Shown: one piece after another, positions 1 through 64,000 of the stretch
Numbering within the stretch: the first letter of the stretch is position 1
Layout of the letters: the number at the start of each line of letters is the position of its first letter
Sequence record: PZ445439.1
Origin: a phage
Length of the DNA: 64,000 nt
Strand: one strand, 5' to 3'
Made by a program: the position numbers and the translations under genes
Notes under the pieces: generated by a model
Seen by the model: only the letters and a program-made list of their open reading frames with translations
The model's database searches: none
What the model was told of the DNA's origin: nothing

Positions 1-80
1 TGTTTCCAGAGGCAAATAGTATCAATAGAACCTGCAATACCATTAGAAACATATTTACGTTCAAAGTTGATGTAGTTCAT
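1..80 (-). CDS. hypothetical protein, N-terminal fragment (gene continues past left edge of window)
   Basis: ATG near 78-80 with GGAGA Shine-Dalgarno upstream; frame open to position 1. Confidence 0.3.
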   Translation of the reverse strand, partial: MNYINFERKYVSNGIAGSIDTICLWK

Positions 81-147
81 TTTATTCTCCAAGATGTTTA
101 ATTGCGGTACAGGTATATAATATCATATCCTGTACCAAAGTAAACAA

Positions 148-480
148 TTATTTTACTACTTTCCAATGCTGCATGTCAAGTTTACCAACTTTTTTCATCT
201 TCTCAATTAAGCGTTCTGCACGTTGGCGAGCTGTAACATAATGCCATTCGCCTAATTCATTTTGTTCAATTTTTCCAACGATTACTGTATTCAATTCATA
301 AATCCAACCAGTAAAGAAATTATGAACTTGAATTGTAAAGGTGAAATCTGTTCCCATACCTTCTGTTGTTTCTACTTCAATAATATCACCTTCAACTGCC
401 ATTAAGAACCACATAGTTTCATTATATTTACCATTGAAGCATTTAGTTTTAACTGCAGCGTTCAGATTAATCGTTTTCAT
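148..480 (-). CDS. hypothetical protein, 110 aa
   Basis: track ORF with ATG start and GGAGAATAAA-ATG ribosome-binding site. Confidence 0.6.
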   Translation of the reverse strand: MKTINLNAAVKTKCFNGKYNETMWFLMAVEGDIIEVETTEGMGTDFTFTIQVHNFFTGWIYELNTVIVGKIEQNELGEWHYVTARQRAERLIEKMKKVGKLDMQHWKVVK

Positions 481-504
481 TTTATTCTCCTTTGTTTGTG
501 TAAG

Positions 505-537
505 ATAATACTATCACAAAGGAACCATACTGTAAAC
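505..537 (-). promoter_or_regulatory. T4 early-type promoter candidate (GTTTAC -35, TAGTAT -10)
   Basis: GTTTAC, 18 nt spacer, TAGTAT upstream of ORF 148..480. Confidence 0.3.
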
Positions 538-561
538 AACTTTGTGCAATCTTTGGAAAAT

Positions 562-585
562 AAAAAAGGACTCCCGAAGGAGTCC
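562..585 (-). terminator. intrinsic terminator (GGACUCC-UUCG-GGAGUCC then U tract)
   Basis: 7 bp stem with UUCG tetraloop followed by U run on minus-strand RNA, directly after ORF 591..767. Confidence 0.5.
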
Positions 586-590
586 TCAAC

Positions 591-767
591 TTATGCTTTC
601 TGCTTACCAAAACGAGAAGCATCATCTCGAAGAACCGCACGTGCTCGGCGCATGATCTTCTCAACAGTTTGATTGATACGAGAGTTCGACCCACGCTTGT
701 AGCCAGCGCGTTTAGAATCACCAACTTTCTTTTCAACTGCTTTCTTTGCTTTAGCTTGTTTTGCCAT
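591..767 (-). CDS. small highly basic protein, about 58 aa (start taken at internal Met of track ORF 591..809)
   Basis: Lys/Arg-rich ORF followed immediately by a terminator; overlapping track ORF 482..736 runs through the hairpin. Confidence 0.4.
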   Translation of the reverse strand: MAKQAKAKKAVEKKVGDSKRAGYKRGSNSRINQTVEKIMRRARAVLRDDASRFGKQKA

Positions 768-1055
768 TATAAATTCTCTTTTAAATGAAAATGCAGGACT
801 TATTGGCATTGCCTGCGAAAGCCCTCAAAGGGGTACTTAGGTTTTGAATATTTACCGACAGGATAACCATAAACCCGTCATCATACCACCAAGACTTACA
901 CAGATAACACTTTTCTGACGCATGATAGTAACATTCAAGAGGTACACCATAAAACTGCCGGGGTCTTAAAACTATAATGATTCGCAAATCATTAATCAGA
1001 CAGTTCGACGGCTCCTCGTTTTAACTTCACACTAAGGCAGTGACTCTCCAATAAA

Positions 1056-1304
1056 TTACTTCAGTGTTACCACAAAGTGACGAACTGCTTTTCGTGCGGC
1101 AGAAGCCAGAGGCTTAGCATATTTAAGTTCATCTTTTTCCTGAAGCTCAGCAGCTAATGCAGTTTGAGCAGGATTCAGATGTTTGAAATAACGCAGGATT
1201 TCAAGAGCTTCGGCTTCAACATCAATAGATGCGCCATAGTTTTCGTGACCATTATTCCATGCGTTTCGTTGCAGTTCAAGAGCGTGTTGTAATTGTTTAA
1301 TCAT
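1056..1304 (-). CDS. rIII: RIII lysis-inhibition accessory protein
   Basis: 82 aa, matches recalled T4 RIII sequence and position next to gene 31. Confidence 0.8.
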   Translation of the reverse strand: MIKQLQHALELQRNAWNNGHENYGASIDVEAEALEILRYFKHLNPAQTALAAELQEKDELKYAKPLASAARKAVRHFVVTLK

Positions 1305-1451
1305 TTAAAAATTCTCGTTAGAGATTAAAACTCGGTAGTCACGTTCTTCTGAATTTCATCTTCTTTCGACAGATCTCTCAGTTGTAGACTACCACATAGA
1401 ATTGTTCGGTTAACTTATTATTCCGACACCCAATTCATATTATTATTTATA

Positions 1452-1787
1452 TCACTTATAAAGACACGGAATAGCTTTATAATGACAGGTAACGAATTTT
1501 TGTTTAATTTCTTTTGGCTGCTTAAGACCCAGAGCTACAAAAGGATGCGGAACATTTCGAATTTGACCAACTGGAAGAGAAGTCAAATCACCAACTTCAC
1601 AAAAACCTTCAGGAACATCAGGACCGACAGAGTGAATTACGCACAGTTCAGGAACTTCACCTTGAACACGTTTACCGATAATAAGCCCTGATTCTGTAAC
1701 TTCTTCATCACCGGCTTGTGCAGGTTCAGAAACTAAAATAACATATTCACCGACAGCACGAATTGGTAGCTGTTGTACTTCAGACAT
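1452..1787 (-). CDS. 31: gp31 co-chaperonin (GroES analogue) for capsid folding
   Basis: 111 aa, matches recalled T4 gp31. Confidence 0.9.
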
Positions 1788-1817
1788 CGTTTTTCCTTTT
1801 TGTTAACAGATGAGTTA

Positions 1818-1845
1818 ATAATAACAAATAATTCTTAAAGCATTT
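1818..1845 (-). promoter_or_regulatory. MotA-dependent middle promoter candidate (AAATGCTTTA box, 12 nt, TATTAT)
   Basis: MotA-box-like TGCTTTA about 12 nt upstream of a -10 hexamer, about 30 nt before gene 31 ATG. Confidence 0.35.
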
Positions 1846-2152
1846 ATTTACCAATAAATTGGAGCAAATGCTCAACTTTCATACCATTAACTGAAATCAA
1901 TTTGTCAATAGAAAAACCTCGCCATGCACCGAGTTCAACATCAAATACTGGAATCATATCAGTAGATTCTTTCCGAGTAGATTCAGTCAATTTACCGGTT
2001 TGCATGGTTGGCATAAAGTCAGCATCACGAGTACCTTTCATAGTACGAATAGTACCATCAGACTTTTCAAAAACTACGTTTGAAATACCCATGGACAATT
2101 TAGTTTTCAAAATTTCGCGAATTGCTACTTTCTGGTCAGTCGTCAGTTTCAT
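1844..2152 (-). CDS. hypothetical protein, 102 aa (31.1 position)
   Basis: track ORF, ATG start, tightly packed with neighbours. Confidence 0.55.
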   Translation of the reverse strand: MKLTTDQKVAIREILKTKLSMGISNVVFEKSDGTIRTMKGTRDADFMPTMQTGKLTESTRKESTDMIPVFDVELGAWRGFSIDKLISVNGMKVEHLLQFIGK

Positions 2153-2389
2153 TTATTTACCTATTACAGTTTTAATATGAGTTGTTCCACGTTCTTTAAG
2201 AGTGGAAAGTAATTTTTGGCATTTTTCTAAATCAGATTTCCAACTGTGTGGTCTATCAATACAAACCCAGCTTGTCTTATAATACTGCTTCCATTTAGAG
2301 AAAAAATATTTCTTATACTCTACAGCAAATGCAATGTTCTCATTAGAATAAGAACTGATTGCTGTGAGCTGTACCAAACGAAATTTCAT
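2153..2389 (-). CDS. hypothetical protein, 78 aa (31.2 position)
   Basis: track ORF, ATG start. Confidence 0.5.
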   Translation of the reverse strand: MKFRLVQLTAISSYSNENIAFAVEYKKYFFSKWKQYYKTSWVCIDRPHSWKSDLEKCQKLLSTLKERGTTHIKTVIGK

Positions 2390-2970
2390 TATTCACCACA
2401 GAATTCGTTGATATTTTCCCAGTTTAACTTATTCAAGTTTTTCTTAGGAACATTAAACACTTCAATACCTGCATTTCGCAGAATATCATCCCAGCCGGGT
2501 TTATTTTTATCGTATGTTTCACAATAAACCAGCTTTTTAATACCGGATTGAGCTATCGCTTTTGCGCAATCTGGACAAGGAGAAAGTGTTACATACATAG
2601 TAGCACCTTCAATTGAAGAACCATTTCGTGCAGCAAACAAAATTGCATTTAGTTCAGCATGAATTTCATTTTTAGACGACCATTCAGAGTGAGCACTGCG
2701 ATGTTCTTTCGCCAAGACAAAGCGATCAGTTGAACCAAACGATACACATTCAGGCTTATGACCTTGAATGATAGTATGTTTAGGCTTATTCAGCAACCAA
2801 CCTTGCTCAGCAGCATAATCGCAGCAATTCACACCGCCTGCAGGCGAACCGTTATATCCAGTAGAAATAATACGTCCATTCTTTTCAATTACTGCTCCTA
2901 CCTTCCAAGAGCAACATTTTGATTCTTGTGATACTAAATATGCAATTTGAAGTACTGTACTCGCTTTCAT
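2389..2970 (-). CDS. cd: dCMP deaminase
   Basis: 193 aa with HAELNAI and PCxxC zinc-deaminase motifs; ATGA overlap with upstream ORF. Confidence 0.9.
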   Translation of the reverse strand: MKASTVLQIAYLVSQESKCCSWKVGAVIEKNGRIISTGYNGSPAGGVNCCDYAAEQGWLLNKPKHTIIQGHKPECVSFGSTDRFVLAKEHRSAHSEWSSKNEIHAELNAILFAARNGSSIEGATMYVTLSPCPDCAKAIAQSGIKKLVYCETYDKNKPGWDDILRNAGIEVFNVPKKNLNKLNWENINEFCGE

Positions 2971-3305
2971 TTCATAATCACCAGATAAGCAGATTTAGCA
3001 GTTTCAACACGATAAATTTCGTGACGAAGTTTAGTTATACTTTTAATAACAGAACTAATTATATTCTGCCCATCTTTAAAGCGGTTTTTCTTATCAATAA
3101 AAATTGCACCAGCCATCTTTTTGTGAAGCTCAACTGGATACTTCGTCACAATAATAGCATCATACACAGAAGGATGAATACTATTCACTAGAGTATCATT
3201 CATTAAAGTTATTCTAATGAACTGTGCTGTTTCAGAATCAAGCGCTCTATGATCGCCAGTATCATTTTCAAGACAATTATCAATTATATCAGTTAAATTC
3301 ATCAT
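2967..3305 (-). CDS. hypothetical protein, 112 aa (cd.1 region)
   Basis: track ORF, ATG start. Confidence 0.5.
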   Translation of the reverse strand: MMNLTDIIDNCLENDTGDHRALDSETAQFIRITLMNDTLVNSIHPSVYDAIIVTKYPVELHKKMAGAIFIDKKNRFKDGQNIISSVIKSITKLRHEIYRVETAKSAYLVIMK

Positions 3306-3538
3306 AGTACGCCATACACCCTTTGTGCTTCAACTAATCCATCAAAATCCAGTTTAAGATGTGTTATTTGGTCACCATCGCCTGGATTCACAATTACTAA
3401 TACTGAACGAGGAGTTTCGGTAATAACACGAACCGATGTTTCAGGAAATCGTTCAGAAACCTTATTTACCAATTCCTGAGCAAATAGTTTAACTTTTTCT
3501 TGGAATTCTTTAGTAGTAATTGGTTTTTCACTTAGCAT
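3302..3538 (-). CDS. hypothetical protein, 78 aa
   Basis: track ORF, ATG start, 4 nt overlap with neighbour. Confidence 0.5.
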   Translation of the reverse strand: MLSEKPITTKEFQEKVKLFAQELVNKVSERFPETSVRVITETPRSVLVIVNPGDGDQITHLKLDFDGLVEAQRVYGVL

Positions 3539-3789
3539 GTTGATCCCAGCTCCTTACTTTCAACGTTTTTAACTAATTTGACAGAAACTAATTCGGCATC
3601 TTGGGTAATCATTACCGGGCCTTCTTCATATTTTTCAAGATATTCTAGAGCTTTCTTTTTAGCTTCTTCCTTCGTATCAGTTTGAGCATAGATATAAAAC
3701 ATGCAACCAGTAATACCTACTACTTTCCACTTAATTTCTTTATCAGTTTTAAAGCGATAAACCTTATCTTCTTCAAACCATTCGCTCAT
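3532..3789 (-). CDS. hypothetical protein, 85 aa
   Basis: track ORF, ATG start. Confidence 0.5.
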   Translation of the reverse strand: MSEWFEEDKVYRFKTDKEIKWKVVGITGCMFYIYAQTDTKEEAKKKALEYLEKYEEGPVMITQDAELVSVKLVKNVESKELGSTC

Positions 3790-3819
3790 TTCAATTTCCT
3801 CATTTGTTTTGGTAGAGCT

Positions 3820-3849
3820 ATAATATCACAACTCTACCGTAAAGTAAAC
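3820..3849 (-). promoter_or_regulatory. early-type promoter candidate, -10 inside a 7 bp inverted repeat
   Basis: GTTTAC, 18 nt, TATTAT; flanking inverted repeat GGTAGAG/CTCTACC. Confidence 0.3.
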
Positions 3850-3851
3850 TA

Positions 3852-4127
3852 TTAAATCGCTTTGAATTCTGACGTCTGTGATTCAAAGCGAATGTCGCCT
3901 TTGATAACTAACTCAGCATCAAGACCAAATACAACAATGATATGCGCGGAACCTGGATACAGCGTAATGGCAACAGAATCCACCTGGTCTGGAAGCAAAG
4001 TGTTTAATACATGAGTCACTTGAGCATGGATTCGAAGTTCGGCTGCGTTATCAAGCTTTTCAAACATATTATTAGCGATAATTTGACTAAACACTACTTC
4101 TACGATTTTAGAATAAGTCGGAAACAT
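3852..4127 (-). CDS. hypothetical protein, 91 aa
   Basis: track ORF, ATG start. Confidence 0.5.
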   Translation of the reverse strand: MFPTYSKIVEVVFSQIIANNMFEKLDNAAELRIHAQVTHVLNTLLPDQVDSVAITLYPGSAHIIVVFGLDAELVIKGDIRFESQTSEFKAI

Positions 4128-4129
4128 AT

Positions 4130-4322
4130 TTACCTCACATAATTTTCTTCAAGCCAATCAATAACATCCAAAGCGTTATCAAAAGTTGAACCATCTACTT
4201 TGTCTTCTGTTTCATAATCAAGAACATCTAAGCCTACTCTTCCGTCAACAATAGGCCATAAACAAAATAGATATTTCTTTTCTTTTTCAATTTTATCACA
4301 AAGACGATAAATCTTTTCTATG

Positions 4323-4330
<8 letters not shown>
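4130..4330 (-). CDS. hypothetical protein, 66 aa
   Basis: track ORF, ATG start. Confidence 0.45.
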
Positions 4331-5723
<1,393 letters not shown>

Positions 5724-5727
<4 letters not shown>

Positions 5728-5954
5728 TTATTTTTCTCAACCAATGATTGAATATAATCATGCAGGTCTTTAGATGCTTTACCCCACTTATTTTGGTATT
5801 CATTTTTAAGATTAGCACGTGATTGAGCTAATAAAACATCATTAGTTGGAGGTAAAGATTCTAATCGTTGAATCTGACGTCCATAAATCATTGCTGCCAT
5901 CTCTGATTCATAAATCAATCCTTTGAGATGTTCAAATTGATGCCATGAAATCAT
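5724..5954 (-). CDS. hypothetical protein, 76 aa
   Basis: track ORF, ATG start. Confidence 0.45.
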
Positions 5955-6250
5955 TTACATTTATCCTCTTTTAACTCTTGACGATAATAACATATCATAG
6001 TTTTCTGGTCATGTACATATCGTTTTACATCATTAAGCCAAATACGAAATTCCTGAGAATCTTCAAATGGCATACCGACCCAAGCTTTACCATCGATAAC
6101 TTTAACTTGCCAAGATAGTTTAGCTTCGTCATATGACTTTATTTGCACAGGCCAATTAGGATGAACTGTTTCTTTCTTTACTTCTAGAGGCTTTGTCGAA
6201 CAACCAACTAGAAGACCAATAGATAATATTACTGCTGATAGTTTAATCAT
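5951..6250 (-). CDS. pseT.2: o-spanin-like outer-membrane lipoprotein (Rz1 equivalent)
   Basis: signal peptide with LVGC lipobox; immediately downstream of i-spanin-like gene. Confidence 0.6.
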   Translation of the reverse strand: MIKLSAVILSIGLLVGCSTKPLEVKKETVHPNWPVQIKSYDEAKLSWQVKVIDGKAWVGMPFEDSQEFRIWLNDVKRYVHDQKTMICYYRQELKEDKCK

Positions 6251-6600
6251 TTAGAAAGGTCCTGGATGTCTTCTGCGAACTTGTTGAAGGAGTTGTTGAT
6301 TTGTTTTTCAACCAATCCTGGCTTATGAGCCACCACATCCGCCTTCTTTGCGTCTTTGCGCAGCTTTTCATTTTCACGCTCAATTGCAGCAATTGATTCA
6401 CGATTTTTATTATTCATTGCATCAATATAATTATATTGATTTTTTAAATCATTTAATGCTAAGGCGTTTTCATTGGCCGTTTTTGTAATTTCTACAACAG
6501 ACGTTTCTAATCTTTCAATTTTATTTTTTAAAATTAAAGAAGTTCCGCCCAATGCAATTACAATTAATAACAAGCCTGCTGTCGTATTACTTAATTGCAT
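6247..6600 (-). CDS. pseT.3: i-spanin-like protein (Rz equivalent): N-terminal TM helix plus coiled coil
   Basis: hydrophobic N-terminus then charged helical region; 4 nt overlap with o-spanin gene. Confidence 0.6.
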   Translation of the reverse strand: MQLSNTTAGLLLIVIALGGTSLILKNKIERLETSVVEITKTANENALALNDLKNQYNYIDAMNNKNRESIAAIERENEKLRKDAKKADVVAHKPGLVEKQINNSFNKFAEDIQDLSK

Positions 6601-7097
6601 AAAGTTTTAATAACCTCTATAATATCGTCTTGAGAAAGACCGTTAATTAAAATATGATGTTCCGCCGGAGATTTAGAAATTTTAAAGCATGCCGCAACAT
6701 CTTCTGCCATATCTGATGCGCTACGATTTGGATTACTAATTCCAAGACGATGTTTTCCCGTTAAAGGATTAACGATAATATAGCATTTACAGCTATTGAT
6801 ATGAACATTAGGTTGAGTCTGATTAATGAACACTTCACAATCATACTTAGCGAGTTGATTTTCTAAAAAGACTTTCATCTCCTCAACCGCATCAGGAAGC
6901 ATATCACGGGCTTGCTCAAGACGACGATTTCGATATTCTTTAATGGTCGTTTTCCGCTTGACTTGCTTAGCTAAATCTTTCTTAAGATCGGTGATATATC
7001 CAACTCGACGATTTCCTTTGAATACAGAAATCCCATCTGTAGTATCACCGTATGCTTCAACGACCATTTCAGTAGTAATAAGCTGTAAATCCATCAT
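6591..7097 (-). CDS. alc: Alc (blocks host transcription on cytosine DNA)
   Basis: about 167 aa, position between pseT region and rnlA; matches recollection of T4 Alc. Confidence 0.75.
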   Translation of the reverse strand: MMDLQLITTEMVVEAYGDTTDGISVFKGNRRVGYITDLKKDLAKQVKRKTTIKEYRNRRLEQARDMLPDAVEEMKVFLENQLAKYDCEVFINQTQPNVHINSCKCYIIVNPLTGKHRLGISNPNRSASDMAEDVAACFKISKSPAEHHILINGLSQDDIIEVIKTLCN

Positions 7098-7158
7098 AAA
7101 GTCCTCATGTTATGTCAGTAAGACTACTGTAACACAACATGAGGGACTTGTAAACAGC

Positions 7159-8746
<1,588 letters not shown>

Positions 8747-8773
8747 AATAAAATGGGCCTTGCGGCCCACTCC

Positions 8774-9276
8774 TTAAAAATATTTTTTAAAACTCATCAT
8801 AACTTTATCATCAACATCATTATCAATCTGTGCAACAAGATAAGATGACAGTTCTACTTCTTGTGGCGCGGATTGAACATTATCAGAATTAAGATATTCA
8901 CGAATCCAAGGATATGGGTGTTTAACCGGAGCATCGGTAATTGGGCATGGAAGACCACACTGTTTCATACGAGATACAGTTAAGTAATCAATAAAGCTCC
9001 ACATGTTATTTGTATTTAATCCAGGAACATCGCCATCTTTAAATAAATGAACTGCCCAATCTTTTTCTTGGCGGTTAACTTCCATGAAAATATCAACTGC
9101 TTCTTGTTCACACTCTTGAGCAATTTTAACCCATTCATCGCCATCAGTGCCAAGTTGAAGTTGACGAATAATATATTGAGTGCCTTTAAGGTGAAGCTGT
9201 TCATCACGTGCAATGAACTTCATAATCTTGGCATTGCCTTCCATGATTTCCATATTCTTGTGGAAGTTAAAGGTAC
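8774..9276 (-). CDS. nrdB: ribonucleotide reductase small subunit, exon 2 (join with 10368..11043)
   Basis: encodes ..TFNFHKNMEIMEGNAKI.. R2 region; exon boundary inferred from codon arithmetic and terminal G of intron. Confidence 0.85.
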
Positions 9277-9412
9277 CGTTATGTTCGATTGAGCTCGCTA
9301 ATTCTCAACCCGTTCTCTTATGAACTGCTACATATTACTATGCAGACCAGACTATATCACAATCCCAGAGGGATTCTCCCCATTTCGAGTCGCTTGACCC
9401 TACGTCCGAAGA

Positions 9413-10222
9413 CTAGTCGTTGAACCTTGCTTTGCAATTGTCGCCGTGCCATCGTTTATATGTTGATGGTGATAAATCTTTCTTATCACAATATGGACAA
9501 TTCAATTGAATTCTATTTGGATTTAATTTACATCTGTCATTATGTTTTAGATAAAATCCAGGACCTTTACCAATGTGACCACAAAAATCACATGTGATTT
9601 CTTTTTGTGCAGGATGGGTCCCGTTCTTAACCATTTCTAATGTTTTTGCTGATGTTCTTTTCTTATGGTCTTCTGATAAGAAATGATGTGAACCGTCATT
9701 TACCCGTTTTGATTGAGTTTCTGACTGCATTTTACCACCGCAAAATACATGAGTACCTTCTTTTATAGCTGCAATATTGCGTTCTTTAACTTTTGCAATA
9801 TGCTCAGCTTGTTGAAAATTATGTATACCTAATGCAACTCTATTTAAATTAGATTTACGCTGTATTTCACCGTCTAAAAGATGAAATGTACCATTTTCTA
9901 TCTTAGATTTAATAGAGGCAATATTTTTAGCTCGTACTTCAGGGATATTAAAAATCTGGATTTCTCTAGATTTTGCGGCTTTAGAAGCTAATTCAGAAAT
10001 TTCTTCAGGAGAATATTTCATTCTAAGCTTTATAGCATGACAAGCCTGGTAATCTTTTTGAGCTAAATGTATATCATAATGTTCCTGTATAGAAAGGCAC
10101 ATCAAATTATCTAAATCATTATTTTCACGGTTACCGTCTTTATGATGGATTTCGTATGTTCTTCCATCAGAATCTTTAGGTATAGGTCCGTTAGCATCTA
10201 TCCAAATTTTTCTATAGTTCAA
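9413..10222 (-). CDS. HNH homing endonuclease, I-TevIII-like, full length 269 aa
   Basis: N-terminal HNH motif (EIHHKDGNRENNDLDNL), C-terminal Cys clusters; located inside the nrdB intron. Confidence 0.8.
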   Translation of the reverse strand: MNYRKIWIDANGPIPKDSDGRTYEIHHKDGNRENNDLDNLMCLSIQEHYDIHLAQKDYQACHAIKLRMKYSPEEISELASKAAKSREIQIFNIPEVRAKNIASIKSKIENGTFHLLDGEIQRKSNLNRVALGIHNFQQAEHIAKVKERNIAAIKEGTHVFCGGKMQSETQSKRVNDGSHHFLSEDHKKRTSAKTLEMVKNGTHPAQKEITCDFCGHIGKGPGFYLKHNDRCKLNPNRIQLNCPYCDKKDLSPSTYKRWHGDNCKARFND

Positions 10223-10249
10223 TTGTGCATCCTCTTAAAAGTATAATCA

Positions 10250-10257
10250 TATTTATA
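10250..10257 (-). promoter_or_regulatory. late promoter TATAAATA inside intron, upstream of endonuclease ORF
   Basis: exact TATAAATA about 28 nt upstream of the ORF start with AAGAGG Shine-Dalgarno between. Confidence 0.35.
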
Positions 10258-10367
10258 TTATACTAATTAAAGGTGCAAGCAAAACCTTGGCTGCTAGTTT
10301 TCCTATAAAGGACTTTCCAGCAATTAAAGGAGTTTTCGATAAACGTTACCGTTTAAAGGCGCATTTT

Positions 10368-11043
10368 ACGCAAAAGATACATAAAAACGAATTGCTTCTA
10401 AGGCATTAATAACGTGCAAACAGAGGTAAAGAGATTTCATTAGCTCACGCTTCCAATATGTCTCATGCTCAATAGCATCTTCAATAACGTCTTCGTCTGC
10501 ATTAATTTCTTTTTGGTATTCGATATCAGCTTTAGCGTTTTCCCAATAACGAGCTTTAACCAGAACATCATCATAATATCGTCCGATAGATTCGGCACGC
10601 TTCATAATAGCTTCATCTAATACAATCTCATCAAACACCTTCGATGGATCGGTATAAAGATTTCGCATAATATGAGTGTACGAACGAGAGTGAATAGTTT
10701 CACTGAATGTCCATGTTGCAACCCACGTATCTAATGAAGGGTCGGAAATCAGTGCCATAAGTACCGCAGATGGGGCCCTGCCTTGGATAGAATCTAATAA
10801 TGATTGATACTTAAGATTGTTTGTAAAGATGTCCTGTTGGAACTGAGGAAGCTTATTGAACTGCGCAGAGTCCAACATCAAGTTTACCTCTTCTGGGCGC
10901 CAGAAAAATGACAATTGCTTTTCAATAAGTTCTTCAAAAACTTTATGTCGCTGAATATCATAACGTGCGAGGCCAAGACCAGAACCAAAGAACATTGGTT
11001 CATTCAAAACATCGACTTGTTGTGTGTTAAAAACTGTACTCAT
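10368..11043 (-). CDS. nrdB: ribonucleotide reductase small subunit, exon 1
   Basis: R2 motifs up to ..NALEAIRFYVSFA then intron. Confidence 0.85.
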
Positions 11044-11098
11044 TATATTTTCTCACTTAGTTATTAACTCATCCATGAGTAAATTATAATCAAAAGTC

Positions 11099-13354
11099 TT
11101 AAAGCTTACAAGCAGAACAATCTTCAGCTTTAGGTGTTTCTAATTCATAGTCATCTGTACCTGACCCATCACGAGTGTTATGATAGTAGAGGTTTTTTCC
11201 GCCAAAGTACCAGAAGTAAAGCAGATCGTCAAGCATTACTGACATTGGCACTTTACCTTTCTCAAATACTGCAGGGTCATAGTAAGTATTAGCAGAAGCA
11301 GATTGGCACACCCATTTCAACATGATAGCAACTTGGGTTAAATAAGGTTTATTACCTTTCTTAGCAAGTTTCCACGCGTAGTCGTAAAGACCTATGTTAT
11401 GTTCTATATTAGGAACAACCTGACGGAAGTTGCCTTCTTTAGATTCTTTAATACTCACTGGACCCCGCGGCGGTTCAATCCCGTTTGTAGAGTTTGATAC
11501 TTGACTGCTTGACTCACAAGGCATGAGTGCAGACAACGTTGAGTTACGAATTCCATGTTCTTTGAGTTCAGCTCGAAGTTCTTCCCAATCACATACGTAG
11601 TTCGGGGCTGCGATTTGGTCAATCTTTTTATTGTACCAGTCGATAGGTAATTCGCCTCTAGACCATTTAGTGTCTGAATAATACTCGCAACATCCTTTTT
11701 CTTTGGCGAGTTTGATTGATGCTTTGATAAGGCCATATTGCAATCTCTCAAACAATTCATGAGTCAAATCGTTAGCGTCTTCATATGAAGCGAAGTTAGA
11801 AGCTAACCATGCAGCATAGTTCGTAACACCAACACCAAGATTACGACGCTTTTTGGCTTTTAAAGCTTCTGGAACCGGATAATCTTGATAGTCTAACAGG
11901 TTATCAAGTGCACGTACTTGTACTTCAGCAAGTTCATTAATTTTATCTTGGTCTTGCCAATCAAATTTATCTAACACGAATGCAGATAACGTGCATAAAC
12001 CAATTTCAGCATCAGGACCATTCACATCATTAGTTGGAATAGCGATTTCACAACATAAGTTACTCTGACGAATTGGAGCTTTTTCACGAATAAACGGAGT
12101 GTAGTTATTCGTGTTATCAACGAATTGCGGATAAATTCGAGCGGTGCCAGAACGTTCAGTCATGAACAATTCAAAGAGTTCTAGTGCTTTGATTCTTTTC
12201 TTTCTGATTGTTGGGTCTTTTTCAGCTTTCTCATAAAGCTCACGGAATTTATCTTGATCTTCAAAGAACGAGTAGTATAGTTCGCCTGACATTTCGTGAG
12301 GGCTAAATAAAGTAATATAATCATTTTTACCAAGGCGTTCCATCATAAGGTCATTAATCTGAATTCCGTAGTCCATATGTCGAATACGGTTTTCATCCAC
12401 GCCTTTGTTATTTTTCAGAACTAATAGGTTCTCTACTTCTAAGTGCCACATCGGATAATACGCTGTAGCAGCACCACCACGAATACCACCTTGAGAACAA
12501 GATTTTACTGCAGTTTGGAAATGTTTCCAGAATGGAATAACACCCGTATGTCGAACTTCACCCATACCGATCTTAGAACCTTCTGCACGAAGCATACCAA
12601 CGTTGATACCAATACCAGCTCGTTTAGAAATATATTCAATAATTGATGCTGAAGTTTTGTTAATAGATTTTAACGAATCACCGGCTTCAATAACTACACA
12701 ACTAGAGAACTGGCGAGTTGGAGTACGAGCACCTGCCATAATTGGAGTAGGCAATGAAACTTGATGAGTAGAAACGGCATCATAAAAACGAATAATATGT
12801 TTCAAACGGTCGTGAGTTTCGTCTTGATGTAAGGCCATGCCAATAGCCATGATAGCAAACTGGGGAGTTTCATAAATCTTCCCAGTTGTTTTATCTTTAA
12901 CTAGATATTTTTCTTTAAGCTGCATAGCACCAGCATAAGTCAGGTCAAAGTCTCGTTCATGTTTAATCTGTGAATCGAGATAAATGATTTCTTCTGCTGA
13001 ATATTGAGACAACAGCTCAGGGTCATATTTGCCTTCATTAACACAATAAGAAATATGGTCGATAAAAGCAGGCGGTTCAAACTGCCCATATACATCTTTA
13101 CGAAGTGCAAACATTAGCCCTTTGGCGGCGACATACTGATAATCAGGTTCTTCGACAGAAATCGAGTTAGCTGCAACTTTAATACAAATCTTCTGGATAT
13201 CTTTGGTGCTCATCCCGTCGACAAGATGGGTCTTAATTTCTTCGTACAATTCATATGGGTCAATTTGTGTTCCTTCACATTGCCAAGTTAAGACTTGAAT
13301 AATTTTCTGTGCATCAAAATTTTGGGATACACCACTGCTCTTAGTTACTTGCAT
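11099..13354 (-). CDS. nrdA: ribonucleotide reductase large subunit
   Basis: 751 aa with class I RNR active-site region (..NLCCEI..) and C-terminal CxxC. Confidence 0.95.
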   Translation of the reverse strand: MQVTKSSGVSQNFDAQKIIQVLTWQCEGTQIDPYELYEEIKTHLVDGMSTKDIQKICIKVAANSISVEEPDYQYVAAKGLMFALRKDVYGQFEPPAFIDHISYCVNEGKYDPELLSQYSAEEIIYLDSQIKHERDFDLTYAGAMQLKEKYLVKDKTTGKIYETPQFAIMAIGMALHQDETHDRLKHIIRFYDAVSTHQVSLPTPIMAGARTPTRQFSSCVVIEAGDSLKSINKTSASIIEYISKRAGIGINVGMLRAEGSKIGMGEVRHTGVIPFWKHFQTAVKSCSQGGIRGGAATAYYPMWHLEVENLLVLKNNKGVDENRIRHMDYGIQINDLMMERLGKNDYITLFSPHEMSGELYYSFFEDQDKFRELYEKAEKDPTIRKKRIKALELFELFMTERSGTARIYPQFVDNTNNYTPFIREKAPIRQSNLCCEIAIPTNDVNGPDAEIGLCTLSAFVLDKFDWQDQDKINELAEVQVRALDNLLDYQDYPVPEALKAKKRRNLGVGVTNYAAWLASNFASYEDANDLTHELFERLQYGLIKASIKLAKEKGCCEYYSDTKWSRGELPIDWYNKKIDQIAAPNYVCDWEELRAELKEHGIRNSTLSALMPCESSSQVSNSTNGIEPPRGPVSIKESKEGNFRQVVPNIEHNIGLYDYAWKLAKKGNKPYLTQVAIMLKWVCQSASANTYYDPAVFEKGKVPMSVMLDDLLYFWYFGGKNLYYHNTRDGSGTDDYELETPKAEDCSACKL

Positions 13355-13441
13355 ATATTCCTCAGTATAGGTTGATAGACATTACTCCAAACGGGATAGT
13401 ATTTATCCCGTTAATTTATTATACACTTTTAAACTGAAGCG

Positions 13442-13696
13442 TTAATTATCCTCGGCAATAATTTCTTCGTATTCTTTAGGTGTCAAGACTGTGATATTGA
13501 AATAAACCAACGGTTCTTTTTCTATACCGAATCCACCACAAAATTCACGATATTCATAAATTCGTTCATGTGAATAACAAATGAATCGTTCACCTTTAAC
13601 TGTGATTTCACTATTTGGTGAAGGGATATCCAGTTCACTTGGATTTTTCATTTCAAAAATTGTGGTGCCATATGAATTAATAAAACGTAAAATCAT
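13442..13696 (-). CDS. hypothetical protein, 84 aa
   Basis: track ORF, ATG start, between td and nrdA. Confidence 0.5.
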   Translation of the reverse strand: MILRFINSYGTTIFEMKNPSELDIPSPNSEITVKGERFICYSHERIYEYREFCGGFGIEKEPLVYFNITVLTPKEYEEIIAEDN

Positions 13697-13697
13697 T

Positions 13698-14558
13698 TTA
13701 TACCGCCATTTTAGCTTTGATAGCTGGATGAGATTCGTAATTTTTAAGAACGAAATCAGAATGTGTCATCGTTCCAGTAACCCAGTCCATTTGGATTTTT
13801 GTAGGCCAATTCTCAAAATTACTAGGCCAATTAATTTCAAGAGAACATAACTCTTTAGGTTCACGACGAAGAACTTCTTTGCATTGTTCTACATGATTGC
13901 TGTAGATATGCGTGTTGCCGCCTGAGAACACTAAATCACCTGGGATAAGGTTACACATCTTCGCTACAATATGCGTCAAGGCAGCGTACGAGGCAATGTT
14001 GAATGGCAGGCCCAAGAAAACATCTACACTGCGTTGATACCATTGTAAATCAAGATGCCCATTACGCACATTAAATTGATAGAACATATGACAAGGAGGA
14101 AGAGCCATTTGGTCAATTTCTGCAGGGTTCCATGCAGAAACTATTTGACGACGATCATTAGGAAGAGCTTTAATACGGTCGATAGTTTTGACCAATTGGT
14201 CTACACCACCAAAATCACGCCATTGCTTACCATAAATAGGACCAAGTTCGCCGCTATGATATCCAAGGTCTTTTGCCTGATTTTCATAGTTGTCGTCCCA
14301 AATAGTTTTACCTTGAATAAGACTACCATGAGTACGAATACGCAAATCATTAACATTGGTAGAACCAGACATGAACCACAGTAACTCGGCAATACAAGCT
14401 TTCCATGCTAATTTCTTAGTTGTTACTGCAGGGAATCCTTTAGTCAGATCCCAACGTAATTTAGTTCCGAACAGGGCAATAGTGCCGGTGCCTGTACGGT
14501 CGTCTGTTTCGTAGCCATTTTCTAGGATATCATTAATCAGGTATTGGTATTGTTTCAT
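13698..14558 (-). CDS. td: thymidylate synthase, uninterrupted (no intron)
   Basis: 286 aa continuous ORF with TS motifs (PPCH.., DLGPIYG). Confidence 0.95.
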   Translation of the reverse strand: MKQYQYLINDILENGYETDDRTGTGTIALFGTKLRWDLTKGFPAVTTKKLAWKACIAELLWFMSGSTNVNDLRIRTHGSLIQGKTIWDDNYENQAKDLGYHSGELGPIYGKQWRDFGGVDQLVKTIDRIKALPNDRRQIVSAWNPAEIDQMALPPCHMFYQFNVRNGHLDLQWYQRSVDVFLGLPFNIASYAALTHIVAKMCNLIPGDLVFSGGNTHIYSNHVEQCKEVLRREPKELCSLEINWPSNFENWPTKIQMDWVTGTMTHSDFVLKNYESHPAIKAKMAV

Positions 14559-15142
14559 TTATAAACGCTCTCAGTAATTTCGGTGAGTTCATCGATTCTG
14601 TAGTAATGAGATTCTACCATAGAACGTTGAAGCATAATATCTTGGACGAAATCTTTATCAAGTTGAACATCGGAATTAACACGACATTTCTTAATGATTT
14701 TAGTCATCACGATTTCATCGGCATAAGGCAGTGCTTGTTTAAGTAGAGCAGGACCGCCGATAACAGATACATTAACATGTTCAGTAGAAAGTTTAAACGG
14801 TACATCAGTTGCAGGGCTAAACAGGTTAATTTCACCACCTGTTACCAAGGTAATAAATTCAGATTGGGTGATATAGAACCGTGCAAGTTCATCAGTTTTA
14901 GTCCTAGGCAGTTTTCTGGCCATATCAGTGACAACCACATGAGTACGATCTGGGAGTAGACGAGGTAATGATGCAAAAGTCTTAGCACCCATAACCATTA
15001 CAGTGTTTTTAGTGCGAGCAACAAAGTTACTCATATCTTGTTTGATATGCTTCCATGGAAGTCCATCACCTAATCCAAAAGCATATTCCAGTTTATCATC
15101 AACTGTTTTAGATGGTGCGCATGCGAATACTAATTTAAGCAT
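14555..15142 (-). CDS. frd: dihydrofolate reductase
   Basis: 195 aa, DHFR-like; 4 nt overlap with td. Confidence 0.9.
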   Translation of the reverse strand: MLKLVFACAPSKTVDDKLEYAFGLGDGLPWKHIKQDMSNFVARTKNTVMVMGAKTFASLPRLLPDRTHVVVTDMARKLPRTKTDELARFYITQSEFITLVTGGEINLFSPATDVPFKLSTEHVNVSVIGGPALLKQALPYADEIVMTKIIKKCRVNSDVQLDKDFVQDIMLQRSMVESHYYRIDELTEITESVYK

Positions 15143-15383
15143 TTTTAAGTCCTTTAATAACTTTTTGGATTTGTGATTTAGACGAAACTAGTTCTGTCTG
15201 AATTTCCAAACCATCGGTTTGGTCAAATGTTGTAACACAAACGCGAGGTTTTGTTGTGTATCGCCCAGACAAATCAAATGCGTCGCCAATGAATTCGGCC
15301 AAATCCGAATGGTCTAAATTAACTGAAGTATAAACTTCATATCCGACATCAGCGCCTTGAGAGTATTCAACAACAACATTCAT
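15135..15383 (-). CDS. hypothetical protein, 82 aa (frd.1 position)
   Basis: track ORF, ATG start. Confidence 0.5.
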   Translation of the reverse strand: MNVVVEYSQGADVGYEVYTSVNLDHSDLAEFIGDAFDLSGRYTTKPRVCVTTFDQTDGLEIQTELVSSKSQIQKVIKGLKNA

Positions 15384-15385
15384 AA

Positions 15386-15634
15386 TTATTTCCTCAGATT
15401 TTTCTTAACAACTTTCCAATCAACTTTAAACGATTCAACATCAGAGTGGTGAATCCAGAATCCTGCACTTTCACCATCTTCGTAGAGTGGACATCCATCA
15501 CATTCTTCGTTCCAACCCATTTCACGTAAAGCTTCTTCAGCTTGTTCAAGGAGTTCAGCGTCTTTACCGACGATGTTGAAGTACCATTTACCTCTAACTT
15601 CAGAATCTTTGATGCTCTGACGTTGCAATCTCAT
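15386..15634 (-). CDS. hypothetical protein, about 82 aa (frd.2 position; internal Met start)
   Basis: AAGGAGAATAAA-ATG site at internal Met; upstream track extension crosses a hairpin. Confidence 0.5.
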   Translation of the reverse strand: MRLQRQSIKDSEVRGKWYFNIVGKDAELLEQAEEALREMGWNEECDGCPLYEDGESAGFWIHHSDVESFKVDWKVVKKNLRK

Positions 15635-15696
15635 TTTATTCTCCTTCACTTTTGATTTGATAGGGCTACTATAACATAACCCTATCTGATTGTACA

Positions 15697-16089
15697 CTAC
15701 TTTTTAAAAGTTTTTTGCAAAAGTTCGATGATTTCGTCGACGTTGGTTTCATCTACGATACAATGGATTTTTGTTACACCTAAAGCTATACCTTCGTTAG
15801 TAGGTTGAGGCTTTACTATATCTACCTCAGTAAAGTATTTGAACTCGTCAGGATAAATCTCAAAATAAGTTTCAATTTCACCACCGGCAGAACATACAGT
15901 ACCATCTTCCATAGTTACACTTACTACGTTTGACGTATCGCTATCATAATCAGGTTCCATTCCGTTTACAACAAAACTAGGCCCGTGGAGTTCAATCAAT
16001 TTTAACATCTTAGCGTTATTGTGTGGTGCTTCTTGAACAAAGTCATCTTTAAATAAAGGGTTAATGATATAAGATTTTCCGATTTCCAT
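15697..16089 (-). CDS. hypothetical protein, 130 aa (frd.3 position)
   Basis: track ORF, ATG start. Confidence 0.55.
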   Translation of the reverse strand: MEIGKSYIINPLFKDDFVQEAPHNNAKMLKLIELHGPSFVVNGMEPDYDSDTSNVVSVTMEDGTVCSAGGEIETYFEIYPDEFKYFTEVDIVKPQPTNEGIALGVTKIHCIVDETNVDEIIELLQKTFKK

Positions 16090-16118
16090 TTTGATTTCCT
16101 CATGTTGTTGATAGGTCT

Positions 16119-16147
16119 ATACTAACACATCCAGGGAAGAAGTAAAC
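16119..16147 (-). promoter_or_regulatory. early-type promoter candidate (GTTTAC, 17 nt, TAGTAT)
   Basis: located just downstream of gene 32 terminator, upstream of frd.3-like ORF. Confidence 0.35.
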
Positions 16148-16172
16148 AACTTTTTCGGCAATTTACAGATAC

Positions 16173-16196
16173 TCAAAAGGGAGACCGAAGTCTCCC
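16173..16196 (-). terminator. intrinsic terminator after gene 32 (GGGAGAC-UUCG-GUCUCCC then U tract)
   Basis: stem-loop with UUCG tetraloop followed by UUUUG, 7 nt after gene 32 stop. Confidence 0.55.
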
Positions 16197-16202
16197 AATT
16201 TA

Positions 16203-17105
16203 TTATAAACCAGCTAACAGGTCATCGAGGTCGCCATCATCAGAGGATGAGGTAGAGCTCATGAAGTCATCTTCAGTTTTTGCAGAACTAAAGGCTTCCA
16301 TGTCTTTATCAAAATCGTCAAGGTCAGAAGCAACTTTATCTGCAACAGAAGCTGCTGCGGCTGCTGCACCACCAAGAGCGGCAGTACCAAGAACCTTAGC
16401 GAAAGATTCATTTAATTTTTCAAAGGATTTGAACTGGTCTTTAGCCGTCAAAGTAGTAAGGTCTACCATCTGGTCATATAGTTCTTTCTGGAATGCTTCA
16501 TCATTAATACGAGGAATTTCAGATTGACCCAAGAATTTAGATTCGTCATAGTTGCTAAAACCGGAAACCTGCTTAGCTTTCAGAACGAAGTTGGCACCTT
16601 CAAACGGACAAGTAACATCAACTGGAGTTTCACCCATTTCGGTATCAACAGCAATCATTGCATTGATTTTGTCCCAAATCTTTTTACCGAAACGATATTT
16701 AAATACTTTACCTTCGTTATCTGGAGCTTGAGGGTCTTTAACAACCAGAATATTAGCCCAATAAGAAGTTTTACGTTTCAGTTGAGAATATTCATTTTTG
16801 TTGGTATTGTACAGGTCATTTTTACTAATGTACTGACATACAGGACAAGAGTCATAATCACCATGTGTAGAAGAGCAATTTTCAATATACCATTTACCAT
16901 TTTTCTTGAAACCATGGTTAACAAGAATTGCAAATGGTAGTGCATCATCAGTTTTTGCTGGCAAGAAACGAATTACCGCTTGACCATTACCGGATGCATC
17001 TAGCTTCAGCTTCCATTCGCCTTTATCTTCTGAAGAGAAACCTTTGTTACCATTCAGTTTAGCCATTTGAGCAGCGAGGTCAGCAGTAGATTTACGTTTA
17101 AACAT
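16203..17105 (-). CDS. 32: gp32 single-stranded DNA-binding protein
   Basis: 300 aa, matches recalled T4 gp32 including acidic C-terminus. Confidence 0.95.
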
Positions 17106-17160
17106 GGATTATTACCTTTTATTTAGATTATTTAATTTATTTACAGTTGGTTGCTACGAC
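17106..17160 (-). promoter_or_regulatory. gene 32 mRNA translational operator region (A/U-rich UUAAA-type repeats)
   Basis: mRNA leader ..UAAAUAAAUUAAAUAAUCUAAAUAAAAGGUAAUAAUCC-AUG preceded by a 7 bp hairpin. Confidence 0.45.
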
Positions 17161-17186
17161 ACTTATACCTCGTAGCTGGTATGATT

Positions 17187-17194
17187 TATTTATA
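17187..17194 (-). promoter_or_regulatory. late promoter TATAAATA upstream of gene 32
   Basis: exact TATAAATA on minus strand about 80 nt before gene 32 ATG. Confidence 0.35.
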
Positions 17195-17223
17195 AAGTAA
17201 TTTTAACACACAAGAAATAAAGC

Positions 17224-17877
17224 TTAATACTTACATGATTTGATTGTTTCTATGAACAATTTCTTAGCAACATTTCCATCGATTTGAAGTATTTTTCGAT
17301 ATGCCTTTAATTTGGTAGAATAATTTTGCCAGACTAAGTTATCGGTGAGTTCGTCGTGCTTATCTATAATATTCAAAAACGAGTCCAACAATAAGAAAGT
17401 CTCAAATGAAATTATATTGCTTTGTAACAATTTAAATATGTAGCTCGACTGAACTTTATTATTATAATCAAATATCTCTTGAAGCGCACTAACTTCCACT
17501 TTCTTACTGAAATAGTAGATGTTACGTACGTCTTCAGCAAACGTCTCTTTAGCTTGTTTGAGACGTCCAATATATTCCCTATAGAAAACTAATGCATCAG
17601 CGTCTGATATCTCACCAATCCATGCGTCTTGGTTAGCAACTAAGTTGCTTATGAATATCAAGGTGAGTTCCTTCAATTTATATTTCTCTGCTAGTTTTTC
17701 AAAGAAATATTTATCTCGGCGTTTTTGATACGCATTATCCGAAACACGCATGCGCCAGTTATATTTGATTACGTCATACCGACCACCAAAGTGGTTTTTG
17801 CACATCAAGTATAGTTTATATACTGATTTACCGTTAATATAACGTTCTCCGTCAGGAGGCATGCGTATTTTAATCAT
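17224..17877 (-). CDS. 59: gp59 helicase loader
   Basis: 217 aa, matches recalled T4 gp59. Confidence 0.9.
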   Translation of the reverse strand: MIKIRMPPDGERYINGKSVYKLYLMCKNHFGGRYDVIKYNWRMRVSDNAYQKRRDKYFFEKLAEKYKLKELTLIFISNLVANQDAWIGEISDADALVFYREYIGRLKQAKETFAEDVRNIYYFSKKVEVSALQEIFDYNNKVQSSYIFKLLQSNIISFETFLLLDSFLNIIDKHDELTDNLVWQNYSTKLKAYRKILQIDGNVAKKLFIETIKSCKY

Positions 17878-18553
17878 AGTTCCATCCAGGCCATTTTGAA
17901 GATTTAAGTCTATACGTAACTAGAGATGCAGAAATATTAAAAACATCCGAAACTTCTGTGCATGATGAGTATTTTATACCATCAATAATTATAGGTTTTT
18001 GTTTTTTAATAGTTCTTTCTTTAGAATGCGGCTTTGAATTTGCTATTCTAAGAGCTTCTTTGGTTGAATCAGGCATCGGCTTATTCGTTTTTCGCCCTTT
18101 TCGGACTTTACTCAAAGCTAATTTATGAGCTTCAGATAGTTTCTTACCCTTATTAGGGGATGGTATTTTTCTTTCTAATCTGGTTTTAGATACTTTAGCC
18201 TTAGTCTCTTCAGATCTAGGTTTCCCTATTTTAGAAAGTGAAATAGCCCTTTTAGCTTCATCACTTTGTTTTTTACCAGGGCCACCTTTACCACCTGGAA
18301 CCAGGTTATAAGTATCAGTTCGCAAAACAAAATCTTCATTAACCAATTCTGCTTCTTTTTTATAGGCGTCCTTGTCATTATCATATTCATAAAGAACTTC
18401 AGTATAAAAATTTTTTAGCCCGTATTTAGCTTTGGCCGCTAATATAGCGCGACCAGACCCAATATACCAATCTTTCTCTTTATGTTTTTTGTGTACGCCT
18501 ATATAAATTTTACCATTTATTTTATTGGTAGTTTTATACACAACGTATTTCAT
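17870..18553 (-). CDS. free-standing GIY-YIG homing endonuclease-like protein (Seg-like), 227 aa
   Basis: N-terminal GIY-YIG-type motif (VVYKTT..GKIYIGV); Lys-rich NUMOD-like repeats; overlaps gene 59 by 8 nt and gene 33 by 4 nt. Confidence 0.8.
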   Translation of the reverse strand: MKYVVYKTTNKINGKIYIGVHKKHKEKDWYIGSGRAILAAKAKYGLKNFYTEVLYEYDNDKDAYKKEAELVNEDFVLRTDTYNLVPGGKGGPGKKQSDEAKRAISLSKIGKPRSEETKAKVSKTRLERKIPSPNKGKKLSEAHKLALSKVRKGRKTNKPMPDSTKEALRIANSKPHSKERTIKKQKPIIIDGIKYSSCTEVSDVFNISASLVTYRLKSSKWPGWNYD

Positions 18554-18888
18554 AATAAGAAATCTAACGTATTAGTTTTTTCACCACGAGCAACTGATGG
18601 GCGAAGCATGTTTTCGTCAATTGCTTCGCTTGTAATTTTTTCAATAATTCCTGTAGGAATAAATTTAGCAAATTGTGTTTCTGGAATAGAATTTTCTTCC
18701 AAGAAAGCAGTTGTTGCTTCTAAATAAGACATACCGAATTGTTCAACCATGGATTCGATAATGAATCCGTTTTCTTGTCTGTCAAGCAATTTAGCGATAT
18801 CATCTTTATCGTGTTTTACTGCTAATTCTTGTTCAGATAAACCGGCCTCATCAACCGGTTTAATATCACTTAGTGAAAACTGTGTCAT
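18550..18888 (-). CDS. 33: gp33 late transcription co-activator
   Basis: 112 aa, matches recalled T4 gp33. Confidence 0.85.
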   Translation of the reverse strand: MTQFSLSDIKPVDEAGLSEQELAVKHDKDDIAKLLDRQENGFIIESMVEQFGMSYLEATTAFLEENSIPETQFAKFIPTGIIEKITSEAIDENMLRPSVARGEKTNTLDFLL

Positions 18889-19135
18889 AAAGCTCGACTA
18901 CCTCTTCGTTTTCAGCTTCAAATTGGTCACGAGCGTCTTTATGATAAAGAGCTAACAAACGATTAAACATTTTTCCATCGACACCAAGCTCTTCTTTAGC
19001 ACGAGTACGAATGTCTTTAATCAGTTCATTATAACCAGAAATTTTAAGTTTGTTATCGGAAGCTTCCTTGACTAGTTTAGCCAGTTCTTCACCATGCACA
19101 TCTTGATTAAATTCAACTGCTTCTTTCTTAGCCAT
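18866..19135 (-). CDS. dsbA: double-stranded DNA-binding protein DsbA
   Basis: 89 aa from internal Met (MAKKEAVEF..), matches recalled T4 DsbA. Confidence 0.8.
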   Translation of the reverse strand: MAKKEAVEFNQDVHGEELAKLVKEASDNKLKISGYNELIKDIRTRAKEELGVDGKMFNRLLALYHKDARDQFEAENEEVVELYDTVFTK

Positions 19136-19142
19136 GTTTACC

Positions 19143-20060
19143 TCAGAATTCATTAATTACACTTGTTAATTTAGAAAGACCAGATTTTACAAAGTATGAA
19201 TAAATCTTGCCTTTAGGTTGTTGTTTATATGAGTTATAATACTCTATAATGGTTGAAGCAATATTATCAGGGATATAATCAAAATCAATGAGAACCAAAT
19301 TTTCTTGATACCGTTTATATTCTTCTGCACTTAATAATACTTCAGCTTGAGAACGGTCATTGGCAATTGCTTCAATAATCGTTGTTTTCATGCTCGGAGT
19401 TCGTTCACCATCAACTCTGGTAAACCAGAAGTCGCCACGAACTCGAACAGATGCAACACCATCCTTACGGTCACCTTTAAGAATTTTAGTCATGCAATCA
19501 ATTTCAGCAGAACCATTCTTAATTTTAACCCATTTTTTCTGTGGTGGCGACCACTGTTTAACGTTAGGATATTTGTGTAATTGTGTAAAGTCACCATCTG
19601 ATGCAACAATACATACTTTATGTCCAGCTAATGACAAATATTTAGTTAATACACCGATATGGTCATCCGCTTCATACTTGTCAATATCCATTACAACGTA
19701 TGGCATGTATTTCTTAATCTCATCAACAACTTGATGGAGTGCAGTAAAATATCCTTCCCAATCCCACTTTGAAGCTTCACGATCGGTTTTACGATTTTTC
19801 TTGTAATAGTAAGCAAAGTCACGACGCCAATAACCCGAAGTAGCATTATCCATACATAATACAAATTTTGTATAGCCTTGCTTACGGAACATCACTACGT
19901 TTTTACGAATTGAATTCAAGATTACATGGCGAACCATCGGAACGGTAATTTTATCGCCGTCTTCAAAGTTGTTTAATGCGGCTGCCAATGCAATGTTACT
20001 AAAGTCAGCAAGTGCAATACCTTCTTTGTAATCTTCATCTAACATCATTTCTAAATCCAT
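19143..20060 (-). CDS. rnh: RNase H (5'-3' exonuclease, FEN family)
   Basis: 305 aa, size and position as T4 rnh. Confidence 0.9.
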   Translation of the reverse strand: MDLEMMLDEDYKEGIALADFSNIALAAALNNFEDGDKITVPMVRHVILNSIRKNVVMFRKQGYTKFVLCMDNATSGYWRRDFAYYYKKNRKTDREASKWDWEGYFTALHQVVDEIKKYMPYVVMDIDKYEADDHIGVLTKYLSLAGHKVCIVASDGDFTQLHKYPNVKQWSPPQKKWVKIKNGSAEIDCMTKILKGDRKDGVASVRVRGDFWFTRVDGERTPSMKTTIIEAIANDRSQAEVLLSAEEYKRYQENLVLIDFDYIPDNIASTIIEYYNSYKQQPKGKIYSYFVKSGLSKLTSVINEF

Positions 20061-20092
20061 ATGAACCTCTTGTTCAGTTAGTCAACTTGTCT

Positions 20093-20122
20093 ATAGTAAC
20101 ACACTCATTTGAAAGCGTAAAC
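20093..20122 (-). promoter_or_regulatory. early-type promoter candidate for rnh (GTTTAC, 18 nt, TACTAT)
   Basis: motif pair about 30 nt upstream of rnh ATG. Confidence 0.35.
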
Positions 20123-20125
20123 TGG

Positions 20126-20133
20126 TATAAATA
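20126..20133 (+). promoter_or_regulatory. late promoter TATAAATA for gene 34
   Basis: exact TATAAATA about 30 nt upstream of gene 34 ATG. Confidence 0.55.
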
Positions 20134-20163
20134 AGTATTATTGAAACAATAAAGGAAAAACGA

Positions 20164-23100
20164 ATGGCCGACATCAAACGTAAGTTCAGAGCCGAAGACG
20201 GTCTGGACGCCGGTGGCGACAAGATTGTTAACGTAGCATTAGCCGACCGTACAGTAGGTACTGATGGCGTAAACGTTGACTTCCTGGTACAAGAAAACAC
20301 CGTTCAAGTATATGATTCTACGCGTGGATATAACAAAGGATTTGTTGTTCTTTATGACAACCGTTTATATCAAGCAATAAATGATATCGTGTCTCCTTCC
20401 GGGGCATTTAACCTTTTACAATGGCGTGCAGTTCGTACCGATGCACAATGGATAACTGTCGCTTCTGGGACTTATCAACTTTCTTCAGGTGAATCGATTT
20501 CGGTTAACACTGGTGCCGGCAATGATATGGTTTTCACGTTGCCAAATACGCCGGTTGATGGTGATACTGTTGTTTTGGCTGATATTGGTGGAAGAACCGG
20601 GACAGTTAAAGTACAGATTAACGCGTCTGTGCAGAGTATTTTAAACTTTAGAGGTGAACAAGTTCGTACAGTTTTAATGACGCGCCCACGTTCACAACTA
20701 TTGTTTGTGTTTAGTAATCGTTTGTGGCAGATGTATATTACCGATTATGGTAAAGAATCAATCACTGTTACACCTGCGACACCATATCAAGCACAAGCAA
20801 ATGATTTTATCGTTCGTCGTTTTACTAGTGCAGCACCAATCAACATTACACTTCCACGTAATGCTAACAATGGTGATATAATCAGCCTAGTCGATTTAGA
20901 TAGATTAAACCCACTATATCATACAATTGTTAAAACATTTGATGATACAACGTCTATTGGTGAAGTCGGGACTCATATTGCCGAAGGCAGAAATGACTCT
21001 GACGCGTTTTTTGTTTTTGATGCTGCAAATAGTTTATGGCGTATATGGGAAGGCGACCAGAAATCGCGTCTTCGTATTATCCGTGCGGATTCAAATATTC
21101 GTCCAAATGAAGAAGTTCTTATTTTTGGCACAAATAACGCTACAGCCGGAACTATTAATCTTACGCTGCCTTCCGGAATTTTGAGTGGTGACACTGTTAA
21201 AATTTCAATGAACTACATGCGTAAAGGCCAAACAGTAAAAATTAAAGCTGCCGAAGGTGATACAATTGCTTCTTCTGTTGCATTGCTTCAGTTCCCTAAA
21301 CGTTCTGAATATCCACCTGATGCTCAATGGGTCTCTGTTACTGAACTAGAATTCAATGGCACTACTTCATATGTTCCTGTATTAAAATTAGCATATATCG
21401 AAGACACCGTTGCTGGTACACGTTATTGGGTTGTTCAACAAAACGTCCCAACTGTAGAACGTGTTGATGCTGGAACTGATGCTACACGAGCTCGTTTAGG
21501 TGTTATTGCTCTTGCTACTCAAGCGCAAGCAAATGTTGATTTAGAGAATACTCCAGCTAAAGAAGTTGCTATTACTCCGGAAACATTGGCAAATCGTACA
21601 GCAACTGAAGCTCGACGTGGTATCGCTAAAATTGCCACAACAGCACAAGTTAACCAGAATTCCACAGCATCATTTGTGGACGATACTATTGTTACGCCTA
21701 AAAAACTAAATGAGCGTACAGCAACTGAAACTCGTCGCGGTCTTGCTGAAATTGCTACTCAGGCCGAAACCGATGCCGGTCTTGATGACACAACGATTAT
21801 TACACCTAAGAAATTGCAGGCACGTCAGGGCTCTGAAACACTATCTGGTATAGTTAAATATGTATCAACTACTTCTGCTACTCCTGCTGAAACTCGTGGA
21901 ACCGCAGGCACTAACGTTTATAATAAAACCGTAAATAATTTAACTATTTCTCCTAAAGCCCTTGACCAATATAAAGCAACTTATGCTCAACAAGGTGCGG
22001 TAATTTTAGCTGTTGATAGTGAAGTAATTGCTGGTCAATCACAAGCAGGTTATTCTCATGCTGTAGTAACTCCTGAAACACTACATAAGAAAACTTCTAC
22101 TGATGGACGTATTGGTTTAATTGAAATTGCTACGCAAGCAGAAACTAATGCTGGGACTGATTATACACGCGCAGTAACACCTAAGACGTTAAATGATAGG
22201 AAAGCTACGGAAGGATTATCCGGCATAGCCGAACTTGCTACGCAAGTTGAATTTGATACTGGAACTGATGATACTCGTATCTCGACTCCACTGAAAATTA
22301 AAACTCATTTTGATTCTTCTGACCGTACCAGTGTTAATTCTGATTCCGGACTTATTGAAGAAGGAACCTTGTGGAACCATTATACTCTTGATATTTCTAA
22401 AGCAAATGAAACACAACGCGGTACACTTCGCGTAGCGACACAGGCAGAATCTAATGCAGGAACTTTAGATGATGTTCTTATTACTCCTAAAAAGCTTTTA
22501 GGGACTAAGTCCACTGAAACGTCTGAAGGCGTAATTAAGGTTGCTACTCAGGCTGAAACTGTAACAGGAACTTCTGCTAATACTGCTGTATCTCCTAAGA
22601 ATTTAAAATGGATTGTCCAGAAAGAACCAACATGGGCTGCTACTACAGCAATTCGCGGATTCGTTAAAACTTCATCCGGTTCTATTACATTCGTTGGTAA
22701 TGATACAGTCGGTTCTACACAACCTTTAGAATCATATGAGAAAAATAGCTATGCAGTATCACCATATGAATTAAACCGTGTACTTGCTAACTATTTGCCA
22801 TTGAAAGCTAAAGCCGTAGATAGTAATTTATTAGATGGCCTAGATTCATCTCAGTTCATTCGTAGGGACATTGCACAGACGGTTAATGGTTCACTATCCT
22901 TAACCCAACAAACGAATCTGAGTGCCCCTCTTGTATCAACTAGTACTGCTACGTTTGGTGGTTCAGTTTCGGCAAATAGTACATTAACTATTTCTAACTC
23001 TGGAACAGCTACTCGTCTGATTTTTGAAAAAGGACCTCAAACTGGAACTAACCCAGCACAGACGATGACTATCAGAGTTTGGGGAAATGAATTTGGCGGT

Positions 23101-24039
23101 GGTTCAGATACAACACGTTCTACTGTATTTGAAGTTGGCGATGAAACATCTAATCACTTTTATTCTCAACGTAATAAAGCCGGGAATATAACGTTTAGTA
23201 TCAATGGTACTGTGATGCCAATAAATGTTAACGCTTCAGGCACGTTAAATGCGAATGGCGTTGCAACATTTGGTCGTTCAGTTACAGCCAATGGCGAATT
23301 CATTAGCAAGTCTGCAAATGCTTTCAGAGCAATTAGTGGTGATTACGGATTCTTTATTCGCAATGATGCTACTAACACCTATTTTATGCTTACTGCATCA
23401 GGTGACCAGACTGGCGGATTTAATGGATTACGTCCTTTAGCTATTAACAATGCATCTGGTCAAGTAACGATTGGTGAAAGCTTAATCATTGCTAAAGGTG
23501 CTACTATAAATTCAGGTGGTTTAACAGTTAACTCAAGAATTCGTTCTCAGGGTTCTAAAACTGCTGATTTATACACTCGTGCTCCTACTGCTGATACAGT
23601 CGGATTCTGGTCAATTGACGTCAATGATTCAGCTACATATAACCAATTCCCGGGTTATTTTAAAATGGTTGAAAAAACTAATGAAGTGACTGGACTTCCA
23701 TACTTAGAGCGCGGTGAAGAAGTTAAATCTCCTGGTACGCTGACTCAGTTTGGTAACACACTTGATTCGCTTTACCAAGATTGGATTACTTATCCAACGA
23801 CGCCAGAAGCGCGTACCACTCGCTGGACACGTACATGGCAGAAAACCAAAAACTCTTGGTCAAGTTTTGTTCAGGTATTTGATGGAGGTAACCCTCCTCA
23901 GCCGTCTGATATCGGTGCTTTACCATCTGATAATGCTACAATGGGGAATCTTACTATTCGTGATTTCTTACGAATTGGTAATGTTCGCATTGTTCCTGAC
24001 CCAGTGAATAAAACTGTTAAATTTGAATGGGTTGAATAA
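20164..24039 (+). CDS. 34: gp34 long tail fibre proximal subunit
   Basis: 1291 aa, repetitive fibre sequence, first gene of 34-35-36-37-38 operon. Confidence 0.95.
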   Translation: MADIKRKFRAEDGLDAGGDKIVNVALADRTVGTDGVNVDFLVQENTVQVYDSTRGYNKGFVVLYDNRLYQAINDIVSPSGAFNLLQWRAVRTDAQWITVASGTYQLSSGESISVNTGAGNDMVFTLPNTPVDGDTVVLADIGGRTGTVKVQINASVQSILNFRGEQVRTVLMTRPRSQLLFVFSNRLWQMYITDYGKESITVTPATPYQAQANDFIVRRFTSAAPINITLPRNANNGDIISLVDLDRLNPLYHTIVKTFDDTTSIGEVGTHIAEGRNDSDAFFVFDAANSLWRIWEGDQKSRLRIIRADSNIRPNEEVLIFGTNNATAGTINLTLPSGILSGDTVKISMNYMRKGQTVKIKAAEGDTIASSVALLQFPKRSEYPPDAQWVSVTELEFNGTTSYVPVLKLAYIEDTVAGTRYWVVQQNVPTVERVDAGTDATRARLGVIALATQAQANVDLENTPAKEVAITPETLANRTATEARRGIAKIATTAQVNQNSTASFVDDTIVTPKKLNERTATETRRGLAEIATQAETDAGLDDTTIITPKKLQARQGSETLSGIVKYVSTTSATPAETRGTAGTNVYNKTVNNLTISPKALDQYKATYAQQGAVILAVDSEVIAGQSQAGYSHAVVTPETLHKKTSTDGRIGLIEIATQAETNAGTDYTRAVTPKTLNDRKATEGLSGIAELATQVEFDTGTDDTRISTPLKIKTHFDSSDRTSVNSDSGLIEEGTLWNHYTLDISKANETQRGTLRVATQAESNAGTLDDVLITPKKLLGTKSTETSEGVIKVATQAETVTGTSANTAVSPKNLKWIVQKEPTWAATTAIRGFVKTSSGSITFVGNDTVGSTQPLESYEKNSYAVSPYELNRVLANYLPLKAKAVDSNLLDGLDSSQFIRRDIAQTVNGSLSLTQQTNLSAPLVSTSTATFGGSVSANSTLTISNSGTATRLIFEKGPQTGTNPAQTMTIRVWGNEFGGGSDTTRSTVFEVGDETSNHFYSQRNKAGNITFSINGTVMPINVNASGTLNANGVATFGRSVTANGEFISKSANAFRAISGDYGFFIRNDATNTYFMLTASGDQTGGFNGLRPLAINNASGQVTIGESLIIAKGATINSGGLTVNSRIRSQGSKTADLYTRAPTADTVGFWSIDVNDSATYNQFPGYFKMVEKTNEVTGLPYLERGEEVKSPGTLTQFGNTLDSLYQDWITYPTTPEARTTRWTRTWQKTKNSWSSFVQVFDGGNPPQPSDIGALPSDNATMGNLTIRDFLRIGNVRIVPDPVNKTVKFEWVE

Positions 24040-24047
24040 GAGGTATT

Positions 24048-25163
24048 ATGGAAAAATTTATGGCAGAGTTTGGACAAGGATATGTCCAAACGCCATTTTT
24101 ATCGGAAAGTAATTCAGTAAGATATAAAATAAGTATAGCGGGTTCTTGCCCGCTTTCTACCTCAGGACCATATGTTAAATTTCAGGATAATCCTGTAGGA
24201 AGTCAAACATTTAGCGCAGGTCTTCATTTAAGAGTTTTTGACCCTTCAACAGGAGCATTGGTTGATAGTAAGTCATATGCTTTTTCGACTTCAAATGATA
24301 CTACATCAGCGGCTTTTGTTAGTTTCATGAATTCTTTTTCAAGCAATAGACTTGTTGCTATATTAACTAGCGGAAAGGTTAATTTTCCTCCTGAAGTAGT
24401 ATCTTGGCTAAGAGCTGCAGGAACGTCTGCTTTTCCATCTGATTCTATATTGTCAAGATTCGACGTATCATATGCTGCTTTTTATACTTCTTCTAAAAGA
24501 GCTATCGCACTAGAACATGTTAAACTGAGTAATAGAAAAAGCACAGATGATTATCAAACTATTTTAGATGTTGTATTTGACAGTTTAGAAGATGTTGGAG
24601 CTACCGGGTTTCCAAGAAGAACGTATGAAAGCGTTGAGCAATTTATGTCAGCGGTTGGTGGAACTAATAACGAAATTGCGAGATTACCAACTTCATCCGC
24701 GATAAGTAAACTATCTGACTACAATTTAATTCCTGGCGATGTTCTTTATCTTAAAGCACAACTATACGCTGATGCTGATTTACTTGCTCTTGGAACTACG
24801 AATATATCCATTCGTTTTTATAATGCATCTAATGGATATATTTCCTCGACACAAGCTGAGTTTACCGGAAAAGCTGGGTCTTGGGAATTAAAAGAAGATT
24901 ATGTAGTTGTTCCAGAAAACGCCGTGGGATTTACGATATATGCGCAAAGAACTGCAAAAGCAGGTCAAGGTGGTATGAGAAATTTAAGCTTTTCTGAAGT
25001 GTCAAGAAATGGAGGTATTTCGAAACCTGCTGAGTTTGGCGTCAACGGCATTCGAGTTAATTATGTCTGTGAATCCGCTTCACCTCCGGATATAATGGTA
25101 CTTCCTACGCAATCATCGTCTAAAACTGGTAAAGTATTTGGGCAAGAATTTAGAGAAGTTTAA
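24048..25163 (+). CDS. 35: gp35 long tail fibre hinge protein
   Basis: 371 aa, position after gene 34. Confidence 0.9.
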   Translation: MEKFMAEFGQGYVQTPFLSESNSVRYKISIAGSCPLSTSGPYVKFQDNPVGSQTFSAGLHLRVFDPSTGALVDSKSYAFSTSNDTTSAAFVSFMNSFSSNRLVAILTSGKVNFPPEVVSWLRAAGTSAFPSDSILSRFDVSYAAFYTSSKRAIALEHVKLSNRKSTDDYQTILDVVFDSLEDVGATGFPRRTYESVEQFMSAVGGTNNEIARLPTSSAISKLSDYNLIPGDVLYLKAQLYADADLLALGTTNISIRFYNASNGYISSTQAEFTGKAGSWELKEDYVVVPENAVGFTIYAQRTAKAGQGGMRNLSFSEVSRNGGISKPAEFGVNGIRVNYVCESASPPDIMVLPTQSSSKTGKVFGQEFREV

Positions 25164-25168
25164 ATTGA

Positions 25169-25192
25169 GGGAGCCTTCGGGTTCCCTTTTTC
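25169..25192 (+). terminator. intrinsic terminator after gene 35 (GGGAGCC-UUCG-GGUUCCC then U tract)
   Basis: stem-loop with UUCG loop followed by TTTTTCTTT. Confidence 0.55.
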
Positions 25193-25194
25193 TT

Positions 25195-25202
25195 TATAAA
25201 TA
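25195..25202 (+). promoter_or_regulatory. late promoter TATAAATA for gene 36
   Basis: exact TATAAATA about 24 nt upstream of gene 36 ATG. Confidence 0.55.
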
Positions 25203-25225
25203 CTATTAAAATAAAGGGGCATACA

Positions 25226-25888
25226 ATGGCTGATTTAAAAGTAGGTTCAACAACTGGAGGCTCTGTCATTTGGCATCAAGGAAATTTTCCATTGAATCCA
25301 GCCGGTGACGATGTACTCTATAAATCATTTAAAATATATTCAGAATACAATAAACCACAAGCAGCTGATAACGATTTCGTTTCTAAAGCTAATGGTGGTA
25401 CTTACGCCGCGACTGTTCGATTTAATGGAGGCGTACATGTTCCTACTATAGGTAGTAGTCAACAGTGCGGCGTTTATCCAGGCAACGGTGATGCAGCTAC
25501 TTTTGCTATGGCAAATATTGACATCGTTTCGTGGAATGGTATTGGTTTTAAATCATCACAAGGTTCAGCAGACCGAACTGTTGTAATTAATGCACGTAAT
25601 GGTGATATTAGTACAAAAGGCGTCGTGACAGCAGTAGGTCAAATAAGAAGTAATGCAGTTTCTCCTGTAGCAGCGAATGACCTAACTCGCAAAGATTATG
25701 TTGATGGAGCAATAAATACTGTTACAGCAAATGCGAACTCTAGAGTGTTACGATCTGGCGACACTATGACGGGTAACTTAACCGCACCAAACTTTTTTTC
25801 GCAGAATCCTGCATCTCAACCTTCACACGTTCCACGATTTGACCAAATCGTAATTAAGGATTCTGTTCAAGATTTCGGCTATTATTAA
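25226..25888 (+). CDS. 36: gp36 long tail fibre distal connector
   Basis: 220 aa, position and size as T4 gp36. Confidence 0.9.
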
Positions 25889-25896
25889 GAGGACTT

Positions 25897-28800
25897 ATGG
25901 CTACTTTAAAACAAATACAATTTAAAAGAAGCAAAACCGCAGGTGCACGTCCTGCTGCTTCAGTATTAGCCGAAGGTGAATTGGCTATAAACTTAAAAGA
26001 TAGAACACTTTTTACTAAAGATGATTCAGGAAATATCATCGACTTAAGCATTTCTGCTGGCGGTAGTATCAGTGGAAATATCACTCAAACTGGTGATTAT
26101 TTACAAAATGGAACATATAATCTTAATGGAAACCAGTTTGTTTATGCAGGAAAATATATTGAATTTTTACCTAAAACTGCTGGTAATGGTGCTTGGGCAA
26201 ATCAACACCTAAATAAAGCTCCTATTTTTACGGATTTAAGTTCAACTACTTCCGTTTCAGAATACCATCCGCTAATTAAGCAGCGTTATAAAGATGGGAC
26301 TTTTTCAGCGGGTACATTGGTTGCTGAAGGAAGTTTTAAGATTCATTACATCAATGAATCTGGGGATTCGAAATATTGGACTTTTAATCGTAATGGTAAT
26401 TTCCAAGTTGACACAGGCGATTTATTTGTCAGCAAAGGTAATATTTCCGCTTCAGGCAATATTAATTCAGCTACTGGAATAGTTTCTGCTCCACAGATTA
26501 ATACAAAAACCATAGTTTTTGATACAAAGGCATTCGGACAATACGATTCGCAGTCATTAGTTCAATATGTTTATCCTGGAACAGGTGAAGAAAATGGTAT
26601 AAACTATCTTCGTAAAGTTCGAGCTAAATCAGGCGGAACTATTTACCATGAAATCGCTTCAGCTCAAACCGGTAAGAATGATGAAATTTCTTGGTGGACT
26701 GGAAATTCGCTTACTACTAAATTAATGGGTCTTCGTAATGATGGCGCAATGGTATTACGTCGTTCACTTGCTATTGGCACAATTACCGCTGATGAAAATA
26801 CTAACAACTATGGTTCTCCTACTCCAATGGGAGAAAGATATATTGCTTTGGGTGATGCTGCAACCGGTTTAAAATATATTAAGCAAGGTGTTTATGATTT
26901 AGTAGGTAATTGGAATTCTGTTGCTTCTATTACTCCTGACAGTTTCCGCAGTACTCGCAAAGGTTTATTTGGACGTTCAGAAGACCAAGGCGGAACCTGG
27001 ACAATGCCTGGAACGAACGCTGCTCTCTTGTCTGTTCAAACCCAGGCAGATGTGAATAACGCAGGCGATGGTCAAACCCACATTGGATATAATTCTGGCG
27101 GTAAATTTTCCCATTATTTCCGCGGTAAAGGCCAAACCAACATTAATACGCAGGAAGGTATGGAAATTAACCCTGGTATTTTGAAATTGGTAACTGGCTC
27201 TAATAACGTACAGTTTTATGCTAATGGAACAGTATCTTCAATACAAAGAATTAAATTTGATAACGGATTAGTTCTTACTGGTGCTAGACCTGATGGTATT
27301 CAACTTGATGCGCCTACATCAGTAGATGGCACTAAAACTATACTGTGGGCTGGTGGTACTCGCGCAGGTCAGAATAAAAGTTATGTATCTATTAAAGCGT
27401 GGGGTAATTCATTTAACGCATCTGGCGATCGCACTCGTGAATCAGTTTTTGAAGTAGCTGATGGACAAGGTTATTATTTTTATGCGCAACGTATAGCTCC
27501 TGCACCAGGTTCAACAACTGGAGTAATTCAATTTAGAGTTGCTGGAGCATTATTAACCGGTGGTGGTATTACATCATCTGGTTCTATTGTTACTGAATCA
27601 AGTTTAGTTGCAAATAATGGATTATCTGTAAATGGTCAGGCTAAATTTGGTGGAACGGCAGATGCATTAAGAATTTGGAACGCTGAATATGGTGCTATTT
27701 TCCGTCGTTCAGAAGCATCATTACATATTATCCCGACTCCTAAAGATGCTGGTGAAAGTGGTGGAATAAGTAATCTCCGCCCGCTTAGTATTAGCCTTAA
27801 TAATGGTATGGTGCAAATGCGTCATTCTGTTACGTTAGGCGATGATGGTGCAGGCGGTAATATGGTGACGGTTGATAATGATTCTAAAGTTATGGTAATG
27901 ACGACTAATAGCCGTATTAGTCCTAACTTCCGTATGCAAATTGGACAGTCGTCTTATATTGATGCTGAATGTACTAATGCTGTTAGACCGGCTGGCGCAG
28001 GTTCTTTTGCTTCGCAAAATAATGAAAATGTTCGTGCTCCGTTCTATATGAATATTGATAGAACTGATACTAGTACATATGTTCCAATTGTTAAACAGAG
28101 ATATGTGCAAAATAATAGTTGCTATTCTATCGGTACTTTAATTAATGGTGGTAATTTTAGAGTTCATTATCATGAAGGTGGTGATGGCGGTTCTACTGGC
28201 GCGATTATAAAGGATTTAGGTTGGGAATTTAATAAAAACGGTGATTTTTACTCTCCTGGTAAATTAGGTGCTGGTAATGTTCGTATTGGTACTGATGGTA
28301 ATATCACGGGGGGTTCATTACCTAACTTTGCTAACTTGAACTTGACATTAGATCGTAAAGTCAATACCCGAATGGTTTCTTATTCAGGTACTGGCGGTTG
28401 GTACAAATTAGCCACTGTAACAATGCCACAATCCACTTCAACCGTCACATTCGAAATTGCTGGTGGTAATGGCTATAATGTTAACACCCCACACCAATGC
28501 GTTACTTCGAAAATTGTTTTAAGAACTTCGAACAATAACCCGAAAGGTATTAATGCTGTTGTTTGGTCGATGGATACCGATCAGGGTATTAAGAATGTTG
28601 CAACGGTTAATACATCAGGCGATGTTTATGACATCTATGTAAACGTTGGTACTTATGCTCAGGCGTTAGCAGTTTCTTATTATGCTACTCCTAATGCTAC
28701 CATTAACCAGGTATTTGCAACGGACCAACCGGGTGCAACAGAAACTGCGGTTGAACTTCCTGAGACGGCTATTCAAGGACAGGTTGCTAGTGTTCTGAAT

Positions 28801-29805
28801 AACTTGGCTCTTACCCCGAACGGTGTAAAACGTTATGAAGCCGATTCTGAAATAGCTATTAATAGCCAAACTGGCATTCGTATTAGAAGCAACAGCGATA
28901 AAACTGGTTCTGTTGCTACAATGCTACGAAATGATGGTGGTAGTTTTTATATTCTGTTTACAGATAAAAATGCCACCGATGGCGCAGCAACTGTTAATGG
29001 TGATTGGAATAGTAAACGTCCTTTCGCAATTAACTTAACAACCGGCGAAGTGCTAATGAATAACGGCATAGCTGTTCGCAGCGCTGCTTTATTCTATAAT
29101 AGCATAAACGTCAAAGATAATGGTTCTATTAACTTTGATAAGTCCGGAGCTAACCCAAGAAATATGAGAATATTTCATGCTGGCGATGGCACTCGTGGTA
29201 ATCGCATTGAAATTGCCGATGAAACTAACTATATTGCTTACTTCCAAAAATTACCTGGTGGTCAAAACCAAGTTTCATTCAATAGCGCTACACTTTCTGG
29301 ATTAACACAGTGTAATCAATTTGGTGTTAACACAACAAACGCACTTGGTGGAAACAGTATAACATTTGGTGATACCGATACTGGTATTAAGCAAAATGGC
29401 GATGGATTATTAGACATATATGCGAACAACGTACAAGTGTTCCGTTTCCAAAACGGTGATTTGTACTCATACAAAAATATAAATGCTCCAAACGTTTATA
29501 TTCGTTCTGATATTCGTTTAAAATCCAACTTTAAGCCTATCGAAAATGCACTTGATAAAGTTGAAAAACTTAACGGTGTCATTTACGATAAGGCTGAATA
29601 CATCGGTGGAGATGCAATTGAAACTGAAGCGGGTATTGTGGCTCAAACGTTACAAGACGTTTTACCAGAAGCTGTCCGTGAAACAGAAGACAGTAAGGGT
29701 AATAAAATACTCACTGTTTCTTCTCAAGCCCAGATTGCTCTTCTAGTTGAAGCTGTGAAAACACTTTCTGCTCGTGTAAAAGAACTCGAATCTAAACTTA
29801 TGTAA
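25897..29805 (+). CDS. 37: gp37 long tail fibre distal subunit, T2-type with C-terminal intramolecular chaperone domain
   Basis: 1302 aa; conserved N-terminus; C-terminal ..[17 protein letters not shown].. chaperone-like domain. Confidence 0.95.
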
Positions 29806-29835
29806 AAGAGGGCTTCGTCCCTCTAAGGATTTTTA

Positions 29836-30618
29836 ATGGCAATTGTAGGTGTTCCTGGCTGGATTGGTGAATCTGCCGTGAATGAAACTGGACAACGTTG
29901 GATGGATGCTGCAATGAGAGCAGTCCGTGTTTCAGTTCCTGGTTGGATGAGCTCAATGGCTGGGCAATCTAAAGAGATTCATTATAGCATTGGTGCTAGT
30001 AATTCTTATAATAAAGACACATTAATAAACTGGATAAAAGCCCAAGGAAGTACTCCTGTTGTTATTACTATTACAGGAAATATTGTTTCTCAATCTACTG
30101 GTGTTCCGTGTCTGGATTTCCCTAGTTCGTTGACCAATGCATATGTTACGTTGATCATTAACTCTGGCGTGACTGTCTATGGACGTGGGGGTAATGGTGG
30201 TAGTAACGCTGCCGGTGCTGCTGGTGGTAACGCAATTAATAATGGCATCGGTACACGCTTGCGTATTACGAATAATGGTGCAATCGCTGGCGGCGGCGGC
30301 GGCGGTGGCGGCGGTAACAGGGGTAAACTAATATTTGGTGGTGGCGGTGGTCGCCCATTCGGTGCTGGTGGGTCTTCCTCTCATATGAGTTCCGGTGCAA
30401 CTGCTGGTACTATTTCCGCTCCTGGTAAAGGATCTGTTGGTGAGGGGTCTCTTAGCGCATATACAGGCGGTGCGGGCGGTAACGTTGGTGCTGCTGGAGG
30501 AAGATGTAATACCCAAGGTAACGGTACAGAATATAACGGCGGCGCAGCTGGTAAAGCTGTTACCGGTAATGCTCCAACTTGGACTAAAGTTGGTACAATA
30601 TATGGTTCAAGAGTATAA
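29836..30618 (+). CDS. 38: gp38 tail-fibre tip adhesin, T2-type, with glycine-rich motifs
   Basis: 260 aa with conserved N-terminus and poly-Gly blocks (GGGGGGGGGN.., FGGGGGRPFGAGG). Confidence 0.85.
   Translation: MAIVGVPGWIGESAVNETGQRWMDAAMRAVRVSVPGWMSSMAGQSKEIHYSIGASNSYNKDTLINWIKAQGSTPVVITITGNIVSQSTGVPCLDFPSSLTNAYVTLIINSGVTVYGRGGNGGSNAAGAAGGNAINNGIGTRLRITNNGAIAGGGGGGGGGNRGKLIFGGGGGRPFGAGGSSSHMSSGATAGTISAPGKGSVGEGSLSAYTGGAGGNVGAAGGRCNTQGNGTEYNGGAAGKAVTGNAPTWTKVGTIYGSRV
30289..30316 (+). repeat. (GGC)n-type trinucleotide run encoding poly-Gly in gp38
   Basis: near-perfect GGC/GGT repeats seen directly. Confidence 0.6.
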
Positions 30619-30649
30619 TTTTGAATAAATATCCTTAAAAGGAGGGTCT

Positions 30650-31306
30650 ATGGCAGCACCTAGAATATCATTTTCGCCCTCTGATATTCTGTTTGGTGTT
30701 CTAGATCGCTTGTTCAAAGATAACGCTACCGGGAAAGTTCTTGCTTCCCGGGTAGCTGTCGTAATTCTTTTGTTTATAATGGCGATTGTTTGGTATAGGG
30801 GAGATAGTTTCTTTGAGTACTATAAGCAATCAAAGTATGAAACATACAGTGAAATTATTGAAAAGGAAAGAAATGCACGCTTTGAATCTGTCGCCCTGGA
30901 ACAACTCCAGATAGTTCATATATCATCTGAGGCAGACTTTAGTGCGGTGTATTCTTTCCGCCCTAAAAACTTAAACTATTTTGTCGATATTATAGCATAT
31001 GAAGGAAAATTACCTTCAACAATAAGTGAAAAATCACTTGGAGGATATCCTGTTGATAAAACTATGGATGAATATACAGTTCATTTAAATGGACGTCATT
31101 ATTATTCTGACTCAAAATTTGCTTTTTTACCAACTAAAAAGCCTACTCCCGAAATAAACTACATGTACAGTTGTCCATATTTTAATTTGGATAATATCTA
31201 TGCTGGAACGATAACCATGTACTGGTATAGAAATGATCATATAAGTAATGACCGCCTTGAATCAATATGTTCACAGGCGGCCAGAATATTAGGAAGGGCT
31301 AAATAA
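30650..31306 (+). CDS. t: holin T
   Basis: 218 aa, N-terminal TM segment, matches recalled T4 holin. Confidence 0.9.
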   Translation: MAAPRISFSPSDILFGVLDRLFKDNATGKVLASRVAVVILLFIMAIVWYRGDSFFEYYKQSKYETYSEIIEKERNARFESVALEQLQIVHISSEADFSAVYSFRPKNLNYFVDIIAYEGKLPSTISEKSLGGYPVDKTMDEYTVHLNGRHYYSDSKFAFLPTKKPTPEINYMYSCPYFNLDNIYAGTITMYWYRNDHISNDRLESICSQAARILGRAK

Positions 31307-31579
31307 TTATTTGTTCGTATACATCTCTAGATATCGATATACACCCTCAAAACCCTCGTTGAATTCGTCGATGAGGGTTTTCTTATCTTCTTTGGTTAAT
31401 TCAGAAACAATTTTACGGAATGAATTCTGATTTAATTTTCTACCTTCATGCGTTACTCCAATCTCATTCAGAAATGCAATAAAATTAGCACGATTCTCAA
31501 CAATATCTTCTCTGGAAAATTTAATCAAAATAGACGCAACAGTAATAATTTCACGAACTGTATCAATATTTTTATTCAT
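31307..31579 (-). CDS. asiA: anti-sigma-70 factor AsiA
   Basis: 90 aa, matches recalled T4 AsiA. Confidence 0.9.
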   Translation of the reverse strand: MNKNIDTVREIITVASILIKFSREDIVENRANFIAFLNEIGVTHEGRKLNQNSFRKIVSELTKEDKKTLIDEFNEGFEGVYRYLEMYTNK

Positions 31580-31591
31580 TAACTATACCAC

Positions 31592-31744
31592 TCAATTAGT
31601 TGACTTTGTTATAATATCATCAGACGCTTGATTTGTAAACTGGTCTGTGGTATTTTCTTCAAAAATTTTTTCTACGAATTCCTTGAACGACTCACGTTCC
31701 TGAGCTACATTATGCTCGATTACTTTTTCAAGATTATGACTCAT
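31592..31744 (-). CDS. small acidic hypothetical protein, about 50 aa (below ORF-track cutoff)
   Basis: ATG overlapping arn stop (ATGA); open frame read by eye. Confidence 0.35.
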   Translation of the reverse strand: MSHNLEKVIEHNVAQERESFKEFVEKIFEENTTDQFTNQASDDIITKSTN

Positions 31745-32019
31745 TCGAAATAATCCTCAATTTCATAATCATGGACATAAATCATTATAGTTTTTAATAC
31801 ATCATCAATACTTTTTCCTGGAACTGGAATTACGTAGAAATATCCTGCTTTTGAGAGGTCTTTATAAGTTCCAATCAAGAAATCATTATTCTCAAGATGT
31901 AATTCTTCAACTAATTCATTAACAATTGAATGGTATAGGTTTGGTAGAAACTTATATAGCTTTTCTAGAATATCAATTTTGATTGTGTATTGAACCACAG
32001 ATTGAGAATCAATAATCAT
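31741..32019 (-). CDS. arn: Arn anti-restriction protein (McrBC inhibitor)
   Basis: 92 aa, matches recalled T4 Arn. Confidence 0.85.
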   Translation of the reverse strand: MIIDSQSVVQYTIKIDILEKLYKFLPNLYHSIVNELVEELHLENNDFLIGTYKDLSKAGYFYVIPVPGKSIDDVLKTIMIYVHDYEIEDYFE

Positions 32020-32102
32020 AGACCTTCCCCTTATGTTTCTGTTTGCGATTAGATTCTTTAAACGCTTTCTTCTTATCCTTATGAACAGAAGCTTTATTAA
32101 AA

Positions 32103-32321
32103 TTATGTTTTGCGACTAAATTGTTCATAGTGCTGAATTACCTCTCTTAAACATTTGCATGTGAATGAAAACTTTTTAGCTACACCACATTCAAATATAT
32201 GTTCTCTTAAATCACGTGTATCAGTATATCCCATCTCGACGATAAAGTGCCGTATTAGATTTTTATCTTTATCATTTAGAGAATTAAAATAATCAGATTT
32301 TGAATTAATTTCCCTGGCCAA
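32103..32321 (-). CDS. hypothetical protein, 72 aa (track start looks like TTG; true start uncertain)
   Basis: track ORF; no upstream in-frame ATG seen. Confidence 0.35.
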   Translation of the reverse strand: MAREINSKSDYFNSLNDKDKNLIRHFIVEMGYTDTRDLREHIFECGVAKKFSFTCKCLREVIQHYEQFSRKT

Positions 32322-32601
32322 GTTGAATCACCTTCAGTTGACGTTTTAGTTCTTTTATCATTTCTTCGTTCATCGCAATATAAAGATCGCGTAAAGCAGG
32401 TTTTAGCATTCCATTTACTGGAGAACTAAATGGGCACACATAATCTTTTCCTACGAGCTTTTTAGTGAATTCCATGTTACAGAACTGAAATGCCGGTTCA
32501 TTGGTATAAATTCCCCAATTAGTTGACATCATTTTATTAGCATATTCCAGAGCATTGATTTGATTCATAATTCCATCAATTTGAAACTTTTTAATATTCA
32601 T
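32305..32601 (-). CDS. hypothetical protein, 98 aa
   Basis: track ORF, ATG start. Confidence 0.45.
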   Translation of the reverse strand: MNIKKFQIDGIMNQINALEYANKMMSTNWGIYTNEPAFQFCNMEFTKKLVGKDYVCPFSSPVNGMLKPALRDLYIAMNEEMIKELKRQLKVIQLGQGN

Positions 32602-33062
32602 TAGTAAAGGTCCTCAGAGTAAAGTTCTTTTTCACTACCACCACGTTCAATACGTACTTGTCCAGCGTAAGTTGCAATAATCATTGCTTCTTCACGTGTC
32701 CAATAATTACTATATTGGTCAATAAACCCTTGGTCATCATCGCAAACTTGTTGAGTAACTAATTGAGGTTTAACTACATCTAAAACTTCTGCCATATCTT
32801 TAGAATAATGACGAGCACCTGGAATAATAAGAGTTCGTCCATCTTTTAATTTAAAACGATTAGCTGCACAGACAATTCGTCGTTGATACTTTTGGTTTTC
32901 ATCCCAGTACGCAGTCTGCCAACAGATTTCAGGAACTTCTTTCAGAATATCTTCTTCTGTGCATTTATAACCATGCGCTTTAAATTTTTGAACAAGGCTT
33001 TCCGGAGTCTCACGAGATAAAGGAACATTTAGCATTTTTAAACGATTGATAAATGGGTTCAT
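32601..33062 (-). CDS. hypothetical protein, 153 aa
   Basis: track ORF, ATG start. Confidence 0.5.
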
Positions 33063-33388
33063 TTAAACCATCCTTTAATACGTTGCCACAAAGTTTTCTG
33101 TTGAGCTTTGTTGACACCAATTGATCGAATAACTGGTTGAGATTCCTGGAATTCTTTATAATCAGCAAGGTAAATTTCATAAGCTGCATCTGTAAAGGTA
33201 CTAATCGCTGCCATAAAGTTCTTGCGAATTCCCATAGAGGCTTCAGAACCACCACGGATGATTAAATATTTACCAGTCTTAATCTTTACGATACTTCCAA
33301 GATAAGCTCCATGATACCAGATATCCCAACCTTCTTGAGTAGGTTCTGCACAACGACGAAGTTCATTGATAATTTCTAACTTGTTCAT
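33059..33388 (-). CDS. hypothetical protein, 109 aa
   Basis: track ORF, ATG start. Confidence 0.5.
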
Positions 33389-33398
33389 TATTTATTCC

Positions 33399-34034
33399 TC
33401 ACAGTTCAGATGCTACAGTGACTACTGCTTCAATGTTTTCTTCCGAGCGTTTAATGTCAAGATACACATTACCGTTTTTAGCGATTTTACATGACATTCC
33501 GATGTCAGTAAATTTCTGAATATGATGTTCCATCATTTTGTATCCAAAAATTCGCATATTTCCATTGTTGTTAATTTCAAAATTACGAATTCCGTGAGTG
33601 CGTTTTTCTAAAATAGCGAGATAGTTACTGCGATAAGTTTCAACCTTTTTAAGAACAAATCCATTTTCATCTAAAAGTTTTAACATGAAGTCTTTATCTT
33701 CTTCCATATCAGAAGTAATCTCACGAGCTTTACGAGTTGCTCGTTTTTTCAGCAGTTCCGGAGCATTTTCTTGTGCGTATAAAGTTGCTGCATTTGAAAT
33801 AATATCCTGAGCTTCACCAGTAATGATTAATCCATCACCAGATTTCTCCACTAGGCCTTTTTTAATCAATACCCCAATATTACTATTAACTACTGCATTA
33901 CCTAAATCTGGATGCACCTCACGAACTTCTGCAGCTGTAATAAAATCTTTCTTAGCAATAGTAATTAAAATTGCAGCAGTTTTTTCATTCAGAACATCGT
34001 TAGAAGCTTTGATGATGTAAGTTACTTTAGACAT
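33399..34034 (-). CDS. motA: MotA middle-transcription activator
   Basis: 211 aa, matches recalled T4 MotA. Confidence 0.9.
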   Translation of the reverse strand: MSKVTYIIKASNDVLNEKTAAILITIAKKDFITAAEVREVHPDLGNAVVNSNIGVLIKKGLVEKSGDGLIITGEAQDIISNAATLYAQENAPELLKKRATRKAREITSDMEEDKDFMLKLLDENGFVLKKVETYRSNYLAILEKRTHGIRNFEINNNGNMRIFGYKMMEHHIQKFTDIGMSCKIAKNGNVYLDIKRSEENIEAVVTVASEL

Positions 34035-34083
34035 TTTCTAATCTCCGTAATTCTGTATCAGTAGTTGATAGTTGTATAGTACC

Positions 34084-34105
34084 ATAGTATGCTTTGGTTG
34101 TAAAC
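34084..34105 (-). promoter_or_regulatory. early-type promoter candidate upstream of motA
   Basis: GTTTAC then about 18 nt then TACTAT. Confidence 0.35.
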
Positions 34106-34130
34106 CGTTTTGTGAAAAAATTTTTGAAAT

Positions 34131-34156
34131 AAAAAAGGGAGAGCCTCGGCTCTCCC
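34131..34156 (-). terminator. intrinsic terminator (9 bp inverted repeat GGGAGAGCC/GGCUCUCCC then U tract)
   Basis: perfect palindrome followed by U run on minus-strand RNA, just after small ORF 34162..34311. Confidence 0.5.
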
Positions 34157-34161
34157 TAAAA

Positions 34162-34311
34162 TTACTGCATGACTGTGATAACTGTCATGATAACACGTTG
34201 AATTCCGAATGCAAGAAGACCTCCTGCTACGGCTGGAACAACACCTAAACCCGCCAGTAAAATGCTACCAGATACTAATGCAGCGCTTGTGATACCAATG
34301 AATGGACTCAT
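34162..34311 (-). CDS. small hydrophobic membrane peptide, about 49 aa (below ORF-track cutoff)
   Basis: ATG overlapping gene 52 stop (ATGA); Gly/Ala/Val-rich TM-like sequence; followed by terminator. Confidence 0.4.
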   Translation of the reverse strand: MSPFIGITSAALVSGSILLAGLGVVPAVAGGLLAFGIQRVIMTVITVMQ

Positions 34312-35636
34312 TTGATTTCCTCTAAATCTTTAGTGTATTCTGTAACTACATCAGTAGTTTTCCAATATTCGTTTTCTTCTTTTTTAGCTTTAGCTTCTTC
34401 AGCAAGTTTCTTTGCTTCGTCGGAAGTCATATGAAAAATGTTCATTCCAACTAGTTTATCAACATAAGAAGAATACATATCAATTTTAGAAAGTTCTTCG
34501 GTCAGTTCTTTACGAGTTTTACCTTGTACAACAATTTCACCTGAAATTACTTTCTTAATGAAATGTGCCTTGGCAAAGGCTAAACGAAATGCCGATTCAG
34601 TTTCTTTGATTTTGTTATCAATTCGTTTTTGGACATAAGTTTTACGAACTTCAACGAAGTCTTTGATTAAATCAACTACGTTATCGTAAACTTGTAGTTT
34701 TCCTTTCTCATTAATAACCGTAATATTCTGAGAACGACGCTCAATCAACCCGAAGTCTTTCATAATTTTTGCATGGCGTTCTTCTTCATTATCGCTCAAA
34801 GAATATTCTTTGCGGAATTTAACTTTGAATCCAAAACCGTGCTCACCGCAAGCATCATCCCATGTAATGAAGCCTTTATCTTCAAGTGGGTCTAAGATTT
34901 TACTCACATAAGTTTCACGATCATACTTATATGGAATCTCAGTGATATGCATTTGAGTTCGTGAAGTAAACTTATATGTTCCACGAATTTCATACTGCCC
35001 ATCAATTTCAACAACTTCACCACGAAATTCTGGGAATTCTACCTTCGGTTTAGTTACTCTCTTTCCTTGAAGAGCTTGCAGTACAGCTTTCTTAACAGAA
35101 GAAACGCTATGAGGAAGAATGTAAGTTGCATAACCAGTTGCAATACCGGAAACGCCATTAAGAAGAACAGTAGGAATAATAGGCAAATAGAAAGCAGGCG
35201 GAATGTGTTCTTTATCTTGATGTACCGGAGCATATTCAGTATCTTTATATACGTTATAGAAATTTTTACTTACACGAGCAAAAATATAACGACTTGCTGC
35301 TGCTTTTTGGACGGTACGAGAACCAAAGTTTCCTTGACCATCTAACAGAGGAAAGTTATTATTCCAAGTGTTAGCCATCAAAGCACCTGCGTCTTGCGCA
35401 GAGTTTTCACCATGATGATATCCAAGGTCCGCTACACCACCTGCAATAGAAGCGAGTTTGTGAAACTTATCTTTATTTCCTCGTGCCAAATCAAGAGCTC
35501 GAGCAATAACAAATCGTTGAACTGGCTTAAATCCGTCAATCATATTTGGGATAGCACGATTTTCAACCGTGTACATAGCATAAGCCAATGCTTCATTATC
35601 AATGATACTTTTTAAATCGCGATTATTCAGTTGCAT
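34308..35636 (-). CDS. 52: gp52 DNA topoisomerase II medium subunit
   Basis: 442 aa, GyrA-like N-terminal region, size as T4 gp52. Confidence 0.9.
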   Translation of the reverse strand: MQLNNRDLKSIIDNEALAYAMYTVENRAIPNMIDGFKPVQRFVIARALDLARGNKDKFHKLASIAGGVADLGYHHGENSAQDAGALMANTWNNNFPLLDGQGNFGSRTVQKAAASRYIFARVSKNFYNVYKDTEYAPVHQDKEHIPPAFYLPIIPTVLLNGVSGIATGYATYILPHSVSSVKKAVLQALQGKRVTKPKVEFPEFRGEVVEIDGQYEIRGTYKFTSRTQMHITEIPYKYDRETYVSKILDPLEDKGFITWDDACGEHGFGFKVKFRKEYSLSDNEEERHAKIMKDFGLIERRSQNITVINEKGKLQVYDNVVDLIKDFVEVRKTYVQKRIDNKIKETESAFRLAFAKAHFIKKVISGEIVVQGKTRKELTEELSKIDMYSSYVDKLVGMNIFHMTSDEAKKLAEEAKAKKEENEYWKTTDVVTEYTKDLEEIK

Positions 35637-35640
35637 AAAT

Positions 35641-35781
35641 TTACCATACTAGTGAATGTAGTGCCATAATAACATCAGAAATGAAAAGCACGACTTGAAT
35701 TAATCCGAACATTACTCCATAATATAGTGCTACCAATAAAGCAGCAAGGGCTAATGAATAGCCCAAGATTTTCTTAATCAT
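35641..35781 (-). CDS. small hydrophobic peptide, about 46 aa (below ORF-track cutoff)
   Basis: open frame with ATG read by eye; TM-like. Confidence 0.35.
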   Translation of the reverse strand: MIKKILGYSLALAALLVALYYGVMFGLIQVVLFISDVIMALHSLVW

Positions 35782-35932
35782 TAGTAGATAACAACACAAA
35801 TGTTAAATATGCACACATACCCTGAGCTAAAGCTTGCGAAAACACACTGCTGGCATCAATACAGATAGTTAAAACACATGCTACTATCCAACAAATAAAT
35901 GAAATAACTCCTAATAATTTTGCGATATTCAT
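35774..35932 (-). CDS. ac: small membrane peptide, about 52 aa, at the ac (acriflavine-resistance) position
   Basis: size and position match my recollection of T4 ac; hydrophobic. Confidence 0.45.
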   Translation of the reverse strand: MNIAKLLGVISFICWIVACVLTICIDASSVFSQALAQGMCAYLTFVLLSTND

Positions 35933-35939
35933 ATTTTCC

Positions 35940-36020
35940 TCACTGGCGTCCGAAGACGCCTTTAGTTTTAAGATTATTACGATAGAACTGCATCACGTGT
36001 TCGTTGTGGAAATTACTCAT
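35940..36020 (-). CDS. stp: Stp peptide (26 aa)
   Basis: translation [26 protein letters not shown] matches recalled T4 Stp; ATG shares one base with ndd stop. Confidence 0.7.
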
Positions 36021-36478
36021 TAATATGCCTGCAAAACAAATTTAAAGTTATCAGCCAACATACGGTTAATTTCTTCAAGTGTTTGATACTCAGAATGATG
36101 ATTACGAGTAAACGCTAAAGCTAACTGTCCTTTTCCAAATCCCGTCGTCAGAGGTTTCATCTTAGAAGCAGGCAGATAAAATACTGTGTATGGAACATTG
36201 TTATTTGCAATAGTACGTGCAAGCTGAGACCGACGTTGACGAATATGACTTAGAACTGCGCTGAATCCTTGCTTAGAACGTTGATTACCTACATAAAATC
36301 GTGCAGACACACATGGATTACTAAATGGACGACCATCTAATTTACTTACTAAAAAGTAAAATCCAGGTTTAGATAAAATATCTTTATGTGGAACTCCCAA
36401 AAACCATTCACCACCCTTGATTGTACCAATAACAGTTGCGCCTGCATTGTTCAGATCAGTAACAGTCATATATTTCAT
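36020..36478 (-). CDS. ndd: Ndd nucleoid disruption protein
   Basis: about 152 aa from internal Met (MKYMTVTDL..), matches recalled T4 Ndd. Confidence 0.85.
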
Positions 36479-36538
36479 ATTAATTTCCTCTAAATTATTT
36501 TCTACTCCAAGGCCGCATGAATACACACGGCCATTAAA

Positions 36539-36754
36539 TTAATCGTCGCAGTCGACGCTCAATTCCCAAAACTCTTCTACGGTATAAGTTTCAGTATCAT
36601 TTTCAATACAGAAACGTTCATTACTGTTATTTGCTAAAGTAGCGTTAACTGTCATTTTTTCGATAGTGCTCTTAAGAGGTGAAATACGAATTAACTGATC
36701 ACCGTTATCTAAACAAAAAATTTCACCAACTTTTACATCTTTAAAACTTTTCAT
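36539..36754 (-). CDS. hypothetical protein, 71 aa
   Basis: track ORF, ATG start. Confidence 0.45.
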   Translation of the reverse strand: MKSFKDVKVGEIFCLDNGDQLIRISPLKSTIEKMTVNATLANNSNERFCIENDTETYTVEEFWELSVDCDD

Positions 36755-36869
36755 AATTCACCTCAAGGAGTATAAAATCCGAATGCAGTTGTTGACCATC
36801 CCATCCAATGCGGAAAATTTGCGCCAATGTAAAACATAAGAATATAAAACCAACCGCTCAGCAAATTCA

Positions 36870-37067
36870 TTATTTTACACCATTCCAAATTGTTTCAACC
36901 ACGGATTTTAAACCATTCTGGTGAATATCAATTCCGACTACTGTCATCAAATAGATTCCAACTACAACTGAACCTAATGCAAAAATCAGCATGAAAATGA
37001 ATAAAGCCGGAAAAATATTATCGAAAAACCATTCAATAAATGTAAAAGCACTGCGTTTACGCTTCAT
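36870..37067 (-). CDS. small membrane protein, about 65 aa (internal Met start)
   Basis: GAGGAAAAT-ATG site at internal Met; hydrophobic core. Confidence 0.4.
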   Translation of the reverse strand: MKRKRSAFTFIEWFFDNIFPALFIFMLIFALGSVVVGIYLMTVVGIDIHQNGLKSVVETIWNGVK

Positions 37068-37074
37068 ATTTTCC

Positions 37075-37188
37075 TCACATAAATCCAAAGTAAGCGTTTA
37101 ATACATCAATCATTAAAACGATTGGGAATATACTCAAAACTACTAGTATTATAACTACATTCCATATAGCTTTAACAATCTTTTTCAT
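37075..37188 (-). CDS. small membrane peptide, about 37 aa (internal Met of track ORF 37075..37323)
   Basis: GGAGGAACAGAAA-ATG site; single TM helix; an early-type promoter lies within the upstream track extension. Confidence 0.35.
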   Translation of the reverse strand: MKKIVKAIWNVVIILVVLSIFPIVLMIDVLNAYFGFM

Positions 37189-37216
37189 TTTCTGTTCCTC
37201 CGTAGTTGATAGGGTA

Positions 37217-37246
37217 ATAGTACCACAGAGGAACAGTCTTGTAAAC
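37217..37246 (-). promoter_or_regulatory. early-type promoter candidate (GTTTAC, 18 nt, TACTAT)
   Basis: motif pair plus conserved downstream CCTATCAACT element. Confidence 0.35.
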
Positions 37247-37431
37247 AACTTTTTTAAAAATATTCGTAATAAATGTGAATACCAATCACTACTGCCGAAA
37301 CTTGCGCAACCCACCATGCACAAGCAATAAGTACAGAATTCAAAATTTTCATAATAACCTCATCACAAAAGTAAATGTTAAACAAATTAATGGAATACTA
37401 ATTAACCAAACAAAACACCACCATAATGAAC

Positions 37432-37695
37432 TCATAATTCAATCTCAGCGATTTTCATTTCATTACTATTAATAGCCTCTTTAAGACTATCTAAAAGAAT
37501 TACATTCCAGTGGTCATTCATATGACCATTAACTAAGCGTGTAATTTCTTCAGGAGTTGAAAAATAAGGCTGATCAGACTCCCAGTGCGATAATCCTAAG
37601 CGGGTATAAATCATACCTTCATCATCACTAGAATATTCAACTGACACAAACTCATCAGTTGTTTTATGTTTAGCGTAATAAAATTTAAATTTCAT
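37432..37695 (-). CDS. hypothetical protein, about 87 aa (internal Met start)
   Basis: track ORF begins at upstream non-ATG codon; ATG at Met-4. Confidence 0.45.
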   Translation of the reverse strand: MKFKFYYAKHKTTDEFVSVEYSSDDEGMIYTRLGLSHWESDQPYFSTPEEITRLVNGHMNDHWNVILLDSLKEAINSNEMKIAEIEL

Positions 37696-37700
37696 TTTAT

Positions 37701-37907
37701 TCAATAATCCGCTAAAAGATCGACGATTGCATCACGAAGACATTTATTCGCAATACGTTTAAGAGCAATTTCAGTTTCAGGCGCATTTCGAATAATCATT
37801 GAATTCAATTCAGCTTCGGCAAACTGAAGTTCTTTGACTAATTCAGCTTTATATTTTCCTTGACCTTTCTTAGCTTTTGCTCGTTTTAATTCAGCTGTAG
37901 TAAACAT
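37701..37907 (-). CDS. hypothetical basic protein, about 68 aa (internal Met start)
   Basis: ATG downstream of promoter candidate 37942..37971. Confidence 0.4.
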   Translation of the reverse strand: MFTTAELKRAKAKKGQGKYKAELVKELQFAEAELNSMIIRNAPETEIALKRIANKCLRDAIVDLLADY

Positions 37908-37941
37908 TTTGTTCTCCAAATCCGTATCAGTTGATAGGGTA

Positions 37942-37971
37942 ATAGTACCACAGTCCTTGTGGTATGTAAAC
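37942..37971 (-). promoter_or_regulatory. early-type promoter candidate (GTTTAC, 18 nt, TACTAT)
   Basis: near-duplicate of the 37217..37246 element, including the 25 bp AGTTGATAGGGTAATAGTACCACAG repeat. Confidence 0.35.
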
Positions 37972-37987
37972 CATTTTGTGAAAATTT

Positions 37988-38545
37988 TTAAATGGAAAGA
38001 TACCATCCGTTGTAGTTACTTTTTCTTACAACCTTACGAAGGTCTTCTCTATCACCAATGAACTTCGGAGTGTACTGGATGACACCTGGATGAATTTCTT
38101 TAGTGTTGAATATAATTATACAGTCTGCGACCTGATGATTCAGAATGGGCCCTAGATTTATTCCAGAACCGTATGGATACTCTCCACTGCATCCTGTTGT
38201 TACCGAAATCCAACGAGAGTCAGTTTGATGTGTTTTGACTTCTACTCGAAGCCCGCAGTATTTTGGATGTGCCAAAACATCCCATGCATATGTATACGGG
38301 TCATCGACATCTTCTTGACCTTTGTTAACATATCCACTTAACCAATCTGCTACAACATACTCGGCATACACTGCGATACGGCATCTTTCGATAACTTCTG
38401 CCTTATCCTGATTTGGATTTTGCTTTAAAGAATATCTCGCAGTATCAGCAATTTTGACCTTCATTTCACTAGTCAAGTCACCGTTCGATAGGGTAAATGT
38501 CGGAATCTGAAATAGTCTCTGTAACCCCGGATTCGTTTTCTGCAT
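37988..38545 (-). CDS. denB: endonuclease IV-like protein (denB position)
   Basis: 185 aa, size and position between ndd and rIIB as T4 denB; sequence not verified from memory. Confidence 0.6.
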   Translation of the reverse strand: MQKTNPGLQRLFQIPTFTLSNGDLTSEMKVKIADTARYSLKQNPNQDKAEVIERCRIAVYAEYVVADWLSGYVNKGQEDVDDPYTYAWDVLAHPKYCGLRVEVKTHQTDSRWISVTTGCSGEYPYGSGINLGPILNHQVADCIIIFNTKEIHPGVIQYTPKFIGDREDLRKVVRKSNYNGWYLSI

Positions 38546-38807
38546 TTAGACTTTCCTTTTTACCACTAAGATAAGCGTTATACACTTTAAGAGTACCATA
38601 GTAAATTCGATCATTTTCATCTAAAGAATTATGATCAAGTTCATCGAGTTCCTTTTTATCCATGACTATAACATCATTACAGTAAAGAAACCCAAGTTTT
38701 TCGTGACCAAACTCAAATTTATTGCAGTACACAATGTTAGCGTGATGATTTCCGTGTAGTTTAATCTCTTTTATGTCGGAATCACCGATATTCATACAAT
38801 AAATCAT
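38478..38807 (-). CDS. hypothetical protein, 109 aa (3' end overlaps denB-like ORF by about 68 nt)
   Basis: track ORF, ATG start; unusually long overlap lowers confidence. Confidence 0.35.
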   Translation of the reverse strand: MIYCMNIGDSDIKEIKLHGNHHANIVYCNKFEFGHEKLGFLYCNDVIVMDKKELDELDHNSLDENDRIYYGTLKVYNAYLSGKKESLNAENESGVTETISDSDIYPIER

Positions 38808-38820
38808 AATTCACCTTAAA

Positions 38821-38840
38821 ACAAAAGGGCCGAAGCCCTT
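38821..38840 (-). terminator. intrinsic terminator (AAGGGC-UUCG-GCCCUU then UUUUGUUUU)
   Basis: hairpin and U tract immediately after stop of ORF 38839..39033. Confidence 0.5.
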
Positions 38841-38854
38841 ATTTAAATTGTTCA
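38825..38854. repeat. direct repeat copy A (about 30 bp: hairpin plus ..EQFK-encoding 3' end)
   Basis: AAGGGCCGAAGCCCTTATTTAAATTGTTCA, same sequence as 39051..39080. Confidence 0.6.
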
Positions 38855-39033
38855 ATTCTTTTCTCTAGACATTCAGCATAAGATTTCATTGAGATAAACT
38901 GTGAAAGCAGTAATTCTTGTTCAACTTCATTAACCGTTAGAAACTTCGTGCTTTCTAAAAATTTGCCCAGTGCATTAATTTTGAGCATTAATTGTTCGTA
39001 TTCTTCTTTTACTCGTGCTTGATAACCTAGCAT
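38839..39033 (-). CDS. hypothetical protein, 64 aa, between denB-like gene and rIIB
   Basis: track ORF, ATG start with AAGGA site; C-terminus ..EQFK shared with rIIB through the direct repeat. Confidence 0.45.
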   Translation of the reverse strand: MLGYQARVKEEYEQLMLKINALGKFLESTKFLTVNEVEQELLLSQFISMKSYAECLEKRIEQFK

Positions 39034-39050
39034 AATTTTCCTTAGTATGA

Positions 39051-39080
39051 TAAGGGCCGAAGCCCTTATTTAAATTGTTC
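39051..39080. repeat. direct repeat copy B (3' end of rIIB plus hairpin)
   Basis: same about 30 bp as 38825..38854. Confidence 0.6.
39052..39067 (-). terminator. hairpin after rIIB (AAGGGC-UUCG-GCCCUU) without a clear U tract
   Basis: same hairpin as copy A but followed by AUCAUAC, so termination is probably weak. Confidence 0.4.
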
Positions 39081-40004
39081 AGTAACGTCTTCAACTACTT
39101 CGTATTGGCAGGTACGCATTTTAGCATCGTTGTAATCAATCGGAATTGATACTACATCACGAGGATGTACTTTAACTTTTACAACTCGACTGGTTGAACT
39201 ACCGAAGTGACGAATATAAGATTTAGAACACACATGCAGACCGCGAGAACAAGTTTGTGTATCATCATCATTCACACGAGTACGTGGCATTTTAACTACT
39301 TTACCCGGACTGTTATCAAAGGTATTTGAGTGACAGTCAAAGTAATTGCTGCGAACTACTTTCCAAGCATAGAAGTAACCATCTTCTGTAATTTCAATAT
39401 CGTTTGCTACCAAGAAATCAAAGAGTCGAGATACCGCTTTTTGGCTCGGGTTTTCTAACAGATTTTCCAAGAACGGAAAATAGAATTCAAAGTTTTCGCC
39501 TTTTTCCATCGAATCAAGAATACGATCAACCAAACCAGACCGCAATTCAATATTTTGATAGAACAAGCTTCCACCTTCAATTCGAACATCACCGGAAATA
39601 TATTTTTCAACGGCGCGACGAACATTAATTTTTTGTGCTGCTTCTTCCAACTTATCAGCTACGAGCAGATTAAGAATTTCCTGGAAGTTTGAATGAGTGT
39701 TAGGAGTTGCGTTATAAGTTACACCATCAACAGTAATTGAAATGAATTTTTTAGAAGCATTCCAAATGATGTCAGATTTAGCAACTGGAGCAATAGCTAC
39801 ATCGCTATTAACTTTAACTGTAATGTCACCGCTAATAGTAACTTTAGAGCGTTCAGCTTCTTCAGCATTTTTTAAAACACGACGGATTGTGTCAACCGAT
39901 ACACCCTTCCAATCAGCCAGTTCCTGCTGAGTATAATTACCACTTGAATACAGTTTAACGATTTCAGCTTGTTCGTTTTTGGTCAGGCATTTAATATTGT
40001 ACAT
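39066..40004 (-). CDS. rIIB: RIIB
   Basis: 312 aa, size and position as T4 rIIB, directly downstream of rIIA. Confidence 0.85.
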   Translation of the reverse strand: MYNIKCLTKNEQAEIVKLYSSGNYTQQELADWKGVSVDTIRRVLKNAEEAERSKVTISGDITVKVNSDVAIAPVAKSDIIWNASKKFISITVDGVTYNATPNTHSNFQEILNLLVADKLEEAAQKINVRRAVEKYISGDVRIEGGSLFYQNIELRSGLVDRILDSMEKGENFEFYFPFLENLLENPSQKAVSRLFDFLVANDIEITEDGYFYAWKVVRSNYFDCHSNTFDNSPGKVVKMPRTRVNDDDTQTCSRGLHVCSKSYIRHFGSSTSRVVKVKVHPRDVVSIPIDYNDAKMRTCQYEVVEDVTEQFK

Positions 40005-40015
40005 AATTTTCCTTA

Positions 40016-42193
40016 TTAGGCCGCAAGGGCCTTCATAGTTTTAGCGATTTGGGAAACTTCATCATCACTTAAAGAGTTGCGATATCCGATGAAGTCGGAA
40101 ACAATACGGAATTTCTTGGTAAACTCAGCAACCATTTTATCACTGTTTTTTGAAGCATTATATGATAATTTATCAAAAAGATTAGTTACTGTCCAGATGT
40201 CATGACCGATGGTATCTTTTCCACCGTTGAAATATACACCCTGTAATGAACTAACCATATTAGCGAGTCGTGTATATTTTTCAGAAACTTCATCTGTACT
40301 GAAGTACTTCATCATAAAATCTAACTCAGGATACTTGATGATTTTATCAATATATCGTTTAGCTGAACTTGAATAACCTACGTACTCATCATAATCTACA
40401 TCATCAAAAGCATCTACATATAAATCACGCACAGTTTCAAAAATACATTGGCACTGACCAAGTTCTTTTACCTTTTTCTGTAAAAGCGGACGAATAACAT
40501 AAAATTCATTAATGCCAATAAGATTAGCCATACGAATCAAAATATTCATAGATGGATTACAAAGAGATGTAGTACCATCCATAGAGAAAATATCAGAACG
40601 ATGCATATACGCTACATAACCAGTAATTTCATCTGCTTCTGACGTAAGCGTAAATAGTTCTTCTTTTTCCCAACGCCCATCTTTAATTTCAAACTTAAAT
40701 GCTGTAGCAGCTTTAGGACGAGGAGCTTTACTTTTAACTGCCTTCGGAATATAGCTTTTAACTAAAGCTTCAATTTCTGACAAATAATGAATGTTAACTT
40801 CATCACTTTCAAACATCGCCATAATATCAGGAAGTAAATCAATTTGTGATTCTACTTCCGGGTTAATAAACAGAAGACGCTCATTATGATGAATATTTAA
40901 AGTGTTATTAAATTCACTATCATCTAACGCATGTGCTAATCCACGGACAATATTAACACGATTTTTAATATCATCAATAACGATATTAATTTTTGTTGTA
41001 TTAATACCGAACAGACGATAGCTTGATGCAACTGCTGAAGTTTCATGGCTTTGCTTAATGCGTTTCAGTCGAGGGTCAAGATTTACTTCATACACAACCC
41101 CTGCATTACATAACTTACTATCAGGTTCAAACATGCTCTGCATCTTCTTATATGACAGATTTTTAGTCGTGAATTTGACTGAATTACTAATCATATAATC
41201 TCGAGCAGAATACCCCATCTTCATCAATTCACGATATGTGTGACGAGGAGATGTAGATTCTTTAAATCGTTTTACATCTTCATTAAATGCTTGCTCACTG
41301 AGTTCTTTAACTCGTTCAATAATATTTTTACGGGTACGATCATCAAGTGAAAGAGCTTCGCGAGATGGAGCAATATCAAGTGAACCCATTGGAAACTTAA
41401 TGTAATTCACTTCATTACGAATGCTTAGCCAGTTACGCTCTCTAATAACACCATCAATAGGATAAACAATACCGCCATAGATGGCATACAATCCGCCACG
41501 ATCAGGCCAGTATCTTTCTGGATTTACGCCGTAATAATCATCAAAATCCGGAAAATAATCAATTTCACGGTCAAGACCATTGATGATAGCCAAATCTTTG
41601 AACGGCCGCATGATATAAGAAACTTCATAAGCAAAGTTTCTAAAGTCTTTTTCTTCAACTGGAACTACGATTTCAATACCAGTTTTATCATCTGGACCCA
41701 TTTCTTTTACGAATGTAGGTTTAATTTGTGGACCATCACCATCCATATAAGCTACATAACCACGAATTTCGCCTTTATGATACGAAGTAATACTAAACGT
41801 ATCAGTATAACTAAATGGAGATTTAGAACCTAAACCAAATCCGCCAATGAAATCGTTGGATTCGGCTTTAGATGAACTGAAGTATGAATTATACAGACCA
41901 GGAGAATTATCATCACCCTGAATATCAAAATCGCTCATGCCCGGACCAAAGTCTCGGCAAACAAATCGCGGATCTAATCGTCCAGGAACTTGTATGATAA
42001 ATTTTTCAGGATTTCCATTGAGTGCATGAGCATCAATCATGTTAGTAATTAATTCACGGACTACTGCGCGAATCTTGTTTGTATACAAATCAGACGACAG
42101 AATTTTAAATACTTTAGGAGATGCTGTGATGCTAAATGCTTTTGATTTAGAACCATTACCCAGAATTGTTTCTTTTTCAGTGGTGATAATCAT
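40016..42193 (-). CDS. rIIA: RIIA
   Basis: 725 aa, ATPase-like N-terminal region, size as T4 rIIA. Confidence 0.9.
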
Positions 42194-42203
42194 AATTTCC
42201 TCA

Positions 42204-42407
42204 TTAATTCATATTACGCTTAATAACTTCAGCAACTTCAAGTAATTCATCTTTAGTTGCAGTGTCGGATTGAATTTTATCTCTAATATCCTTAAAGCGG
42301 TTTTTAAATTCTTCGGCTTCTCCCATATCGAAAAAGCGTTGAATGATTCGATATTCTCGATGAACTGCTTTATCAAAAAGTTCTAAATTTACTCTGTATG
42401 ATTTCAT
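42204..42407 (-). CDS. hypothetical protein, 67 aa (rIIA.1 position)
   Basis: track ORF, ATG start, downstream of early-type promoter. Confidence 0.55.
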
Positions 42408-42432
42408 TCCAATATCCTCATTTGCCCAATTA

Positions 42433-42462
42433 ATTATACCACATCCTTGTGGTAAAGTAAAC
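42433..42462 (-). promoter_or_regulatory. early-type promoter candidate (GTTTAC, 18 nt, TATAAT) for rIIA.1/rIIA
   Basis: consensus TATAAT -10; spacer contains dyad CCACA..TGTGG; -35 overlaps gene 39 stop. Confidence 0.4.
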
Positions 42463-44282
42463 TACTGGCTCATCCATTCTTTGCGAAGGTCAGCATTATC
42501 TCCCATGAGCATTTCAAAAAGCTCTTTCCAATTCTCAGGAAGTTTAACAACATCATATACTGGATTTTGAATCATCTCACGATATTCAGATTTTTCCAAA
42601 GAGCCAAGTCCCTTAATATAACGGATGCTATGTTTAGGTAGAGCATCTTTGGCACTCTCATATTCAGCGACTGTATAAAACCATTCTTGTTTTTTACCGA
42701 CCTGAGCGATGATTACAGGAGTTTTGACAAAGCGAATTCGCCCCTGTTCAAACAGTTCTGGCCAATTACTAAAAAATCCGAGCAGAGAAGGATAAATGCT
42801 TCCTAGACCATCATGGTCAGCATCAGTCATAATAGCAATATTACGATAATTCAAGTTTTCAGCTTTTTCACCAAGAACTAGACCAGTGATTGCGCAAATA
42901 TCAAACAGTTCTTTGTTTTTAAGCATATCGGCATATGACATACCCCAGCTATTAAGAACTTTACCACGCAACGGATAACCACCATGAAGTTCTTTATCGC
43001 GAACATCAATAAGATATCCAATAGCTGAATCGCCTTCGGTTAAGAACAACGTAGTGTCAGCATCTTTACCACAAAGATTCGCTTTAATATGTTTATGAAC
43101 CTTAGCTTTAGAAGCCTTTTTAGCTGCTTTAGTTTCTGCTGCTTTTTCTGCCGCCAATTTACGAGCTAATGCTGCTTCAATAATTGGCATTAAAATTGCT
43201 TCATTATTTAGAATAGCGCGTGAAATCTTTTTAGCATCAAGTTGAATATGACTACGGATTTCACCAAATGGAGAAGTCAAACGCTCTTTAGTTTGAGAAT
43301 CAAATCGCATGTTTTTCATATCACGAACAAACATAACGATAGTCAAACATTCTTTAACACGTGCTTTAGTCACATCAATTTTGAACTTACGTTTGATTTG
43401 TGGAATAAGGTCTTCACAAATATCATCCATAACACAATCAATGTGATGGCCACCATTCTTAGTGTGAATGTTATTCACGTAAGTTAATTGACGAAAACCA
43501 TCCGGTGAACGACCAACCGCAATAGAACAATTTTCTTGCTCTTGAACAATAGCATGCTCATCATATTGGCGTGCATATTTCTTAAAATTACCCTGAACCT
43601 TTTTACCATTAAAGGTAAATTGAATATCAGGATAAACTACAGCAAGTGTCTGGAGACGATCTAGTGTAATGTCAAGATAAACTTGGGACAGCTCATTAGT
43701 TTCAAATGACATAAAATCAGGAATGAAAGTAACACGAGTTCCTTTCCATTTTCCAGGAATATCTTCCCATGATTTATTTTCCATGCCATTTGAACAACGA
43801 ACTACAATATTATTTTGACCATCACCAGTTTCACCGACAAACATCACAGAAAAAATGTTTGTCAAACTAGAACCAACACCGTTCATACCACCAGTGACGC
43901 GTTCTTTATCATCACCAAAGTTACCGCCTGCTTTTGGAATAGTCCATGCAGCAACAGGACCAGGAATTTCTTCACCGGTAGGTGTTTTAACCATCGCTTG
44001 TGGAATACCACGACCATTATCTTCAACTGTTACTTGATTGTTTTTAATAGTAACATTAATTTTATTCGCGAATTTAAACTTAGTACGAATACCTTCATCG
44101 ACTGAGTTATCAATAATTTCATCAATAAGCTTAACAAGACCAGGTACATACTGAACACTTTCCCATTTACCAAACAGAAAGCGCTCATGCATTTCATTAG
44201 CTGAAGAGCCAATGTACATGCCACTACGCTTTTTGATATGTTCAATATCACTCAGAATTTTAATTTCATTCTTAATCATCAC
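42462..44282 (-). CDS. 39: DNA topoisomerase II large subunit (GyrB-like), uninterrupted 606 aa
   Basis: GHKL ATPase and Toprim motifs in one continuous ORF. Confidence 0.9.
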   Translation of the reverse strand: MMIKNEIKILSDIEHIKKRSGMYIGSSANEMHERFLFGKWESVQYVPGLVKLIDEIIDNSVDEGIRTKFKFANKINVTIKNNQVTVEDNGRGIPQAMVKTPTGEEIPGPVAAWTIPKAGGNFGDDKERVTGGMNGVGSSLTNIFSVMFVGETGDGQNNIVVRCSNGMENKSWEDIPGKWKGTRVTFIPDFMSFETNELSQVYLDITLDRLQTLAVVYPDIQFTFNGKKVQGNFKKYARQYDEHAIVQEQENCSIAVGRSPDGFRQLTYVNNIHTKNGGHHIDCVMDDICEDLIPQIKRKFKIDVTKARVKECLTIVMFVRDMKNMRFDSQTKERLTSPFGEIRSHIQLDAKKISRAILNNEAILMPIIEAALARKLAAEKAAETKAAKKASKAKVHKHIKANLCGKDADTTLFLTEGDSAIGYLIDVRDKELHGGYPLRGKVLNSWGMSYADMLKNKELFDICAITGLVLGEKAENLNYRNIAIMTDADHDGLGSIYPSLLGFFSNWPELFEQGRIRFVKTPVIIAQVGKKQEWFYTVAEYESAKDALPKHSIRYIKGLGSLEKSEYREMIQNPVYDVVKLPENWKELFEMLMGDNADLRKEWMSQ

Positions 44283-44331
44283 TTATCCTCGTTTGGTTTC
44301 GGGAATATTATACTCCGGTAATCATAAAGCT

Positions 44332-44349
44332 AAAGGCCCGAAGGCCTTT
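44332..44349 (-). terminator. hairpin AAAGGCC-UUCG-GGCCUUU after lipoprotein ORF (terminator-like, weak U tract)
   Basis: 7 bp stem with UUCG loop adjoining ORF stop. Confidence 0.4.
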
Positions 44350-44609
44350 TATTTAAAACGGATAGTCGAATCCTTGAAGAATAGACCAGAACACACAGTT
44401 CCTTCTACTTTCTGCCCGGTAGGTCCAATAGCACGAAATCCAGTATGTTGGAAATCATTTTCAGAGCAACCGAACCAGTTATATCCAGTGATTTCAATAT
44501 TAGTAAAACCGCTTGAAGACAAAACTTTAGTTGCATTATCAGCATCAGTACATCCTACTAAAGATACTGCTAATACTAATGCTGCGATAGAACGATTAAT
44601 ATATTTCAT
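44349..44609 (-). CDS. putative lipoprotein, about 86 aa (internal Met start)
   Basis: signal peptide with LVGC lipobox from Met-5 of track ORF. Confidence 0.5.
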   Translation of the reverse strand: MKYINRSIAALVLAVSLVGCTDADNATKVLSSSGFTNIEITGYNWFGCSENDFQHTGFRAIGPTGQKVEGTVCSGLFFKDSTIRFK

Positions 44610-44613
44610 AATT

Positions 44614-44985
44614 TCACTCAAATTTAATGGCTTGAAGAAGACTAATAATTCTTAAACGGCTTCTTTCATCTTTAACTGTAAAAGAAAGAGGGTCGCCAGA
44701 TTTCATAGTAATAGTGCATTCAAAATCAAAATCTTCAGGAACTTCTTCGAAGAAGTCAAATTCTTCATCATAAATTAGAACATTACTCTGAAAACTGTGA
44801 AGAATTTTTCCATCATTTCCAGATGCTGTACTAATCATTGTAACATTATTACCTTTCATATCTTCAACGATAAATTCGCTTGTAGATATTACATTACTAA
44901 TAGAACCATTCCTATAAATAGCAGAAAATAGATATTTCTTTTCTTCGCCTTCGCGAATACGATACTTCTTACCGATTTTAAACAT
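44614..44985 (-). CDS. hypothetical protein, 123 aa
   Basis: track ORF, ATG start. Confidence 0.5.
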   Translation of the reverse strand: MFKIGKKYRIREGEEKKYLFSAIYRNGSISNVISTSEFIVEDMKGNNVTMISTASGNDGKILHSFQSNVLIYDEEFDFFEEVPEDFDFECTITMKSGDPLSFTVKDERSRLRIISLLQAIKFE

Positions 44986-44987
44986 AA

Positions 44988-45164
44988 TTACCCTTTAAGT
45001 AAGTCGTAAAAACCGCCATTCACATGCTTAGGAGCAGAAGGCCGACGAGTAGACAGACGATGACATTTAGGGCAAACATCATTTTCTCGTTCAGAAATCT
45101 TTTTAATTTTTTCATATTCATGCCCGCAATCTTCGGATTGGCATTTATAATCATACATTGGCAT
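44988..45164 (-). CDS. small zinc-ribbon protein, about 58 aa (below ORF-track cutoff)
   Basis: CxxC..(17 aa)..CxxC pattern (YKCQSEDCGH..VCPKCH) read by eye. Confidence 0.4.
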   Translation of the reverse strand: MPMYDYKCQSEDCGHEYEKIKKISERENDVCPKCHRLSTRRPSAPKHVNGGFYDLLKG

Positions 45165-45166
45165 AA

Positions 45167-45586
45167 TTATTCCTTAAAGTGTACTTTCAACATCTGATAC
45201 AAGGACCATGCCTGTTCATTATTTTCAATAGTAACTTTCATGACAGGAAATTCTGTGAAATCTTCTATTTGTTCTTGCTCTTCCTGCTTTTGCTCTTCGG
45301 ACGCTTGATATGGATTTCCAACTTCGTCAAAGAACTCTGCTTCATTCGTGGAGAGCCAGATAAAGTTTTCATCAAGGATATCACCGCCTGTTGCGTATCC
45401 AACCGTGCCAGTAGATGTCACAATTTTAGTAGGACGACTGAGATGGTCAACATCTAAAATTTTAAAAGGTTCCATACCTAAACGTCGTGCGTAGATTCCG
45501 TTATCAATATGGTCTTTAATAAAAGCTTCTTGAGCTTGTTTATTTTTAAATTGATACCATTTATTAACTTCAAATCTAATAGCCAT
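45167..45586 (-). CDS. hypothetical acidic protein, 139 aa
   Basis: track ORF, ATG start. Confidence 0.5.
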
Positions 45587-45801
45587 TAATAAATTTCCTT
45601 CCAGTAAGTTGTACCGTCTTCAGTGATTTCACGGAATACACCATAAATCGGTTGTTTATCACCAACCTTTTCATACACATAAACCGAAGTCAAGTGAGTA
45701 AACTTGATGGTGTGTTCCTTTTGAACTACTACCAAATCTGGATCGAATAATACATCTTCAAATTCGTCATTAGTGCAATTCTGAACAATTTTACGTTTCA
45801 T
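45586..45801 (-). CDS. hypothetical protein, 71 aa
   Basis: track ORF, ATG start. Confidence 0.5.
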
Positions 45802-45814
45802 TACAATTTCCTCA

Positions 45815-46084
45815 TTAATTGAACAGTGGAGCGATGCGTTTCAGAAGAGTAGCAGCACCTTTAGCGAATTTTACATCATGAAAAACAGTTTCTTCTTCCG
45901 TTACAACACGAGCTTTAATGTTTTCACAATCCCAATTTTTGCGAACAATCTTCAAAAGCTGCAGTAAATCTTTACATTCAGCAATATCGATAACACATCC
46001 ACGAGAATCTTCCATTATCGCACGATAACCGTAAGCCATACCATAATCATTGAAAGATTGCTCGATGATAATTAAATTTTCCAT
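45815..46084 (-). CDS. hypothetical protein, about 89 aa (internal Met start)
   Basis: GGAGAATAAA-ATG at Met-5 of track ORF. Confidence 0.45.
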   Translation of the reverse strand: MENLIIIEQSFNDYGMAYGYRAIMEDSRGCVIDIAECKDLLQLLKIVRKNWDCENIKARVVTEEETVFHDVKFAKGAATLLKRIAPLFN

Positions 46085-46181
46085 TTTATTCTCCAAGTTG
46101 TTTTCTGTATCAGTAGTTGATATTGATATAGTACCATAATCAACTACTGATGTATATAGTTTTATGAAAAAATTTTAAACT

Positions 46182-46673
46182 TTATGCATAGCGAGCTTTG
46201 CTATAGTGTTTAATCCAACTTTCAGGAATGACTTTGTATGTTCCTAAAAATACCGCGTTGTATAACTTAACGCCATCTTCTACCCATTGATCAGTAATGT
46301 ATGCACACATAGCGCGAGTACGGTTAACAACACCTTCCTCACCTTCAGTAAATTCAAACTCATAAGGAGCAACGAACTTAATAGCCTGACCGAGTTTCCA
46401 CTTAAAGTCTACACCTACATGCGAAGTATCAATCGTTTCAATTCCTTTAGCAGGAACAGCTTTCAAAAACGCAGATTCAAGAAATTTCGCACGAACATAG
46501 CCAAACTGAGGTTTAGACTTTCCATCTTTAGGAATGATACGCACTTTTACTTCAGAATCTTCATCTTTAACACCGTGTTTAAGCTGAATGCTTACAACTT
46601 CGACCAATTTTCCTGCCGCTTTAGAGCGGGATTTATCAGATACACGAGCTAATTCACCAATATTAATAATCAT
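46182..46673 (-). CDS. hypothetical protein, 163 aa (size and position suggest T4 motB); shares C-terminal domain with next ORF
   Basis: track ORF, ATG start; C-terminal ..ITDQWVEDGVKLYNAVFLGTYKVIPES.. Confidence 0.5.
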   Translation of the reverse strand: MIINIGELARVSDKSRSKAAGKLVEVVSIQLKHGVKDEDSEVKVRIIPKDGKSKPQFGYVRAKFLESAFLKAVPAKGIETIDTSHVGVDFKWKLGQAIKFVAPYEFEFTEGEEGVVNRTRAMCAYITDQWVEDGVKLYNAVFLGTYKVIPESWIKHYSKARYA

Positions 46674-46746
46674 AGTTATCTCTCACTTGTTAAAAAGATT
46701 TTATACTCCACGGGACCATTATACTCTGGTCCCAAGAGTTTGTAAA

Positions 46747-47184
46747 CTAGCTTACACGAACATTAATCACTGCGCTGCGAGGAACTACAGAGTACTCTCC
46801 AGCATGAACTACGTTCAGAAGTTCAACACCATCTTCAATCCACTGATCAGTCACCCATCCACCCACAGGATTCGCGAATGGACGACGAATATAAACTGCC
46901 TTACACAGTAGATCAGTTGGATCTTCAGGTTTTTCAATTTCTGTCAATAGACTAAAATCTTTTTCATAAATAATAAGCGGTGATACCATTCCATAATAGT
47001 TTCTAATTTCAATATACATCATACCGATAAGAATTCCGCTATTAACACTAATAACAGTAAAAGGATATCCGCCAGTTAAACCAAGAAGTTCACAAAACTT
47101 ATTATGAGCTGTATTAGACAGTACCGAAAAATTCTTAATTTCATCAAATTTTTTCAATTGATAAACAGCATTATTTTTAATCAT
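46747..47184 (-). CDS. hypothetical protein, 145 aa, paralogous C-terminal domain to 46182..46673
   Basis: C-terminal ..VTDQWIEDGVELLNVVHAGEYSVVPRS.. Confidence 0.5.
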   Translation of the reverse strand: MIKNNAVYQLKKFDEIKNFSVLSNTAHNKFCELLGLTGGYPFTVISVNSGILIGMMYIEIRNYYGMVSPLIIYEKDFSLLTEIEKPEDPTDLLCKAVYIRRPFANPVGGWVTDQWIEDGVELLNVVHAGEYSVVPRSAVINVRVS

Positions 47185-47194
47185 AATTTTCTCT

Positions 47195-47698
47195 TTAATC
47201 TAAGGTAATAAAGCCTTTTAATTCGGCATGTGACTTGCGGAACATTACTTGATGCCCACCAATGATAACTTTATCTTCAGGTACTTCGTATACAGCGAGA
47301 TAAAATCCTTTAGAAGCTAATTCTTCACGCTCTTCTCGTGTGAACCATCTCATCATATCATATTCACTAGCAAAAGCAAAATGATAAAGAGCTATAAACC
47401 ATCCTGGAATATAGTGATCTACGCCTACATATTCTTCTTTCTCAAAATTAGTATTAATTGCTATATTAGCATTTTTAACTAATAGTTTGTCTTCGTGCGG
47501 AAGAGGAATTCTTTTATTATCATTACTATGATGCATAAAATTAGGTCTGTCATAACCTACGTGTAATAACCACTCTTCGCTCCATGAATCCATTATACTC
47601 CTGTACGGCGTTATTTGAACACAAAGATCTCGACGTATTGTTATAGCATCTTCATAATTAAGAATACTAAATGATGATTCAACACGATAAATTTTCAT
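47195..47698 (-). CDS. hypothetical protein, about 167 aa (internal Met start)
   Basis: early-type promoter lies inside the track N-terminal extension; GAGGATAATAAA-ATG at internal Met. Confidence 0.5.
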   Translation of the reverse strand: MKIYRVESSFSILNYEDAITIRRDLCVQITPYRSIMDSWSEEWLLHVGYDRPNFMHHSNDNKRIPLPHEDKLLVKNANIAINTNFEKEEYVGVDHYIPGWFIALYHFAFASEYDMMRWFTREEREELASKGFYLAVYEVPEDKVIIGGHQVMFRKSHAELKGFITLD

Positions 47699-47723
47699 TT
47701 TATTATCCTCAGTAGCTATGGTG

Positions 47724-47755
47724 TTATAATACCACAACTAACCGAGGAAGTAAAC
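47724..47755 (-). promoter_or_regulatory. early-type promoter candidate (GTTTAC, about 18 nt, TATTAT)
   Basis: motif pair upstream of ORF 47195..47698. Confidence 0.35.
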
Positions 47756-47761
47756 AACTTT

Positions 47762-48445
47762 TTATCGTTTTGTTGGAAGAGATAGAGGATCGCACTCTTC
47801 CTCTGACGGAGCATCTTCAAGACCCATAGCATATCGCAAAGCATACTTCATCATCAGGATGTCTTTCGCACAATCATGAATAGAATCATGCGCAACGAAT
47901 CCATCTAAAGTTCCCTTTGGAAGAGGACATGTAGTCATATCACGAACAAGCAGAAGTGCTTCAATTCTGGTACGAATATCACGCTGATTCCAGAATTTAC
48001 AAGGTTCTAACTTAAACGTATCAAGCTCATTCTCAGAAACGCCATTAAGACGTTGAATATCGCGAATGAGATCGACTAAAATTGGAAAATCAAACGACAT
48101 TCCACGGCACCAACCTTGAGATTTCCAAGGATCGATATTATGTGCATTGATGTAATCGTTGAATTTTGCAATACCATCAATGGTGCTTACATCTTCATCG
48201 GATGGTGCAATATTTTTTCGAGCTTCAGGAGACTGATTTTTCCACCATTCGATAGTGCTTTTAGTAAAAAGACGATGTCCTTTTTGGCTTTTTAAATCAA
48301 ATTTGATTTTAATGCCACGTGAAACTAATTCATCAAATGTTTCAACAACTTCTGGGTTAGGGTCAAAGGCAATAACAGCCAAATCAATAACCGCTGCTTT
48401 TTCACCGCTTCCCATTGTTTCAAAATCTATAATAAAATCAAACAT
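47762..48445 (-). CDS. dexA: exonuclease A (DEDDh 3'-5' exonuclease)
   Basis: 227 aa, N-terminal DFETMG exonuclease motif, size as T4 DexA. Confidence 0.75.
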   Translation of the reverse strand: MFDFIIDFETMGSGEKAAVIDLAVIAFDPNPEVVETFDELVSRGIKIKFDLKSQKGHRLFTKSTIEWWKNQSPEARKNIAPSDEDVSTIDGIAKFNDYINAHNIDPWKSQGWCRGMSFDFPILVDLIRDIQRLNGVSENELDTFKLEPCKFWNQRDIRTRIEALLLVRDMTTCPLPKGTLDGFVAHDSIHDCAKDILMMKYALRYAMGLEDAPSEEECDPLSLPTKR

Positions 48446-48687
48446 TAAATTTTCCTCGCTAAATCGCGAATTTGACCTACAGTATAATCTTGGATATAAA
48501 CTTTATTAATGGGCTCATCAATAAATTTTGCCATAGATTCAATATCTTTTTGTATCTCTTCAAGACTGTATACTATCTTTAAAGCTTTTTCGCGAATAGT
48601 AACATTATCAGGTCCTGGATTTTCCTCAATGACAGCTTTGACATTTGTCATAAGAGATTTAAACTGATGCAAACTTAATTCAATCAT
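48445..48687 (-). CDS. hypothetical protein, 80 aa (tandem paralogue A)
   Basis: track ORF, ATG start; pattern ..LEEIQKDI.. shared with next ORF. Confidence 0.45.
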   Translation of the reverse strand: MIELSLHQFKSLMTNVKAVIEENPGPDNVTIREKALKIVYSLEEIQKDIESMAKFIDEPINKVYIQDYTVGQIRDLARKI

Positions 48688-48940
48688 TAATAATCGCCTT
48701 ATAAAGATAGCTAATTTCGCCTAAAACATAATCATTAATTGTAACAGTTTTCACTTCACCGCAAAAGAATTCTAACGCAATTAAATCTCGTTCAATTTCT
48801 TCTAATTGAAGCATCAACTTACTAGATTCAATTTTTACAGTTTCACGATTTTTACCATGAGCAATTTCATAAATTTCGCTAACTTTATCCTGAAGAAGAT
48901 AAAACTGATCTTTAGTTATTTCCACGAATAGCTTCCTCAA
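48680..48940 (-). CDS. hypothetical protein, about 81-86 aa (tandem paralogue B; start codon uncertain, possibly GTG)
   Basis: track ORF begins at a non-ATG codon; ..LEEIERDL.. motif. Confidence 0.4.
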   Translation of the reverse strand: MRKLFVEITKDQFYLLQDKVSEIYEIAHGKNRETVKIESSKLMLQLEEIERDLIALEFFCGEVKTVTINDYVLGEISYLYKAIIND

Positions 48941-48946
48941 ATTTAA

Positions 48947-50266
48947 TCATACGTAAAACACATCATAACGACCACGAGTGACACCAACATAAAGAAGCTG
49001 CTGAGCTAATTCAGCATCTGCATAATGAATACAAGGCGTATAGATGAAAGCACGGTCTACAGACATACCCTGCGCTTTATGGAATGTTGATGCAGGAAGT
49101 GCTTTCACTTTACTAAACTGTGATTTAGCATCCCAAAAATCACTCCATGGAGCTTTTCCGCCTTTATTCCAATTTTTATAAGTTTCTGCGGTTTTACCTA
49201 AAAATAGGTTAAACTTATATAGCTCTTCATCGGATGAAATTATTTTAATCTTTTCACGATAATATTCATCATCGCCATAAGTTTCTACTGTTAAATCCCA
49301 ATGACGAATTAGATATTCTCCAGGAACACCACGAGCTTTAACAAAGGTTGATGTATACTCTGCTTCTATAATACGAACTAATTGTCCGTTATTAAAAATA
49401 ATTTCTGACACAGGCTTTCCATCAATTTTATATGTTTTAATTAATGGTTCCTGCATTACAATAATTTCACCGACAATAAAATCTTTATCAGTTTCAAAAA
49501 TCTTTTTACGAATAATGCTATTTAACTTGTCAACAGATTTATTCGTAAATGCCATTACGCGATTTTCAAACAAATCATCTAGTGATTTGACGATTGAAAA
49601 ATAATTTACCATAAAATCGCGTAAAGCGGTATCACCGGTAAATCCACGTACTCCATGACCGTCAACAACTTTATCATAAATCCACTTACCGTTACGAACG
49701 TCAGTAGCTACATCAATAATAGGAGCATTACTGCGTTTAACTTCAGTGAGTTCACACTGATAAAAATCTTTGTGTGTAAAGAATGGACTGATATAAGCAG
49801 TATTTTCTCCTGGGTCAACAGGTCTAATTTGCTTATTATCACCTATTCCAATTATAGTACACCAAGGTGGAATGGTTGAAAGCAGAATTTTAAATAGCTT
49901 TCTATCATACATTGACACTTCGTCGCAGATTAATACCCTGCATTTAGCTAAATCTGGTACTTCTTTTTGTTCAAAAAGAACGTTTTCTTCATATGTTACT
50001 GGGTTAATTTTGAGAATACTGTGAATAGTACTTGCTTCTTTCCCAGATAGTTTTGAAAGAATCTTTTTAGCTGCATGAGTAGGAGCTGCTAAAATAATAC
50101 CAGTTTCACCTGTAGATATTAGGGCTTCAATAATGAACTTAGTAAGAGTAGTCTTACCAGTACCAGCAGGTCCATTAATAGTTACATGGTGTTTCTTTTC
50201 TTTGATAGCCCTCATAACGATGTTAAAGGCATTTTTCTGGCCTTCGGTCAAATCATCAAATGTCAT
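48947..50266 (-). CDS. dda: Dda DNA helicase (SF1B)
   Basis: 439 aa, Walker A GPAGTGKT, size as T4 Dda. Confidence 0.9.
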   Translation of the reverse strand: MTFDDLTEGQKNAFNIVMRAIKEKKHHVTINGPAGTGKTTLTKFIIEALISTGETGIILAAPTHAAKKILSKLSGKEASTIHSILKINPVTYEENVLFEQKEVPDLAKCRVLICDEVSMYDRKLFKILLSTIPPWCTIIGIGDNKQIRPVDPGENTAYISPFFTHKDFYQCELTEVKRSNAPIIDVATDVRNGKWIYDKVVDGHGVRGFTGDTALRDFMVNYFSIVKSLDDLFENRVMAFTNKSVDKLNSIIRKKIFETDKDFIVGEIIVMQEPLIKTYKIDGKPVSEIIFNNGQLVRIIEAEYTSTFVKARGVPGEYLIRHWDLTVETYGDDEYYREKIKIISSDEELYKFNLFLGKTAETYKNWNKGGKAPWSDFWDAKSQFSKVKALPASTFHKAQGMSVDRAFIYTPCIHYADAELAQQLLYVGVTRGRYDVFYV

Positions 50267-50574
50267 CGTAAATTCCCTGCAATTGGTATACTAACAATAC
50301 GCCCAGTATCTAAAATTCGCTGATATAATCTTTGCGTGTCTACGTCAGGCTTAACATGTTTAACTTCTATTTTATTAAACCAAAACTTACGTGGAGTCTC
50401 AACTAATCTTGGAATTCCCTTACCTAAAGCTAGTCGATACTGCTCTTTAAGAGTAGTAAATACTTTATCAGCAATATTCCATTCAAAAAATACAGCAGGA
50501 CGATGTTCATCAAGTGGAACTGGCGCTGTAAATCCGTCTTTGTCTCGGTAAACTATCGCATATACATAAACCAT
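50263..50574 (-). CDS. hypothetical protein, 103 aa (dda.1 position)
   Basis: track ORF, ATG start. Confidence 0.5.
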   Translation of the reverse strand: MVYVYAIVYRDKDGFTAPVPLDEHRPAVFFEWNIADKVFTTLKEQYRLALGKGIPRLVETPRKFWFNKIEVKHVKPDVDTQRLYQRILDTGRIVSIPIAGNLR

Positions 50575-50575
50575 A

Positions 50576-51322
50576 TTATCCTCGGATAAGTTTAAAAATT
50601 GAACAATTTAGCGGGTATCCTCTTTTCAGTTTAAGTTTATCAATAAAAGACAAATTTTGATACCGCTCTACACCTTGAATAATTTTATCACACATATCAT
50701 ATTGCATTTCTGCTTCTGACAGCTTTTTCACAATTTTCCAATCCGAGCCTTTAAGAAGAACGTTCAGTTTAACAACTTCAGCGCCTTCTGCTATGCGAGA
50801 ACCATCAATACGAGCTTTAAGTGCTATAATCCTTAGCTTAATGTCAGAGGTCTGTTTTGATTTAGAAAGCTGAGAAATGTGTTCAATTCGATTTTCACGT
50901 TTTTTCTGTATAGCTTTAATTTGATTATAAGTCTTTTTGATTTTAGCCCATTTCTTTTCATCTAAATTTAGTTTATGAACTTTTTTCGCAGATGAACGAC
51001 CAATTCGCAAAGCAAATAAATCCCGTTTTTCAATCAACTCTTCTAAAGTATAATCAGAACGAAATGTATTATACTTTTTCTTTACTGCAATAACATTCCC
51101 TTTAATATATCCAATGTTATTATCAAAACGTTCTAATGATAATTTCTCTCCTTCAATACGATTATCAAAAGGTTCTCCCGAGTAAGCACAAACTTTTTGA
51201 TCTAAAATGTTCTTAATGTAATTGAAGTCTAAGTTAAAATCTTTAGAACGTCTTTTAGCAGATGCCTGAGTGTGCTCTAAACGACGTTTAATTTTACGAA
51301 TTTGATTATTAGACAGTTTCAT
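50576..51322 (-). CDS. hypothetical basic protein, 248 aa (position corresponds to T4 srd)
   Basis: track ORF, ATG start; assignment by position only. Confidence 0.5.
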   Translation of the reverse strand: MKLSNNQIRKIKRRLEHTQASAKRRSKDFNLDFNYIKNILDQKVCAYSGEPFDNRIEGEKLSLERFDNNIGYIKGNVIAVKKKYNTFRSDYTLEELIEKRDLFALRIGRSSAKKVHKLNLDEKKWAKIKKTYNQIKAIQKKRENRIEHISQLSKSKQTSDIKLRIIALKARIDGSRIAEGAEVVKLNVLLKGSDWKIVKKLSEAEMQYDMCDKIIQGVERYQNLSFIDKLKLKRGYPLNCSIFKLIRG

Positions 51323-51444
51323 ATTTTTCTCACATCTTACGGACGATTGACTACTATACTATAACATTTTTACTTCAGATTGTAAACAACTTTATGCAAA
51401 AATGCTTTAAAACTTTCGTGGTATAATGAATCTAAGTCCTTCCA

Positions 51445-52047
51445 TTATAGATTAAATCCTTCAAAATCAAGAGTATAGATAGTATATGTTGAATACTTTT
51501 TATACTCATATCTATCTGCAATTCTAAATACACTTCCAGCTGGTATCATTACTTCTTGTTCATCTGAAACTAATTCCATATTACGATAACGATGGCTATC
51601 CGGAAACTTAAAGTTTGGATTGTATTCTTTACAGCGTAGAGCTTTTATGGCATACTCCTGGAAATTGAATACCATAGGAGCTTTGAATTCAAAAATAACC
51701 TGTGTGTTATACTCTAAACCGGAAGCAAAATGTAGAGCTATATTTTTATCATATGAAGCTGATACGACTTTATCAAATGTAATAATATCAATTCCTTGAT
51801 TTAACACCTGCTTAGTCTCAGCTGGAACACCTCTCCAAAGAGGTTTATCGTTTGGAACCAAACGAGATTTGATTATTTCATTTAACCAAGTATGGTCATC
51901 TGGTTTGTTGGTAATACAATGAATTAAAAGTTCAATTTCAGATAAATTAAACCCTTCAGAAAGTAATTCTTCACGAATAGAAGCACGCACCGATGCATCC
52001 ATTGATTTTATTTTAAAATCTTTTAGTTGCATTACTGAGTATTTCAT
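51445..52047 (-). CDS. modA: ADP-ribosyltransferase ModA-like (200 aa)
   Basis: R-S-E type motifs (LWRG, SAS, EQEVMIPAG); paralogue of the adjacent gene; modA/modB split assigned by size. Confidence 0.6.
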   Translation of the reverse strand: MKYSVMQLKDFKIKSMDASVRASIREELLSEGFNLSEIELLIHCITNKPDDHTWLNEIIKSRLVPNDKPLWRGVPAETKQVLNQGIDIITFDKVVSASYDKNIALHFASGLEYNTQVIFEFKAPMVFNFQEYAIKALRCKEYNPNFKFPDSHRYRNMELVSDEQEVMIPAGSVFRIADRYEYKKYSTYTIYTLDFEGFNL

Positions 52048-52667
52048 TCAACTACCTCAATATCATAAACTTTAAATGTTCCAAATGAATCGTGTAATTT
52101 TTCTTTTGAAATAGAAGTTATTCTATACTTTCCAATTGGAATCATCCATTCCTGTTCACGCACAATCATCATTAAGTTATCAGTACGCTCTGAATCTAGC
52201 CCATCAGTATCTTCATACGTATACTTAAACTCAGTATTAGGAGAAGAAAGTATAATATCGCTGATATGGTCAGAATAATTAAAAGCTTTATCAGTTTTTA
52301 AGCGAAGTATTATTTTAGTAAAATATTCAGCATAAGAAAAAGAACATGCTGTGAGCAAACTAGTAGTAAATGAATCTACTCTATTCGTTGAAAACACTTC
52401 TCCAACTTGTAAATCTTTAATAAGTTCTTCTGTTGATTTTGATATACCACGATATAACTGATAAGGCGATTTAGTTAAATGCTTTTTAACGATTTTATTC
52501 AACTGCTGATGAAGAGCTTCATTCTTTTTAGCTTCCATACATTGCCAAAGAATTGACTGCTCAAAGTCAGTAAATTTTTCACAGACTTTTTTATACATAT
52601 CATATTGAAAATCAACGCTTTCAGCTTTTATAGATAACTGTTCAACATCTGCAAGATTAATAATCAT
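52044..52667 (-). CDS. modB: ADP-ribosyltransferase ModB-like (207 aa)
   Basis: R-S-E type motifs (LYRG, SFTTS, EQEWMIPIG). Confidence 0.6.
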   Translation of the reverse strand: MIINLADVEQLSIKAESVDFQYDMYKKVCEKFTDFEQSILWQCMEAKKNEALHQQLNKIVKKHLTKSPYQLYRGISKSTEELIKDLQVGEVFSTNRVDSFTTSLLTACSFSYAEYFTKIILRLKTDKAFNYSDHISDIILSSPNTEFKYTYEDTDGLDSERTDNLMMIVREQEWMIPIGKYRITSISKEKLHDSFGTFKVYDIEVVE

Positions 52668-52734
52668 GATAGCCTCCGTATACTTCAGAAGCTATCATAT
52701 CATTGTTAGGAAGGAAAGTAAACAACTTTTTGAA

Positions 52735-52917
52735 TTATTTTGCCCAGGGAGCCCAGGGCGGAGGGTCAAGATGGTATGAAGCTAGTTCTTCTAGAAGAGC
52801 ATCTGGGGCTTCAATTCCATAATTCTGTAATACTATACGGTACTCTTTCTTATAATCACTAGAATCATTCTGGATATTCGTAGAATGATTATCTTCTAAC
52901 ATCTCAAATAAATCCAT
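52735..52917 (-). CDS. hypothetical acidic protein, 60 aa
   Basis: track ORF, ATG start. Confidence 0.4.
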   Translation of the reverse strand: MDLFEMLEDNHSTNIQNDSSDYKKEYRIVLQNYGIEAPDALLEELASYHLDPPPWAPWAK

Positions 52918-52925
52918 ATTAATTC

Positions 52926-53396
52926 CTAGCGATAAAAACCAAAATGACGATTAGCTTCAGCAATCTTTCTTTCTTCTTCGGACATTCTCCATCGTAGTCC
53001 AACATCAAAATGAGCCCAGACCATCCTAACAAATGCATTTATATCTTTAATATCTTCAATAATGAATGTTTTACTTTTAGAAGGTTGACTCGCTAATTTA
53101 ACTTTATCGTCTTCAAACATGTCAAAAAGACCATATTCATGAGCTCTTTTATAGCCTTTAATAGTTAAAGCTTCAGAAGAAGAAAATGGTGAATCTGTAT
53201 TCTGCAAAATATCTTCAGTATGCTTTATAATTAGAATAATATTTTCTGGATATTTTCTTTCTTTTATATCTTTAATTAAAATATCCGGATTTTCTGCTAA
53301 AGGAATAATTAATGAGCATTTTTTATCAAGTGTATTTACTGATTTACCTTCTTTAGACATAAATTCTATTGAATAATGTTTTGCTACTTCAATCAT
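52926..53396 (-). CDS. hypothetical protein, 156 aa
   Basis: track ORF, ATG start. Confidence 0.5.
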
Positions 53397-53549
53397 GGGA
53401 TTTCCTTTTGCCTACTAATGGACCATCGGGAATTTTGTTTTCCTGGATATATTTCTCATTTTCTTCCATCATTTTACTGCCAATTTTAAGAAGCAAATCT
53501 AAGGCTTCATTTGCTTTAGCTTTAGCCTCTTCTAACGTCATGTTCTTGT

Positions 53550-53753
53550 TCATGATTTATCCCCATAGATGTCTCTCATCAATTTAAGTGCTGAGCGTTC
53601 TAATTTCTTTTCTTTCTCAGCACTAATCATTGATTTCATCCATTCTTCCGATTCGTTCTGCATTTCTTTATTTGCCTGTTCAACCCAACCATCGTCAATA
53701 TACATTGAGTTTGGTCTATTGAACCATTCAAGCATTTTCTTCAGAACTTTCAT
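53550..53753 (-). CDS. hypothetical protein, 67 aa
   Basis: track ORF, ATG start. Confidence 0.4.
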
Positions 53754-54213
53754 TTGTTTTACCTAAAACAATAGTAGGAGCATCGTCAAATTCATGAATT
53801 TTTAGCAATTTTGGATTTAAATTATTCCATACATAATAAATAAAGTATGATAAAGCATCTTCACTCGCAATTATAAATTTATTTCCTTCATTTATTTTCC
53901 AGTCATATACTGAATCGTACGAATAAAAAGATAAAGGATTACCATTATATTGTTCTGCGCTAACATTAATGTATTCGGATTTAGTAAATGCTTCAATTGC
54001 TCTAAACGGACTATTTGGCACAGTTTCAATAATTCCGATCTTTTTAAGTTTTATTTCAACATCTTCTGGAACTGGCATTGAAACGAAATTTTCTACGAGA
54101 TACATAGGGTTACAATAACCCTTATCAATCACTACGGCTACAGTAATTGGAACATCTTTAGCAAACGACATGCTATTACTGCTAATATACATTTCAAACA
54201 AAATTGCTTCCAT
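53728..54213 (-). CDS. hypothetical protein, about 161 aa (internal Met start; position consistent with T4 mrh)
   Basis: GAGGAAAATT-ATG at Met-5 of track ORF. Confidence 0.5.
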
Positions 54214-54221
54214 AATTTTCC

Positions 54222-54563
54222 TCAATCACAAGATGTAGATGAACAGCTAGAATCACAAGAACTTCCGCATGAATCACCTGCCCATACATGAACAGGGACA
54301 TTTGTATCATATGAATCAGAACTAGACTGTGTATTCTGTGCATTAGATGATGTAGTAGGTACTGACCAGCGCCAAGGATTTTTATAATATTCTTGGGCTT
54401 CTTCATAAGTCATAGTAACTGCTTCTACTGTTCCATCTCCCATATAAACATACTCAACTACAGTTAAAGGAAGGTAGTCATTTGAAATAGGAACTACACC
54501 TTCTCCCGGAGTTGTAGAGAAAAAATCTGTAAAGAAATTTTTAAACCAATTAAAGATAAACAT
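54222..54563 (-). CDS. hypothetical protein, 113 aa, hydrophobic N-terminus and Cys/Ser-rich C-terminal tail
   Basis: C-terminus ..[18 protein letters not shown]. Confidence 0.45.
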
Positions 54564-54775
54564 TACAAAAAGCCTCTTTGAAATTCGACTCTTTGAAATC
54601 CACCCCAGTCAGTATATCGCATTTCAGCATTGAACTCGACTGAACCATCTGCATGCATCATGAATGAATGCGTGACGACATCACAATCCCAGCTTTTCAT
54701 ACCCCATTTATCAGAGATAGCTTTATCAAGAACCTTCTGAAGGTCTTCATTTGGTTTAATCCAACGATTTAACAT
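54563..54775 (-). CDS. hypothetical protein, 70 aa
   Basis: track ORF, ATG start. Confidence 0.45.
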   Translation of the reverse strand: MLNRWIKPNEDLQKVLDKAISDKWGMKSWDCDVVTHSFMMHADGSVEFNAEMRYTDWGGFQRVEFQRGFL

Positions 54776-54840
54776 AGTGTTCTCCTCTATAAGATATTTT
54801 TATTATACCACACTCATTTTGACATGTAAACCATAAAATG

Positions 54841-54865
54841 AAAAAAGGAATCCCGAAGGATTCCT
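54841..54865 (-). terminator. intrinsic terminator after soc (AGGAAUCC-UUCG-GGAUUCCU then U tract)
   Basis: 8 bp stem with UUCG loop and U run about 8 nt after soc stop. Confidence 0.55.
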
Positions 54866-54873
54866 TAAATTAT

Positions 54874-55131
54874 TTAACCACCTACACCTGGTGTAGGTGT
54901 AACAGTCCAAAGACCTTCATTAGCAGTGATCCATTCAGTACGTTGATTTTCTTCATATACTGTAGAATATGCTGCTTTTTCAGAAGGGAATGTCTGATAA
55001 TGAGCACCAGAAATTTTGTGAACATCAGAATAAAGAGGGAAAGCTACAGAAATTTCTTTACCCTGAATTGTACCACCATCAACTGCTTGGTCAAATGTTT
55101 TAATATTAACATAACCGCGAGTACTAGCCAT
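54874..55131 (-). CDS. soc: Soc small outer capsid protein
   Basis: 85 aa, matches recalled T4 Soc over most of its length. Confidence 0.85.
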   Translation of the reverse strand: MASTRGYVNIKTFDQAVDGGTIQGKEISVAFPLYSDVHKISGAHYQTFPSEKAAYSTVYEENQRTEWITANEGLWTVTPTPGVGG

Positions 55132-55147
55132 GTAATTCTCCTTTTAT

Positions 55148-55357
55148 TTAAATTACATGATTATTTATAATAAATTCTCGCGGAACGTTAAAATACCCGA
55201 TTTTAGTTAATATAACAACATCGCCGTTAATAATTACCGGAGAATAATCTTCTGGAGCATTAAATTTCCAATGGGCTCTAATATTATATCCATCAGAACC
55301 AAATGCTCGAGTAGCCGGTCTCCCGGCTTTTTGCCACGCGTAGAAATCAAATTTCAT
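55148..55357 (-). CDS. hypothetical protein, 69 aa
   Basis: track ORF, ATG start; contains soc late promoter in its 3' end. Confidence 0.4.
   Translation of the reverse strand: MKFDFYAWQKAGRPATRAFGSDGYNIRAHWKFNAPEDYSPVIINGDVVILTKIGYFNVPREFIINNHVI
55162..55169 (-). promoter_or_regulatory. late promoter TATAAATA upstream of soc
   Basis: exact TATAAATA about 30 nt before soc ATG. Confidence 0.45.
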
Positions 55358-55548
55358 TTTGAATGCTCTATAATTAATTTTAAAGCTTCTTCACTGACAA
55401 AAATTTCGTCAGGACCTTCTATAACTTCAACCATACGAAGTTGATTAGTTAAGAGCTCACATACGAGCTCCTTGTTATAATCTTTAAATAGCTGGTCAAT
55501 ACGTTTCTTATGGGCTTTCTTAAGCTGACGCTTATTTAAACGAGCCAT
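55354..55548 (-). CDS. hypothetical basic protein, 64 aa
   Basis: track ORF, ATG start. Confidence 0.4.
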   Translation of the reverse strand: MARLNKRQLKKAHKKRIDQLFKDYNKELVCELLTNQLRMVEVIEGPDEIFVSEEALKLIIEHSK

Positions 55549-56066
55549 TAATAACCTCGGTCTTGACGAGCGAAGTTTTCAGCATTTTTCAGATAATAAA
55601 GTTTAAATATTTCTTCAGCTGACATTCCAAGAGCAATGAATTTATTCATGAAAAAGTGAAATTGATCAATCAGTTCAAATTTAATTTCAAGTTGATCTTC
55701 AGGAGATAAGTCTTGAATTTTCTTGGATTGCATTTCAGAATAACGTTTCTTCCAAGGTTTCCATACGGCAGAAGCTTCTTTTTCACCATTACTCATACCA
55801 CCAAGAGAAGTATATAGCTCGCGAGTTTCATCTGCGATATAATCGTCTTGGTTTCGCAACCAAGCAAGAACTTCTCCTGCAGTTTCAAGTGAATCGGGAT
55901 GACGATTTGTTTCTGGTTTATCATTAGCCAAACGAATCTGTAAATGCCGCTGCATATCAAGCATAACCTGCAATGGGTCAATACTGTGCATAATATACTC
56001 AGCATATGCACGATTTGCTTTATCAACACCTTCGATCAAATGAGCACATTCATTAAAGTGAGCCAT
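55548..56066 (-). CDS. 56: dCTP pyrophosphatase gp56 (MazG-like)
   Basis: about 172 aa from internal Met (MAHFNECAHL..); track N-terminal extension is hydrophobic and probably untranslated. Confidence 0.8.
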   Translation of the reverse strand: MAHFNECAHLIEGVDKANRAYAEYIMHSIDPLQVMLDMQRHLQIRLANDKPETNRHPDSLETAGEVLAWLRNQDDYIADETRELYTSLGGMSNGEKEASAVWKPWKKRYSEMQSKKIQDLSPEDQLEIKFELIDQFHFFMNKFIALGMSAEEIFKLYYLKNAENFARQDRGY

Positions 56067-56137
56067 TATTTTTCCTTTCAATTCATGGGTTAGTAGATTA
56101 ATTATACAATAAATATATAAAGCAATAAGGAGGACAT

Positions 56138-56338
56138 ATGGTACAAAAATTAATGGCACTTGTTAATGCCATAAAAGGTAATAAGAAACGTATAGCTTTT
56201 ACTATTTCTGCTATGGTAGGAATTTTACTCTGGAACTTTATTTTATCACCTGTTGCAATTGCACATGGTATTAATATTCCAGTAGTTACTCTTGATACAT
56301 TCGTAGATTTAGCATTTGCTTTAGTTGGGTTAATTTAA
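56138..56338 (+). CDS. small hydrophobic protein, 66 aa, on opposite strand between genes 56 and 61
   Basis: strong AAGGAGG Shine-Dalgarno 4-5 nt before ATG; two predicted TM segments; convergent with gene 61. Confidence 0.35.
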   Translation: MVQKLMALVNAIKGNKKRIAFTISAMVGILLWNFILSPVAIAHGINIPVVTLDTFVDLAFALVGLI

Positions 56339-57363
56339 ATCTTAGCATATTTAGATAGCCGCATTTTAGCCATCAACCCCTGGGCAATATTATTTTTCAT
56401 ATATTCCATAATTTGTTCAGGGGTTGCACCTTCCTTTCTAATCATATCATTAACATCTTTTGATTTCCAGGGAGATTTATCCCAAAACATAACCCTTTCT
56501 CCTGCATCAACTAATTTAGTCATTCGTTTGATAGTGTCAGGGTGACGAGGTTCATTATCTAAAACCCACACTCGTCTATCTTTAAATGGAACAACTTCTA
56601 GGTCTAATTGACCACCCGTAATAGCTATACCATTTTCAATAAAAAGTGAATCTATAGGTCCTTCTAGAACATATACATCACCATCTTTAACTCGTTCGAC
56701 TCCATATATTTTTGTTGCCTCAGGATAAGCTTTGATGGTGATATATTTTTGAGGAGCATCTTTCTTTAATGCACGTCCTTGAAAAGACTCAGCTTTTCCA
56801 TTAGCATTATAAATTGGAATAACAAGACGAGGCTCAGAAATTTCCTTTTTGTATGTTCCCGGTGCTATGCTATTAACTAATTTAGGCCATTCGGTTGTAA
56901 ACCAAAGATATTTCCATTTATCCTTTGGAATACAACGAGCTTTTACATATTTTATAATTGGATGGTCTTCCGCCAGTTTATCTAATCTAACGCATGACGG
57001 AAGAGATTTAATTATTTTCTTCTCAGGTTGTTTAGGAAGTTCTTTAGGTTTTTCTACTGGACGACTTTTACCTTTTTCTTTTCTTATTTCAAAGATATAC
57101 TCACGATATAAATCAGGTTCAAACTCCTTTAAATATATTCCGATTGGTGCATGATAGTTACAGTTATAACAATGAATATTTCCTTCATTATTATCACCAT
57201 AATACCATCCACGAGCTTTATTCTGGTCGGTTTTTGAATCTCCACAAACAGGGCATCTAAACCGTAATTTAAAAGTTGAACTATTATTTACTTGTGTGAA
57301 TTTAGGTAAATGAGCTAATGCACGGTATGCAAACTCATTATCAATCCAAGGTATTGATGACAT
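56335..57363 (-). CDS. 61: DNA primase gp61
   Basis: 342 aa, N-terminal zinc ribbon (CPVCGDS..CYNC) and Toprim region. Confidence 0.9.
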   Translation of the reverse strand: MSSIPWIDNEFAYRALAHLPKFTQVNNSSTFKLRFRCPVCGDSKTDQNKARGWYYGDNNEGNIHCYNCNYHAPIGIYLKEFEPDLYREYIFEIRKEKGKSRPVEKPKELPKQPEKKIIKSLPSCVRLDKLAEDHPIIKYVKARCIPKDKWKYLWFTTEWPKLVNSIAPGTYKKEISEPRLVIPIYNANGKAESFQGRALKKDAPQKYITIKAYPEATKIYGVERVKDGDVYVLEGPIDSLFIENGIAITGGQLDLEVVPFKDRRVWVLDNEPRHPDTIKRMTKLVDAGERVMFWDKSPWKSKDVNDMIRKEGATPEQIMEYMKNNIAQGLMAKMRLSKYAKI

Positions 57364-57365
57364 TT

Positions 57366-57530
57366 TTACTCTTCTTTTTCTTTAGATTCCTCTTTTTTCT
57401 TTTTAGGAATCTGTTCAGGACCTTTATTTACTACAGCGCCTGACGTTGTTCCAGTAGAGATATTTTCAGGATTACCACCTGAATCTCCAGCGACCATATC
57501 TTCTTTGATAAATTCTTTATATGTTTTCAT
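57366..57530 (-). CDS. small acidic/basic protein, about 54 aa (61.1 position; below ORF-track cutoff)
   Basis: ATG 2 nt after stop of ORF 57532..57888; Lys/Glu-rich tail. Confidence 0.4.
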   Translation of the reverse strand: MKTYKEFIKEDMVAGDSGGNPENISTGTTSGAVVNKGPEQIPKKKKEESKEKEE

Positions 57531-57574
57531 ATTAACCTCTATTCATAAAAGCATTAAAAATTTGGTCATCAATA
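57528..57574. repeat. direct repeat copy 1 (about 47 bp)
   Basis: CATATTAACCTCTATTCATAAAAGCATTAAAAATTTGGTCATCAATAG; 44/47 identical to 57886..57932. Confidence 0.6.
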
Positions 57575-57888
57575 GATGGTGCAGTAATATTTTCTGCATC
57601 ATTTAGCAAATCATTAATTTCATCAGATAGCATAACACATGTACCTTTATTTCCTGTAATTGTTACTGCACAATTACGAACGTTTTCTTTATCAAATTTT
57701 AGGTTAATATTTTCGTAGTGAAAATCCTTTAATGCCGAATATATCTTTAAAATAAAATTGTCTTTTACTACAATAAACCCAACCTCACTATTAAAACGTG
57801 GTTCATGGAAACTGTAATAAACCTTTTCATCTATAAAATCGTATGAAATTTTTTCCATTTTTAAATATGAAAATTCAGAACTATACAT
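57532..57888 (-). CDS. hypothetical protein, 118 aa; C-terminal 13 aa identical to the upstream gene
   Basis: track ORF, ATG start; ends ..SIDDQIFNAFMNRG as does ORF 57890..58528. Confidence 0.5.
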   Translation of the reverse strand: MYSSEFSYLKMEKISYDFIDEKVYYSFHEPRFNSEVGFIVVKDNFILKIYSALKDFHYENINLKFDKENVRNCAVTITGNKGTCVMLSDEINDLLNDAENITAPSIDDQIFNAFMNRG

Positions 57889-57932
57889 ATTAACCTTTAT
57901 TCATAAAAGCATTAAAAATTTGATCGTCAATA
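57886..57932. repeat. direct repeat copy 2 (about 47 bp)
   Basis: covers last codons and stop of ORF 57890..58528 plus start codon of ORF 57532..57888. Confidence 0.6.
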
Positions 57933-58528
57933 GAAACTTTTACTTTAGGCTGTTCTTCAAACGGTAATTCATATCCACATATTACAATTTTGTGATCGAT
58001 ACCAAAATACACAGAAGCAATATGATTAATATTATTTTCAGTGAAATCTAAATCAACATCAATATCTTTTTGACTAACGCTCAAAGGATAATTAATACGA
58101 ATAATTCGATTATCTTTAACAAAGATTCCACCGACATACTCTGTGTTGCGTTTAAAGTTTACACGTTTCCTAAATGAAAAATATTCAGGTTCTTTATGAG
58201 CCCGACTCATAGGACACAATGAGTAGCTAGAATAAGAGATGTCAAATCCTACACCTTCAATATGAATATGAGCCAACGTGTCATGATTAAACCAATTATA
58301 ATCATATGCCAAATCCATTATATTGTAATATGTGAAAGGCACCGGATTAACATCATATGTTGTACCTTTAAAATCTGCCCAGGCAACGATTTCGTTATCT
58401 TTAACAATTACAAAAATTGTGCCAATAAGATATCCACGGTTATTTTCATCAGGTGTTATATTATAACATTGTGCATCAGGAAATTTACCGTATTTAAACG
58501 GTGGATTTTTGTGCATATAATAAATCAT
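57890..58528 (-). CDS. hypothetical protein, about 212 aa (61.2 position; ATG at Met-4 of track ORF)
   Basis: track ORF starts at an upstream non-ATG codon; AGGTGA site before the internal ATG. Confidence 0.5.
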   Translation of the reverse strand: MIYYMHKNPPFKYGKFPDAQCYNITPDENNRGYLIGTIFVIVKDNEIVAWADFKGTTYDVNPVPFTYYNIMDLAYDYNWFNHDTLAHIHIEGVGFDISYSSYSLCPMSRAHKEPEYFSFRKRVNFKRNTEYVGGIFVKDNRIIRINYPLSVSQKDIDVDLDFTENNINHIASVYFGIDHKIVICGYELPFEEQPKVKVSIDDQIFNAFMNKG

Positions 58529-58529
58529 A

Positions 58530-58823
58530 TTATTCACCTGTGATTTCGGTTACGATATTTTTGTTATTAAAGTTTTTATCGCAATACAGAACATAATTAT
58601 ACTGCATTACACCACCAGACTTAAGTTGTTTTTGCACTTCAGCTTTCATTTCAGGACGATCGCGCTCAACGATATTCATAATATCTGCTTCAATTTGGGT
58701 TTCAACTTCAGTCTGATCCGCAGTCATAGACCATTCGCACAAATCTTTATCATAGCCTGCCATAGCAGGCTGAGCAGCACAAGAAGCCAAAGTAAAAATT
58801 GTAGCAAAAATAAATTTTTTCAT
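58530..58823 (-). CDS. sp: Spackle-like periplasmic protein (superinfection exclusion)
   Basis: 97 aa with signal peptide; size and position as T4 sp. Confidence 0.7.
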   Translation of the reverse strand: MKKFIFATIFTLASCAAQPAMAGYDKDLCEWSMTADQTEVETQIEADIMNIVERDRPEMKAEVQKQLKSGGVMQYNYVLYCDKNFNNKNIVTEITGE

Positions 58824-58883
58824 GATAATCTCCTCAGTAGTTTATGTTTATATAGTATCTCAATTTCCAACAAAAGTAAACAG

Positions 58884-59141
58884 CTATTTTAAAACTTCTG
58901 CATAATCACATGTTACAAACTGTTTCTCTAGCTTGACGATTTTACGAAAGTATCTTTTGCATTGGCGAATCTGTCGCTTCGTGGGGCGAACAGCAAACTT
59001 AATAAATTCCACTCGACCAAATGGAGGACTTTCTTCTGCTGGAATATCTAACACCAATTCCCACGTATCTGCAATAAGTGCTTTGAATTGAGTATTTTTC
59101 CTGACGTTATACGGAGTAGGTTTAAATAAAACAATATGCAT
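58884..59141 (-). CDS. hypothetical basic protein, about 85 aa (internal Met start)
   Basis: GAGGATAAT-ATG at Met-15; this start abuts the dmd stop without overlap. Confidence 0.45.
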   Translation of the reverse strand: MHIVLFKPTPYNVRKNTQFKALIADTWELVLDIPAEESPPFGRVEFIKFAVRPTKRQIRQCKRYFRKIVKLEKQFVTCDYAEVLK

Positions 59142-59142
59142 A

Positions 59143-59325
59143 TTATCCTCGGCAATCCACTTCGCACACTTTCTTGTCATCAATGAAAGCTTTAACTAAT
59201 GCTTTATTAACTTCAGCATATTGAGTAGTAGCCCATTGAACGTCATCTTTCATCATTGTGATTTCTTTAGTAAACATGCTTTCATTCTTAAACCACCCCA
59301 TAAAAACTACCTTTACCAATTCCAT
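59143..59325 (-). CDS. dmd: Dmd antitoxin (inhibitor of RnlA/LsoA toxins)
   Basis: 60 aa, matches recalled T4 Dmd. Confidence 0.8.
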   Translation of the reverse strand: MELVKVVFMGWFKNESMFTKEITMMKDDVQWATTQYAEVNKALVKAFIDDKKVCEVDCRG

Positions 59326-59364
59326 AACAATCTCCTCATTTAACCAACAAGACTACTATACCAT

Positions 59365-59394
59365 AGTCTTGTCAGCTTGTAAACTAAAATTTTA
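59365..59394 (-). promoter_or_regulatory. early-type promoter candidate for dmd (GTTTAC, 18 nt, TATAGT) inside an 8 bp inverted repeat
   Basis: motif pair; inverted repeat CAAGACTA/TAGTCTTG spans the -10. Confidence 0.35.
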
Positions 59395-60811
59395 ATTCAT
59401 TTGCCAAAGCATCTAACTGAGCTCGAGTGGATTCATTTCTTTGATAGCGATTCTGCTCAGCCTGAATCTGTTGTGAACCTGCTACTTCACTCACTTCAGT
59501 TGGAGTAGAATCTTGTTCAATTTCTACCCATTTTTGATTTCCTTTTTGAACACCCATCAAAAACTTATTCCACTTATTCTTATCACCATATCGTGATTTG
59601 ATTTGCTTAATGAGTTGTTGTTCAGCAGCTGCTAGCTCCTCGGTTTCAATGACCGCAAGCATAAAATCAGCTGTTGCTGGAAGACCAGCAGATTCTGCAA
59701 TATCGCTCATGTTAACATCGGAAGAGTCCCAAGCTTGTTTACCAACCTGTGCTGCAGTCCAAAGAACAGTTTCGGTTTCAACAGCCAGAGCACGCAATTC
59801 CTCTGCGATAGCTTTAACAGTTGTGTAACTATTTTCTGAATAAACTCTAATGCGGCAAGATTTACAAATACCTAGATAGTCGACAATAATGATTGTTGGA
59901 ACAAAATTCTTCTTGAGCTTTAATTCATTTAAAAGTGATCGAAATGTATTAGCGTCTGCTCCACCAGTAGGATATTGCTTAACGATTAAACGACCAAGGG
60001 TAGATTTCTCACGCCATTTTTCCATTTTTCCTTTATACTCAGCGTAAGAAATATGCCCATCATCAATGTCATCAAGAGAAACATCGAGCATGTTAGCATC
60101 AATACGTTTAGCACAGACTTCTTCTGCCATTTCCATGGAGATATAAAGAACGTTATGACCAAGCTGCAAATAATCTGCTGCCAATGAACACAGACCTAAT
60201 GACTTACCAACGTTAACGCCAGCCATTAAAACGTTCAGTGTTCCAGTCTCAGCTCCACCTTTCGTAATTTTGTTTAGAATTCTGAGTTTAAATGGAACCT
60301 TACGAGCTTTATTCATATAAGATAGCCAACGCGCTTCATAGTCATCCATCCAATCATGACCAACGTAGCTATCAAATGAAATTGATAATGCTTGGCGCAT
60401 GATGTCAGGAATAGCACCTACATCTGGCATTTTCTTATTTCGTTTTTCCGGAGGAAGCTCAGCATTAGTTTGAATTTCGATTATTTTAGACGTAGCATTA
60501 AACATCGCCCTTTGCTGAACATATTTTTCTGTTTCTTTTACTAACCAGCTGTGGTCTTCTGGAGAATCAGCCAGTTTTGAAATAAGTGTTTTTACACCAG
60601 AATATTCTGTTTCAGTAAATGAACTATTTTCTAATGCAACATTTAACGCATTAATAGATGGAACGCTATGATACTCATTAACATGAGATTTAATTAATTT
60701 GAATGTATTTTTAGCTGGACCACTTTCAAAATATTCTGAATCCATATATGGCCAAACTTTTGAAAAATAAGCTTGATCAAATATGAGATGAGAAAGAATA
60801 ATTTCTACCAC
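59384..60811 (-). CDS. 41: replicative DNA helicase gp41 (DnaB family)
   Basis: 475 aa, Walker A GVNVGKS. Confidence 0.95.
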   Translation of the reverse strand: MVEIILSHLIFDQAYFSKVWPYMDSEYFESGPAKNTFKLIKSHVNEYHSVPSINALNVALENSSFTETEYSGVKTLISKLADSPEDHSWLVKETEKYVQQRAMFNATSKIIEIQTNAELPPEKRNKKMPDVGAIPDIMRQALSISFDSYVGHDWMDDYEARWLSYMNKARKVPFKLRILNKITKGGAETGTLNVLMAGVNVGKSLGLCSLAADYLQLGHNVLYISMEMAEEVCAKRIDANMLDVSLDDIDDGHISYAEYKGKMEKWREKSTLGRLIVKQYPTGGADANTFRSLLNELKLKKNFVPTIIIVDYLGICKSCRIRVYSENSYTTVKAIAEELRALAVETETVLWTAAQVGKQAWDSSDVNMSDIAESAGLPATADFMLAVIETEELAAAEQQLIKQIKSRYGDKNKWNKFLMGVQKGNQKWVEIEQDSTPTEVSEVAGSQQIQAEQNRYQRNESTRAQLDALANELKF

Positions 60812-60820
60812 ACTTACTCC

Positions 60821-61177
60821 TTAAAAGAATTTAAATTTTTTCTTTGACCTTTTATTAAATGCATCTTGCAGTTGCATTGTAATACATTTTTCTACATGAG
60901 GAGCTAACTCAGCTTTTCTTTCTTGGTCAAGAACAGCAAAGTCCATTACGACTTTTCCATCAACCCAATCTAATTTTGTCACATACACAATGTGTGTAGA
61001 ACCATCTTCTAGTTTAATGACAATCTCCTGGATAACATTTTCCATGGCAGATTTAATTATCTTAAGAGATTCATTAAAAAGACGTTCTTTTCTTTCTTCT
61101 TCCCCCTCCGAAGAGGGGGATTCATCGATAATTTCTAAATCTAAATCATCTTTACTCATTAAATTCTTCCATATCAC
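60821..61177 (-). CDS. 40: gp40 head assembly protein (true start may be a few codons in; track ORF overlaps uvsX stop)
   Basis: size and position between uvsX and 41 as in T4. Confidence 0.6.
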   Translation of the reverse strand: MIWKNLMSKDDLDLEIIDESPSSEGEEERKERLFNESLKIIKSAMENVIQEIVIKLEDGSTHIVYVTKLDWVDGKVVMDFAVLDQERKAELAPHVEKCITMQLQDAFNKRSKKKFKFF

Positions 61178-62333
61178 TTAACTGCTCGAGGTCAGTTTCT
61201 AAATCAGCAGCTGATTTACTTTTACTTTCTGGAGATTTAAATTTTTCAACCTTTGAGTTAATCAATTCATCAACTTCAGCTTCAACAATTTCATTACTAT
61301 CAATAGCACCTAACTGATAAGCACGTTTAATAGCATCTCGGAATGGTTGATGCTTAAATAAAGGACCCCAGAATGTAGTGCAGTTGGTATCTTTTGCACG
61401 CCAAGATTTTTCTTCGCGAATCATCTCGCCGGTTTCTTCATCAAGAAATTCACGAGCATACCAGCCATTTTTAGGTTTTACCACGAATCCTAATTCTAAA
61501 GCCATATCTAACAATCCAGAATAAGGATCGATACCACCGTCAAATTTAACATCAATAAAGAATTTACTTTTTTCTTTAACGGTACGAGATTTTTCTACAT
61601 TTAGAACAAATTGATACCCCTGAAGATCAGAACCATCTTTAATCTGACGCTTACCGATAATGAATACAGTATCAGCCGAATACATTACGCCTGTACCACC
61701 TGTCATCACGGTTTTACTAAACATTTCAATTGTTTCAATTGTATGGTTAACCGCAACACATGGAATATTTTTAATGCTAAAGTAAGGAGTAACAATACGG
61801 AATAATGACTTCAGTGATTTAGCACGAGTCATATCTGCCACAGATTTTTCATTCAAGGCATCTTCAGTTTCTTTCTTAGAAGCCATATTACCGATTGAGT
61901 CGATGAATACAATAACTTTTTCACCACGCTCAATATCTTCAAGCTGATTCACCATATCAATTTTCAGCTGTTCAACTGACTGGATTGGCGTATGAATTAC
62001 TCGTTCCGGGTCAACTCCCATGGATCGCAAATAAGCTGGAGTAATACCAAATTCGCTATCATAGAATAGACAAACCGCGTCAGGATATTTGTTCAAATAC
62101 GCCGCAACCATAGTCAAAGACATATTTGATTTAAAGTGTTTAGAAGGCCCTGCGAAAATAGTTAAACCAGACTGCATACCACCATCAATCGCACCAGAAA
62201 TAGCAATATTAAGCATTGGGATTTTTGTACGGATTACATCCTTTTCATTAAAGAATTTAGATGTAGTCAGTTCAGCAGTCATTTTAGAAGTGGAAGCTTT
62301 AATCAAACGGGATTTTAAATCTGCAATAGACAT
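61152..62333 (-). CDS. uvsX: UvsX recombinase (RecA-like)
   Basis: 393 aa, RecA-fold Walker A region, acidic C-terminus. Confidence 0.95.
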   Translation of the reverse strand: MSIADLKSRLIKASTSKMTAELTTSKFFNEKDVIRTKIPMLNIAISGAIDGGMQSGLTIFAGPSKHFKSNMSLTMVAAYLNKYPDAVCLFYDSEFGITPAYLRSMGVDPERVIHTPIQSVEQLKIDMVNQLEDIERGEKVIVFIDSIGNMASKKETEDALNEKSVADMTRAKSLKSLFRIVTPYFSIKNIPCVAVNHTIETIEMFSKTVMTGGTGVMYSADTVFIIGKRQIKDGSDLQGYQFVLNVEKSRTVKEKSKFFIDVKFDGGIDPYSGLLDMALELGFVVKPKNGWYAREFLDEETGEMIREEKSWRAKDTNCTTFWGPLFKHQPFRDAIKRAYQLGAIDSNEIVEAEVDELINSKVEKFKSPESKSKSAADLETDLEQLSDMEEFNE

Positions 62334-62410
62334 TCATTTTTTCCATAGGCATCATTATATTTTCCTCACTGGTTAAAGATAGAGTAATTATAACACAATA
62401 AATTTAGGCA

Positions 62411-63259
62411 TTAATCAACTGCTATTGGATGAATAGCATTAAACTTATGAAATGCTTCTGATTTTTCTTTGCGCGAAACACACATGCGAAGAACCTTTAA
62501 TGGCTCGTCTTCTTCACCCAACGATTTTCGTTTTTCAATATTAGAAGTTTTCCAACGAGCTTGCTCTGGAAACTCTCTATTGATTTGCTCAAGCGCTCTA
62601 TTATGTTTAGAATTACTACGAATTGAACTGCACCCGCCAGGAGCTTGTGCTTTTCCAGATACAACCAGATATTTGAACAAGGCCAAATGCGGATAACCTT
62701 GATTAATTAAATTGAGAAATGCATACATATCTTCACATAAATCAATTTTTCCATACCCAATTTGTTCTGTCGTAAGTTTTCCGAGGTCATACCATGTATT
62801 CGTGAATCCATATGAATTTTCACGATAATTACCCCAAGATGAAGTAATTTTAAAAATAGGTAGACGAGCATGGCCATGATAATACCCGCAATCCATAGCA
62901 TCTTCAACGTATTGAATCAATTCGTAGAATTGTTCACGGGTTAATTGATTGACTTTATCTACACAGCGACGATCATCTCTTTTTCGCATTGAGCTCATAC
63001 GAATCGTAGTATCATCGTCAATCATCCAGATTCGTTGACCTGCATACATATCAGTAATTGCTTTACGAGTACCGGCAATTCCGTTTACATCATCAGGAAT
63101 AGTTACAATTTTAGCTCTAGACCCATAGGCGTCATAATAAGCTTTTTCTTCATGTTCACGTACTACAATATGAGGTTCATAATCAGTCGGAAACATATCA
63201 AGGGCAGAAACTGCCCCTACGCGTTGATAGCTCGGAATTACGAATTGAATCATTTCCAC
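62411..63259 (-). CDS. putative DNA glucosyltransferase at the beta-gt locus (beta-alpha-gt-like, GT-A DxD type)
   Basis: 282 aa with IWMIDDD motif; lies between uvsX and gene 42 where T4 encodes beta-gt. Confidence 0.55.
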   Translation of the reverse strand: MEMIQFVIPSYQRVGAVSALDMFPTDYEPHIVVREHEEKAYYDAYGSRAKIVTIPDDVNGIAGTRKAITDMYAGQRIWMIDDDTTIRMSSMRKRDDRRCVDKVNQLTREQFYELIQYVEDAMDCGYYHGHARLPIFKITSSWGNYRENSYGFTNTWYDLGKLTTEQIGYGKIDLCEDMYAFLNLINQGYPHLALFKYLVVSGKAQAPGGCSSIRSNSKHNRALEQINREFPEQARWKTSNIEKRKSLGEEDEPLKVLRMCVSRKEKSEAFHKFNAIHPIAVD

Positions 63260-63990
63260 TCACCGTTATAATCTTTTTTCACAATATGAGTTTCGCCAGT
63301 ATTCCACCAATGATCAACCAAGTAAAAATGACGAGAATATACATGAAGACTTCCAACATTCCATATAATAGAACCTGCTTTATACTGACGAGTTGAATCG
63401 CCTGCATTCAAATCAGATACTAATTTATCTAATACGTATTTTTGCCATGCATAATCATTACGGAATCCGAAGACCACGTCATTTGAGCGCATGCTTACTA
63501 CTGCATTGACTTTCTTATCACGAATCAGGTATTGTACTGTATTCGTACACATGAAATCTGACATGCCATCTTTATTGTAGTCAAACTGCATGGATGGACG
63601 AGTATAAATCATGATACCACGCCGAGAATCAGGATTTTGACCGAGTTCAGCTAAACACATATCATACTGGGCATAGTTATCTTCTGACCAAATAGCCCAA
63701 CCATAATTCGAGTTAATTTCGCCTTTAGAAGATGCTACCTGCTGCCAAATCTTTGGTGTTTCACCTGGAATATCTTTAACAAACAAGCTCTTAGATTTAT
63801 ACCATTCAAGTTCACGCTGAATGTATTCATCATTAAGAGCGCCAAAAATAAACGGTTCATCTGCTACAAATGATGCGCCAATAATTTCAATAGTTTTAAC
63901 GCCAGTTTTATCAACTACGAAATCTTTTTCCTTTAATGCAGTTCCCAAATAAAAACGGATTTCTTCAACTGTCATAGAGTCATTAATCAT
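63250..63990 (-). CDS. 42: dCMP hydroxymethylase
   Basis: 246 aa, thymidylate-synthase-like fold, matches recalled T4 gp42. Confidence 0.9.
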   Translation of the reverse strand: MINDSMTVEEIRFYLGTALKEKDFVVDKTGVKTIEIIGASFVADEPFIFGALNDEYIQRELEWYKSKSLFVKDIPGETPKIWQQVASSKGEINSNYGWAIWSEDNYAQYDMCLAELGQNPDSRRGIMIYTRPSMQFDYNKDGMSDFMCTNTVQYLIRDKKVNAVVSMRSNDVVFGFRNDYAWQKYVLDKLVSDLNAGDSTRQYKAGSIIWNVGSLHVYSRHFYLVDHWWNTGETHIVKKDYNGEWK

Positions 63991-64000
63991 TTAAACCTCA

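Follow-up and report, generated by a model that had tools for sequence, protein, structure and literature searches.

The early promoters of T4 combine UP, -35, TGn and -10 elements with 'additional regions of consensus' (Hinton 2010, PMC2988021), and early promoters of T4-like phages have been described with the -35 sequence GTTTAC and with C at positions -3 to -1 (Nolan 2006, PMC1524935). Such promoters also occur in the form of PeSLs (promoter-early stem-loops), whose stem-loops lie between the -35 and -10 elements or over the -10 element and in which G-T pairs have been noted (Arbiol et al. 2010, PMC2839356). In the same work one RB49 PeSL stem-loop lowered the expression of a lacZ placed downstream to a similar extent as rrnB T1, a role of the stem-loops in read-through was proposed and partly tested, PeSLs were linked to indels and to the formation of mini-circles, and the authors speculated about a recombination protein that would bind DNA at the stems specifically. 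A PeSL-associated exchange of ndd.4/.5 against ORF268/269 has been reported at the locus considered here (Comeau et al. 2014, PMC4122927, Fig. 6A). In a different group of T4 genes (e, soc, 49 and I-TevI), hairpins sequester the ribosome-binding site (Uzan and Miller 2010, PMC3014915).

The DNA analysed here (64,000 nucleotides of phage sequence record PZ445439.1, hereafter the window) is that of a Tequatrovirus with ~95% identity to PST, RB14 and CE1. A promoter module is repeated along it, and two copies of this module lie in the denB-ndd region. The repeated module is already known: it consists of T4 early promoters in their published PeSL form, at a known exchange locus, and is no new kind of element. 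Very probably, these are T4-type early promoters with PeSL stem-loops that act on read-through RNA, with masking of the Shine-Dalgarno (SD) sequence at sites such as that of P37246, the second promoter of the region.

Early promoters of the window and the denB-ndd cassette

The original prediction held that GTTTAC, a 17-18 nt spacer and TAnTAT recur on the minus strand. This series is indeed present: the exact pattern occurs 11 times, always on the minus strand, compared with an expectation of 0.14. Eight of the ten sites that had been listed fit the pattern exactly; in place of TAnTAT, TATAAT is found near 42433 and TATAGT near 59365, and both sites are still family members by position-weight matrix. 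Exact matches at 117-145, 31611-31640 and 58852-58881 had not been listed. When the window is scanned with the position-weight matrix, 20 sites are found, again all on the minus strand, with a null of ~0.2 per strand. Their common layout is an A/T-rich upstream (UP) region, for example aaaaaagtt or aaaattttcacaaaatg, followed by the -35 sequence GTTTAC, TGn and the -10 sequence TAnnAT; of the 20 sites, 90% have the T of the extended -10 at -15 and 95% have its G at -14. All 20 promoters are on the early strand and have an SD and ATG 20-60 nt downstream. Most of the sites align with T4 sequence just 5' of early genes (motA, alc, modB, motB, motB.2, srd and dmd, and further sp, asiA, rIIA.1, cd.2, 30.7 and 30.8), and the cd.2 promoter is orthologous to Pe133295, a promoter named in the T4 record. 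The same consensus profile, TGTGn and CCTATCAAC included, is found in 62 non-redundant promoters of other T4-like contigs. The enrichment is confined to this family-specific pattern and is not seen for a generic sigma-70 pattern: a generic scan of 36000-39000 gave 9 sites against 12.5 expected and is uninformative, both denB-ndd promoters being among its matches. An Rfam scan of the whole window returned no family. The assignment to the T4 early promoters was right, given the relationship of the phage to T4, the promoter elements, the early-gene positions and the orthology with Pe133295. From established T4 knowledge and this orthology, unmodified host sigma-70 RNA polymerase would read the sites in the first minutes of infection through the UP, -35, TGn and -10 elements. 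The predicted start is the A of CCCTATCAAC, the consensus discriminator/start region of the family.

A 'CCTATCAACT element' had also been proposed. The sequence is there, and it is the consensus discriminator/start region rather than a separate element. The modal sequence of the family from -3 to +6 is CCTATCAAC, which as a plain word is not enriched in the window (13 matches at ≤1 mismatch against 12.2 expected); it is strongly positional, however: with ≤1 mismatch, CTATCAAC occupies roughly -2 to +6 in 6 of the 20 promoters of the window, and the same is true of 26 of the 62 non-redundant promoters elsewhere.

Table 1. Promoters, hairpins and reading frames discussed in the text (positions in the window)
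Feature	Coordinates	Strand	Elements and remarks
P37971, denB-proximal promoter	37929..37995	-	UP ~37972-37995; -35 GTTTAC 37966-37971; spacer 37948-37965; TGn + -10 TACTAT 37942-37947; predicted +1 A37935; CCTATCAACT 37929-37938; exact pattern
Upstream 25-bp copy	37929..37953	-	-18 to +7 of P37971
P37971 spacer dyad	37946..37964	-	UACCACA-aggac-UGUGGUA; arms 37958-37964 / 37946-37952; 7-bp stem
68-aa ORF, PST ORF269 homologue	37701..37907	-	SD GGAG 37914-37917; phrog_4535 match, function unknown
87-aa ORF, PST ORF268 homologue (RB69ORF270c-like)	37432..37695	-	phrog_2390 match
Two overlapping mini-ORFs	37254..37435	-	28 aa 37349-37435, 32 aa 37254-37352; ndd.6-/ndd.5-like small membrane peptides
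P37246, second promoter	37204..37270	-	UP ~37247-37270; -35 GTTTAC 37241-37246; -10 TACTAT 37217-37222; predicted +1 A37210; 25-bp block 37204-37228; matrix score 38.2; sigma-70 scan match
P37246 embedded hairpin	37192..37236	-	5' arm CUGUUCCUCUGUGGU 37222-37236 = spacer + first -10 base
P37246 hairpin 3' arm	37192-37206	-	ACUACGGAGGAACAG; overlaps SD GGAGG (37197-37201) of ndd.4-like ORF
ndd.4-like ORF, 37 aa	37075..37188	-	downstream of P37246; phrog_3098 match
P537, 30.8 homologue promoter	475..537	-	spacer CCUUUGUG pairs with CACAAACAAAGG(AG) over SD
P7155, alc promoter	7092..7155	-	spacer pairs with SD region; arms 7125-7149 / 7099-7120
P47755, motB.2 promoter	47693..47755	-	spacer pairs with SD; arms 47731-47748 / 47706-47722
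P52723, modB promoter	52662..52723	-	-10 + discriminator 52686-52699 pair with SD + AUG 52665-52678
30.7 homologue promoter	96..145	-	-10 inside stem-loop; exact pattern
cd.2 promoter	3811..3849	-	-10 in loop of 12-bp stem; z -3.53
frd.1 promoter	15659..15697	-	-35 GTGTAC; GAUAGGGUUAU pairs with GUAGCCCUAUC round -10; z -3.87
Promoter 5' of cef-region ORF	46109..46157	-	-35 ATATAC; AUCAGUAGUUGAU pairs with AUCAACUACUGAU round -10; z -4.59
motB promoter	46705..46747	-	GGGACC pairs with GGUCCC round -10; z -3.86
dmd promoter	59342..59384	-	15-bp stem round -10; z -3.45
rIIA.1 promoter	42433..42462	-	spacer dyad CCACAaggaTGTGG; matrix + dyad search
frd.2-region promoter	16119..16147	-	no embedded hairpin; upstream canonical terminator 16175-16196
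motA promoter	34076..34105	-	no embedded hairpin; upstream canonical terminator 34131-34156
mrh.2 promoter	54802..54831	-	no embedded hairpin; upstream canonical terminator 54841-54864
rnh promoter	20093..20122	-	no stem-loop; first promoter of unit, divergent from gene 34
asiA promoter	31611..31640	-	no strong stem-loop
srd promoter	51358..51387	-	no strong stem-loop
sp promoter	58852..58881	-	no stem-loop here; RB69-like orthologue has one

Both denB-ndd promoters have the form GTTTAC-18-TACTAT, which is equivalent to TTTACA-17-TACTAT. P37971 has the highest matrix score of the window (39.4), appears in the generic sigma-70 scan as TTTACA-17-TACTAT with TG, and is orthologous to a site at ~167.05 kb of T4, being found also in PST, RB14, ime09, CE1 and IMG/VR relatives; P37246 is orthologous to the T4 site at ~166.77 kb, 5' of ndd.4. 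The two border a 725-bp cassette that contains the PST ORF269/268 homologues and ORFs resembling ndd.6 and ndd.5, and positions 36900-38100 are colinear with PST (95.1%), whose allele is carried. The 68-aa ORF is missing in T4 and in the IMG/VR relatives L005, L006 and L015, and T4 retains only the last 8 codons of the 87-aa ORF. The mini-ORFs match phrog_8851 and phrog_5011, and their region aligns with T4 ndd.5; from its family match and its position beside the ndd.5-like ORF, the 28-aa ORF is probably ndd.6-like. Among relatives the distance between P37971 and P37246 is 279, 512-513 or 724-725 bp, giving three cassette lengths in the denB-ndd region. The two promoters are neighbouring family members that border a swappable cassette in a hyperplastic region and that, with their stem-loops, constitute PeSL modules.

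The two promoters had been predicted to share a 25-bp block, and AGTTGATAGGGTAATAGTACCACAG is in fact exact at 37204-37228 and 37929-37953, the predicted end coordinates having been too high by 1. Within the window there are no further copies of the block at ≤3 mismatches (0 expected), and it forms the core of a 61-nt direct repeat with 72% identity and a spacing of 725. At the position of the upstream copy, 9 of 9 sampled relatives have TACTATacaaCTATCAACT; tacc is found in the window alone, and as a result of it the upstream copy is identical to the downstream copy. The 25-bp identity is the family consensus plus this 4-nt patch. The patch suggests an exchange between the two promoter copies; an IMG/VR exact-pattern scan for variants of the denB-proximal promoter yielded 3 contigs, too few for dating the patch. 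Identity patches of this sort are plausible substrates for cassette-shuffling recombination. When a synthetic junction was used as query, no exact deletion between the two 25-bp copies was seen among the 40 matches listed of 497, and each full-coverage match among those listed was split in two pieces. In their UP region, GTTTAC, TGn, TAnnAT, C-rich -3 to -1 segment, early-strand position and orthology, these promoters are like the T4 Pe promoters and differ from them in nothing essential; particular to the window are the PST/RB14-type denB-ndd allele and the 4-nt patch in the upstream copy.

Stem-loops embedded in the promoters

The modules resemble PeSLs in joining an A/T-rich stretch and an early promoter to a stem-loop that contains G·T pairs and lies between -35 and -10, over the -10 or upstream, in their location between small ORFs of hyperplastic regions, and in their association with indels. 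At the denB-ndd locus the early promoter is sigma-70-like, is preceded by A/T-rich sequence and ends in the SD/ATG of the next ORF, and this hyperplastic location shows indels and replacements between close relatives. A stable stem-loop in or beside the promoter is strongly developed at P37246 (z -4.85) and weakly at P37971 (z -1.40). The stems of PST and T4 are placed just upstream of the promoter in PMC4122927, whereas most strong stems found here overlap it, as do those of the RB49 and phi1 PeSLs.

An embedded stem is present in 13 of the 20 window promoters (two weak spacer dyads included), and 3 further promoters have a separate upstream terminator alone; a strong embedded stem is missing in 7 of 20 (16147, 20122, 31640, 34105, 51387, 54831 and 58881). 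The prediction that the -10 element lies within inverted repeats at 3811, 46108 and 59348 is borne out, the arms being 3811-3822/3827-3838, 46109-46128/46132-46151 and 59342-59356/59363-59377, and the same arrangement is seen at promoters 145, 15697 and 46747. At nine promoters the hairpin has a z-score of -3.5 to -6.6 relative to shuffles. Pairing of each spacer in the window with its own downstream region gives a mean of -12.1 kcal/mol versus -7.85 kcal/mol for non-cognate combinations (p<5e-5), a comparison that leaves the promoter consensus intact, and the difference was replicated with 62 independent promoters (-11.7 versus -7.6 kcal/mol, p<5e-5). G·U pairs account for 27 of 184 stem pairs, and the sense-minus-antisense energy is -5.7 compared with -1.7 in shuffles; the bias has the same sign in all 11 cases (p=0.0005).

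In RB69-like and more distant phages the stems are kept with different arm sequences; this cross-genus comparison covers promoters other than those of alc, 30.7, 30.8 and cd.2, since the Alc-based locus search gave near-identical relatives only. The RB69-like orthologue of P37246 has the arms CTCCATTA..TAATGGAG, and in relatives 4 of 5 variable positions of the P37246 stem still pair through C-G/U·G changes. RB69-like contigs have the same architecture at the motB.2 promoter with other arms (TTCTCCTCATG..CATGAGGAGAA), the RB69-like counterpart of the modB promoter has ATGACCTC..GAGGTCAT, and at the motB promoter RB69-like phages have GAGAGCC..GGCTCTC, one-sided changes there being all G·U compatible. 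In 45 gene-41 loci of other T4-like phages, other stems occupy the register of the dmd promoter. Fixed-register covariation among 26 promoters downstream of gene 41 is not significant (0.285 versus 0.265; 76 of 500 shuffles reach it), in part because the consensus sequences of spacer and start region are mutually complementary; in these 26 promoters 64.7% of cells are paired versus 25-45% in slid registers.

These stem-loops are features of the sense RNA, non-random and selected. Because the promoter's own start site is located in the loop or the 3' arm, the stem can form only in RNA that comes from further upstream. Consequently, RNA from the promoter itself cannot form it, and the stem-loops would act on read-through transcripts. 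The proposal that the hairpins function in read-through RNA is well in keeping with their stability relative to shuffles, their specificity for their own flanks, the sense bias and the conservation of structure across genera.

The weakest hairpin case is the dyad CCACA..TGTGG, which had been attributed to several spacers. The dyad is real, and 'several' was generous: it is found in only two early-promoter spacers, at 37948-37962 and 42439-42452, out of 4 occurrences in the window (0.13 expected) that include two places outside early-promoter spacers. Its 3' half is the TGTGn consensus, TGTGG being the family consensus at -17 to -13. Neither spacer hairpin is unusually stable compared with shuffles (z -1.40 for P37971 and -0.48 for rIIA.1), and the closing pair of the P37971 dyad is broken (CGTGG), with no compensation, in T4, RB14 and three IMG/VR relatives.

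Hairpins over ribosome-binding sites

The P37246 hairpin has a 15-nt loop that contains the -10 element and the predicted start site. It was also found as an inverted repeat, and its stem of 13 Watson-Crick and 2 G·U pairs has an energy of -23.2 kcal/mol in the sense RNA (none of 200 shuffles is as stable) compared with -16.1 kcal/mol in the antisense. Opening of the ndd.4-like initiation region would cost 19.6 kcal/mol in read-through RNA versus 0.9 in the P37246 transcript. Judging from these energetics and from the comparison with relatives, the ndd.4-like gene would be translatable from its own early transcript and masked in read-through RNA, and the alc, modB, motB.2 and 30.8 promoters would give rise to the same masking. 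At these five promoters (P37246, P7155, P47755, P52723 and P537) the hairpin covers the SD and/or the AUG, its loop contains the predicted +1, and its 5' arm consists of the spacer or the -10 element. Given these predicted start sites, the opening cost is 0.1-3.1 kcal/mol in the promoter's own transcript and 10.5-19.6 kcal/mol in read-through RNA. The hairpins of the alc (-26.1 kcal/mol, z -6.07, extra opening cost 16.3), motB.2 (-23.7 kcal/mol, z -6.55) and modB (-18.0 kcal/mol, z -4.29, extra opening cost 14.6) promoters are all more stable than shuffles; P537, which has a separate upstream terminator (562-587) in addition to its embedded stem, shows an extra opening cost of 10.4 kcal/mol with a z-score of only -1.88.

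Across non-redundant promoters, 11 of 66 have an extra opening cost of ≥10 kcal/mol, and a threshold of 7 kcal/mol is reached by 16.7% of real promoters versus 4.9% of chimeras. The difference lies in the strong tail only: for the whole distribution of opening costs a Mann-Whitney test is not significant, and in minimum-energy folds the SD is paired with any pre-start base in 38% of real promoters versus 43% of chimeras, with no cognate excess. Strongly masked initiation regions are found at 4 of 18 promoter-proximal genes versus 1 of 76 genes that have no promoter (Fisher p=0.004). Taken together, these numbers lead us to propose, tentatively and with somewhat less than even confidence, a subclass of about one-sixth of T4-like early promoters (5 of 20 here, 11 of 66 across genera) in which the 5' arm of a hairpin is the spacer or -10 and the 3' arm the SD/AUG of the downstream gene, so that translation of this gene would be limited to RNA begun at the early promoter that belongs to it, and read-through RNA from early or middle promoters further upstream would leave it silent. 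This subclass, for which no description was found in PMC2839356, PMC4122927, PMC2988021 and PMC3014915 (older literature lies outside that scope), is possibly new and would be the only new point. The PeSL papers (PMC2839356, PMC4122927) differ in this respect, as they do not discuss translation or Shine-Dalgarno masking.

The closest parallel is with T4 e, soc, 49 and I-TevI. There, too, the hairpin covers the SD/AUG, RNA from the internal promoter has no 5' arm and is translatable, and the upstream RNA is masked. However, the internal promoters of those genes are late ones (gp55, TATAAATA), and expression is delayed, whereas those considered here are early sigma-70 promoters. The resemblance is therefore one of mechanism and not of membership, and the timing predicted from an early internal promoter is the opposite, namely expression limited to the early-promoter burst.

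In the original PeSL view the stems are purely attenuators, terminators or stabilisers of 3' ends, and their overlap with the SD would be a by-product of short leaders. This is the best of the alternatives to SD masking at P37246-type sites, and we judge it unlikely without dismissing it. The reduction of lacZ by the RB49 stem to about the level of rrnB T1 (PMC2839356) speaks for it, as do the leader lengths of ~22-30 nt, within which an arm of 10-15 nt has few possible sites, and the whole-distribution test of masking. The position of the stems bears on it as well: embedded stems occur exactly where the upstream stop codon abuts the -35 element and a separate terminator has no room, and separate terminators where 42-56 nt are spare. 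However, no U-tract follows any embedded stem, whereas all separate upstream terminators in the window have one; the embedded stems are therefore not canonical intrinsic terminators, and a reading of them as such was rejected. In addition, the SD-covering stems have loops of 8-15 nt although the compact arrangement round the -10 element is available and is used elsewhere, SD-covering arms recur with different sequences at the orthologous motB.2, modB and ndd.4-like genes, and strongly masked starts concentrate at genes with a bypass promoter. Alongside SD masking at P37246-type sites, stems that merely enclose the -10 element would, by analogy with the RB49 PeSL reporter, probably attenuate, terminate or stabilise upstream transcripts.

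Possible roles in DNA and meaning for early expression

A role of the inverted repeats in DNA, where they would form cruciforms or single-strand hairpins and so be hotspots of cassette-shuffling recombination or aid or hinder promoter melting, is improbable. The association of PeSLs with indels and mini-circles, the speculation about a recombination protein (PMC2839356) and the polymorphism of the denB-ndd locus are what one would expect from it, but the readable indel junctions fall at the SD/ATG or at short AATGAAA microhomology, outside the stems. The stems that enclose the -10 element do share a fixed dyad axis, between -12 and -11; this register is more simply explained otherwise, because the -10 itself is constrained and only the sequence flanking it is free. 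A hairpin of the non-template strand would also tolerate G·T wobble, yet G·U(T) pairs turn into A·C mismatches in the opposite strand, and the sense bias goes beyond composition.

The dyads had alternatively been offered as a protein-binding site, that is, as operators for a dimeric phage or host protein such as a factor for early-promoter shut-off, and this is very improbable. The shut-off mechanism has been described as incompletely understood (Uzan and Miller 2010, PMC3014915), the dyads share positions with core promoter elements, and one and the same spacer, CCACAAGGATGTGG, is present at unrelated promoters and also in distant phages. Nevertheless, the sequence, length and spacing of the arms vary from promoter to promoter, so that there is no shared operator, and the operator reading was rejected since no arm sequence is held in common; complementarity often needs G·U pairs, pairing is kept by wobble and by replacement of both arms, and many promoters have no dyad. 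Least probable of all is an origin of the dyads and the 25-bp identity by chance, from a strong promoter consensus held in common, to which TGTGG and CCTATCAAC do belong and under which column-shuffled promoter alignments are already ~62% paired: while the CCACA..TGTGG hairpins are no more stable than shuffles, and chance is a plausible source of the spacer dyads at P37971 and P42462, it is largely refuted for the strong stems by the cognate pairing in two independent sets with the consensus intact, by z-scores down to -6.6 and, for the block, by a 25-nt exact repeat with an expectation of 0.

The analysis provides a quantitative, consensus-controlled case that the stems embedded in promoters are RNA structures of the sense strand, under selection and conserved across Tevenvirinae. 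For the annotation and engineering of therapeutic T4-like phages, it means that moving or deleting such a promoter would alter the translation of the next gene in addition to its transcription. The masking subclass could explain how some immediate-early proteins are switched off despite continued upstream transcription and so bears on early shut-off; if it is real, the Alc, ModB, MotB.2, 30.8 and ndd.4-like proteins would be confined to the immediate-early burst in a factor-independent manner, beside cleavage by RegB.

Early promoters on the minus strand

The repeated module predicted at 37204-37971 is real, and the interpretation first given to it is correct; these are T4 early promoters in PeSL (promoter-early stem-loop) form. 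The finding is known biology at a published PeSL locus, and the stem-loop dyads were likewise already known, because PeSLs were defined as early promoters combined with a stem-loop, with G-T pairs marked [Arbiol 2010 (PMC2839356)]. A 2.1-kb stretch around the finding has matches in 504 phage records, almost all of them from Tequatrovirus (T4, T2, RB14, PST and others; 90-99% identity), and the features under these matches are denB and the small ndd.x genes of the denB-ndd hyperplastic region, which is located at about 166-167 kb in T4. The plus strand of the window is the T4 plus strand. A tail-fibre block (20164-31306) occupies the plus strand, and outside it almost all ORFs lie on the minus strand, here the T4 early and middle strand.

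The pattern GTTTAC-N17-18-TAnTAT has 11 matches in the window, all on the minus strand, versus 0.14 expected. Eight of the ten sites originally listed for it are exact; those at 42433 (TATAAT) and 59365 (TATAGT) deviate in the -10, yet belong to the family. A position-weight matrix was built from the clear sites over 20 nt of upstream sequence, the -35, and the -10 with the 5 nt preceding it. At a cut-off passed by random sequence about 0.2 times per strand it finds 20 sites, every one of them on the minus strand. In the alignment with T4, most of these lie directly in front of early genes (30.7, 30.8, cd.2, alc, frd.1, rnh, asiA, motA, ndd.4, ndd.6, rIIA.1, the cef region, motB, motB.2, srd, modB, mrh.2, sp and dmd); the alignment of the frd.2-region site (16147) is only fragmentary. 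The site at 3849 corresponds by orthology to the 'early promoter Pe133295 between cd.2 and cd.3' named in the T4 reference record.

The 20 sites have T at -17 (80%), G at -16 (55%), T at -15 (90%) and G at -14 (95%), an invariant TA at -12/-11 and T at -7 (100% each), and a modal a-g-a-C-C-T-A-T-C-A-A-C from -6 to +6; the same profile is seen in 62 non-redundant promoters of other T4-like viral contigs. These features agree with what has been published: T4 early promoters have the arrangement UP/-35/TGn/-10 and 'additional regions of consensus' [Hinton 2010 (PMC2988021)], and relatives have GTTTAC at -36 to -31 with C preferred at -3 to -1 [Nolan 2006 (PMC1524935)]. The early-promoter reading is thus borne out by the T4 alignment, the Pe133295 orthologue and the match to the published consensus. 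Given the positional profile of the 20 + 62 promoters, CCTATCAACT is the consensus discriminator and start region of the family, with the start predicted at its A, rather than a separate element; as a bare word it is not enriched in the window, and at its fixed position it occurs, with up to one mismatch, in 6/20 window promoters and 26/62 promoters of other contigs. By the same profile TGTGG, the 3' half of the predicted dyad CCACA..TGTGG, is extended -10 consensus.

Stem-loops around the promoters

This dyad, said to be present in several spacers, does occur, but in its exact form in only two early-promoter spacers, whose hairpins are no more stable than shuffles (z -1.40 and -0.48); it is the least convincing part of the finding. 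The claim that the -10 lies inside inverted repeats is true at all three sites for which it was made and at three more, and the folding check proposed at the time gives strong structures for nine promoter regions (z -3.45 to -6.55 versus shuffled sequence). In a control that preserves the consensus, each spacer was paired with its own downstream 45 nt or with the corresponding region from each of the other promoters. In the window the cognate mean is -12.1 kcal/mol versus -7.85 for non-cognate pairs, a value reached in 0 of 20,000 permutations, and for the 62 non-redundant promoters the means are -11.7 and -7.6, again with no permutation reaching the observed value; in this set 47% of cognate versus 8.6% of non-cognate pairs reach -12 kcal/mol or lower. 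Of the 184 pairs in the stems 27 are G·U, and in 11/11 cases the sense RNA folds more stably than the antisense (mean 5.7 kcal/mol versus 1.7 in shuffles; p=0.0005).

The arms are replaced between phages while pairing is kept. Those of motB.2 are TTCCTCGGTTAGTTGTGG/ACACCATAGCTACTGAGGA in T4-like phages and TTCTCCTCATG/CATGAGGAGAA in RB69-like contigs; those of motB are GGGACC/GGTCCC and GAGAGCC/GGCTCTC, respectively, and the one-sided motB variants (GGTCCT, GGGATC, GAGGGCC, GGCTCTT) are all wobble-compatible. The ndd.4-like and modB promoters likewise keep pairing with different arm sequences, and in 45 loci downstream of gene 41, from many genera, the stems around the -10 are of five or more unrelated kinds, all in one common register. 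A formal covariation count on the gene-41 loci is not significant versus column shuffles, in part because the consensus spacer GATAGGG and start region CCCTATC are mutually complementary. Classical covariation is therefore not claimed, and the case rests on the cognate pairing, strand and sequence-replacement tests.

Stems are embedded in the promoter where the stop codon upstream directly adjoins the -35, and these embedded stems are without a U-tract; where 42-56 nt are spare, a separate canonical GC-rich hairpin with a tetraloop and U-tract lies upstream of the promoter instead. (For one PeSL stem the loss of lacZ expression was similar to that caused by rrnB T1 [Arbiol 2010 (PMC2839356)].) Four such terminators, with UUCG- or GAGG-type tetraloops, have an early promoter immediately downstream; the U-tract of each merges into the promoter's A/T-rich UP region, so that one sequence may serve both functions.

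Three further sites were noted. A 14-nt stretch of the T4 record, annotated as 'inverted complement of previously reported sequence', falls by homology at the orthologue of the stem-loop of the promoter at 3849, around the loop between the arms; its correction restored Pe133295, and such a place is one where a sequencing artefact of the hairpin, or a true inversion, would be expected. The rIIA.1 spacer CCACAAGGATGTGG recurs unchanged in distant T4-like phages, at a promoter that is not orthologous, which points to movement or convergence of whole promoter modules. Finally, atgaTGCTTCCACATGGAGTGTGGTACTAT, which lies upstream of the rnlA homologue, resembles a T4 middle promoter (MotA-box-like TGCTT, about 12 nt, then TACTAT) and shares the CCACA..TGTGG spacer dyad with two early promoters; it may be a case like the 'PmSL' reported for nt-1 [Comeau 2014 (PMC4122927)].

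Positions of features (window coordinates unless a source is named)
Feature	Position	Strand
25-nt block, copy 1	37204-37228	
25-nt block, copy 2	37929-37953	
PST ORF269 homologue (68 aa), first between promoters	37701-37907	
PST ORF268 homologue (87 aa), second between promoters	37432-37695	
Two mini-ORFs, ndd.6- and ndd.5-like, last between promoters	37254-37435	
ndd.4-like ORF, served by second promoter	37075-37188	
ATGA, ORF268 homologue to 28-aa ORF	37432-37435	minus
ATGA, 28-aa to 32-aa ORF	37349-37352	minus
ORF268 junction	37432-37470; T4 (L001) about 167,000-167,025	
P37246 5' arm	37222-37236	
P37246 3' arm	37192-37206	
Intrinsic terminators upstream of early promoters	562-587; 16175-16196; 34131-34156; 54841-54864	minus
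Stem-loop of promoter at 3849	3811-3838	
Corrected T4 stretch	NC_000866 133300-133313; L004 8301-8314	
CCACAAGGATGTGG, rIIA.1 promoter	42439-42452	
Promoter with CCACAAGGATGTGG, IMG/VR T4-like contigs, downstream of gene 41	L039 5434-5485; L040 5431-5482	
atgaTGCTTCCACATGGAGTGTGGTACTAT	8305-8345	minus
denA homologue start region	8746-8790 (ATG 8746; GTG 8770)	minus

The cassette between two promoters

The predicted 25-nt block is present as exact copies at the denB-proximal promoter P37971 and the second promoter P37246 (each named for the first base of its -35); a search tolerating 3 mismatches finds no third copy in the window. The block forms the core of a direct repeat of 61 nt with 72% identity and a spacing of 725. 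Window 36900-38100 is colinear with Yersinia phage PST (95.1% identity), and the ATGA stop/start overlaps of the small ORFs suggest translational coupling within the cassette. Exactly this locus has been given as an example of PeSL-associated shuffling, with ndd.4/.5 in T4 versus ORF268/269 in PST [Comeau 2014 (PMC4122927, Fig. 6A)].

The promoters are 724-725 bp apart in the window, PST, RB14, ime09 and CE1, 512-513 bp in three IMG/VR contigs without ORF269, and 279 bp in T4. A junction query with 497 matching records gives the same size classes, and among the matches listed there is no precise promoter-to-promoter deletion. T4 is without ORF268 and ORF269; its ORF268 remnant, the last eight codons (MKIAEIEL*), directly follows the denB-proximal promoter leader. 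Because an AATGAAA microhomology marks this junction, at least one indel at the locus is a short-homology deletion, not an exchange between the two promoters. The denB-proximal promoter reads TACTATacaaCTATCAACT in 9/9 sampled relatives, and tacc, found only in the window, makes its 25 bp identical to the downstream copy; from this small sample we infer a short conversion patch between the two promoter modules.

Predicted masking of start regions

P37971 has only a weak 7-bp spacer hairpin, whose closing pair is broken, uncompensated, in several relatives, and its dyad is not established. P37246 has the strongest structure of the interval, a hairpin between spacer and Shine-Dalgarno (15 pairs, -23.2 kcal/mol, z -4.85). 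Its 5' arm, CUGUUCCUCUGUGGU, comprises spacer and the first base of the -10, and its 3' arm, ACUACGGAGGAACAG, includes the GGAGG Shine-Dalgarno of the ndd.4-like ORF. Since the -10 and the predicted start (37210) lie in the loop, the RNA made by P37246 itself would have the 3' arm only. Opening the ndd.4-like start region, from -13 to +3 about its AUG, costs 0.9 kcal/mol in this transcript versus 19.6 in upstream-derived RNA. The stem differs at five positions between the window, T4, PST, RB14 and IMG/VR relatives; four interchange C-G or U-A with U·G, and the fifth touches the terminal pair only.

This architecture recurs at the alc, motB.2, modB and 30.8 promoters. An extra opening cost of at least 10 kcal/mol on the downstream start region is seen for 11/66 non-redundant promoters; at a threshold of 7 kcal/mol, 16.7% of promoters versus 4.9% of promoter/leader chimeras qualify, the bulk of the distribution being no different, and a cruder pairing test of promoters versus chimeras shows no effect. 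Within the window, start regions are masked by at least 10 kcal/mol in 4/18 genes with their own early promoter versus 1/76 without (p=0.004). The sole promoter-less exception is the denA homologue, where a GC-rich tetraloop hairpin between Shine-Dalgarno and AUG (AAGGAGt, arms GGGCC and GGCCC around gcaa, then attttatt and ATG) gives an opening cost of 15.6 kcal/mol. (The longest ORF here uses a GTG 24 nt upstream, with AAGGA abutting, and has the length of the T4 denA annotation.) This hairpin could belong to a split start region of the kind seen at T4 genes 25 and 38, or act as terminator for the gene upstream.

At T4 e, soc, 49 and I-TevI, hairpins mask the longer RNA, and the RNA of an internal promoter is translatable [Uzan and Miller 2010 (PMC3014915)]. 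The masking predicted in the window resembles this, with a promoter inside the hairpin; at those T4 genes, however, the internal promoter is late, whereas here it is early. The PeSL paper (PMC2839356) makes no mention of translation or ribosomes, and no account of masking at early promoters was found in the two 2010 T4 reviews covered (PMC2988021, PMC3014915). A masking role for the P37246 hairpin and its four window counterparts is offered as a hypothesis of moderate interest, not as a demonstrated mechanism; because the internal promoter is early, its predicted outcome would be translation confined to the early-promoter burst.

Follow-up and report, generated by a model that had tools for sequence, protein, structure and literature searches.

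Organization of the rIIB-denB region

The window, the whole 64-kb stretch of DNA that was analyzed, belongs to a Tequatrovirus (T4-like). On its minus strand the genes rIIA, rIIB, denB.1, an ORF of the DUF7418 family and denB follow one another in this order (Table 1), and the rIIB label is carried by the matching gene in T4, JoYop and other annotated records. The sequence-only reading had placed a 64-aa ORF between rIIB and a denB-like gene. It does adjoin rIIB, but its downstream neighbor is the DUF7418 ORF, and denB lies one gene further. The DUF7418 ORF is partly deleted in T4, where a 37-codon remnant is left, and its end is overlapped by the T4-style start of denB. The two intergenic spaces flanking denB.1 are 31-32 nt each and share the arrangement stop-hairpin-SD-ATG. 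The sequence AAGGAAAAUUAUG has two exact copies in the 64 kb, only at the denB.1 and rIIB starts, and the RegA site published for rIIB (PMC3014915) overlaps this region.

Table 1. Coordinates of features between the starts of rIIB and the end of denB in the window.
Feature	Position	Strand	Basis
rIIB, 312 aa, C-terminal end ..VTEQFK-UAA	39066..40004	-	ORF list; phrog_609 RIIB lysis inhibitor, E 6.9e-111
3'-end repeat copy of rIIB (last base of a Thr codon; E-Q-F-K 39069-39080; stop 39066-39068; hairpin AAGGGC-UUCG-GCCCUU 39052-39067, stem can grow to 8 bp, 39050-39069)	39052..39081	-	sequence repeat
Translation-initiation region of denB.1, AAGGAAAAUUAUG	39031..39043	-	same letters at rIIB start, 40002-40014
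denB.1, 64 aa	38839..39033	-	T4 NP_049888 'ORF64'; Pfam PF21825 crAss001_48-related
3'-end repeat copy of denB.1 (E-Q-F-K 38842-38853; stop 38839-38841; hairpin 38825-38840)	38825..38854	-	sequence repeat; compared with unconverted alleles
U tract UUGUUUU after the denB.1 hairpin, continuing two stem U; directly followed by SD AAGGUG (38812-38817) and the ATG of the next ORF (38805-38807)	38818..38824	-	terminator scan
DUF7418 ORF, 109 aa, RB32ORF268c / RB69ORF272c family	38478..38807	-	PF24193, E 5.1e-37; phrog_2237
denB (endonuclease IV), 185 aa with T4-style start	37988..38545	-	phrog_1360, E 4e-97; annotations of relatives

A perfect 30-nt repeat at the ends of rIIB and denB.1

The window contains two exact copies of the 30-mer AAGGGCCGAAGCCCTTATTTAAATTGTTCA, and no more, in direct orientation. 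A repeat of about 30 bp had been claimed from the sequence; both copies are exact, but the second one lies at 39052-39081 rather than 39051-39080. None of 100 dinucleotide-preserving shuffles contained any match to the 30-mer at three or fewer mismatches. Six independent GenBank genomes with the same allele rule out an assembly artefact as the source of the perfect repeat, and the module is present at most twice per genome in every match listed. On the transcribed (minus) strand both copies read ..GAA CAA UUU AAA UAA GGGCUUCGGCCCUU. Reading the strand bears out that each copy supplies E-Q-F-K, the stop codon and a C(UUCG)G hairpin to its own gene, with the stop codon overlapped by the 5' arm of the hairpin. 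The U tract, UUUUGUUUU, lies behind the denB.1-side copy only, and a terminator scan of the minus strand agrees with this earlier observation, picking up the denB.1-side copy alone of the two.

Both hairpins have a C:G-closed UUCG loop on a Watson-Crick stem. Their fold energies in 61-nt contexts are unremarkable compared with shuffles (z = -1.0 and -1.9). The stems are also short. Given the weak z-scores, covariation rather than energy was used as evidence for structure. A count of other C(UUCG)G hairpins gave 12 in the window, with the same stem only in these two. An Rfam covariance-model scan of 38300-39500 assigned no family and returned two sub-threshold snoRNA chance matches.

Identity and distribution of denB.1

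The 64-aa ORF is denB.1 (T4 NP_049888; 'ORF64' of GenBank D16359), a T-even accessory gene annotated earlier, which bore the old T4 label 'Uncharacterized 7.5 kDa protein in denB-rIIB intergenic region'. Its product has the length of T4 DenB.1 (64 aa) and 89% identity to it, and the gene has the same place after rIIB, directly 3' of it and upstream of denB. It differs from T4 denB.1 in the Glu at residue 61 (Ala in T4), in its rIIB-identical tail and in its intact 109-aa DUF7418 neighbor. DenB.1 matches Pfam PF21825 above the gathering threshold across the full domain (68.8 bits vs the 24.8-bit cutoff, E 3.8e-19; residues 4-61 aligned to profile positions 3-60 of 61) and is also placed in phrog_774. 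A PDB sequence search with DenB.1 gave only a chance IF1 match (E 0.67). The name 'denB.1' was found in the literature searched solely in one unrelated genome paper, and the CRISPRi-ART and HIDEN-SEQ texts mention neither the gene nor its terminator.

Matches to DenB.1 were found by tblastn in 652 phage records. The survey that follows is drawn from GenBank records; an IMG/VR scan with denB.1 as anchor gave just 4 loci. The gene follows rIIB in at least six Tevenvirinae genera, with the order rIIB-denB.1-DUF7418-denB in Dhakavirus, Gaprivervirus, Winklervirus, Yersinia phage P8 and Klebsiella phage kv_tblp8; in Kanagawavirus Q7622 the record ends after rIIB-denB.1. It is missing in Mosigvirus (RB69), where the layout is rIIB-hairpin-U tract-SD-DUF7418 ORF. 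DenB.1 divergence roughly parallels that of rIIB. The native C-terminus of DenB.1 is RI-x-x-F in all genera compared, and its 'QF' was therefore not supplied by rIIB.

These comparisons bear on the proposal of the sequence-only reading that recombination at the 3' end of rIIB had inserted or duplicated the ORF. The two repeat copies do appear to be related by copying within the genome, but the ORF is an old, known gene and has no duplicate. A recent insertion is contradicted by denB.1 after rIIB in Dhakavirus, Gaprivervirus, Kanagawavirus, Winklervirus and the Klebsiella T4-like phage, none of which has a matching downstream repeat. Nor is the repeat arrangement general: perfect identity is a minority state, and most Tequatroviruses, T4 included, have diverged copies. 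The comparison across T-even phages and the homology search, which returned a conserved known gene in a widespread arrangement, thus largely refute the original interpretation, and insertion or duplication of the ORF at this site appears weakly supported. The Mosigvirus layout may be counted as one point in favor of a role for the repeats in insertion or deletion.

A form of this idea modeled on the PeSL cassettes discussed below is that denB.1 is a mobile single-gene cassette, with the hairpin modules left as a footprint of integration through recombination at the hairpin behind rIIB, or of an unequal crossover of a denB.1-bearing with a denB.1-less genome, and with excision as a mini-circle when the two modules recombine. 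Mosigvirus RB69 with ~150 relatives and many Klebsiella T4-likes are indeed without denB.1. The RB69 layout is the exact product expected of recombination between the two Tequatrovirus copies, and the hairpin-UUUUGUUUUAAGGUGAAUUAUGAUU of denB.1 resembles the hairpin-UUUUUUCUUUAGGGGUAAUUAUGAUU of RB69 rIIB. In RB49 and phi1, mini-circles arise by excision of ORFs that lie between repeated stem-loop cassettes, and homology of <50 bp suffices for recombination in T4 (PMC2839356). However, at least six genera have denB.1 in this position, five of them without a flanking repeat, and a divergence that roughly tracks rIIB indicates an old vertical residence with loss in Mosigvirus. The indel in those genera is an exact ATG-to-ATG loss or gain for which hairpin repeats are unnecessary. 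Among the matches listed, the module is confined to these two sites per genome, and the repeat is just 13-20 nt long in most Tequatroviruses. When a synthetic denB.1-deleted junction was used as query, the best 25 matches were all split into two pieces ~450 nt apart; these 25 therefore retain denB.1, and no Tequatrovirus deletion junction is among them. We therefore consider a mobile cassette unlikely.

A more speculative extension, which we would give a slim chance, is that the stop codon and hairpin form a portable, promoter-less '3'-end cassette' for slotting in or excising single accessory genes while termination is kept. The Mosigvirus layout would then be the empty site, and periodic homogenization of the copies, of the kind proposed for the window, would keep denB.1 excisable.

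The hairpin after rIIB is ancient

The rIIB-side hairpin was found in every genus sampled, and its stems vary among relatives (GGGC, GGGGC, GGAGGC, GGGGAC, GGAGAC). All 13 sequences compared keep the C:G closing pair, and all except GiZh (UUUG) and T6 (UCCG) have the UUCG loop. In this set of 13 short, hand-centred sequences from related phages, four of the six pairs show changes on both sides, 93.6% of cells are paired, and the covariation is 0.487 vs 0.252 in shuffles, with none of 500 shuffles reaching the observed value. As a control, sliding the partners made the signal collapse. The rIIB-side hairpin is an RNA structure whose conservation and covariation mark it as ancient and selectively maintained, and it is probably the ancestral copy of the pair. 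To our knowledge, a conserved covarying hairpin at this site has had no earlier report.

Its role is probably that of an RNA-stabilizing or processing structure. A U tract follows the hairpin in RB69, kv_tblp8 and Winklervirus; none follows it in Tequatrovirus, Dhakavirus, Gaprivervirus and Kanagawavirus. The tail in the window, AUCAUACU, does not complete an intrinsic terminator, and the lack of a U tract argues that the Tequatrovirus rIIB-side hairpin is not an efficient one. The hairpin is weakened in T4 itself, and the viable phage FL12 has lost it by deletion; it is thus dispensable in at least one viable phage.

The hairpin after denB.1 is a predicted terminator

Among the genera compared, a hairpin with the same stem follows denB.1 only in Tequatrovirus. 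The gene abuts the next ORF, with no hairpin between them, in Dhakavirus, Gaprivervirus, Kanagawavirus and kv_tblp8, and an unrelated hairpin, GGCC-UUCA-GGCC, stands behind it in Winklervirus. The Tequatrovirus denB.1-side stem equals the rIIB-side stem of the same genus and is unlike those of other genera. This restriction suggests that the denB.1-side hairpin is very probably a local copy from the rIIB side.

Alternatively, the two CUUCGG hairpins could have separate origins, their likeness arising from selection for one highly stable structure and from a QFK ending reached by chance. T-even genomes contain many such hairpins (12 in the window; for the class see PMC4371310), and the 'QF' of DenB.1 is native rather than copied. 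Yet every other hairpin in the window differs in its stem, an identity of 30/30 is absent from shuffles, and even diverged alleles have ~19-20 nt in common (AATAAGGGCTTCGGCCCTT). The denB.1-side stem, moreover, fits the rIIB side of its own genus rather than that of others. Separate origins are hence very improbable, and we regard this explanation as close to refuted.

The denB.1-side hairpin at 38825-38840, a G+C stem-loop followed by UUGUUUU, has the makeup of an intrinsic terminator. Together with UUUUGUUUU it is probably the terminator of an rIIB-denB.1 unit, as predicted from its sequence. In the G2133 and GiZh records, independent annotators using ARNold/MFOLD likewise put terminators at the denB.1-side copy only. 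With no U tract at the rIIB-side hairpin and terminators annotated only at the denB.1 side, the natural inference, already drawn in the sequence-only reading, is that rIIB transcripts would read through into denB.1. No mapping of T4 transcript 3' ends and no T4 Term-seq data were found in the literature searched.

An allele series at the denB.1 3' end

The majority allele, that of T4 included, reads gca caa ttc aaR TAA aataa-GGGC. It ends in A-Q-F-K, uses TTC and has a 5-nt insert; T4, RB14, T6, teqskov and others carry such unconverted alleles. ECML-363 has gca caa ttt aaa TAA GGGC, and the window, JoYop, G2133 and Sf23 have gaa caa ttt aaa TAA GGGC. Where the window departs from T4 at the end of denB.1, its last codons, stop codon and spacer match its own rIIB. 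The perfect-repeat allele was found in 6 distinct deposited phages among ~496 Tequatrovirus-level denB.1 records. It is spread over at least three denB.1 backgrounds, each with unconverted nearest relatives. At the E/A position outgroup DenB.1 proteins have Ala, Gln or Ser, never Glu, indicating that the Glu is derived; it is the same residue as in rIIB. The best explanation of this pattern is that the denB.1 tail and hairpin were overwritten by the near-identical rIIB tail, through ectopic gene conversion or templated mutation. The ECML-363 allele would then represent a shorter conversion tract.

The opposite polarity, in which the perfect repeat is ancestral, is also worth weighing. The duplication would at first have given two equal copies, which the window, JoYop, Sf23 and G2133 kept, and the majority allele would have diverged through two substitutions plus slippage that duplicated 5 nt. 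The majority insert looks like a tandem AAATA duplication right behind the stop codon, and AAATA-AAATA-A could be a slippage product of an insert-less ancestor. If so, ECML-363 would be near-ancestral, a possible intermediate, and would differ from the window allele by a single substitution. Insert-less alleles always come with TTT, as shared ancestry would also give. T-even genomes are mosaic, and three backgrounds are therefore no proof of recurrent conversion. On the other hand, the allele is present in just 6 of ~496 records, scattered over at least three backgrounds with unconverted closest relatives; insert-bearing alleles are diverse (AATAA, AATAAA, ATAA, AAGA), which suggests that they are older; and the outgroups never have Glu. 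We consider an ancestral perfect repeat unlikely.

Discussion

Our preferred account combines a known gene, denB.1, with an old rIIB hairpin, a Tequatrovirus-specific copy of it serving as terminator, and a tail conversion in the window. The Tequatrovirus rIIB hairpin would terminate inefficiently, and rIIB transcripts would continue into denB.1. In the Tequatrovirus lineage, the hairpin, together with the neighboring K codon and stop, may have been copied behind denB.1, with microhomology provided by the native ..RIAQF of DenB.1 and the ..TEQF of rIIB. With UUUUGUUUU, this copy would end the rIIB-denB.1 unit, and some read-through would feed the DUF7418 ORF and denB. The two copies would later have drifted apart in most Tequatroviruses. 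The rIIB end, 227 bp upstream, would then have overwritten the denB.1 end in the window and in six deposited phages, by short-tract ectopic gene conversion or templated (strand-switch) mutation. A single event of this kind could erase three differences (GCA to GAA, TTC to TTT, and loss of AATAA) and produce the perfect 30-nt repeat. We consider this account as a whole probable.

In T4, mutations templated by imperfect repeats have been described (Schultz et al., 2006, as reviewed in PMC3016281). As in that system (Schultz, Carver and Drake, 2006, via PMC3016281), clustered changes here make an imperfect repeat match its neighbor; unlike it, our case is read from natural alleles and was not seen as a mutational event. 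Homologous recombination between co-infecting phages could spread the converted allele.

The gene, the hairpin class and the terminator were all known already, and the findings have little reach beyond T-even annotation. What is added is the rIIB hairpin as a conserved, covarying RNA structure across Tevenvirinae genera. The perfect repeat is a rare allele, and probably a clear case from nature in which nearby regulatory elements were homogenized by short-tract conversion or templated mutation. The locus is also a small illustration of moving operon boundaries in hyperplastic regions of phage genomes, and it opens no new question.

The arrangement recalls the PeSL (promoter-early stem-loop) cassettes of T4-type phages (Arbiol et al., 2010, PMC2839356; Comeau et al., 2014, PMC4122927), in which a stem-loop is closely followed by a sigma-70-like early promoter (TTTACW-N17-TAYWAT in T4/PST) and then by SD and ATG (PMC4122927). 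The portable 3'-end cassette considered above would be their promoter-less counterpart. Repeated intergenic stem-loops likewise surround a small accessory ORF here, in the variable region near ndd/denB; the ORF is present or absent between genera, and recombination of the flanking copies would delete it. Unlike PeSLs, the locus has no early promoter, its repeat enters coding sequence, and there are only two copies per genome. Membership is ruled out by the 31-32 nt spaces, which are too short to house a promoter, and by the lack of any conserved one. A promoter scan gave 13 matches vs 10.4 expected from shuffles. A weak promoter-like TTTAAA-16-TATCAT (9/12) spanning the rIIB-side hairpin is a chance match, since its spacer differs in T4, G2133 and Sf23.

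The denB.1-side G+C stem-loop followed by UUUUGUUUU resembles intrinsic (Rho-independent) terminators, and prediction tools mark it as one in the records of other phages. The Tequatrovirus rIIB-side copy departs from them in having no U tract, whereas its orthologues in RB69, kv_tblp8 and Winklervirus have one. Both hairpins share the UUCG loop, C:G closing pair, short G+C stem and intercistronic position of the 'extraordinarily stable' C(UUCG)G tetraloop hairpins of T4 mRNA (Tuerk et al., 1988, described in PMC4371310). Unlike that class in general, the two are identical copies reaching into coding sequence, and the rIIB-side one is conserved across genera with covariation.

Identity of the 64-aa ORF

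The 64-aa ORF is denB.1. The locus segment matches hundreds of Tequatrovirus genomes (best, Escherichia phage JoYop, 97.8%; most others, 90-95%), and reference T4 carries denB.1 (195 nt) between rIIB and denB. The protein of the window is 89% identical to T4 DenB.1, and other records call the gene 'ORF64' or 'Uncharacterized 7.5 kDa protein in denB-rIIB intergenic region'. A homology search placed it as a full-length member of PF21825 (crAss001_48-related; 68.8 bits against a 24.8-bit cutoff) and in phrog_774; no relative in the PDB was recognisable by sequence. By tblastn, 652 phage records carry a DenB.1 match; among them are other Tevenvirinae genera and, as distant matches, crAss-like phages. 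Its 109-aa neighbour is a DUF7418 ORF, and therefore denB.1 is not adjacent to denB, contrary to the sequence-only reading.

Genes of the locus in the window
Feature	Position	Strand	Source
rIIA	40016..42193	-	ORF listing
rIIB	39066..40004	-	ORF listing
64-aa ORF (denB.1)	38839..39033	-	ORF listing
109-aa ORF (DUF7418)	38478..38807	-	ORF listing; PF24193, phrog_2237
denB	37988..38545	-	ORF listing

A shared 3' end of rIIB and denB.1

A repeat finder and a reading of 38500-39400 revealed a perfect 30-nt direct repeat, AAGGGCCGAAGCCCTTATTTAAATTGTTCA, at 38825-38854 and 39052-39081. Two copies had been reported earlier, the first at this position and the second one base off. The 64-kb window holds no further match even when 3 mismatches are allowed, and 0 of 100 dinucleotide-preserving shuffles gave a match. 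The RNA of either copy reads GAA CAA UUU AAA UAA-GGGCUUCGGCCCUU, encoding E-Q-F-K and a stop codon overlapped by the 5' arm of a C(UUCG)G hairpin; as proposed, one copy supplies these elements to rIIB and the other to denB.1. The denB.1-side copy is followed by UUGUUUU and was reported by a terminator scan. The rIIB-side copy is followed by AUCAUACUAAGG and was absent from the scan on the transcribed strand, bearing out the earlier view that only the former has a U tract. Both hairpins are centroid structures in 61-nt contexts, in which their fold energies are unexceptional against shuffles (z = -1.0 and -1.9).

Counting stems of 4 bp or more, the window contains 12 C(UUCG)G hairpins, of which only the rIIB-side and denB.1-side pair share a stem. 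The module occurs at most twice per genome among the matches listed. Convergence of the two hairpins is effectively excluded by the shuffle result and by the lack of any other window hairpin with a shared stem. Other C(UUCG)G sites lie, for example, at 587-566, 16196-16179, 25167-25188, 44349-44332, 54866-54845 and 61120-61101; several of the 12 are followed by U tracts, which is typical for T-even genomes.

Variation across Tequatrovirus

Both junctions were compared across the window, 4 IMG/VR contigs and 12 different GenBank Tequatroviruses, with T4 represented by two records. In this set the rIIB end hardly varies from gaa caa ttt aaa TAA gggcttcggccc. The hairpin is weakened in T4, where one stem G is missing; the loop is UUUG in GiZh and one IMG/VR contig and UCCG in T6. 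In Escherichia phage FL12 the hairpin is wholly lost (TAA-GGAAAAUUAUG) by a deletion between two TAAGG repeats, so this conserved element is dispensable for viability. The denB.1 end is variable in the same set, and in T4 the repeat finder gives a 13-nt repeat only.

Forms of the denB.1 3' end
Genomes	3' end	C-terminus
Most genomes	gca caa ttc aaa TAA aataa-gggcttcggccc-ttttgtttt	AQFK
T4	aag TAA aataaa-ggg	AQFK
T6	TAA ataa-ggg	AQFK
ECML-363	gca caa ttt aaa TAA gggc	AQFK
Window, JoYop, G2133, Sf23	gaa caa ttt aaa TAA gggc	EQFK; same as rIIB end

A 36-nt diagnostic megablast query, which matches only the fully rIIB-like denB.1 junction, recovered 7 records from 6 phages (JoYop, G2133, Sf23, Sa45lw, ESh29 and KMB42), compared with about 496 records for denB.1 at the Tequatrovirus level. 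This converted end is found on at least three differing denB.1 sequence backgrounds. Unconverted ends are carried by the nearest relatives both of G2133 (T6 and an IMG/VR contig) and of Sf23 (310Ecol104PP and teqskov).

The T4 records NC_000866 and D16359 differ by one C in the denB.1-side hairpin (gggcttcggcc versus gggcttcggccc), and in both the rIIB-side stem is one G short relative to other Tequatroviruses. Strain variation may account for this, or else compression during sequencing of so stable a hairpin.

Comparison with other Tevenvirinae genera

Comparison of the rIIB-denB region across T-even genera revealed that denB.1 is a known gene in the same slot in several of them. The order rIIB-denB.1-DUF7418-denB is present in Dhakavirus (PSD9, Bp7, ABTNLS3), Gaprivervirus (RZ), Yersinia phage P8, Klebsiella phage kv_tblp8 and Winklervirus (Virsaitis27); in Kanagawavirus (Q7622) only rIIB-denB.1 is visible, as the record stops just past denB.1. 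All have a C(UUCG)G hairpin 3' of rIIB, with differing stems (GGGGC/GCCCC, GGAGGC/GCCUCC, GGGGAC/GUCCCC, GGAGAC/GUCUCC). In an alignment of the rIIB-side hairpin (n = 13), 93.6% of cells pair and 4 of the 6 pairs have changed on both sides; covariation is 0.487 versus 0.252 in shuffles (0/500 reach 0.487), and sliding the partners abolishes the signal. The hairpin is thus conserved and covarying, an old and selected RNA structure. A U tract follows it in kv_tblp8, Winklervirus and RB69, and is absent in Tequatrovirus, Dhakavirus, Gaprivervirus and Kanagawavirus.

In Dhakavirus, Gaprivervirus, Kanagawavirus and kv_tblp8 the ORF after denB.1 adjoins or overlaps it and there is no hairpin; the hairpin at this end in Winklervirus (GGCC-UUCA-GGCC) is unrelated. 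The denB.1-side hairpin has its stem and flanks in common only with the rIIB-side hairpin of its own genus. DenB.1 ends in RIAQFK in Tequatrovirus and in RIARF, RIQRF, RISYFGE or RISNFDF elsewhere, so 'A..F' is native and only the K, stop and hairpin appear imported. The E four residues from the end is a derived state and matches the residue of rIIB.

RB69 (Mosigvirus) lacks denB.1; between its rIIB and the DUF7418 ORF lies UAAUAAUU-GGGGACUUCGGUCCCC-UUUUUUCUUUAGGGGUAAUUAUG (1776-1816 of the RB69 locus, L026). This junction is common to about 150 Mosigvirus-type records (95-100% identical), and some 140 records of Klebsiella phages align to it with roughly 70% identity. With denB.1 missing from about 150 Mosigvirus and about 137 Klebsiella-phage records, where the rIIB hairpin has a full U tract and the DUF7418 ORF comes directly after, denB.1 varies in presence between Tevenvirinae genera. 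Over the last 140 residues, rIIB of RB69 and Kanagawavirus is 83% identical to that of the window, Winklervirus 64% and others 75-77%; DenB.1 identities fall in much the same order, from 56% to 42%, and those of DUF7418 are mosaic. Read most simply, this makes denB.1 a long-term resident of the slot after rIIB that was lost in Mosigvirus.

The sequence-only reading favored insertion or duplication by recombination. Insertion of denB.1 as a cassette, analogous to the mini-circles of PeSLs (promoter-early stem-loop cassettes), is favored to some extent by the Mosigvirus 'empty site' and by a similar hairpin-U tract-SD unit before the DUF7418 ORF in Tequatrovirus and Mosigvirus. However, five other genera carry denB.1 in the same slot without flanking repeats, and a search with a synthetic junction gave no hairpin-precise deletion in its best Tequatrovirus matches. 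PeSLs by definition have an early promoter after the stem-loop (PMC4122927), for which the 31-32-nt spaces flanking denB.1 are too small.

Proposed origin and function of the two hairpins

We propose that in the Tequatrovirus ancestor the hairpin, K codon and stop were copied onto the end of denB.1, a step that microhomology at the Q-F codons, CAATT(C/T), would have aided. In the window, the perfect identity over 30 nt would reflect a secondary homogenisation of the denB.1 end, since three separate differences vanish toward the rIIB sequence 227 bp away and ECML-363 has a shorter tract. The opposite polarity, with the perfect repeat ancestral and the majority allele derived, would fit the resemblance of the 5-nt insert to a slippage duplication, but is disfavored by the rarity of the allele, its scattered distribution and the contrary outgroup residue. 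Homogenisation of this kind is known from T4 as 'templated' mutation, in which a strand switches to an imperfect repeat (Schultz et al., 2006, as summarised in PMC3016281); T4 also recombines on patches <50 bp (PMC2839356).

The denB.1-side copy and its U tract form a predicted terminator of the rIIB-denB.1 unit, and annotators' tools independently placed terminators at this copy only. RNA polymerase would pass the rIIB-side hairpin, which probably acts as an RNA-stability or processing element. The U tract is indeed absent there, and the read-through of rIIB transcripts into denB.1 suggested earlier is a prediction from it; a literature search found no experimental transcript-end data for the region, so our statements on termination and read-through are predictions.

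The denB.1 gene (ORF64/denB.1), the predicted denB.1-side terminator (annotated in several GenBank records) and the mutational mechanism are already known, and the C(UUCG)G hairpin class was first described from T4 mRNA (PMC4371310). We found no earlier description of the cross-genus covariation, the denB.1 terminator as a local copy of the rIIB-side hairpin, or the rare homogenised allele. Such additions are small and of a familiar kind. The locus as a whole is an ordinary T-even genome feature with a neat evolutionary footnote; the original observation is confirmed and its interpretation partly supported.

Start signals and neighbouring ORFs

A 13-nt translation-initiation sequence, AAGGAAAAUUAUG, is identical at the denB.1 (39031-39043) and rIIB (40002-40014) starts, both on the minus strand, its sole exact copies in 64 kb. 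It contains AAAAUUAUG.., the published RegA operator of rIIB (PMC3014915), suggesting that denB.1 may be RegA-repressed. denB.1 has both start and stop signals in common with rIIB. The rIIA 3' end has a hairpin (AGGCC-CUUGC-GGCCU; 40018-40032, minus strand) that overlaps the last codons and is followed by UAAUAAGGAAAAUUAUG of rIIB. The rIIA/rIIB, rIIB/denB.1 and denB.1/DUF7418 junctions thus share a 'hairpin at stop codon, then SD-ATG' arrangement.

The 185-aa denB frame of the T4 annotation has 68 nt in common with the end of the DUF7418 ORF, which is read in a different frame (38478-38545, minus strand), and other records give a 158-aa denB starting downstream of that ORF, leaving the true DenB start ambiguous. 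The DUF7418 ORF is intact in the window; T4 has a 37-codon in-frame remnant (ORF37 of D16359; 2162-2243 in the NC_000866 locus, L001, and 29-142 in the D16359 locus, L009). Teqskov and Hafnia phage IsaacDaniel have a deletion different from that of T4, so loss of the gene has occurred repeatedly. DUF7418 proteins of Dhakavirus, the Klebsiella phage, Winklervirus and Mosigvirus form one cluster (59-69% identity), and those of Tequatrovirus and of Gaprivervirus are each distinct (35-46%). This clustering is discordant with rIIB, which suggests horizontal exchange of the DUF7418 ORF.

Follow-up and report, generated by a model that had tools for sequence, protein, structure and literature searches.

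Phage T4 carries dam between genes 56 and 61 (NC_000866: 56 at 16270-16785, dam at 16846-17625, 61 at 17935-18963). The locus described here raises the question of what has become of this gene in a T-even phage (Tequatrovirus) in which a short interval between the same two neighbors holds only a small ORF on the opposite strand. We analyzed a stretch of 64,000 nucleotides from this phage, referred to throughout as the window. The original prediction had given the T4 order correctly and had put the interval at about 270 bp, in agreement with the 268 bp that we measure between the start of gene 56 (56066) and the end of gene 61 (56335). It had then read the small ORF as standing in the place of dam. 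The best explanation of the observations taken jointly, which we hold to be very probable, is that the window has the T6-type, dam-less form of the Tevenvirinae 56-61 interval, that dam is a dispensable accessory cassette, and that the ORF, dam.1, is a conserved gene for a late membrane protein.

The nearest relative of the window is Escherichia phage FelixPlatter (Bas40, MZ501065.1), which is 100% identical to it over 50400-62000 and 63901-64000 and 78-97% identical outside these segments. By this comparison the window is a mosaic, with about 97% identity over 30600-50000 and 78-85% over parts of 10000-28000, in the tail-fibre and nrd regions. Over 1-50000, no record of the phage collection reaches 99% identity; a scan of viral contigs for exact 51-mers returned no match, and contigs that encode the Frd protein of the window are 73-99% identical. 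A 227-aa ORF on the minus strand (17870-18553) has a GIY-YIG-like N-terminus and probably encodes a seg-type homing endonuclease. It lies just upstream of a gene 59-like ORF (17224-17877), whose start it overlaps, and is absent from all of six related contigs and, at that position, from FelixPlatter.

The two genes that border the interval are readily identified. Gene 56 (dCTPase/dUTPase, 172 aa) occupies 55548-56066 on the minus strand in the ORF list; its product is 100% identical to FelixPlatter bas40_0141, annotated as 'dCTPase / dCDPase', gives a weak match to Pfam dUTPase_2 and can be aligned at its N-terminus to T4 gp56. Gene 61 (DNA primase, 342 aa; 56335-57363, minus strand) was assigned from the ORF list and the FelixPlatter annotation, and its product is near-identical to T4 gp61. 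The ORF between them lies on the plus strand at 56138-56338 and encodes a small membrane protein of 66 aa, a description that rests on its match to PHROG 2024, its name in T6, its hydropathy (GRAVY 1.25) and an AlphaFold2 model. A Shine-Dalgarno sequence, AAGGAGG (56127-56133, plus strand), can be read 4 nt 5' of its ATG. The ORF is convergent with gene 61, and the two stop codons overlap by 4 nt. In strand, length, hydrophobicity, ribosome-binding site and convergence with gene 61 the ORF is as first described. Within its coding region, the minus strand has a terminator-like hairpin (56153-56172) with an 8 bp stem that contains 3 GC pairs and is followed by a T-run; in the direction of transcription it comes after gene 61 and shortly before the middle promoter of gene 56, and it is weak by the measure of shuffled sequences (one found, 0.4 expected).

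Comparison with the classical T-even phages shows that the ORF does not replace dam. T6 (MH550421) has the order 56 - dam.1 - 61 without dam, as in the window, and its version of the protein is annotated 'Dam.1; dam.1' (AXN58073.1). The T6 intergenic sequence is near-identical to that of the window, including the motif AATAAATA, the MotA box and the ribosome-binding site discussed below. In T4, the ORF is found intact in the 309-bp gap between dam and gene 61, which bears no annotation (L001 5739-5939, corresponding to NC_000866 17738-17938, plus strand); 64 of its 66 residues are identical to those of the window, yet the RefSeq record has no CDS for it. T4 (NC_000866; also X01416.1, the Macdonald and Mosig record) thus has genes 56 and 61, the MotA-dependent promoter and dam.1 in common with the window, and differs from it by segF downstream of 56 and by about 879 bp of additional sequence that separate the MotA box from the ribosome-binding site of dam.1. 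T2 (AP018813.1) has the order 56 - dam - 181-aa ORF - dam.1 - 61. On these comparisons, dam.1 is a known and named hypothetical gene that coexists with dam.

The arrangement of the window is not unusual but typical of the subgroup, which the original prediction had itself listed among the outcomes that would count against it. About 505 phage records contain the dam.1 locus, among them about 293 with the contiguous 56/dam.1 junction of the window and about 180 in which dam adjoins dam.1; a T4-type Dam at >=90% identity is present in 182 records. Among Tequatrovirus records the dam-less, T6-like state is therefore the majority (~293 against ~180), and it has already been documented: a 2026 paper describes dam as variable among Tequatroviruses (PMC13390438). 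These junction counts indicate that dam is an accessory cassette.

The edges of homology with dam+ phages place the empty site of this cassette at 56125-56127. On the gene 56 side, homology ends at window position 56126, at the end of the MotA box (query positions 1-117), and on the dam.1 side it resumes at the ribosome-binding site, 13 nt ahead of the ATG (query position 167). The T4 cassette, of about 879 bp, consists of the dam CDS and 99 bp upstream of it, while that of T2, of about 1.4 kb, comprises dam and the 181-aa ORF; many dam+ phages resemble T2 in having about 550 bp of additional sequence between dam and dam.1. The T2 ORF (L017 3411-3956, minus strand) has a weak, sub-threshold Pfam match to the C-terminal half of the GATC-specific endonuclease DpnII (E = 0.0096; score 15.7 bits, cutoff 23), and its counterpart has been called 'restriction enzyme-like' (PMC13390438). 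Judging by this similarity, the dam cassette may be the remnant of a GATC restriction-modification module.

As to the direction of the change, dam was most likely acquired by the T2 and T4 lineages and not lost here, a reading that rests on parsimony among mosaic genomes. It is favored by the existence of divergent dam-less lineages, by the occurrence of Dam at unrelated loci elsewhere and by the DpnII-like neighbor of dam in T2. The locus has dam.1 in place and lacks dam in JK45, in Gaprivervirus RZ and in the metagenomic contigs L014 and L015. In other genera of the Straboviridae, homologues of Dam are encoded at other loci: Klebsiella phage SmallBear has one between a denB-like gene and ndd, and RB43 and Krischvirus FL04 have theirs beside nrdC.

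The opposite direction, in which a T4-like ancestor recently lost dam by deletion, perhaps by way of short AT-rich microhomology where the cassette ends, appears rather unlikely to us. A TTAATT hexamer does occur at both edges of the T4 cassette, and Tequatroviruses recombine freely, the window itself being 78-100% identical to FelixPlatter depending on the segment. However, the junction in the window does not look like the product of a simple TTAATT-mediated deletion. Moreover, a deletion would have to be reconciled with the more divergent lineages (JK45 type, Gaprivervirus), in which 56 and dam.1 are neighbors without dam, and with the late-promoter motif of dam.1, which dam-less phages have within the spacer of the gene 56 promoter, while in T4 and T2 a different one is located at the edge of the cassette. 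The DpnII-like remnant beside T2 dam likewise speaks for an acquired restriction-modification module. We therefore retain acquisition by the T2 and T4 lineages as the preferred direction.

The conservation of dam.1 is evident at several levels. Residues 2-66 of the protein match PHROG 2024 over profile positions 1-65 of 65 (E = 1.4e-31), and proteins 97-100% identical to it are annotated in many Tequatroviruses. Searches by tblastn located the gene in 692 phage records, and it abuts the gene for primase in nearly all of them. Its plus-strand position, convergent with and abutting the primase gene and upstream of gene 56 or dam, is shared by the window, T4, T6, T2, JK45 and L014, while in Gaprivervirus RZ dam.1 and the primase gene are separated by a homing endonuclease gene. 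The ribosome-binding site is kept in all homologous loci. At 46-54% amino acid identity, where synonymous sites are near saturation, dN/dS ranges from 0.13 to 0.4. An alignment of the window, T4, T2, T6, L014 and L015a proteins shows the pattern that is kept in divergent homologues, at 46-55% amino acid identity: K/R cluster - WNF - P - AHG - P - D/E..VD - GL. The contig L015, which is Gaprivervirus-like, has a second, divergent copy of dam.1 (473-673, plus strand; 66 aa) in tandem with the first, which it directly follows; the primase gene comes next, and the second copy keeps WN.L..P.A...G...P.V.

T6 departs from this picture in one respect. Its Dam.1 is identical to that of the window except for the first codon, which is ATT and not ATG (L016 1732-1734), so that the annotated protein begins at Met6 and has 61 aa. 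The laboratory strain of T6 may have a reduced or altered expression of dam.1 as a consequence, and the gene may be dispensable.

Given the conservation, the purifying selection and the annotation in hundreds of related genomes, we conclude that dam.1 encodes a protein and is not a chance ORF. The alternative, that the 66-aa ORF is a chance frame in an AT-rich regulatory spacer, conserved solely for its promoters, for the end of gene 61 or for origin function, could draw on the missing CDS in the T4 RefSeq record, the ATT in the T6 version, the want of a match in Pfam, NCBIfam or the PDB, and a literature search that found no paper on dam.1. It would not account for a protein that is kept while synonymous changes approach saturation, for the conserved WNF, AHG, P and D residues, for a ribosome-binding site kept in every lineage, for the tandem paralogue in L015, or for the PHROG 2024 match and the 692 records. 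Nor does the RNA of the region offer a substitute, as a search of Rfam for an element in the dam.1 region returned nothing credible and the fold of its 5' region is not significant (z-score −0.58). We thus consider a chance frame very unlikely and treat dam.1 as a genuine gene in what follows.

By our reading, the 268-bp interval would hold two back-to-back promoters, a MotA-type middle promoter for gene 56 on the minus strand and a late-type promoter for dam.1 on the plus strand. For the former, the MotA box TTGCTTTA (56118-56125) and the -10 hexamer TATAAT (56101-56106), both on the minus strand, were read from the sequence. With (a/t)(a/t)(a/t)TGCTT(t/c)A near -30 and a sigma-70 -10 as the defining elements of MotA middle promoters, the two are predicted to form a MotA-dependent promoter for gene 56. 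This promoter is homologous to T4 P(M)16.53, whose mot-box and -10 are annotated in X01416.1. A Mot-box-like element with a GCTT core, followed by a -10-like hexamer, is present in the window, T6, T4, T2, JK45, RZ, L014 and L015; the hexamer is TATAAT, but TAGAAT in JK45 and L014. In T4, a MotA-dependent transcript, which P(M)16.53 would supply, is thought to prime oriA (PMC3016281).

The candidate late promoter is the motif AATAAATA (56108-56115, plus strand), situated 22 nt 5' of the dam.1 ATG and inside the spacer of the gene 56 promoter, with a predicted start near 56121. T4-type late promoters, which depend on gp55, gp33 and gp45, have at -13 to -6 either TATAAATA or its A(-13) variant and need no -35 element; AATAAATA is such an A(-13) variant, and its activity is a prediction from this likeness. 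A(-13) is the commonest variant of T4 late promoters, accounting for 9 of 50 listed sites (PMC2988020; also PMC1524935). The window has 13 sites of the form WATAAATA where 21.4 are expected, and another of them precedes soc, a gene for which a late promoter is annotated at this place in the T4 record X01416.1.

In each of the eight loci examined, ATAAATA precedes the start of dam.1 by 16-22 nt, and it is embedded in four non-homologous contexts (window and T6; T4 and T2; JK45 and L014; RZ and L015), none of which has the consensus T at -13. In T4 and T2 it belongs to cassette-side sequence, and the spacer of their gene 56 promoter lacks the motif. The recurrence of ATAAATA in four unrelated contexts, on the cassette side in T4 and T2, suggests selection for a late promoter before dam.1. 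The plus strand also carries late genes for tail fibres and the holin, according to the FelixPlatter annotation. The gp55-type variant AATAAATA, together with the strong ribosome-binding site, would then drive dam.1.

The product is probably a single-pass membrane protein that is made late. AlphaFold2 places helices at residues 2-12, 16-42 and 52-63, from a shallow alignment and with moderate confidence (pLDDT 76); the first is predicted to be an amphipathic N-terminal helix, followed by a KGNKKR cluster and a transmembrane helix at about 16-42. Since the cluster precedes the long helix, the positive-inside rule argues for an N-in/C-out topology, probably in the inner membrane. A single transmembrane helix would leave the acidic-hydrophobic C-terminal tail of 24 residues, in which D53 and D57 are conserved, on the outside. 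As a speculation, the conserved A-x-A before HG that follows the helix might be a signal-peptidase site.

Searches for relatives of Dam.1 agree with the original description of the protein as uncharacterised. No informative family match was obtained in Pfam or NCBIfam; against PDB sequences the only match was to the hydrophobic segment (E = 0.03), and a fold search of BFVD returned only orthologues and unnamed proteins. A library-wide HMMER search gave nine matches, three of which, to long repetitive hydrophobic proteins, were judged spurious. In the literature, a search for ribosome profiling of T4 returned no paper.

One orthologue in UniProt carries the automatic name 'Holin', and we considered a class II holin or pinholin as a candidate, a group marked by two or more transmembrane domains, a charged C-terminus and a place in a lysis cassette. 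It was rejected on the predicted architecture, with its one transmembrane helix (16-42), a C-terminal helix of 12 residues and a hydrophobic C-terminus, on the lack of a match to holin profiles, and on the location of the gene among replication genes and not in a lysis neighborhood. T4-type phages, moreover, already have holin T. With the small membrane proteins of lysis and exclusion (pinholin-size holins, T4 RI/Imm-type) Dam.1 does share its length (about 65 aa), a long hydrophobic helix preceded by a basic segment at the N-terminus and, probably, expression late in infection; it has neither sequence nor profile similarity to holin families, and the resemblance is a lead only. Our best guess is that Dam.1 is a late accessory protein of the inner membrane. 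For the fuller proposal, namely that dam.1 encodes a genuine late, single-pass inner-membrane protein throughout the Tevenvirinae, which is possibly processed at A-x-A before HG and acts as an accessory in lysis timing, superinfection exclusion or membrane-associated assembly, we see the chances as evenly balanced.

It remains to ask whether the phage encodes a Dam anywhere. The claim that the window has no methyltransferase-like ORF withstood our searches. T4 Dam as a tblastn query gave a best E of 5.5 in the 64-kb window, with E about 1e-161 for T4 and T2 as positive controls. T4 Dam matches the D12-class N6-adenine methyltransferases (PF02086) with E = 6.7e-51, and the window has no homologue; nor did we find within its 64 kb an ORF of the PF02086 type with DPPY and a SAM-binding motif. 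A scan of open segments of >=100 aa for [DNS]PP[YFW] yielded four places, assigned to Alc, AdfA, a 61.4-like ORF and one wrong-strand ORF, the AdfA assignment being confirmed by Pfam and the others following from position relative to the FelixPlatter annotation. In FelixPlatter, the closest complete genome, no methyltransferase is annotated, and tblastn returned no Dam match with E < 1 in pieces covering all but 399 bp (83101-83499), a segment taken up by the annotated CDSs of dda and of the gene that follows it.

Separately from the question of Dam, the region beyond gene 61 has two adjacent paralogues of AdfA (anti-DarT factor A, PF23813) in place of the single 61.2 of T4, at 57532-57888 and 57890-58537 on the minus strand. 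The full-length copy has 215 aa (E = 1.4e-136), and the shorter copy, of 118 aa, matches only the C-terminal half of the family (E = 1.1e-7).

The suggestion of a relocated dam would have a methyltransferase of the Dam family encoded at some other hyperplastic locus beyond the window, for instance near nrdC or denB-ndd. It could appeal to the different loci of Dam homologues in SmallBear, RB43 and Krischvirus FL04 and to the about 100 kb of the source genome that lie beyond the 64 kb covered by the Dam search, but it is very improbable. The window includes the denB-ndd region and has no Dam there; FelixPlatter, identical over 50400-62000 and the last 100 bases, has no annotated methyltransferase and gave no match in the pieces searched, all but 399 bp of its genome; T4-type Dam occurs in only about 182 of about 505 related records; and dam adjoins dam.1 in 180 records.

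Without dam, the phage would have no Dam of its own for GATC methylation, and 6mA from this source would be absent from its DNA. In contrast to T2 and T4, T6 is not known to induce a DNA adenine methylase. For GATC the window has an observed-to-expected ratio of 0.32, against 0.33 for 10 kb of T4, so that avoidance of the site does not separate dam+ from dam- phages. In the position of T4 beta-gt, the window has a gene for a TAGT-family glycosyltransferase (62411-63259, minus strand; PF20691, E = 2e-9), which adjoins the gene for a gene 42-like protein and by its family indicates di-glucosylation of hmC of the T2/T6 type, not the T4 type. T6-like Tequatroviruses have been described as combining an alpha-glucosyltransferase with TAGT (PMC13390438). 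The phage would rely on hydroxymethyl-cytosine and its glucosylation, and the window encodes the gene 42-like protein and the T6-like TAGT. On DNA with glucosylated hmC, the DpnI/MboI digestion named in the original prediction is an unreliable assay. The different modification state that the original prediction inferred thus holds insofar as the phage has no Dam and a T6-like TAGT, but in a sense that is trivial and already documented (PMC13390438).

The absence of dam is accordingly a common T6-like state, visible in public annotations and in PMC13390438, and the small ORF had already been named dam.1. Two aspects are mildly new. The T4 reference record omits dam.1, although this gene is conserved, shows purifying selection and is probably expressed late. 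Further, the behavior of dam in the T-even phages is that of an inserted accessory cassette; in phages of the T2 type this cassette carries a remnant resembling DpnII.
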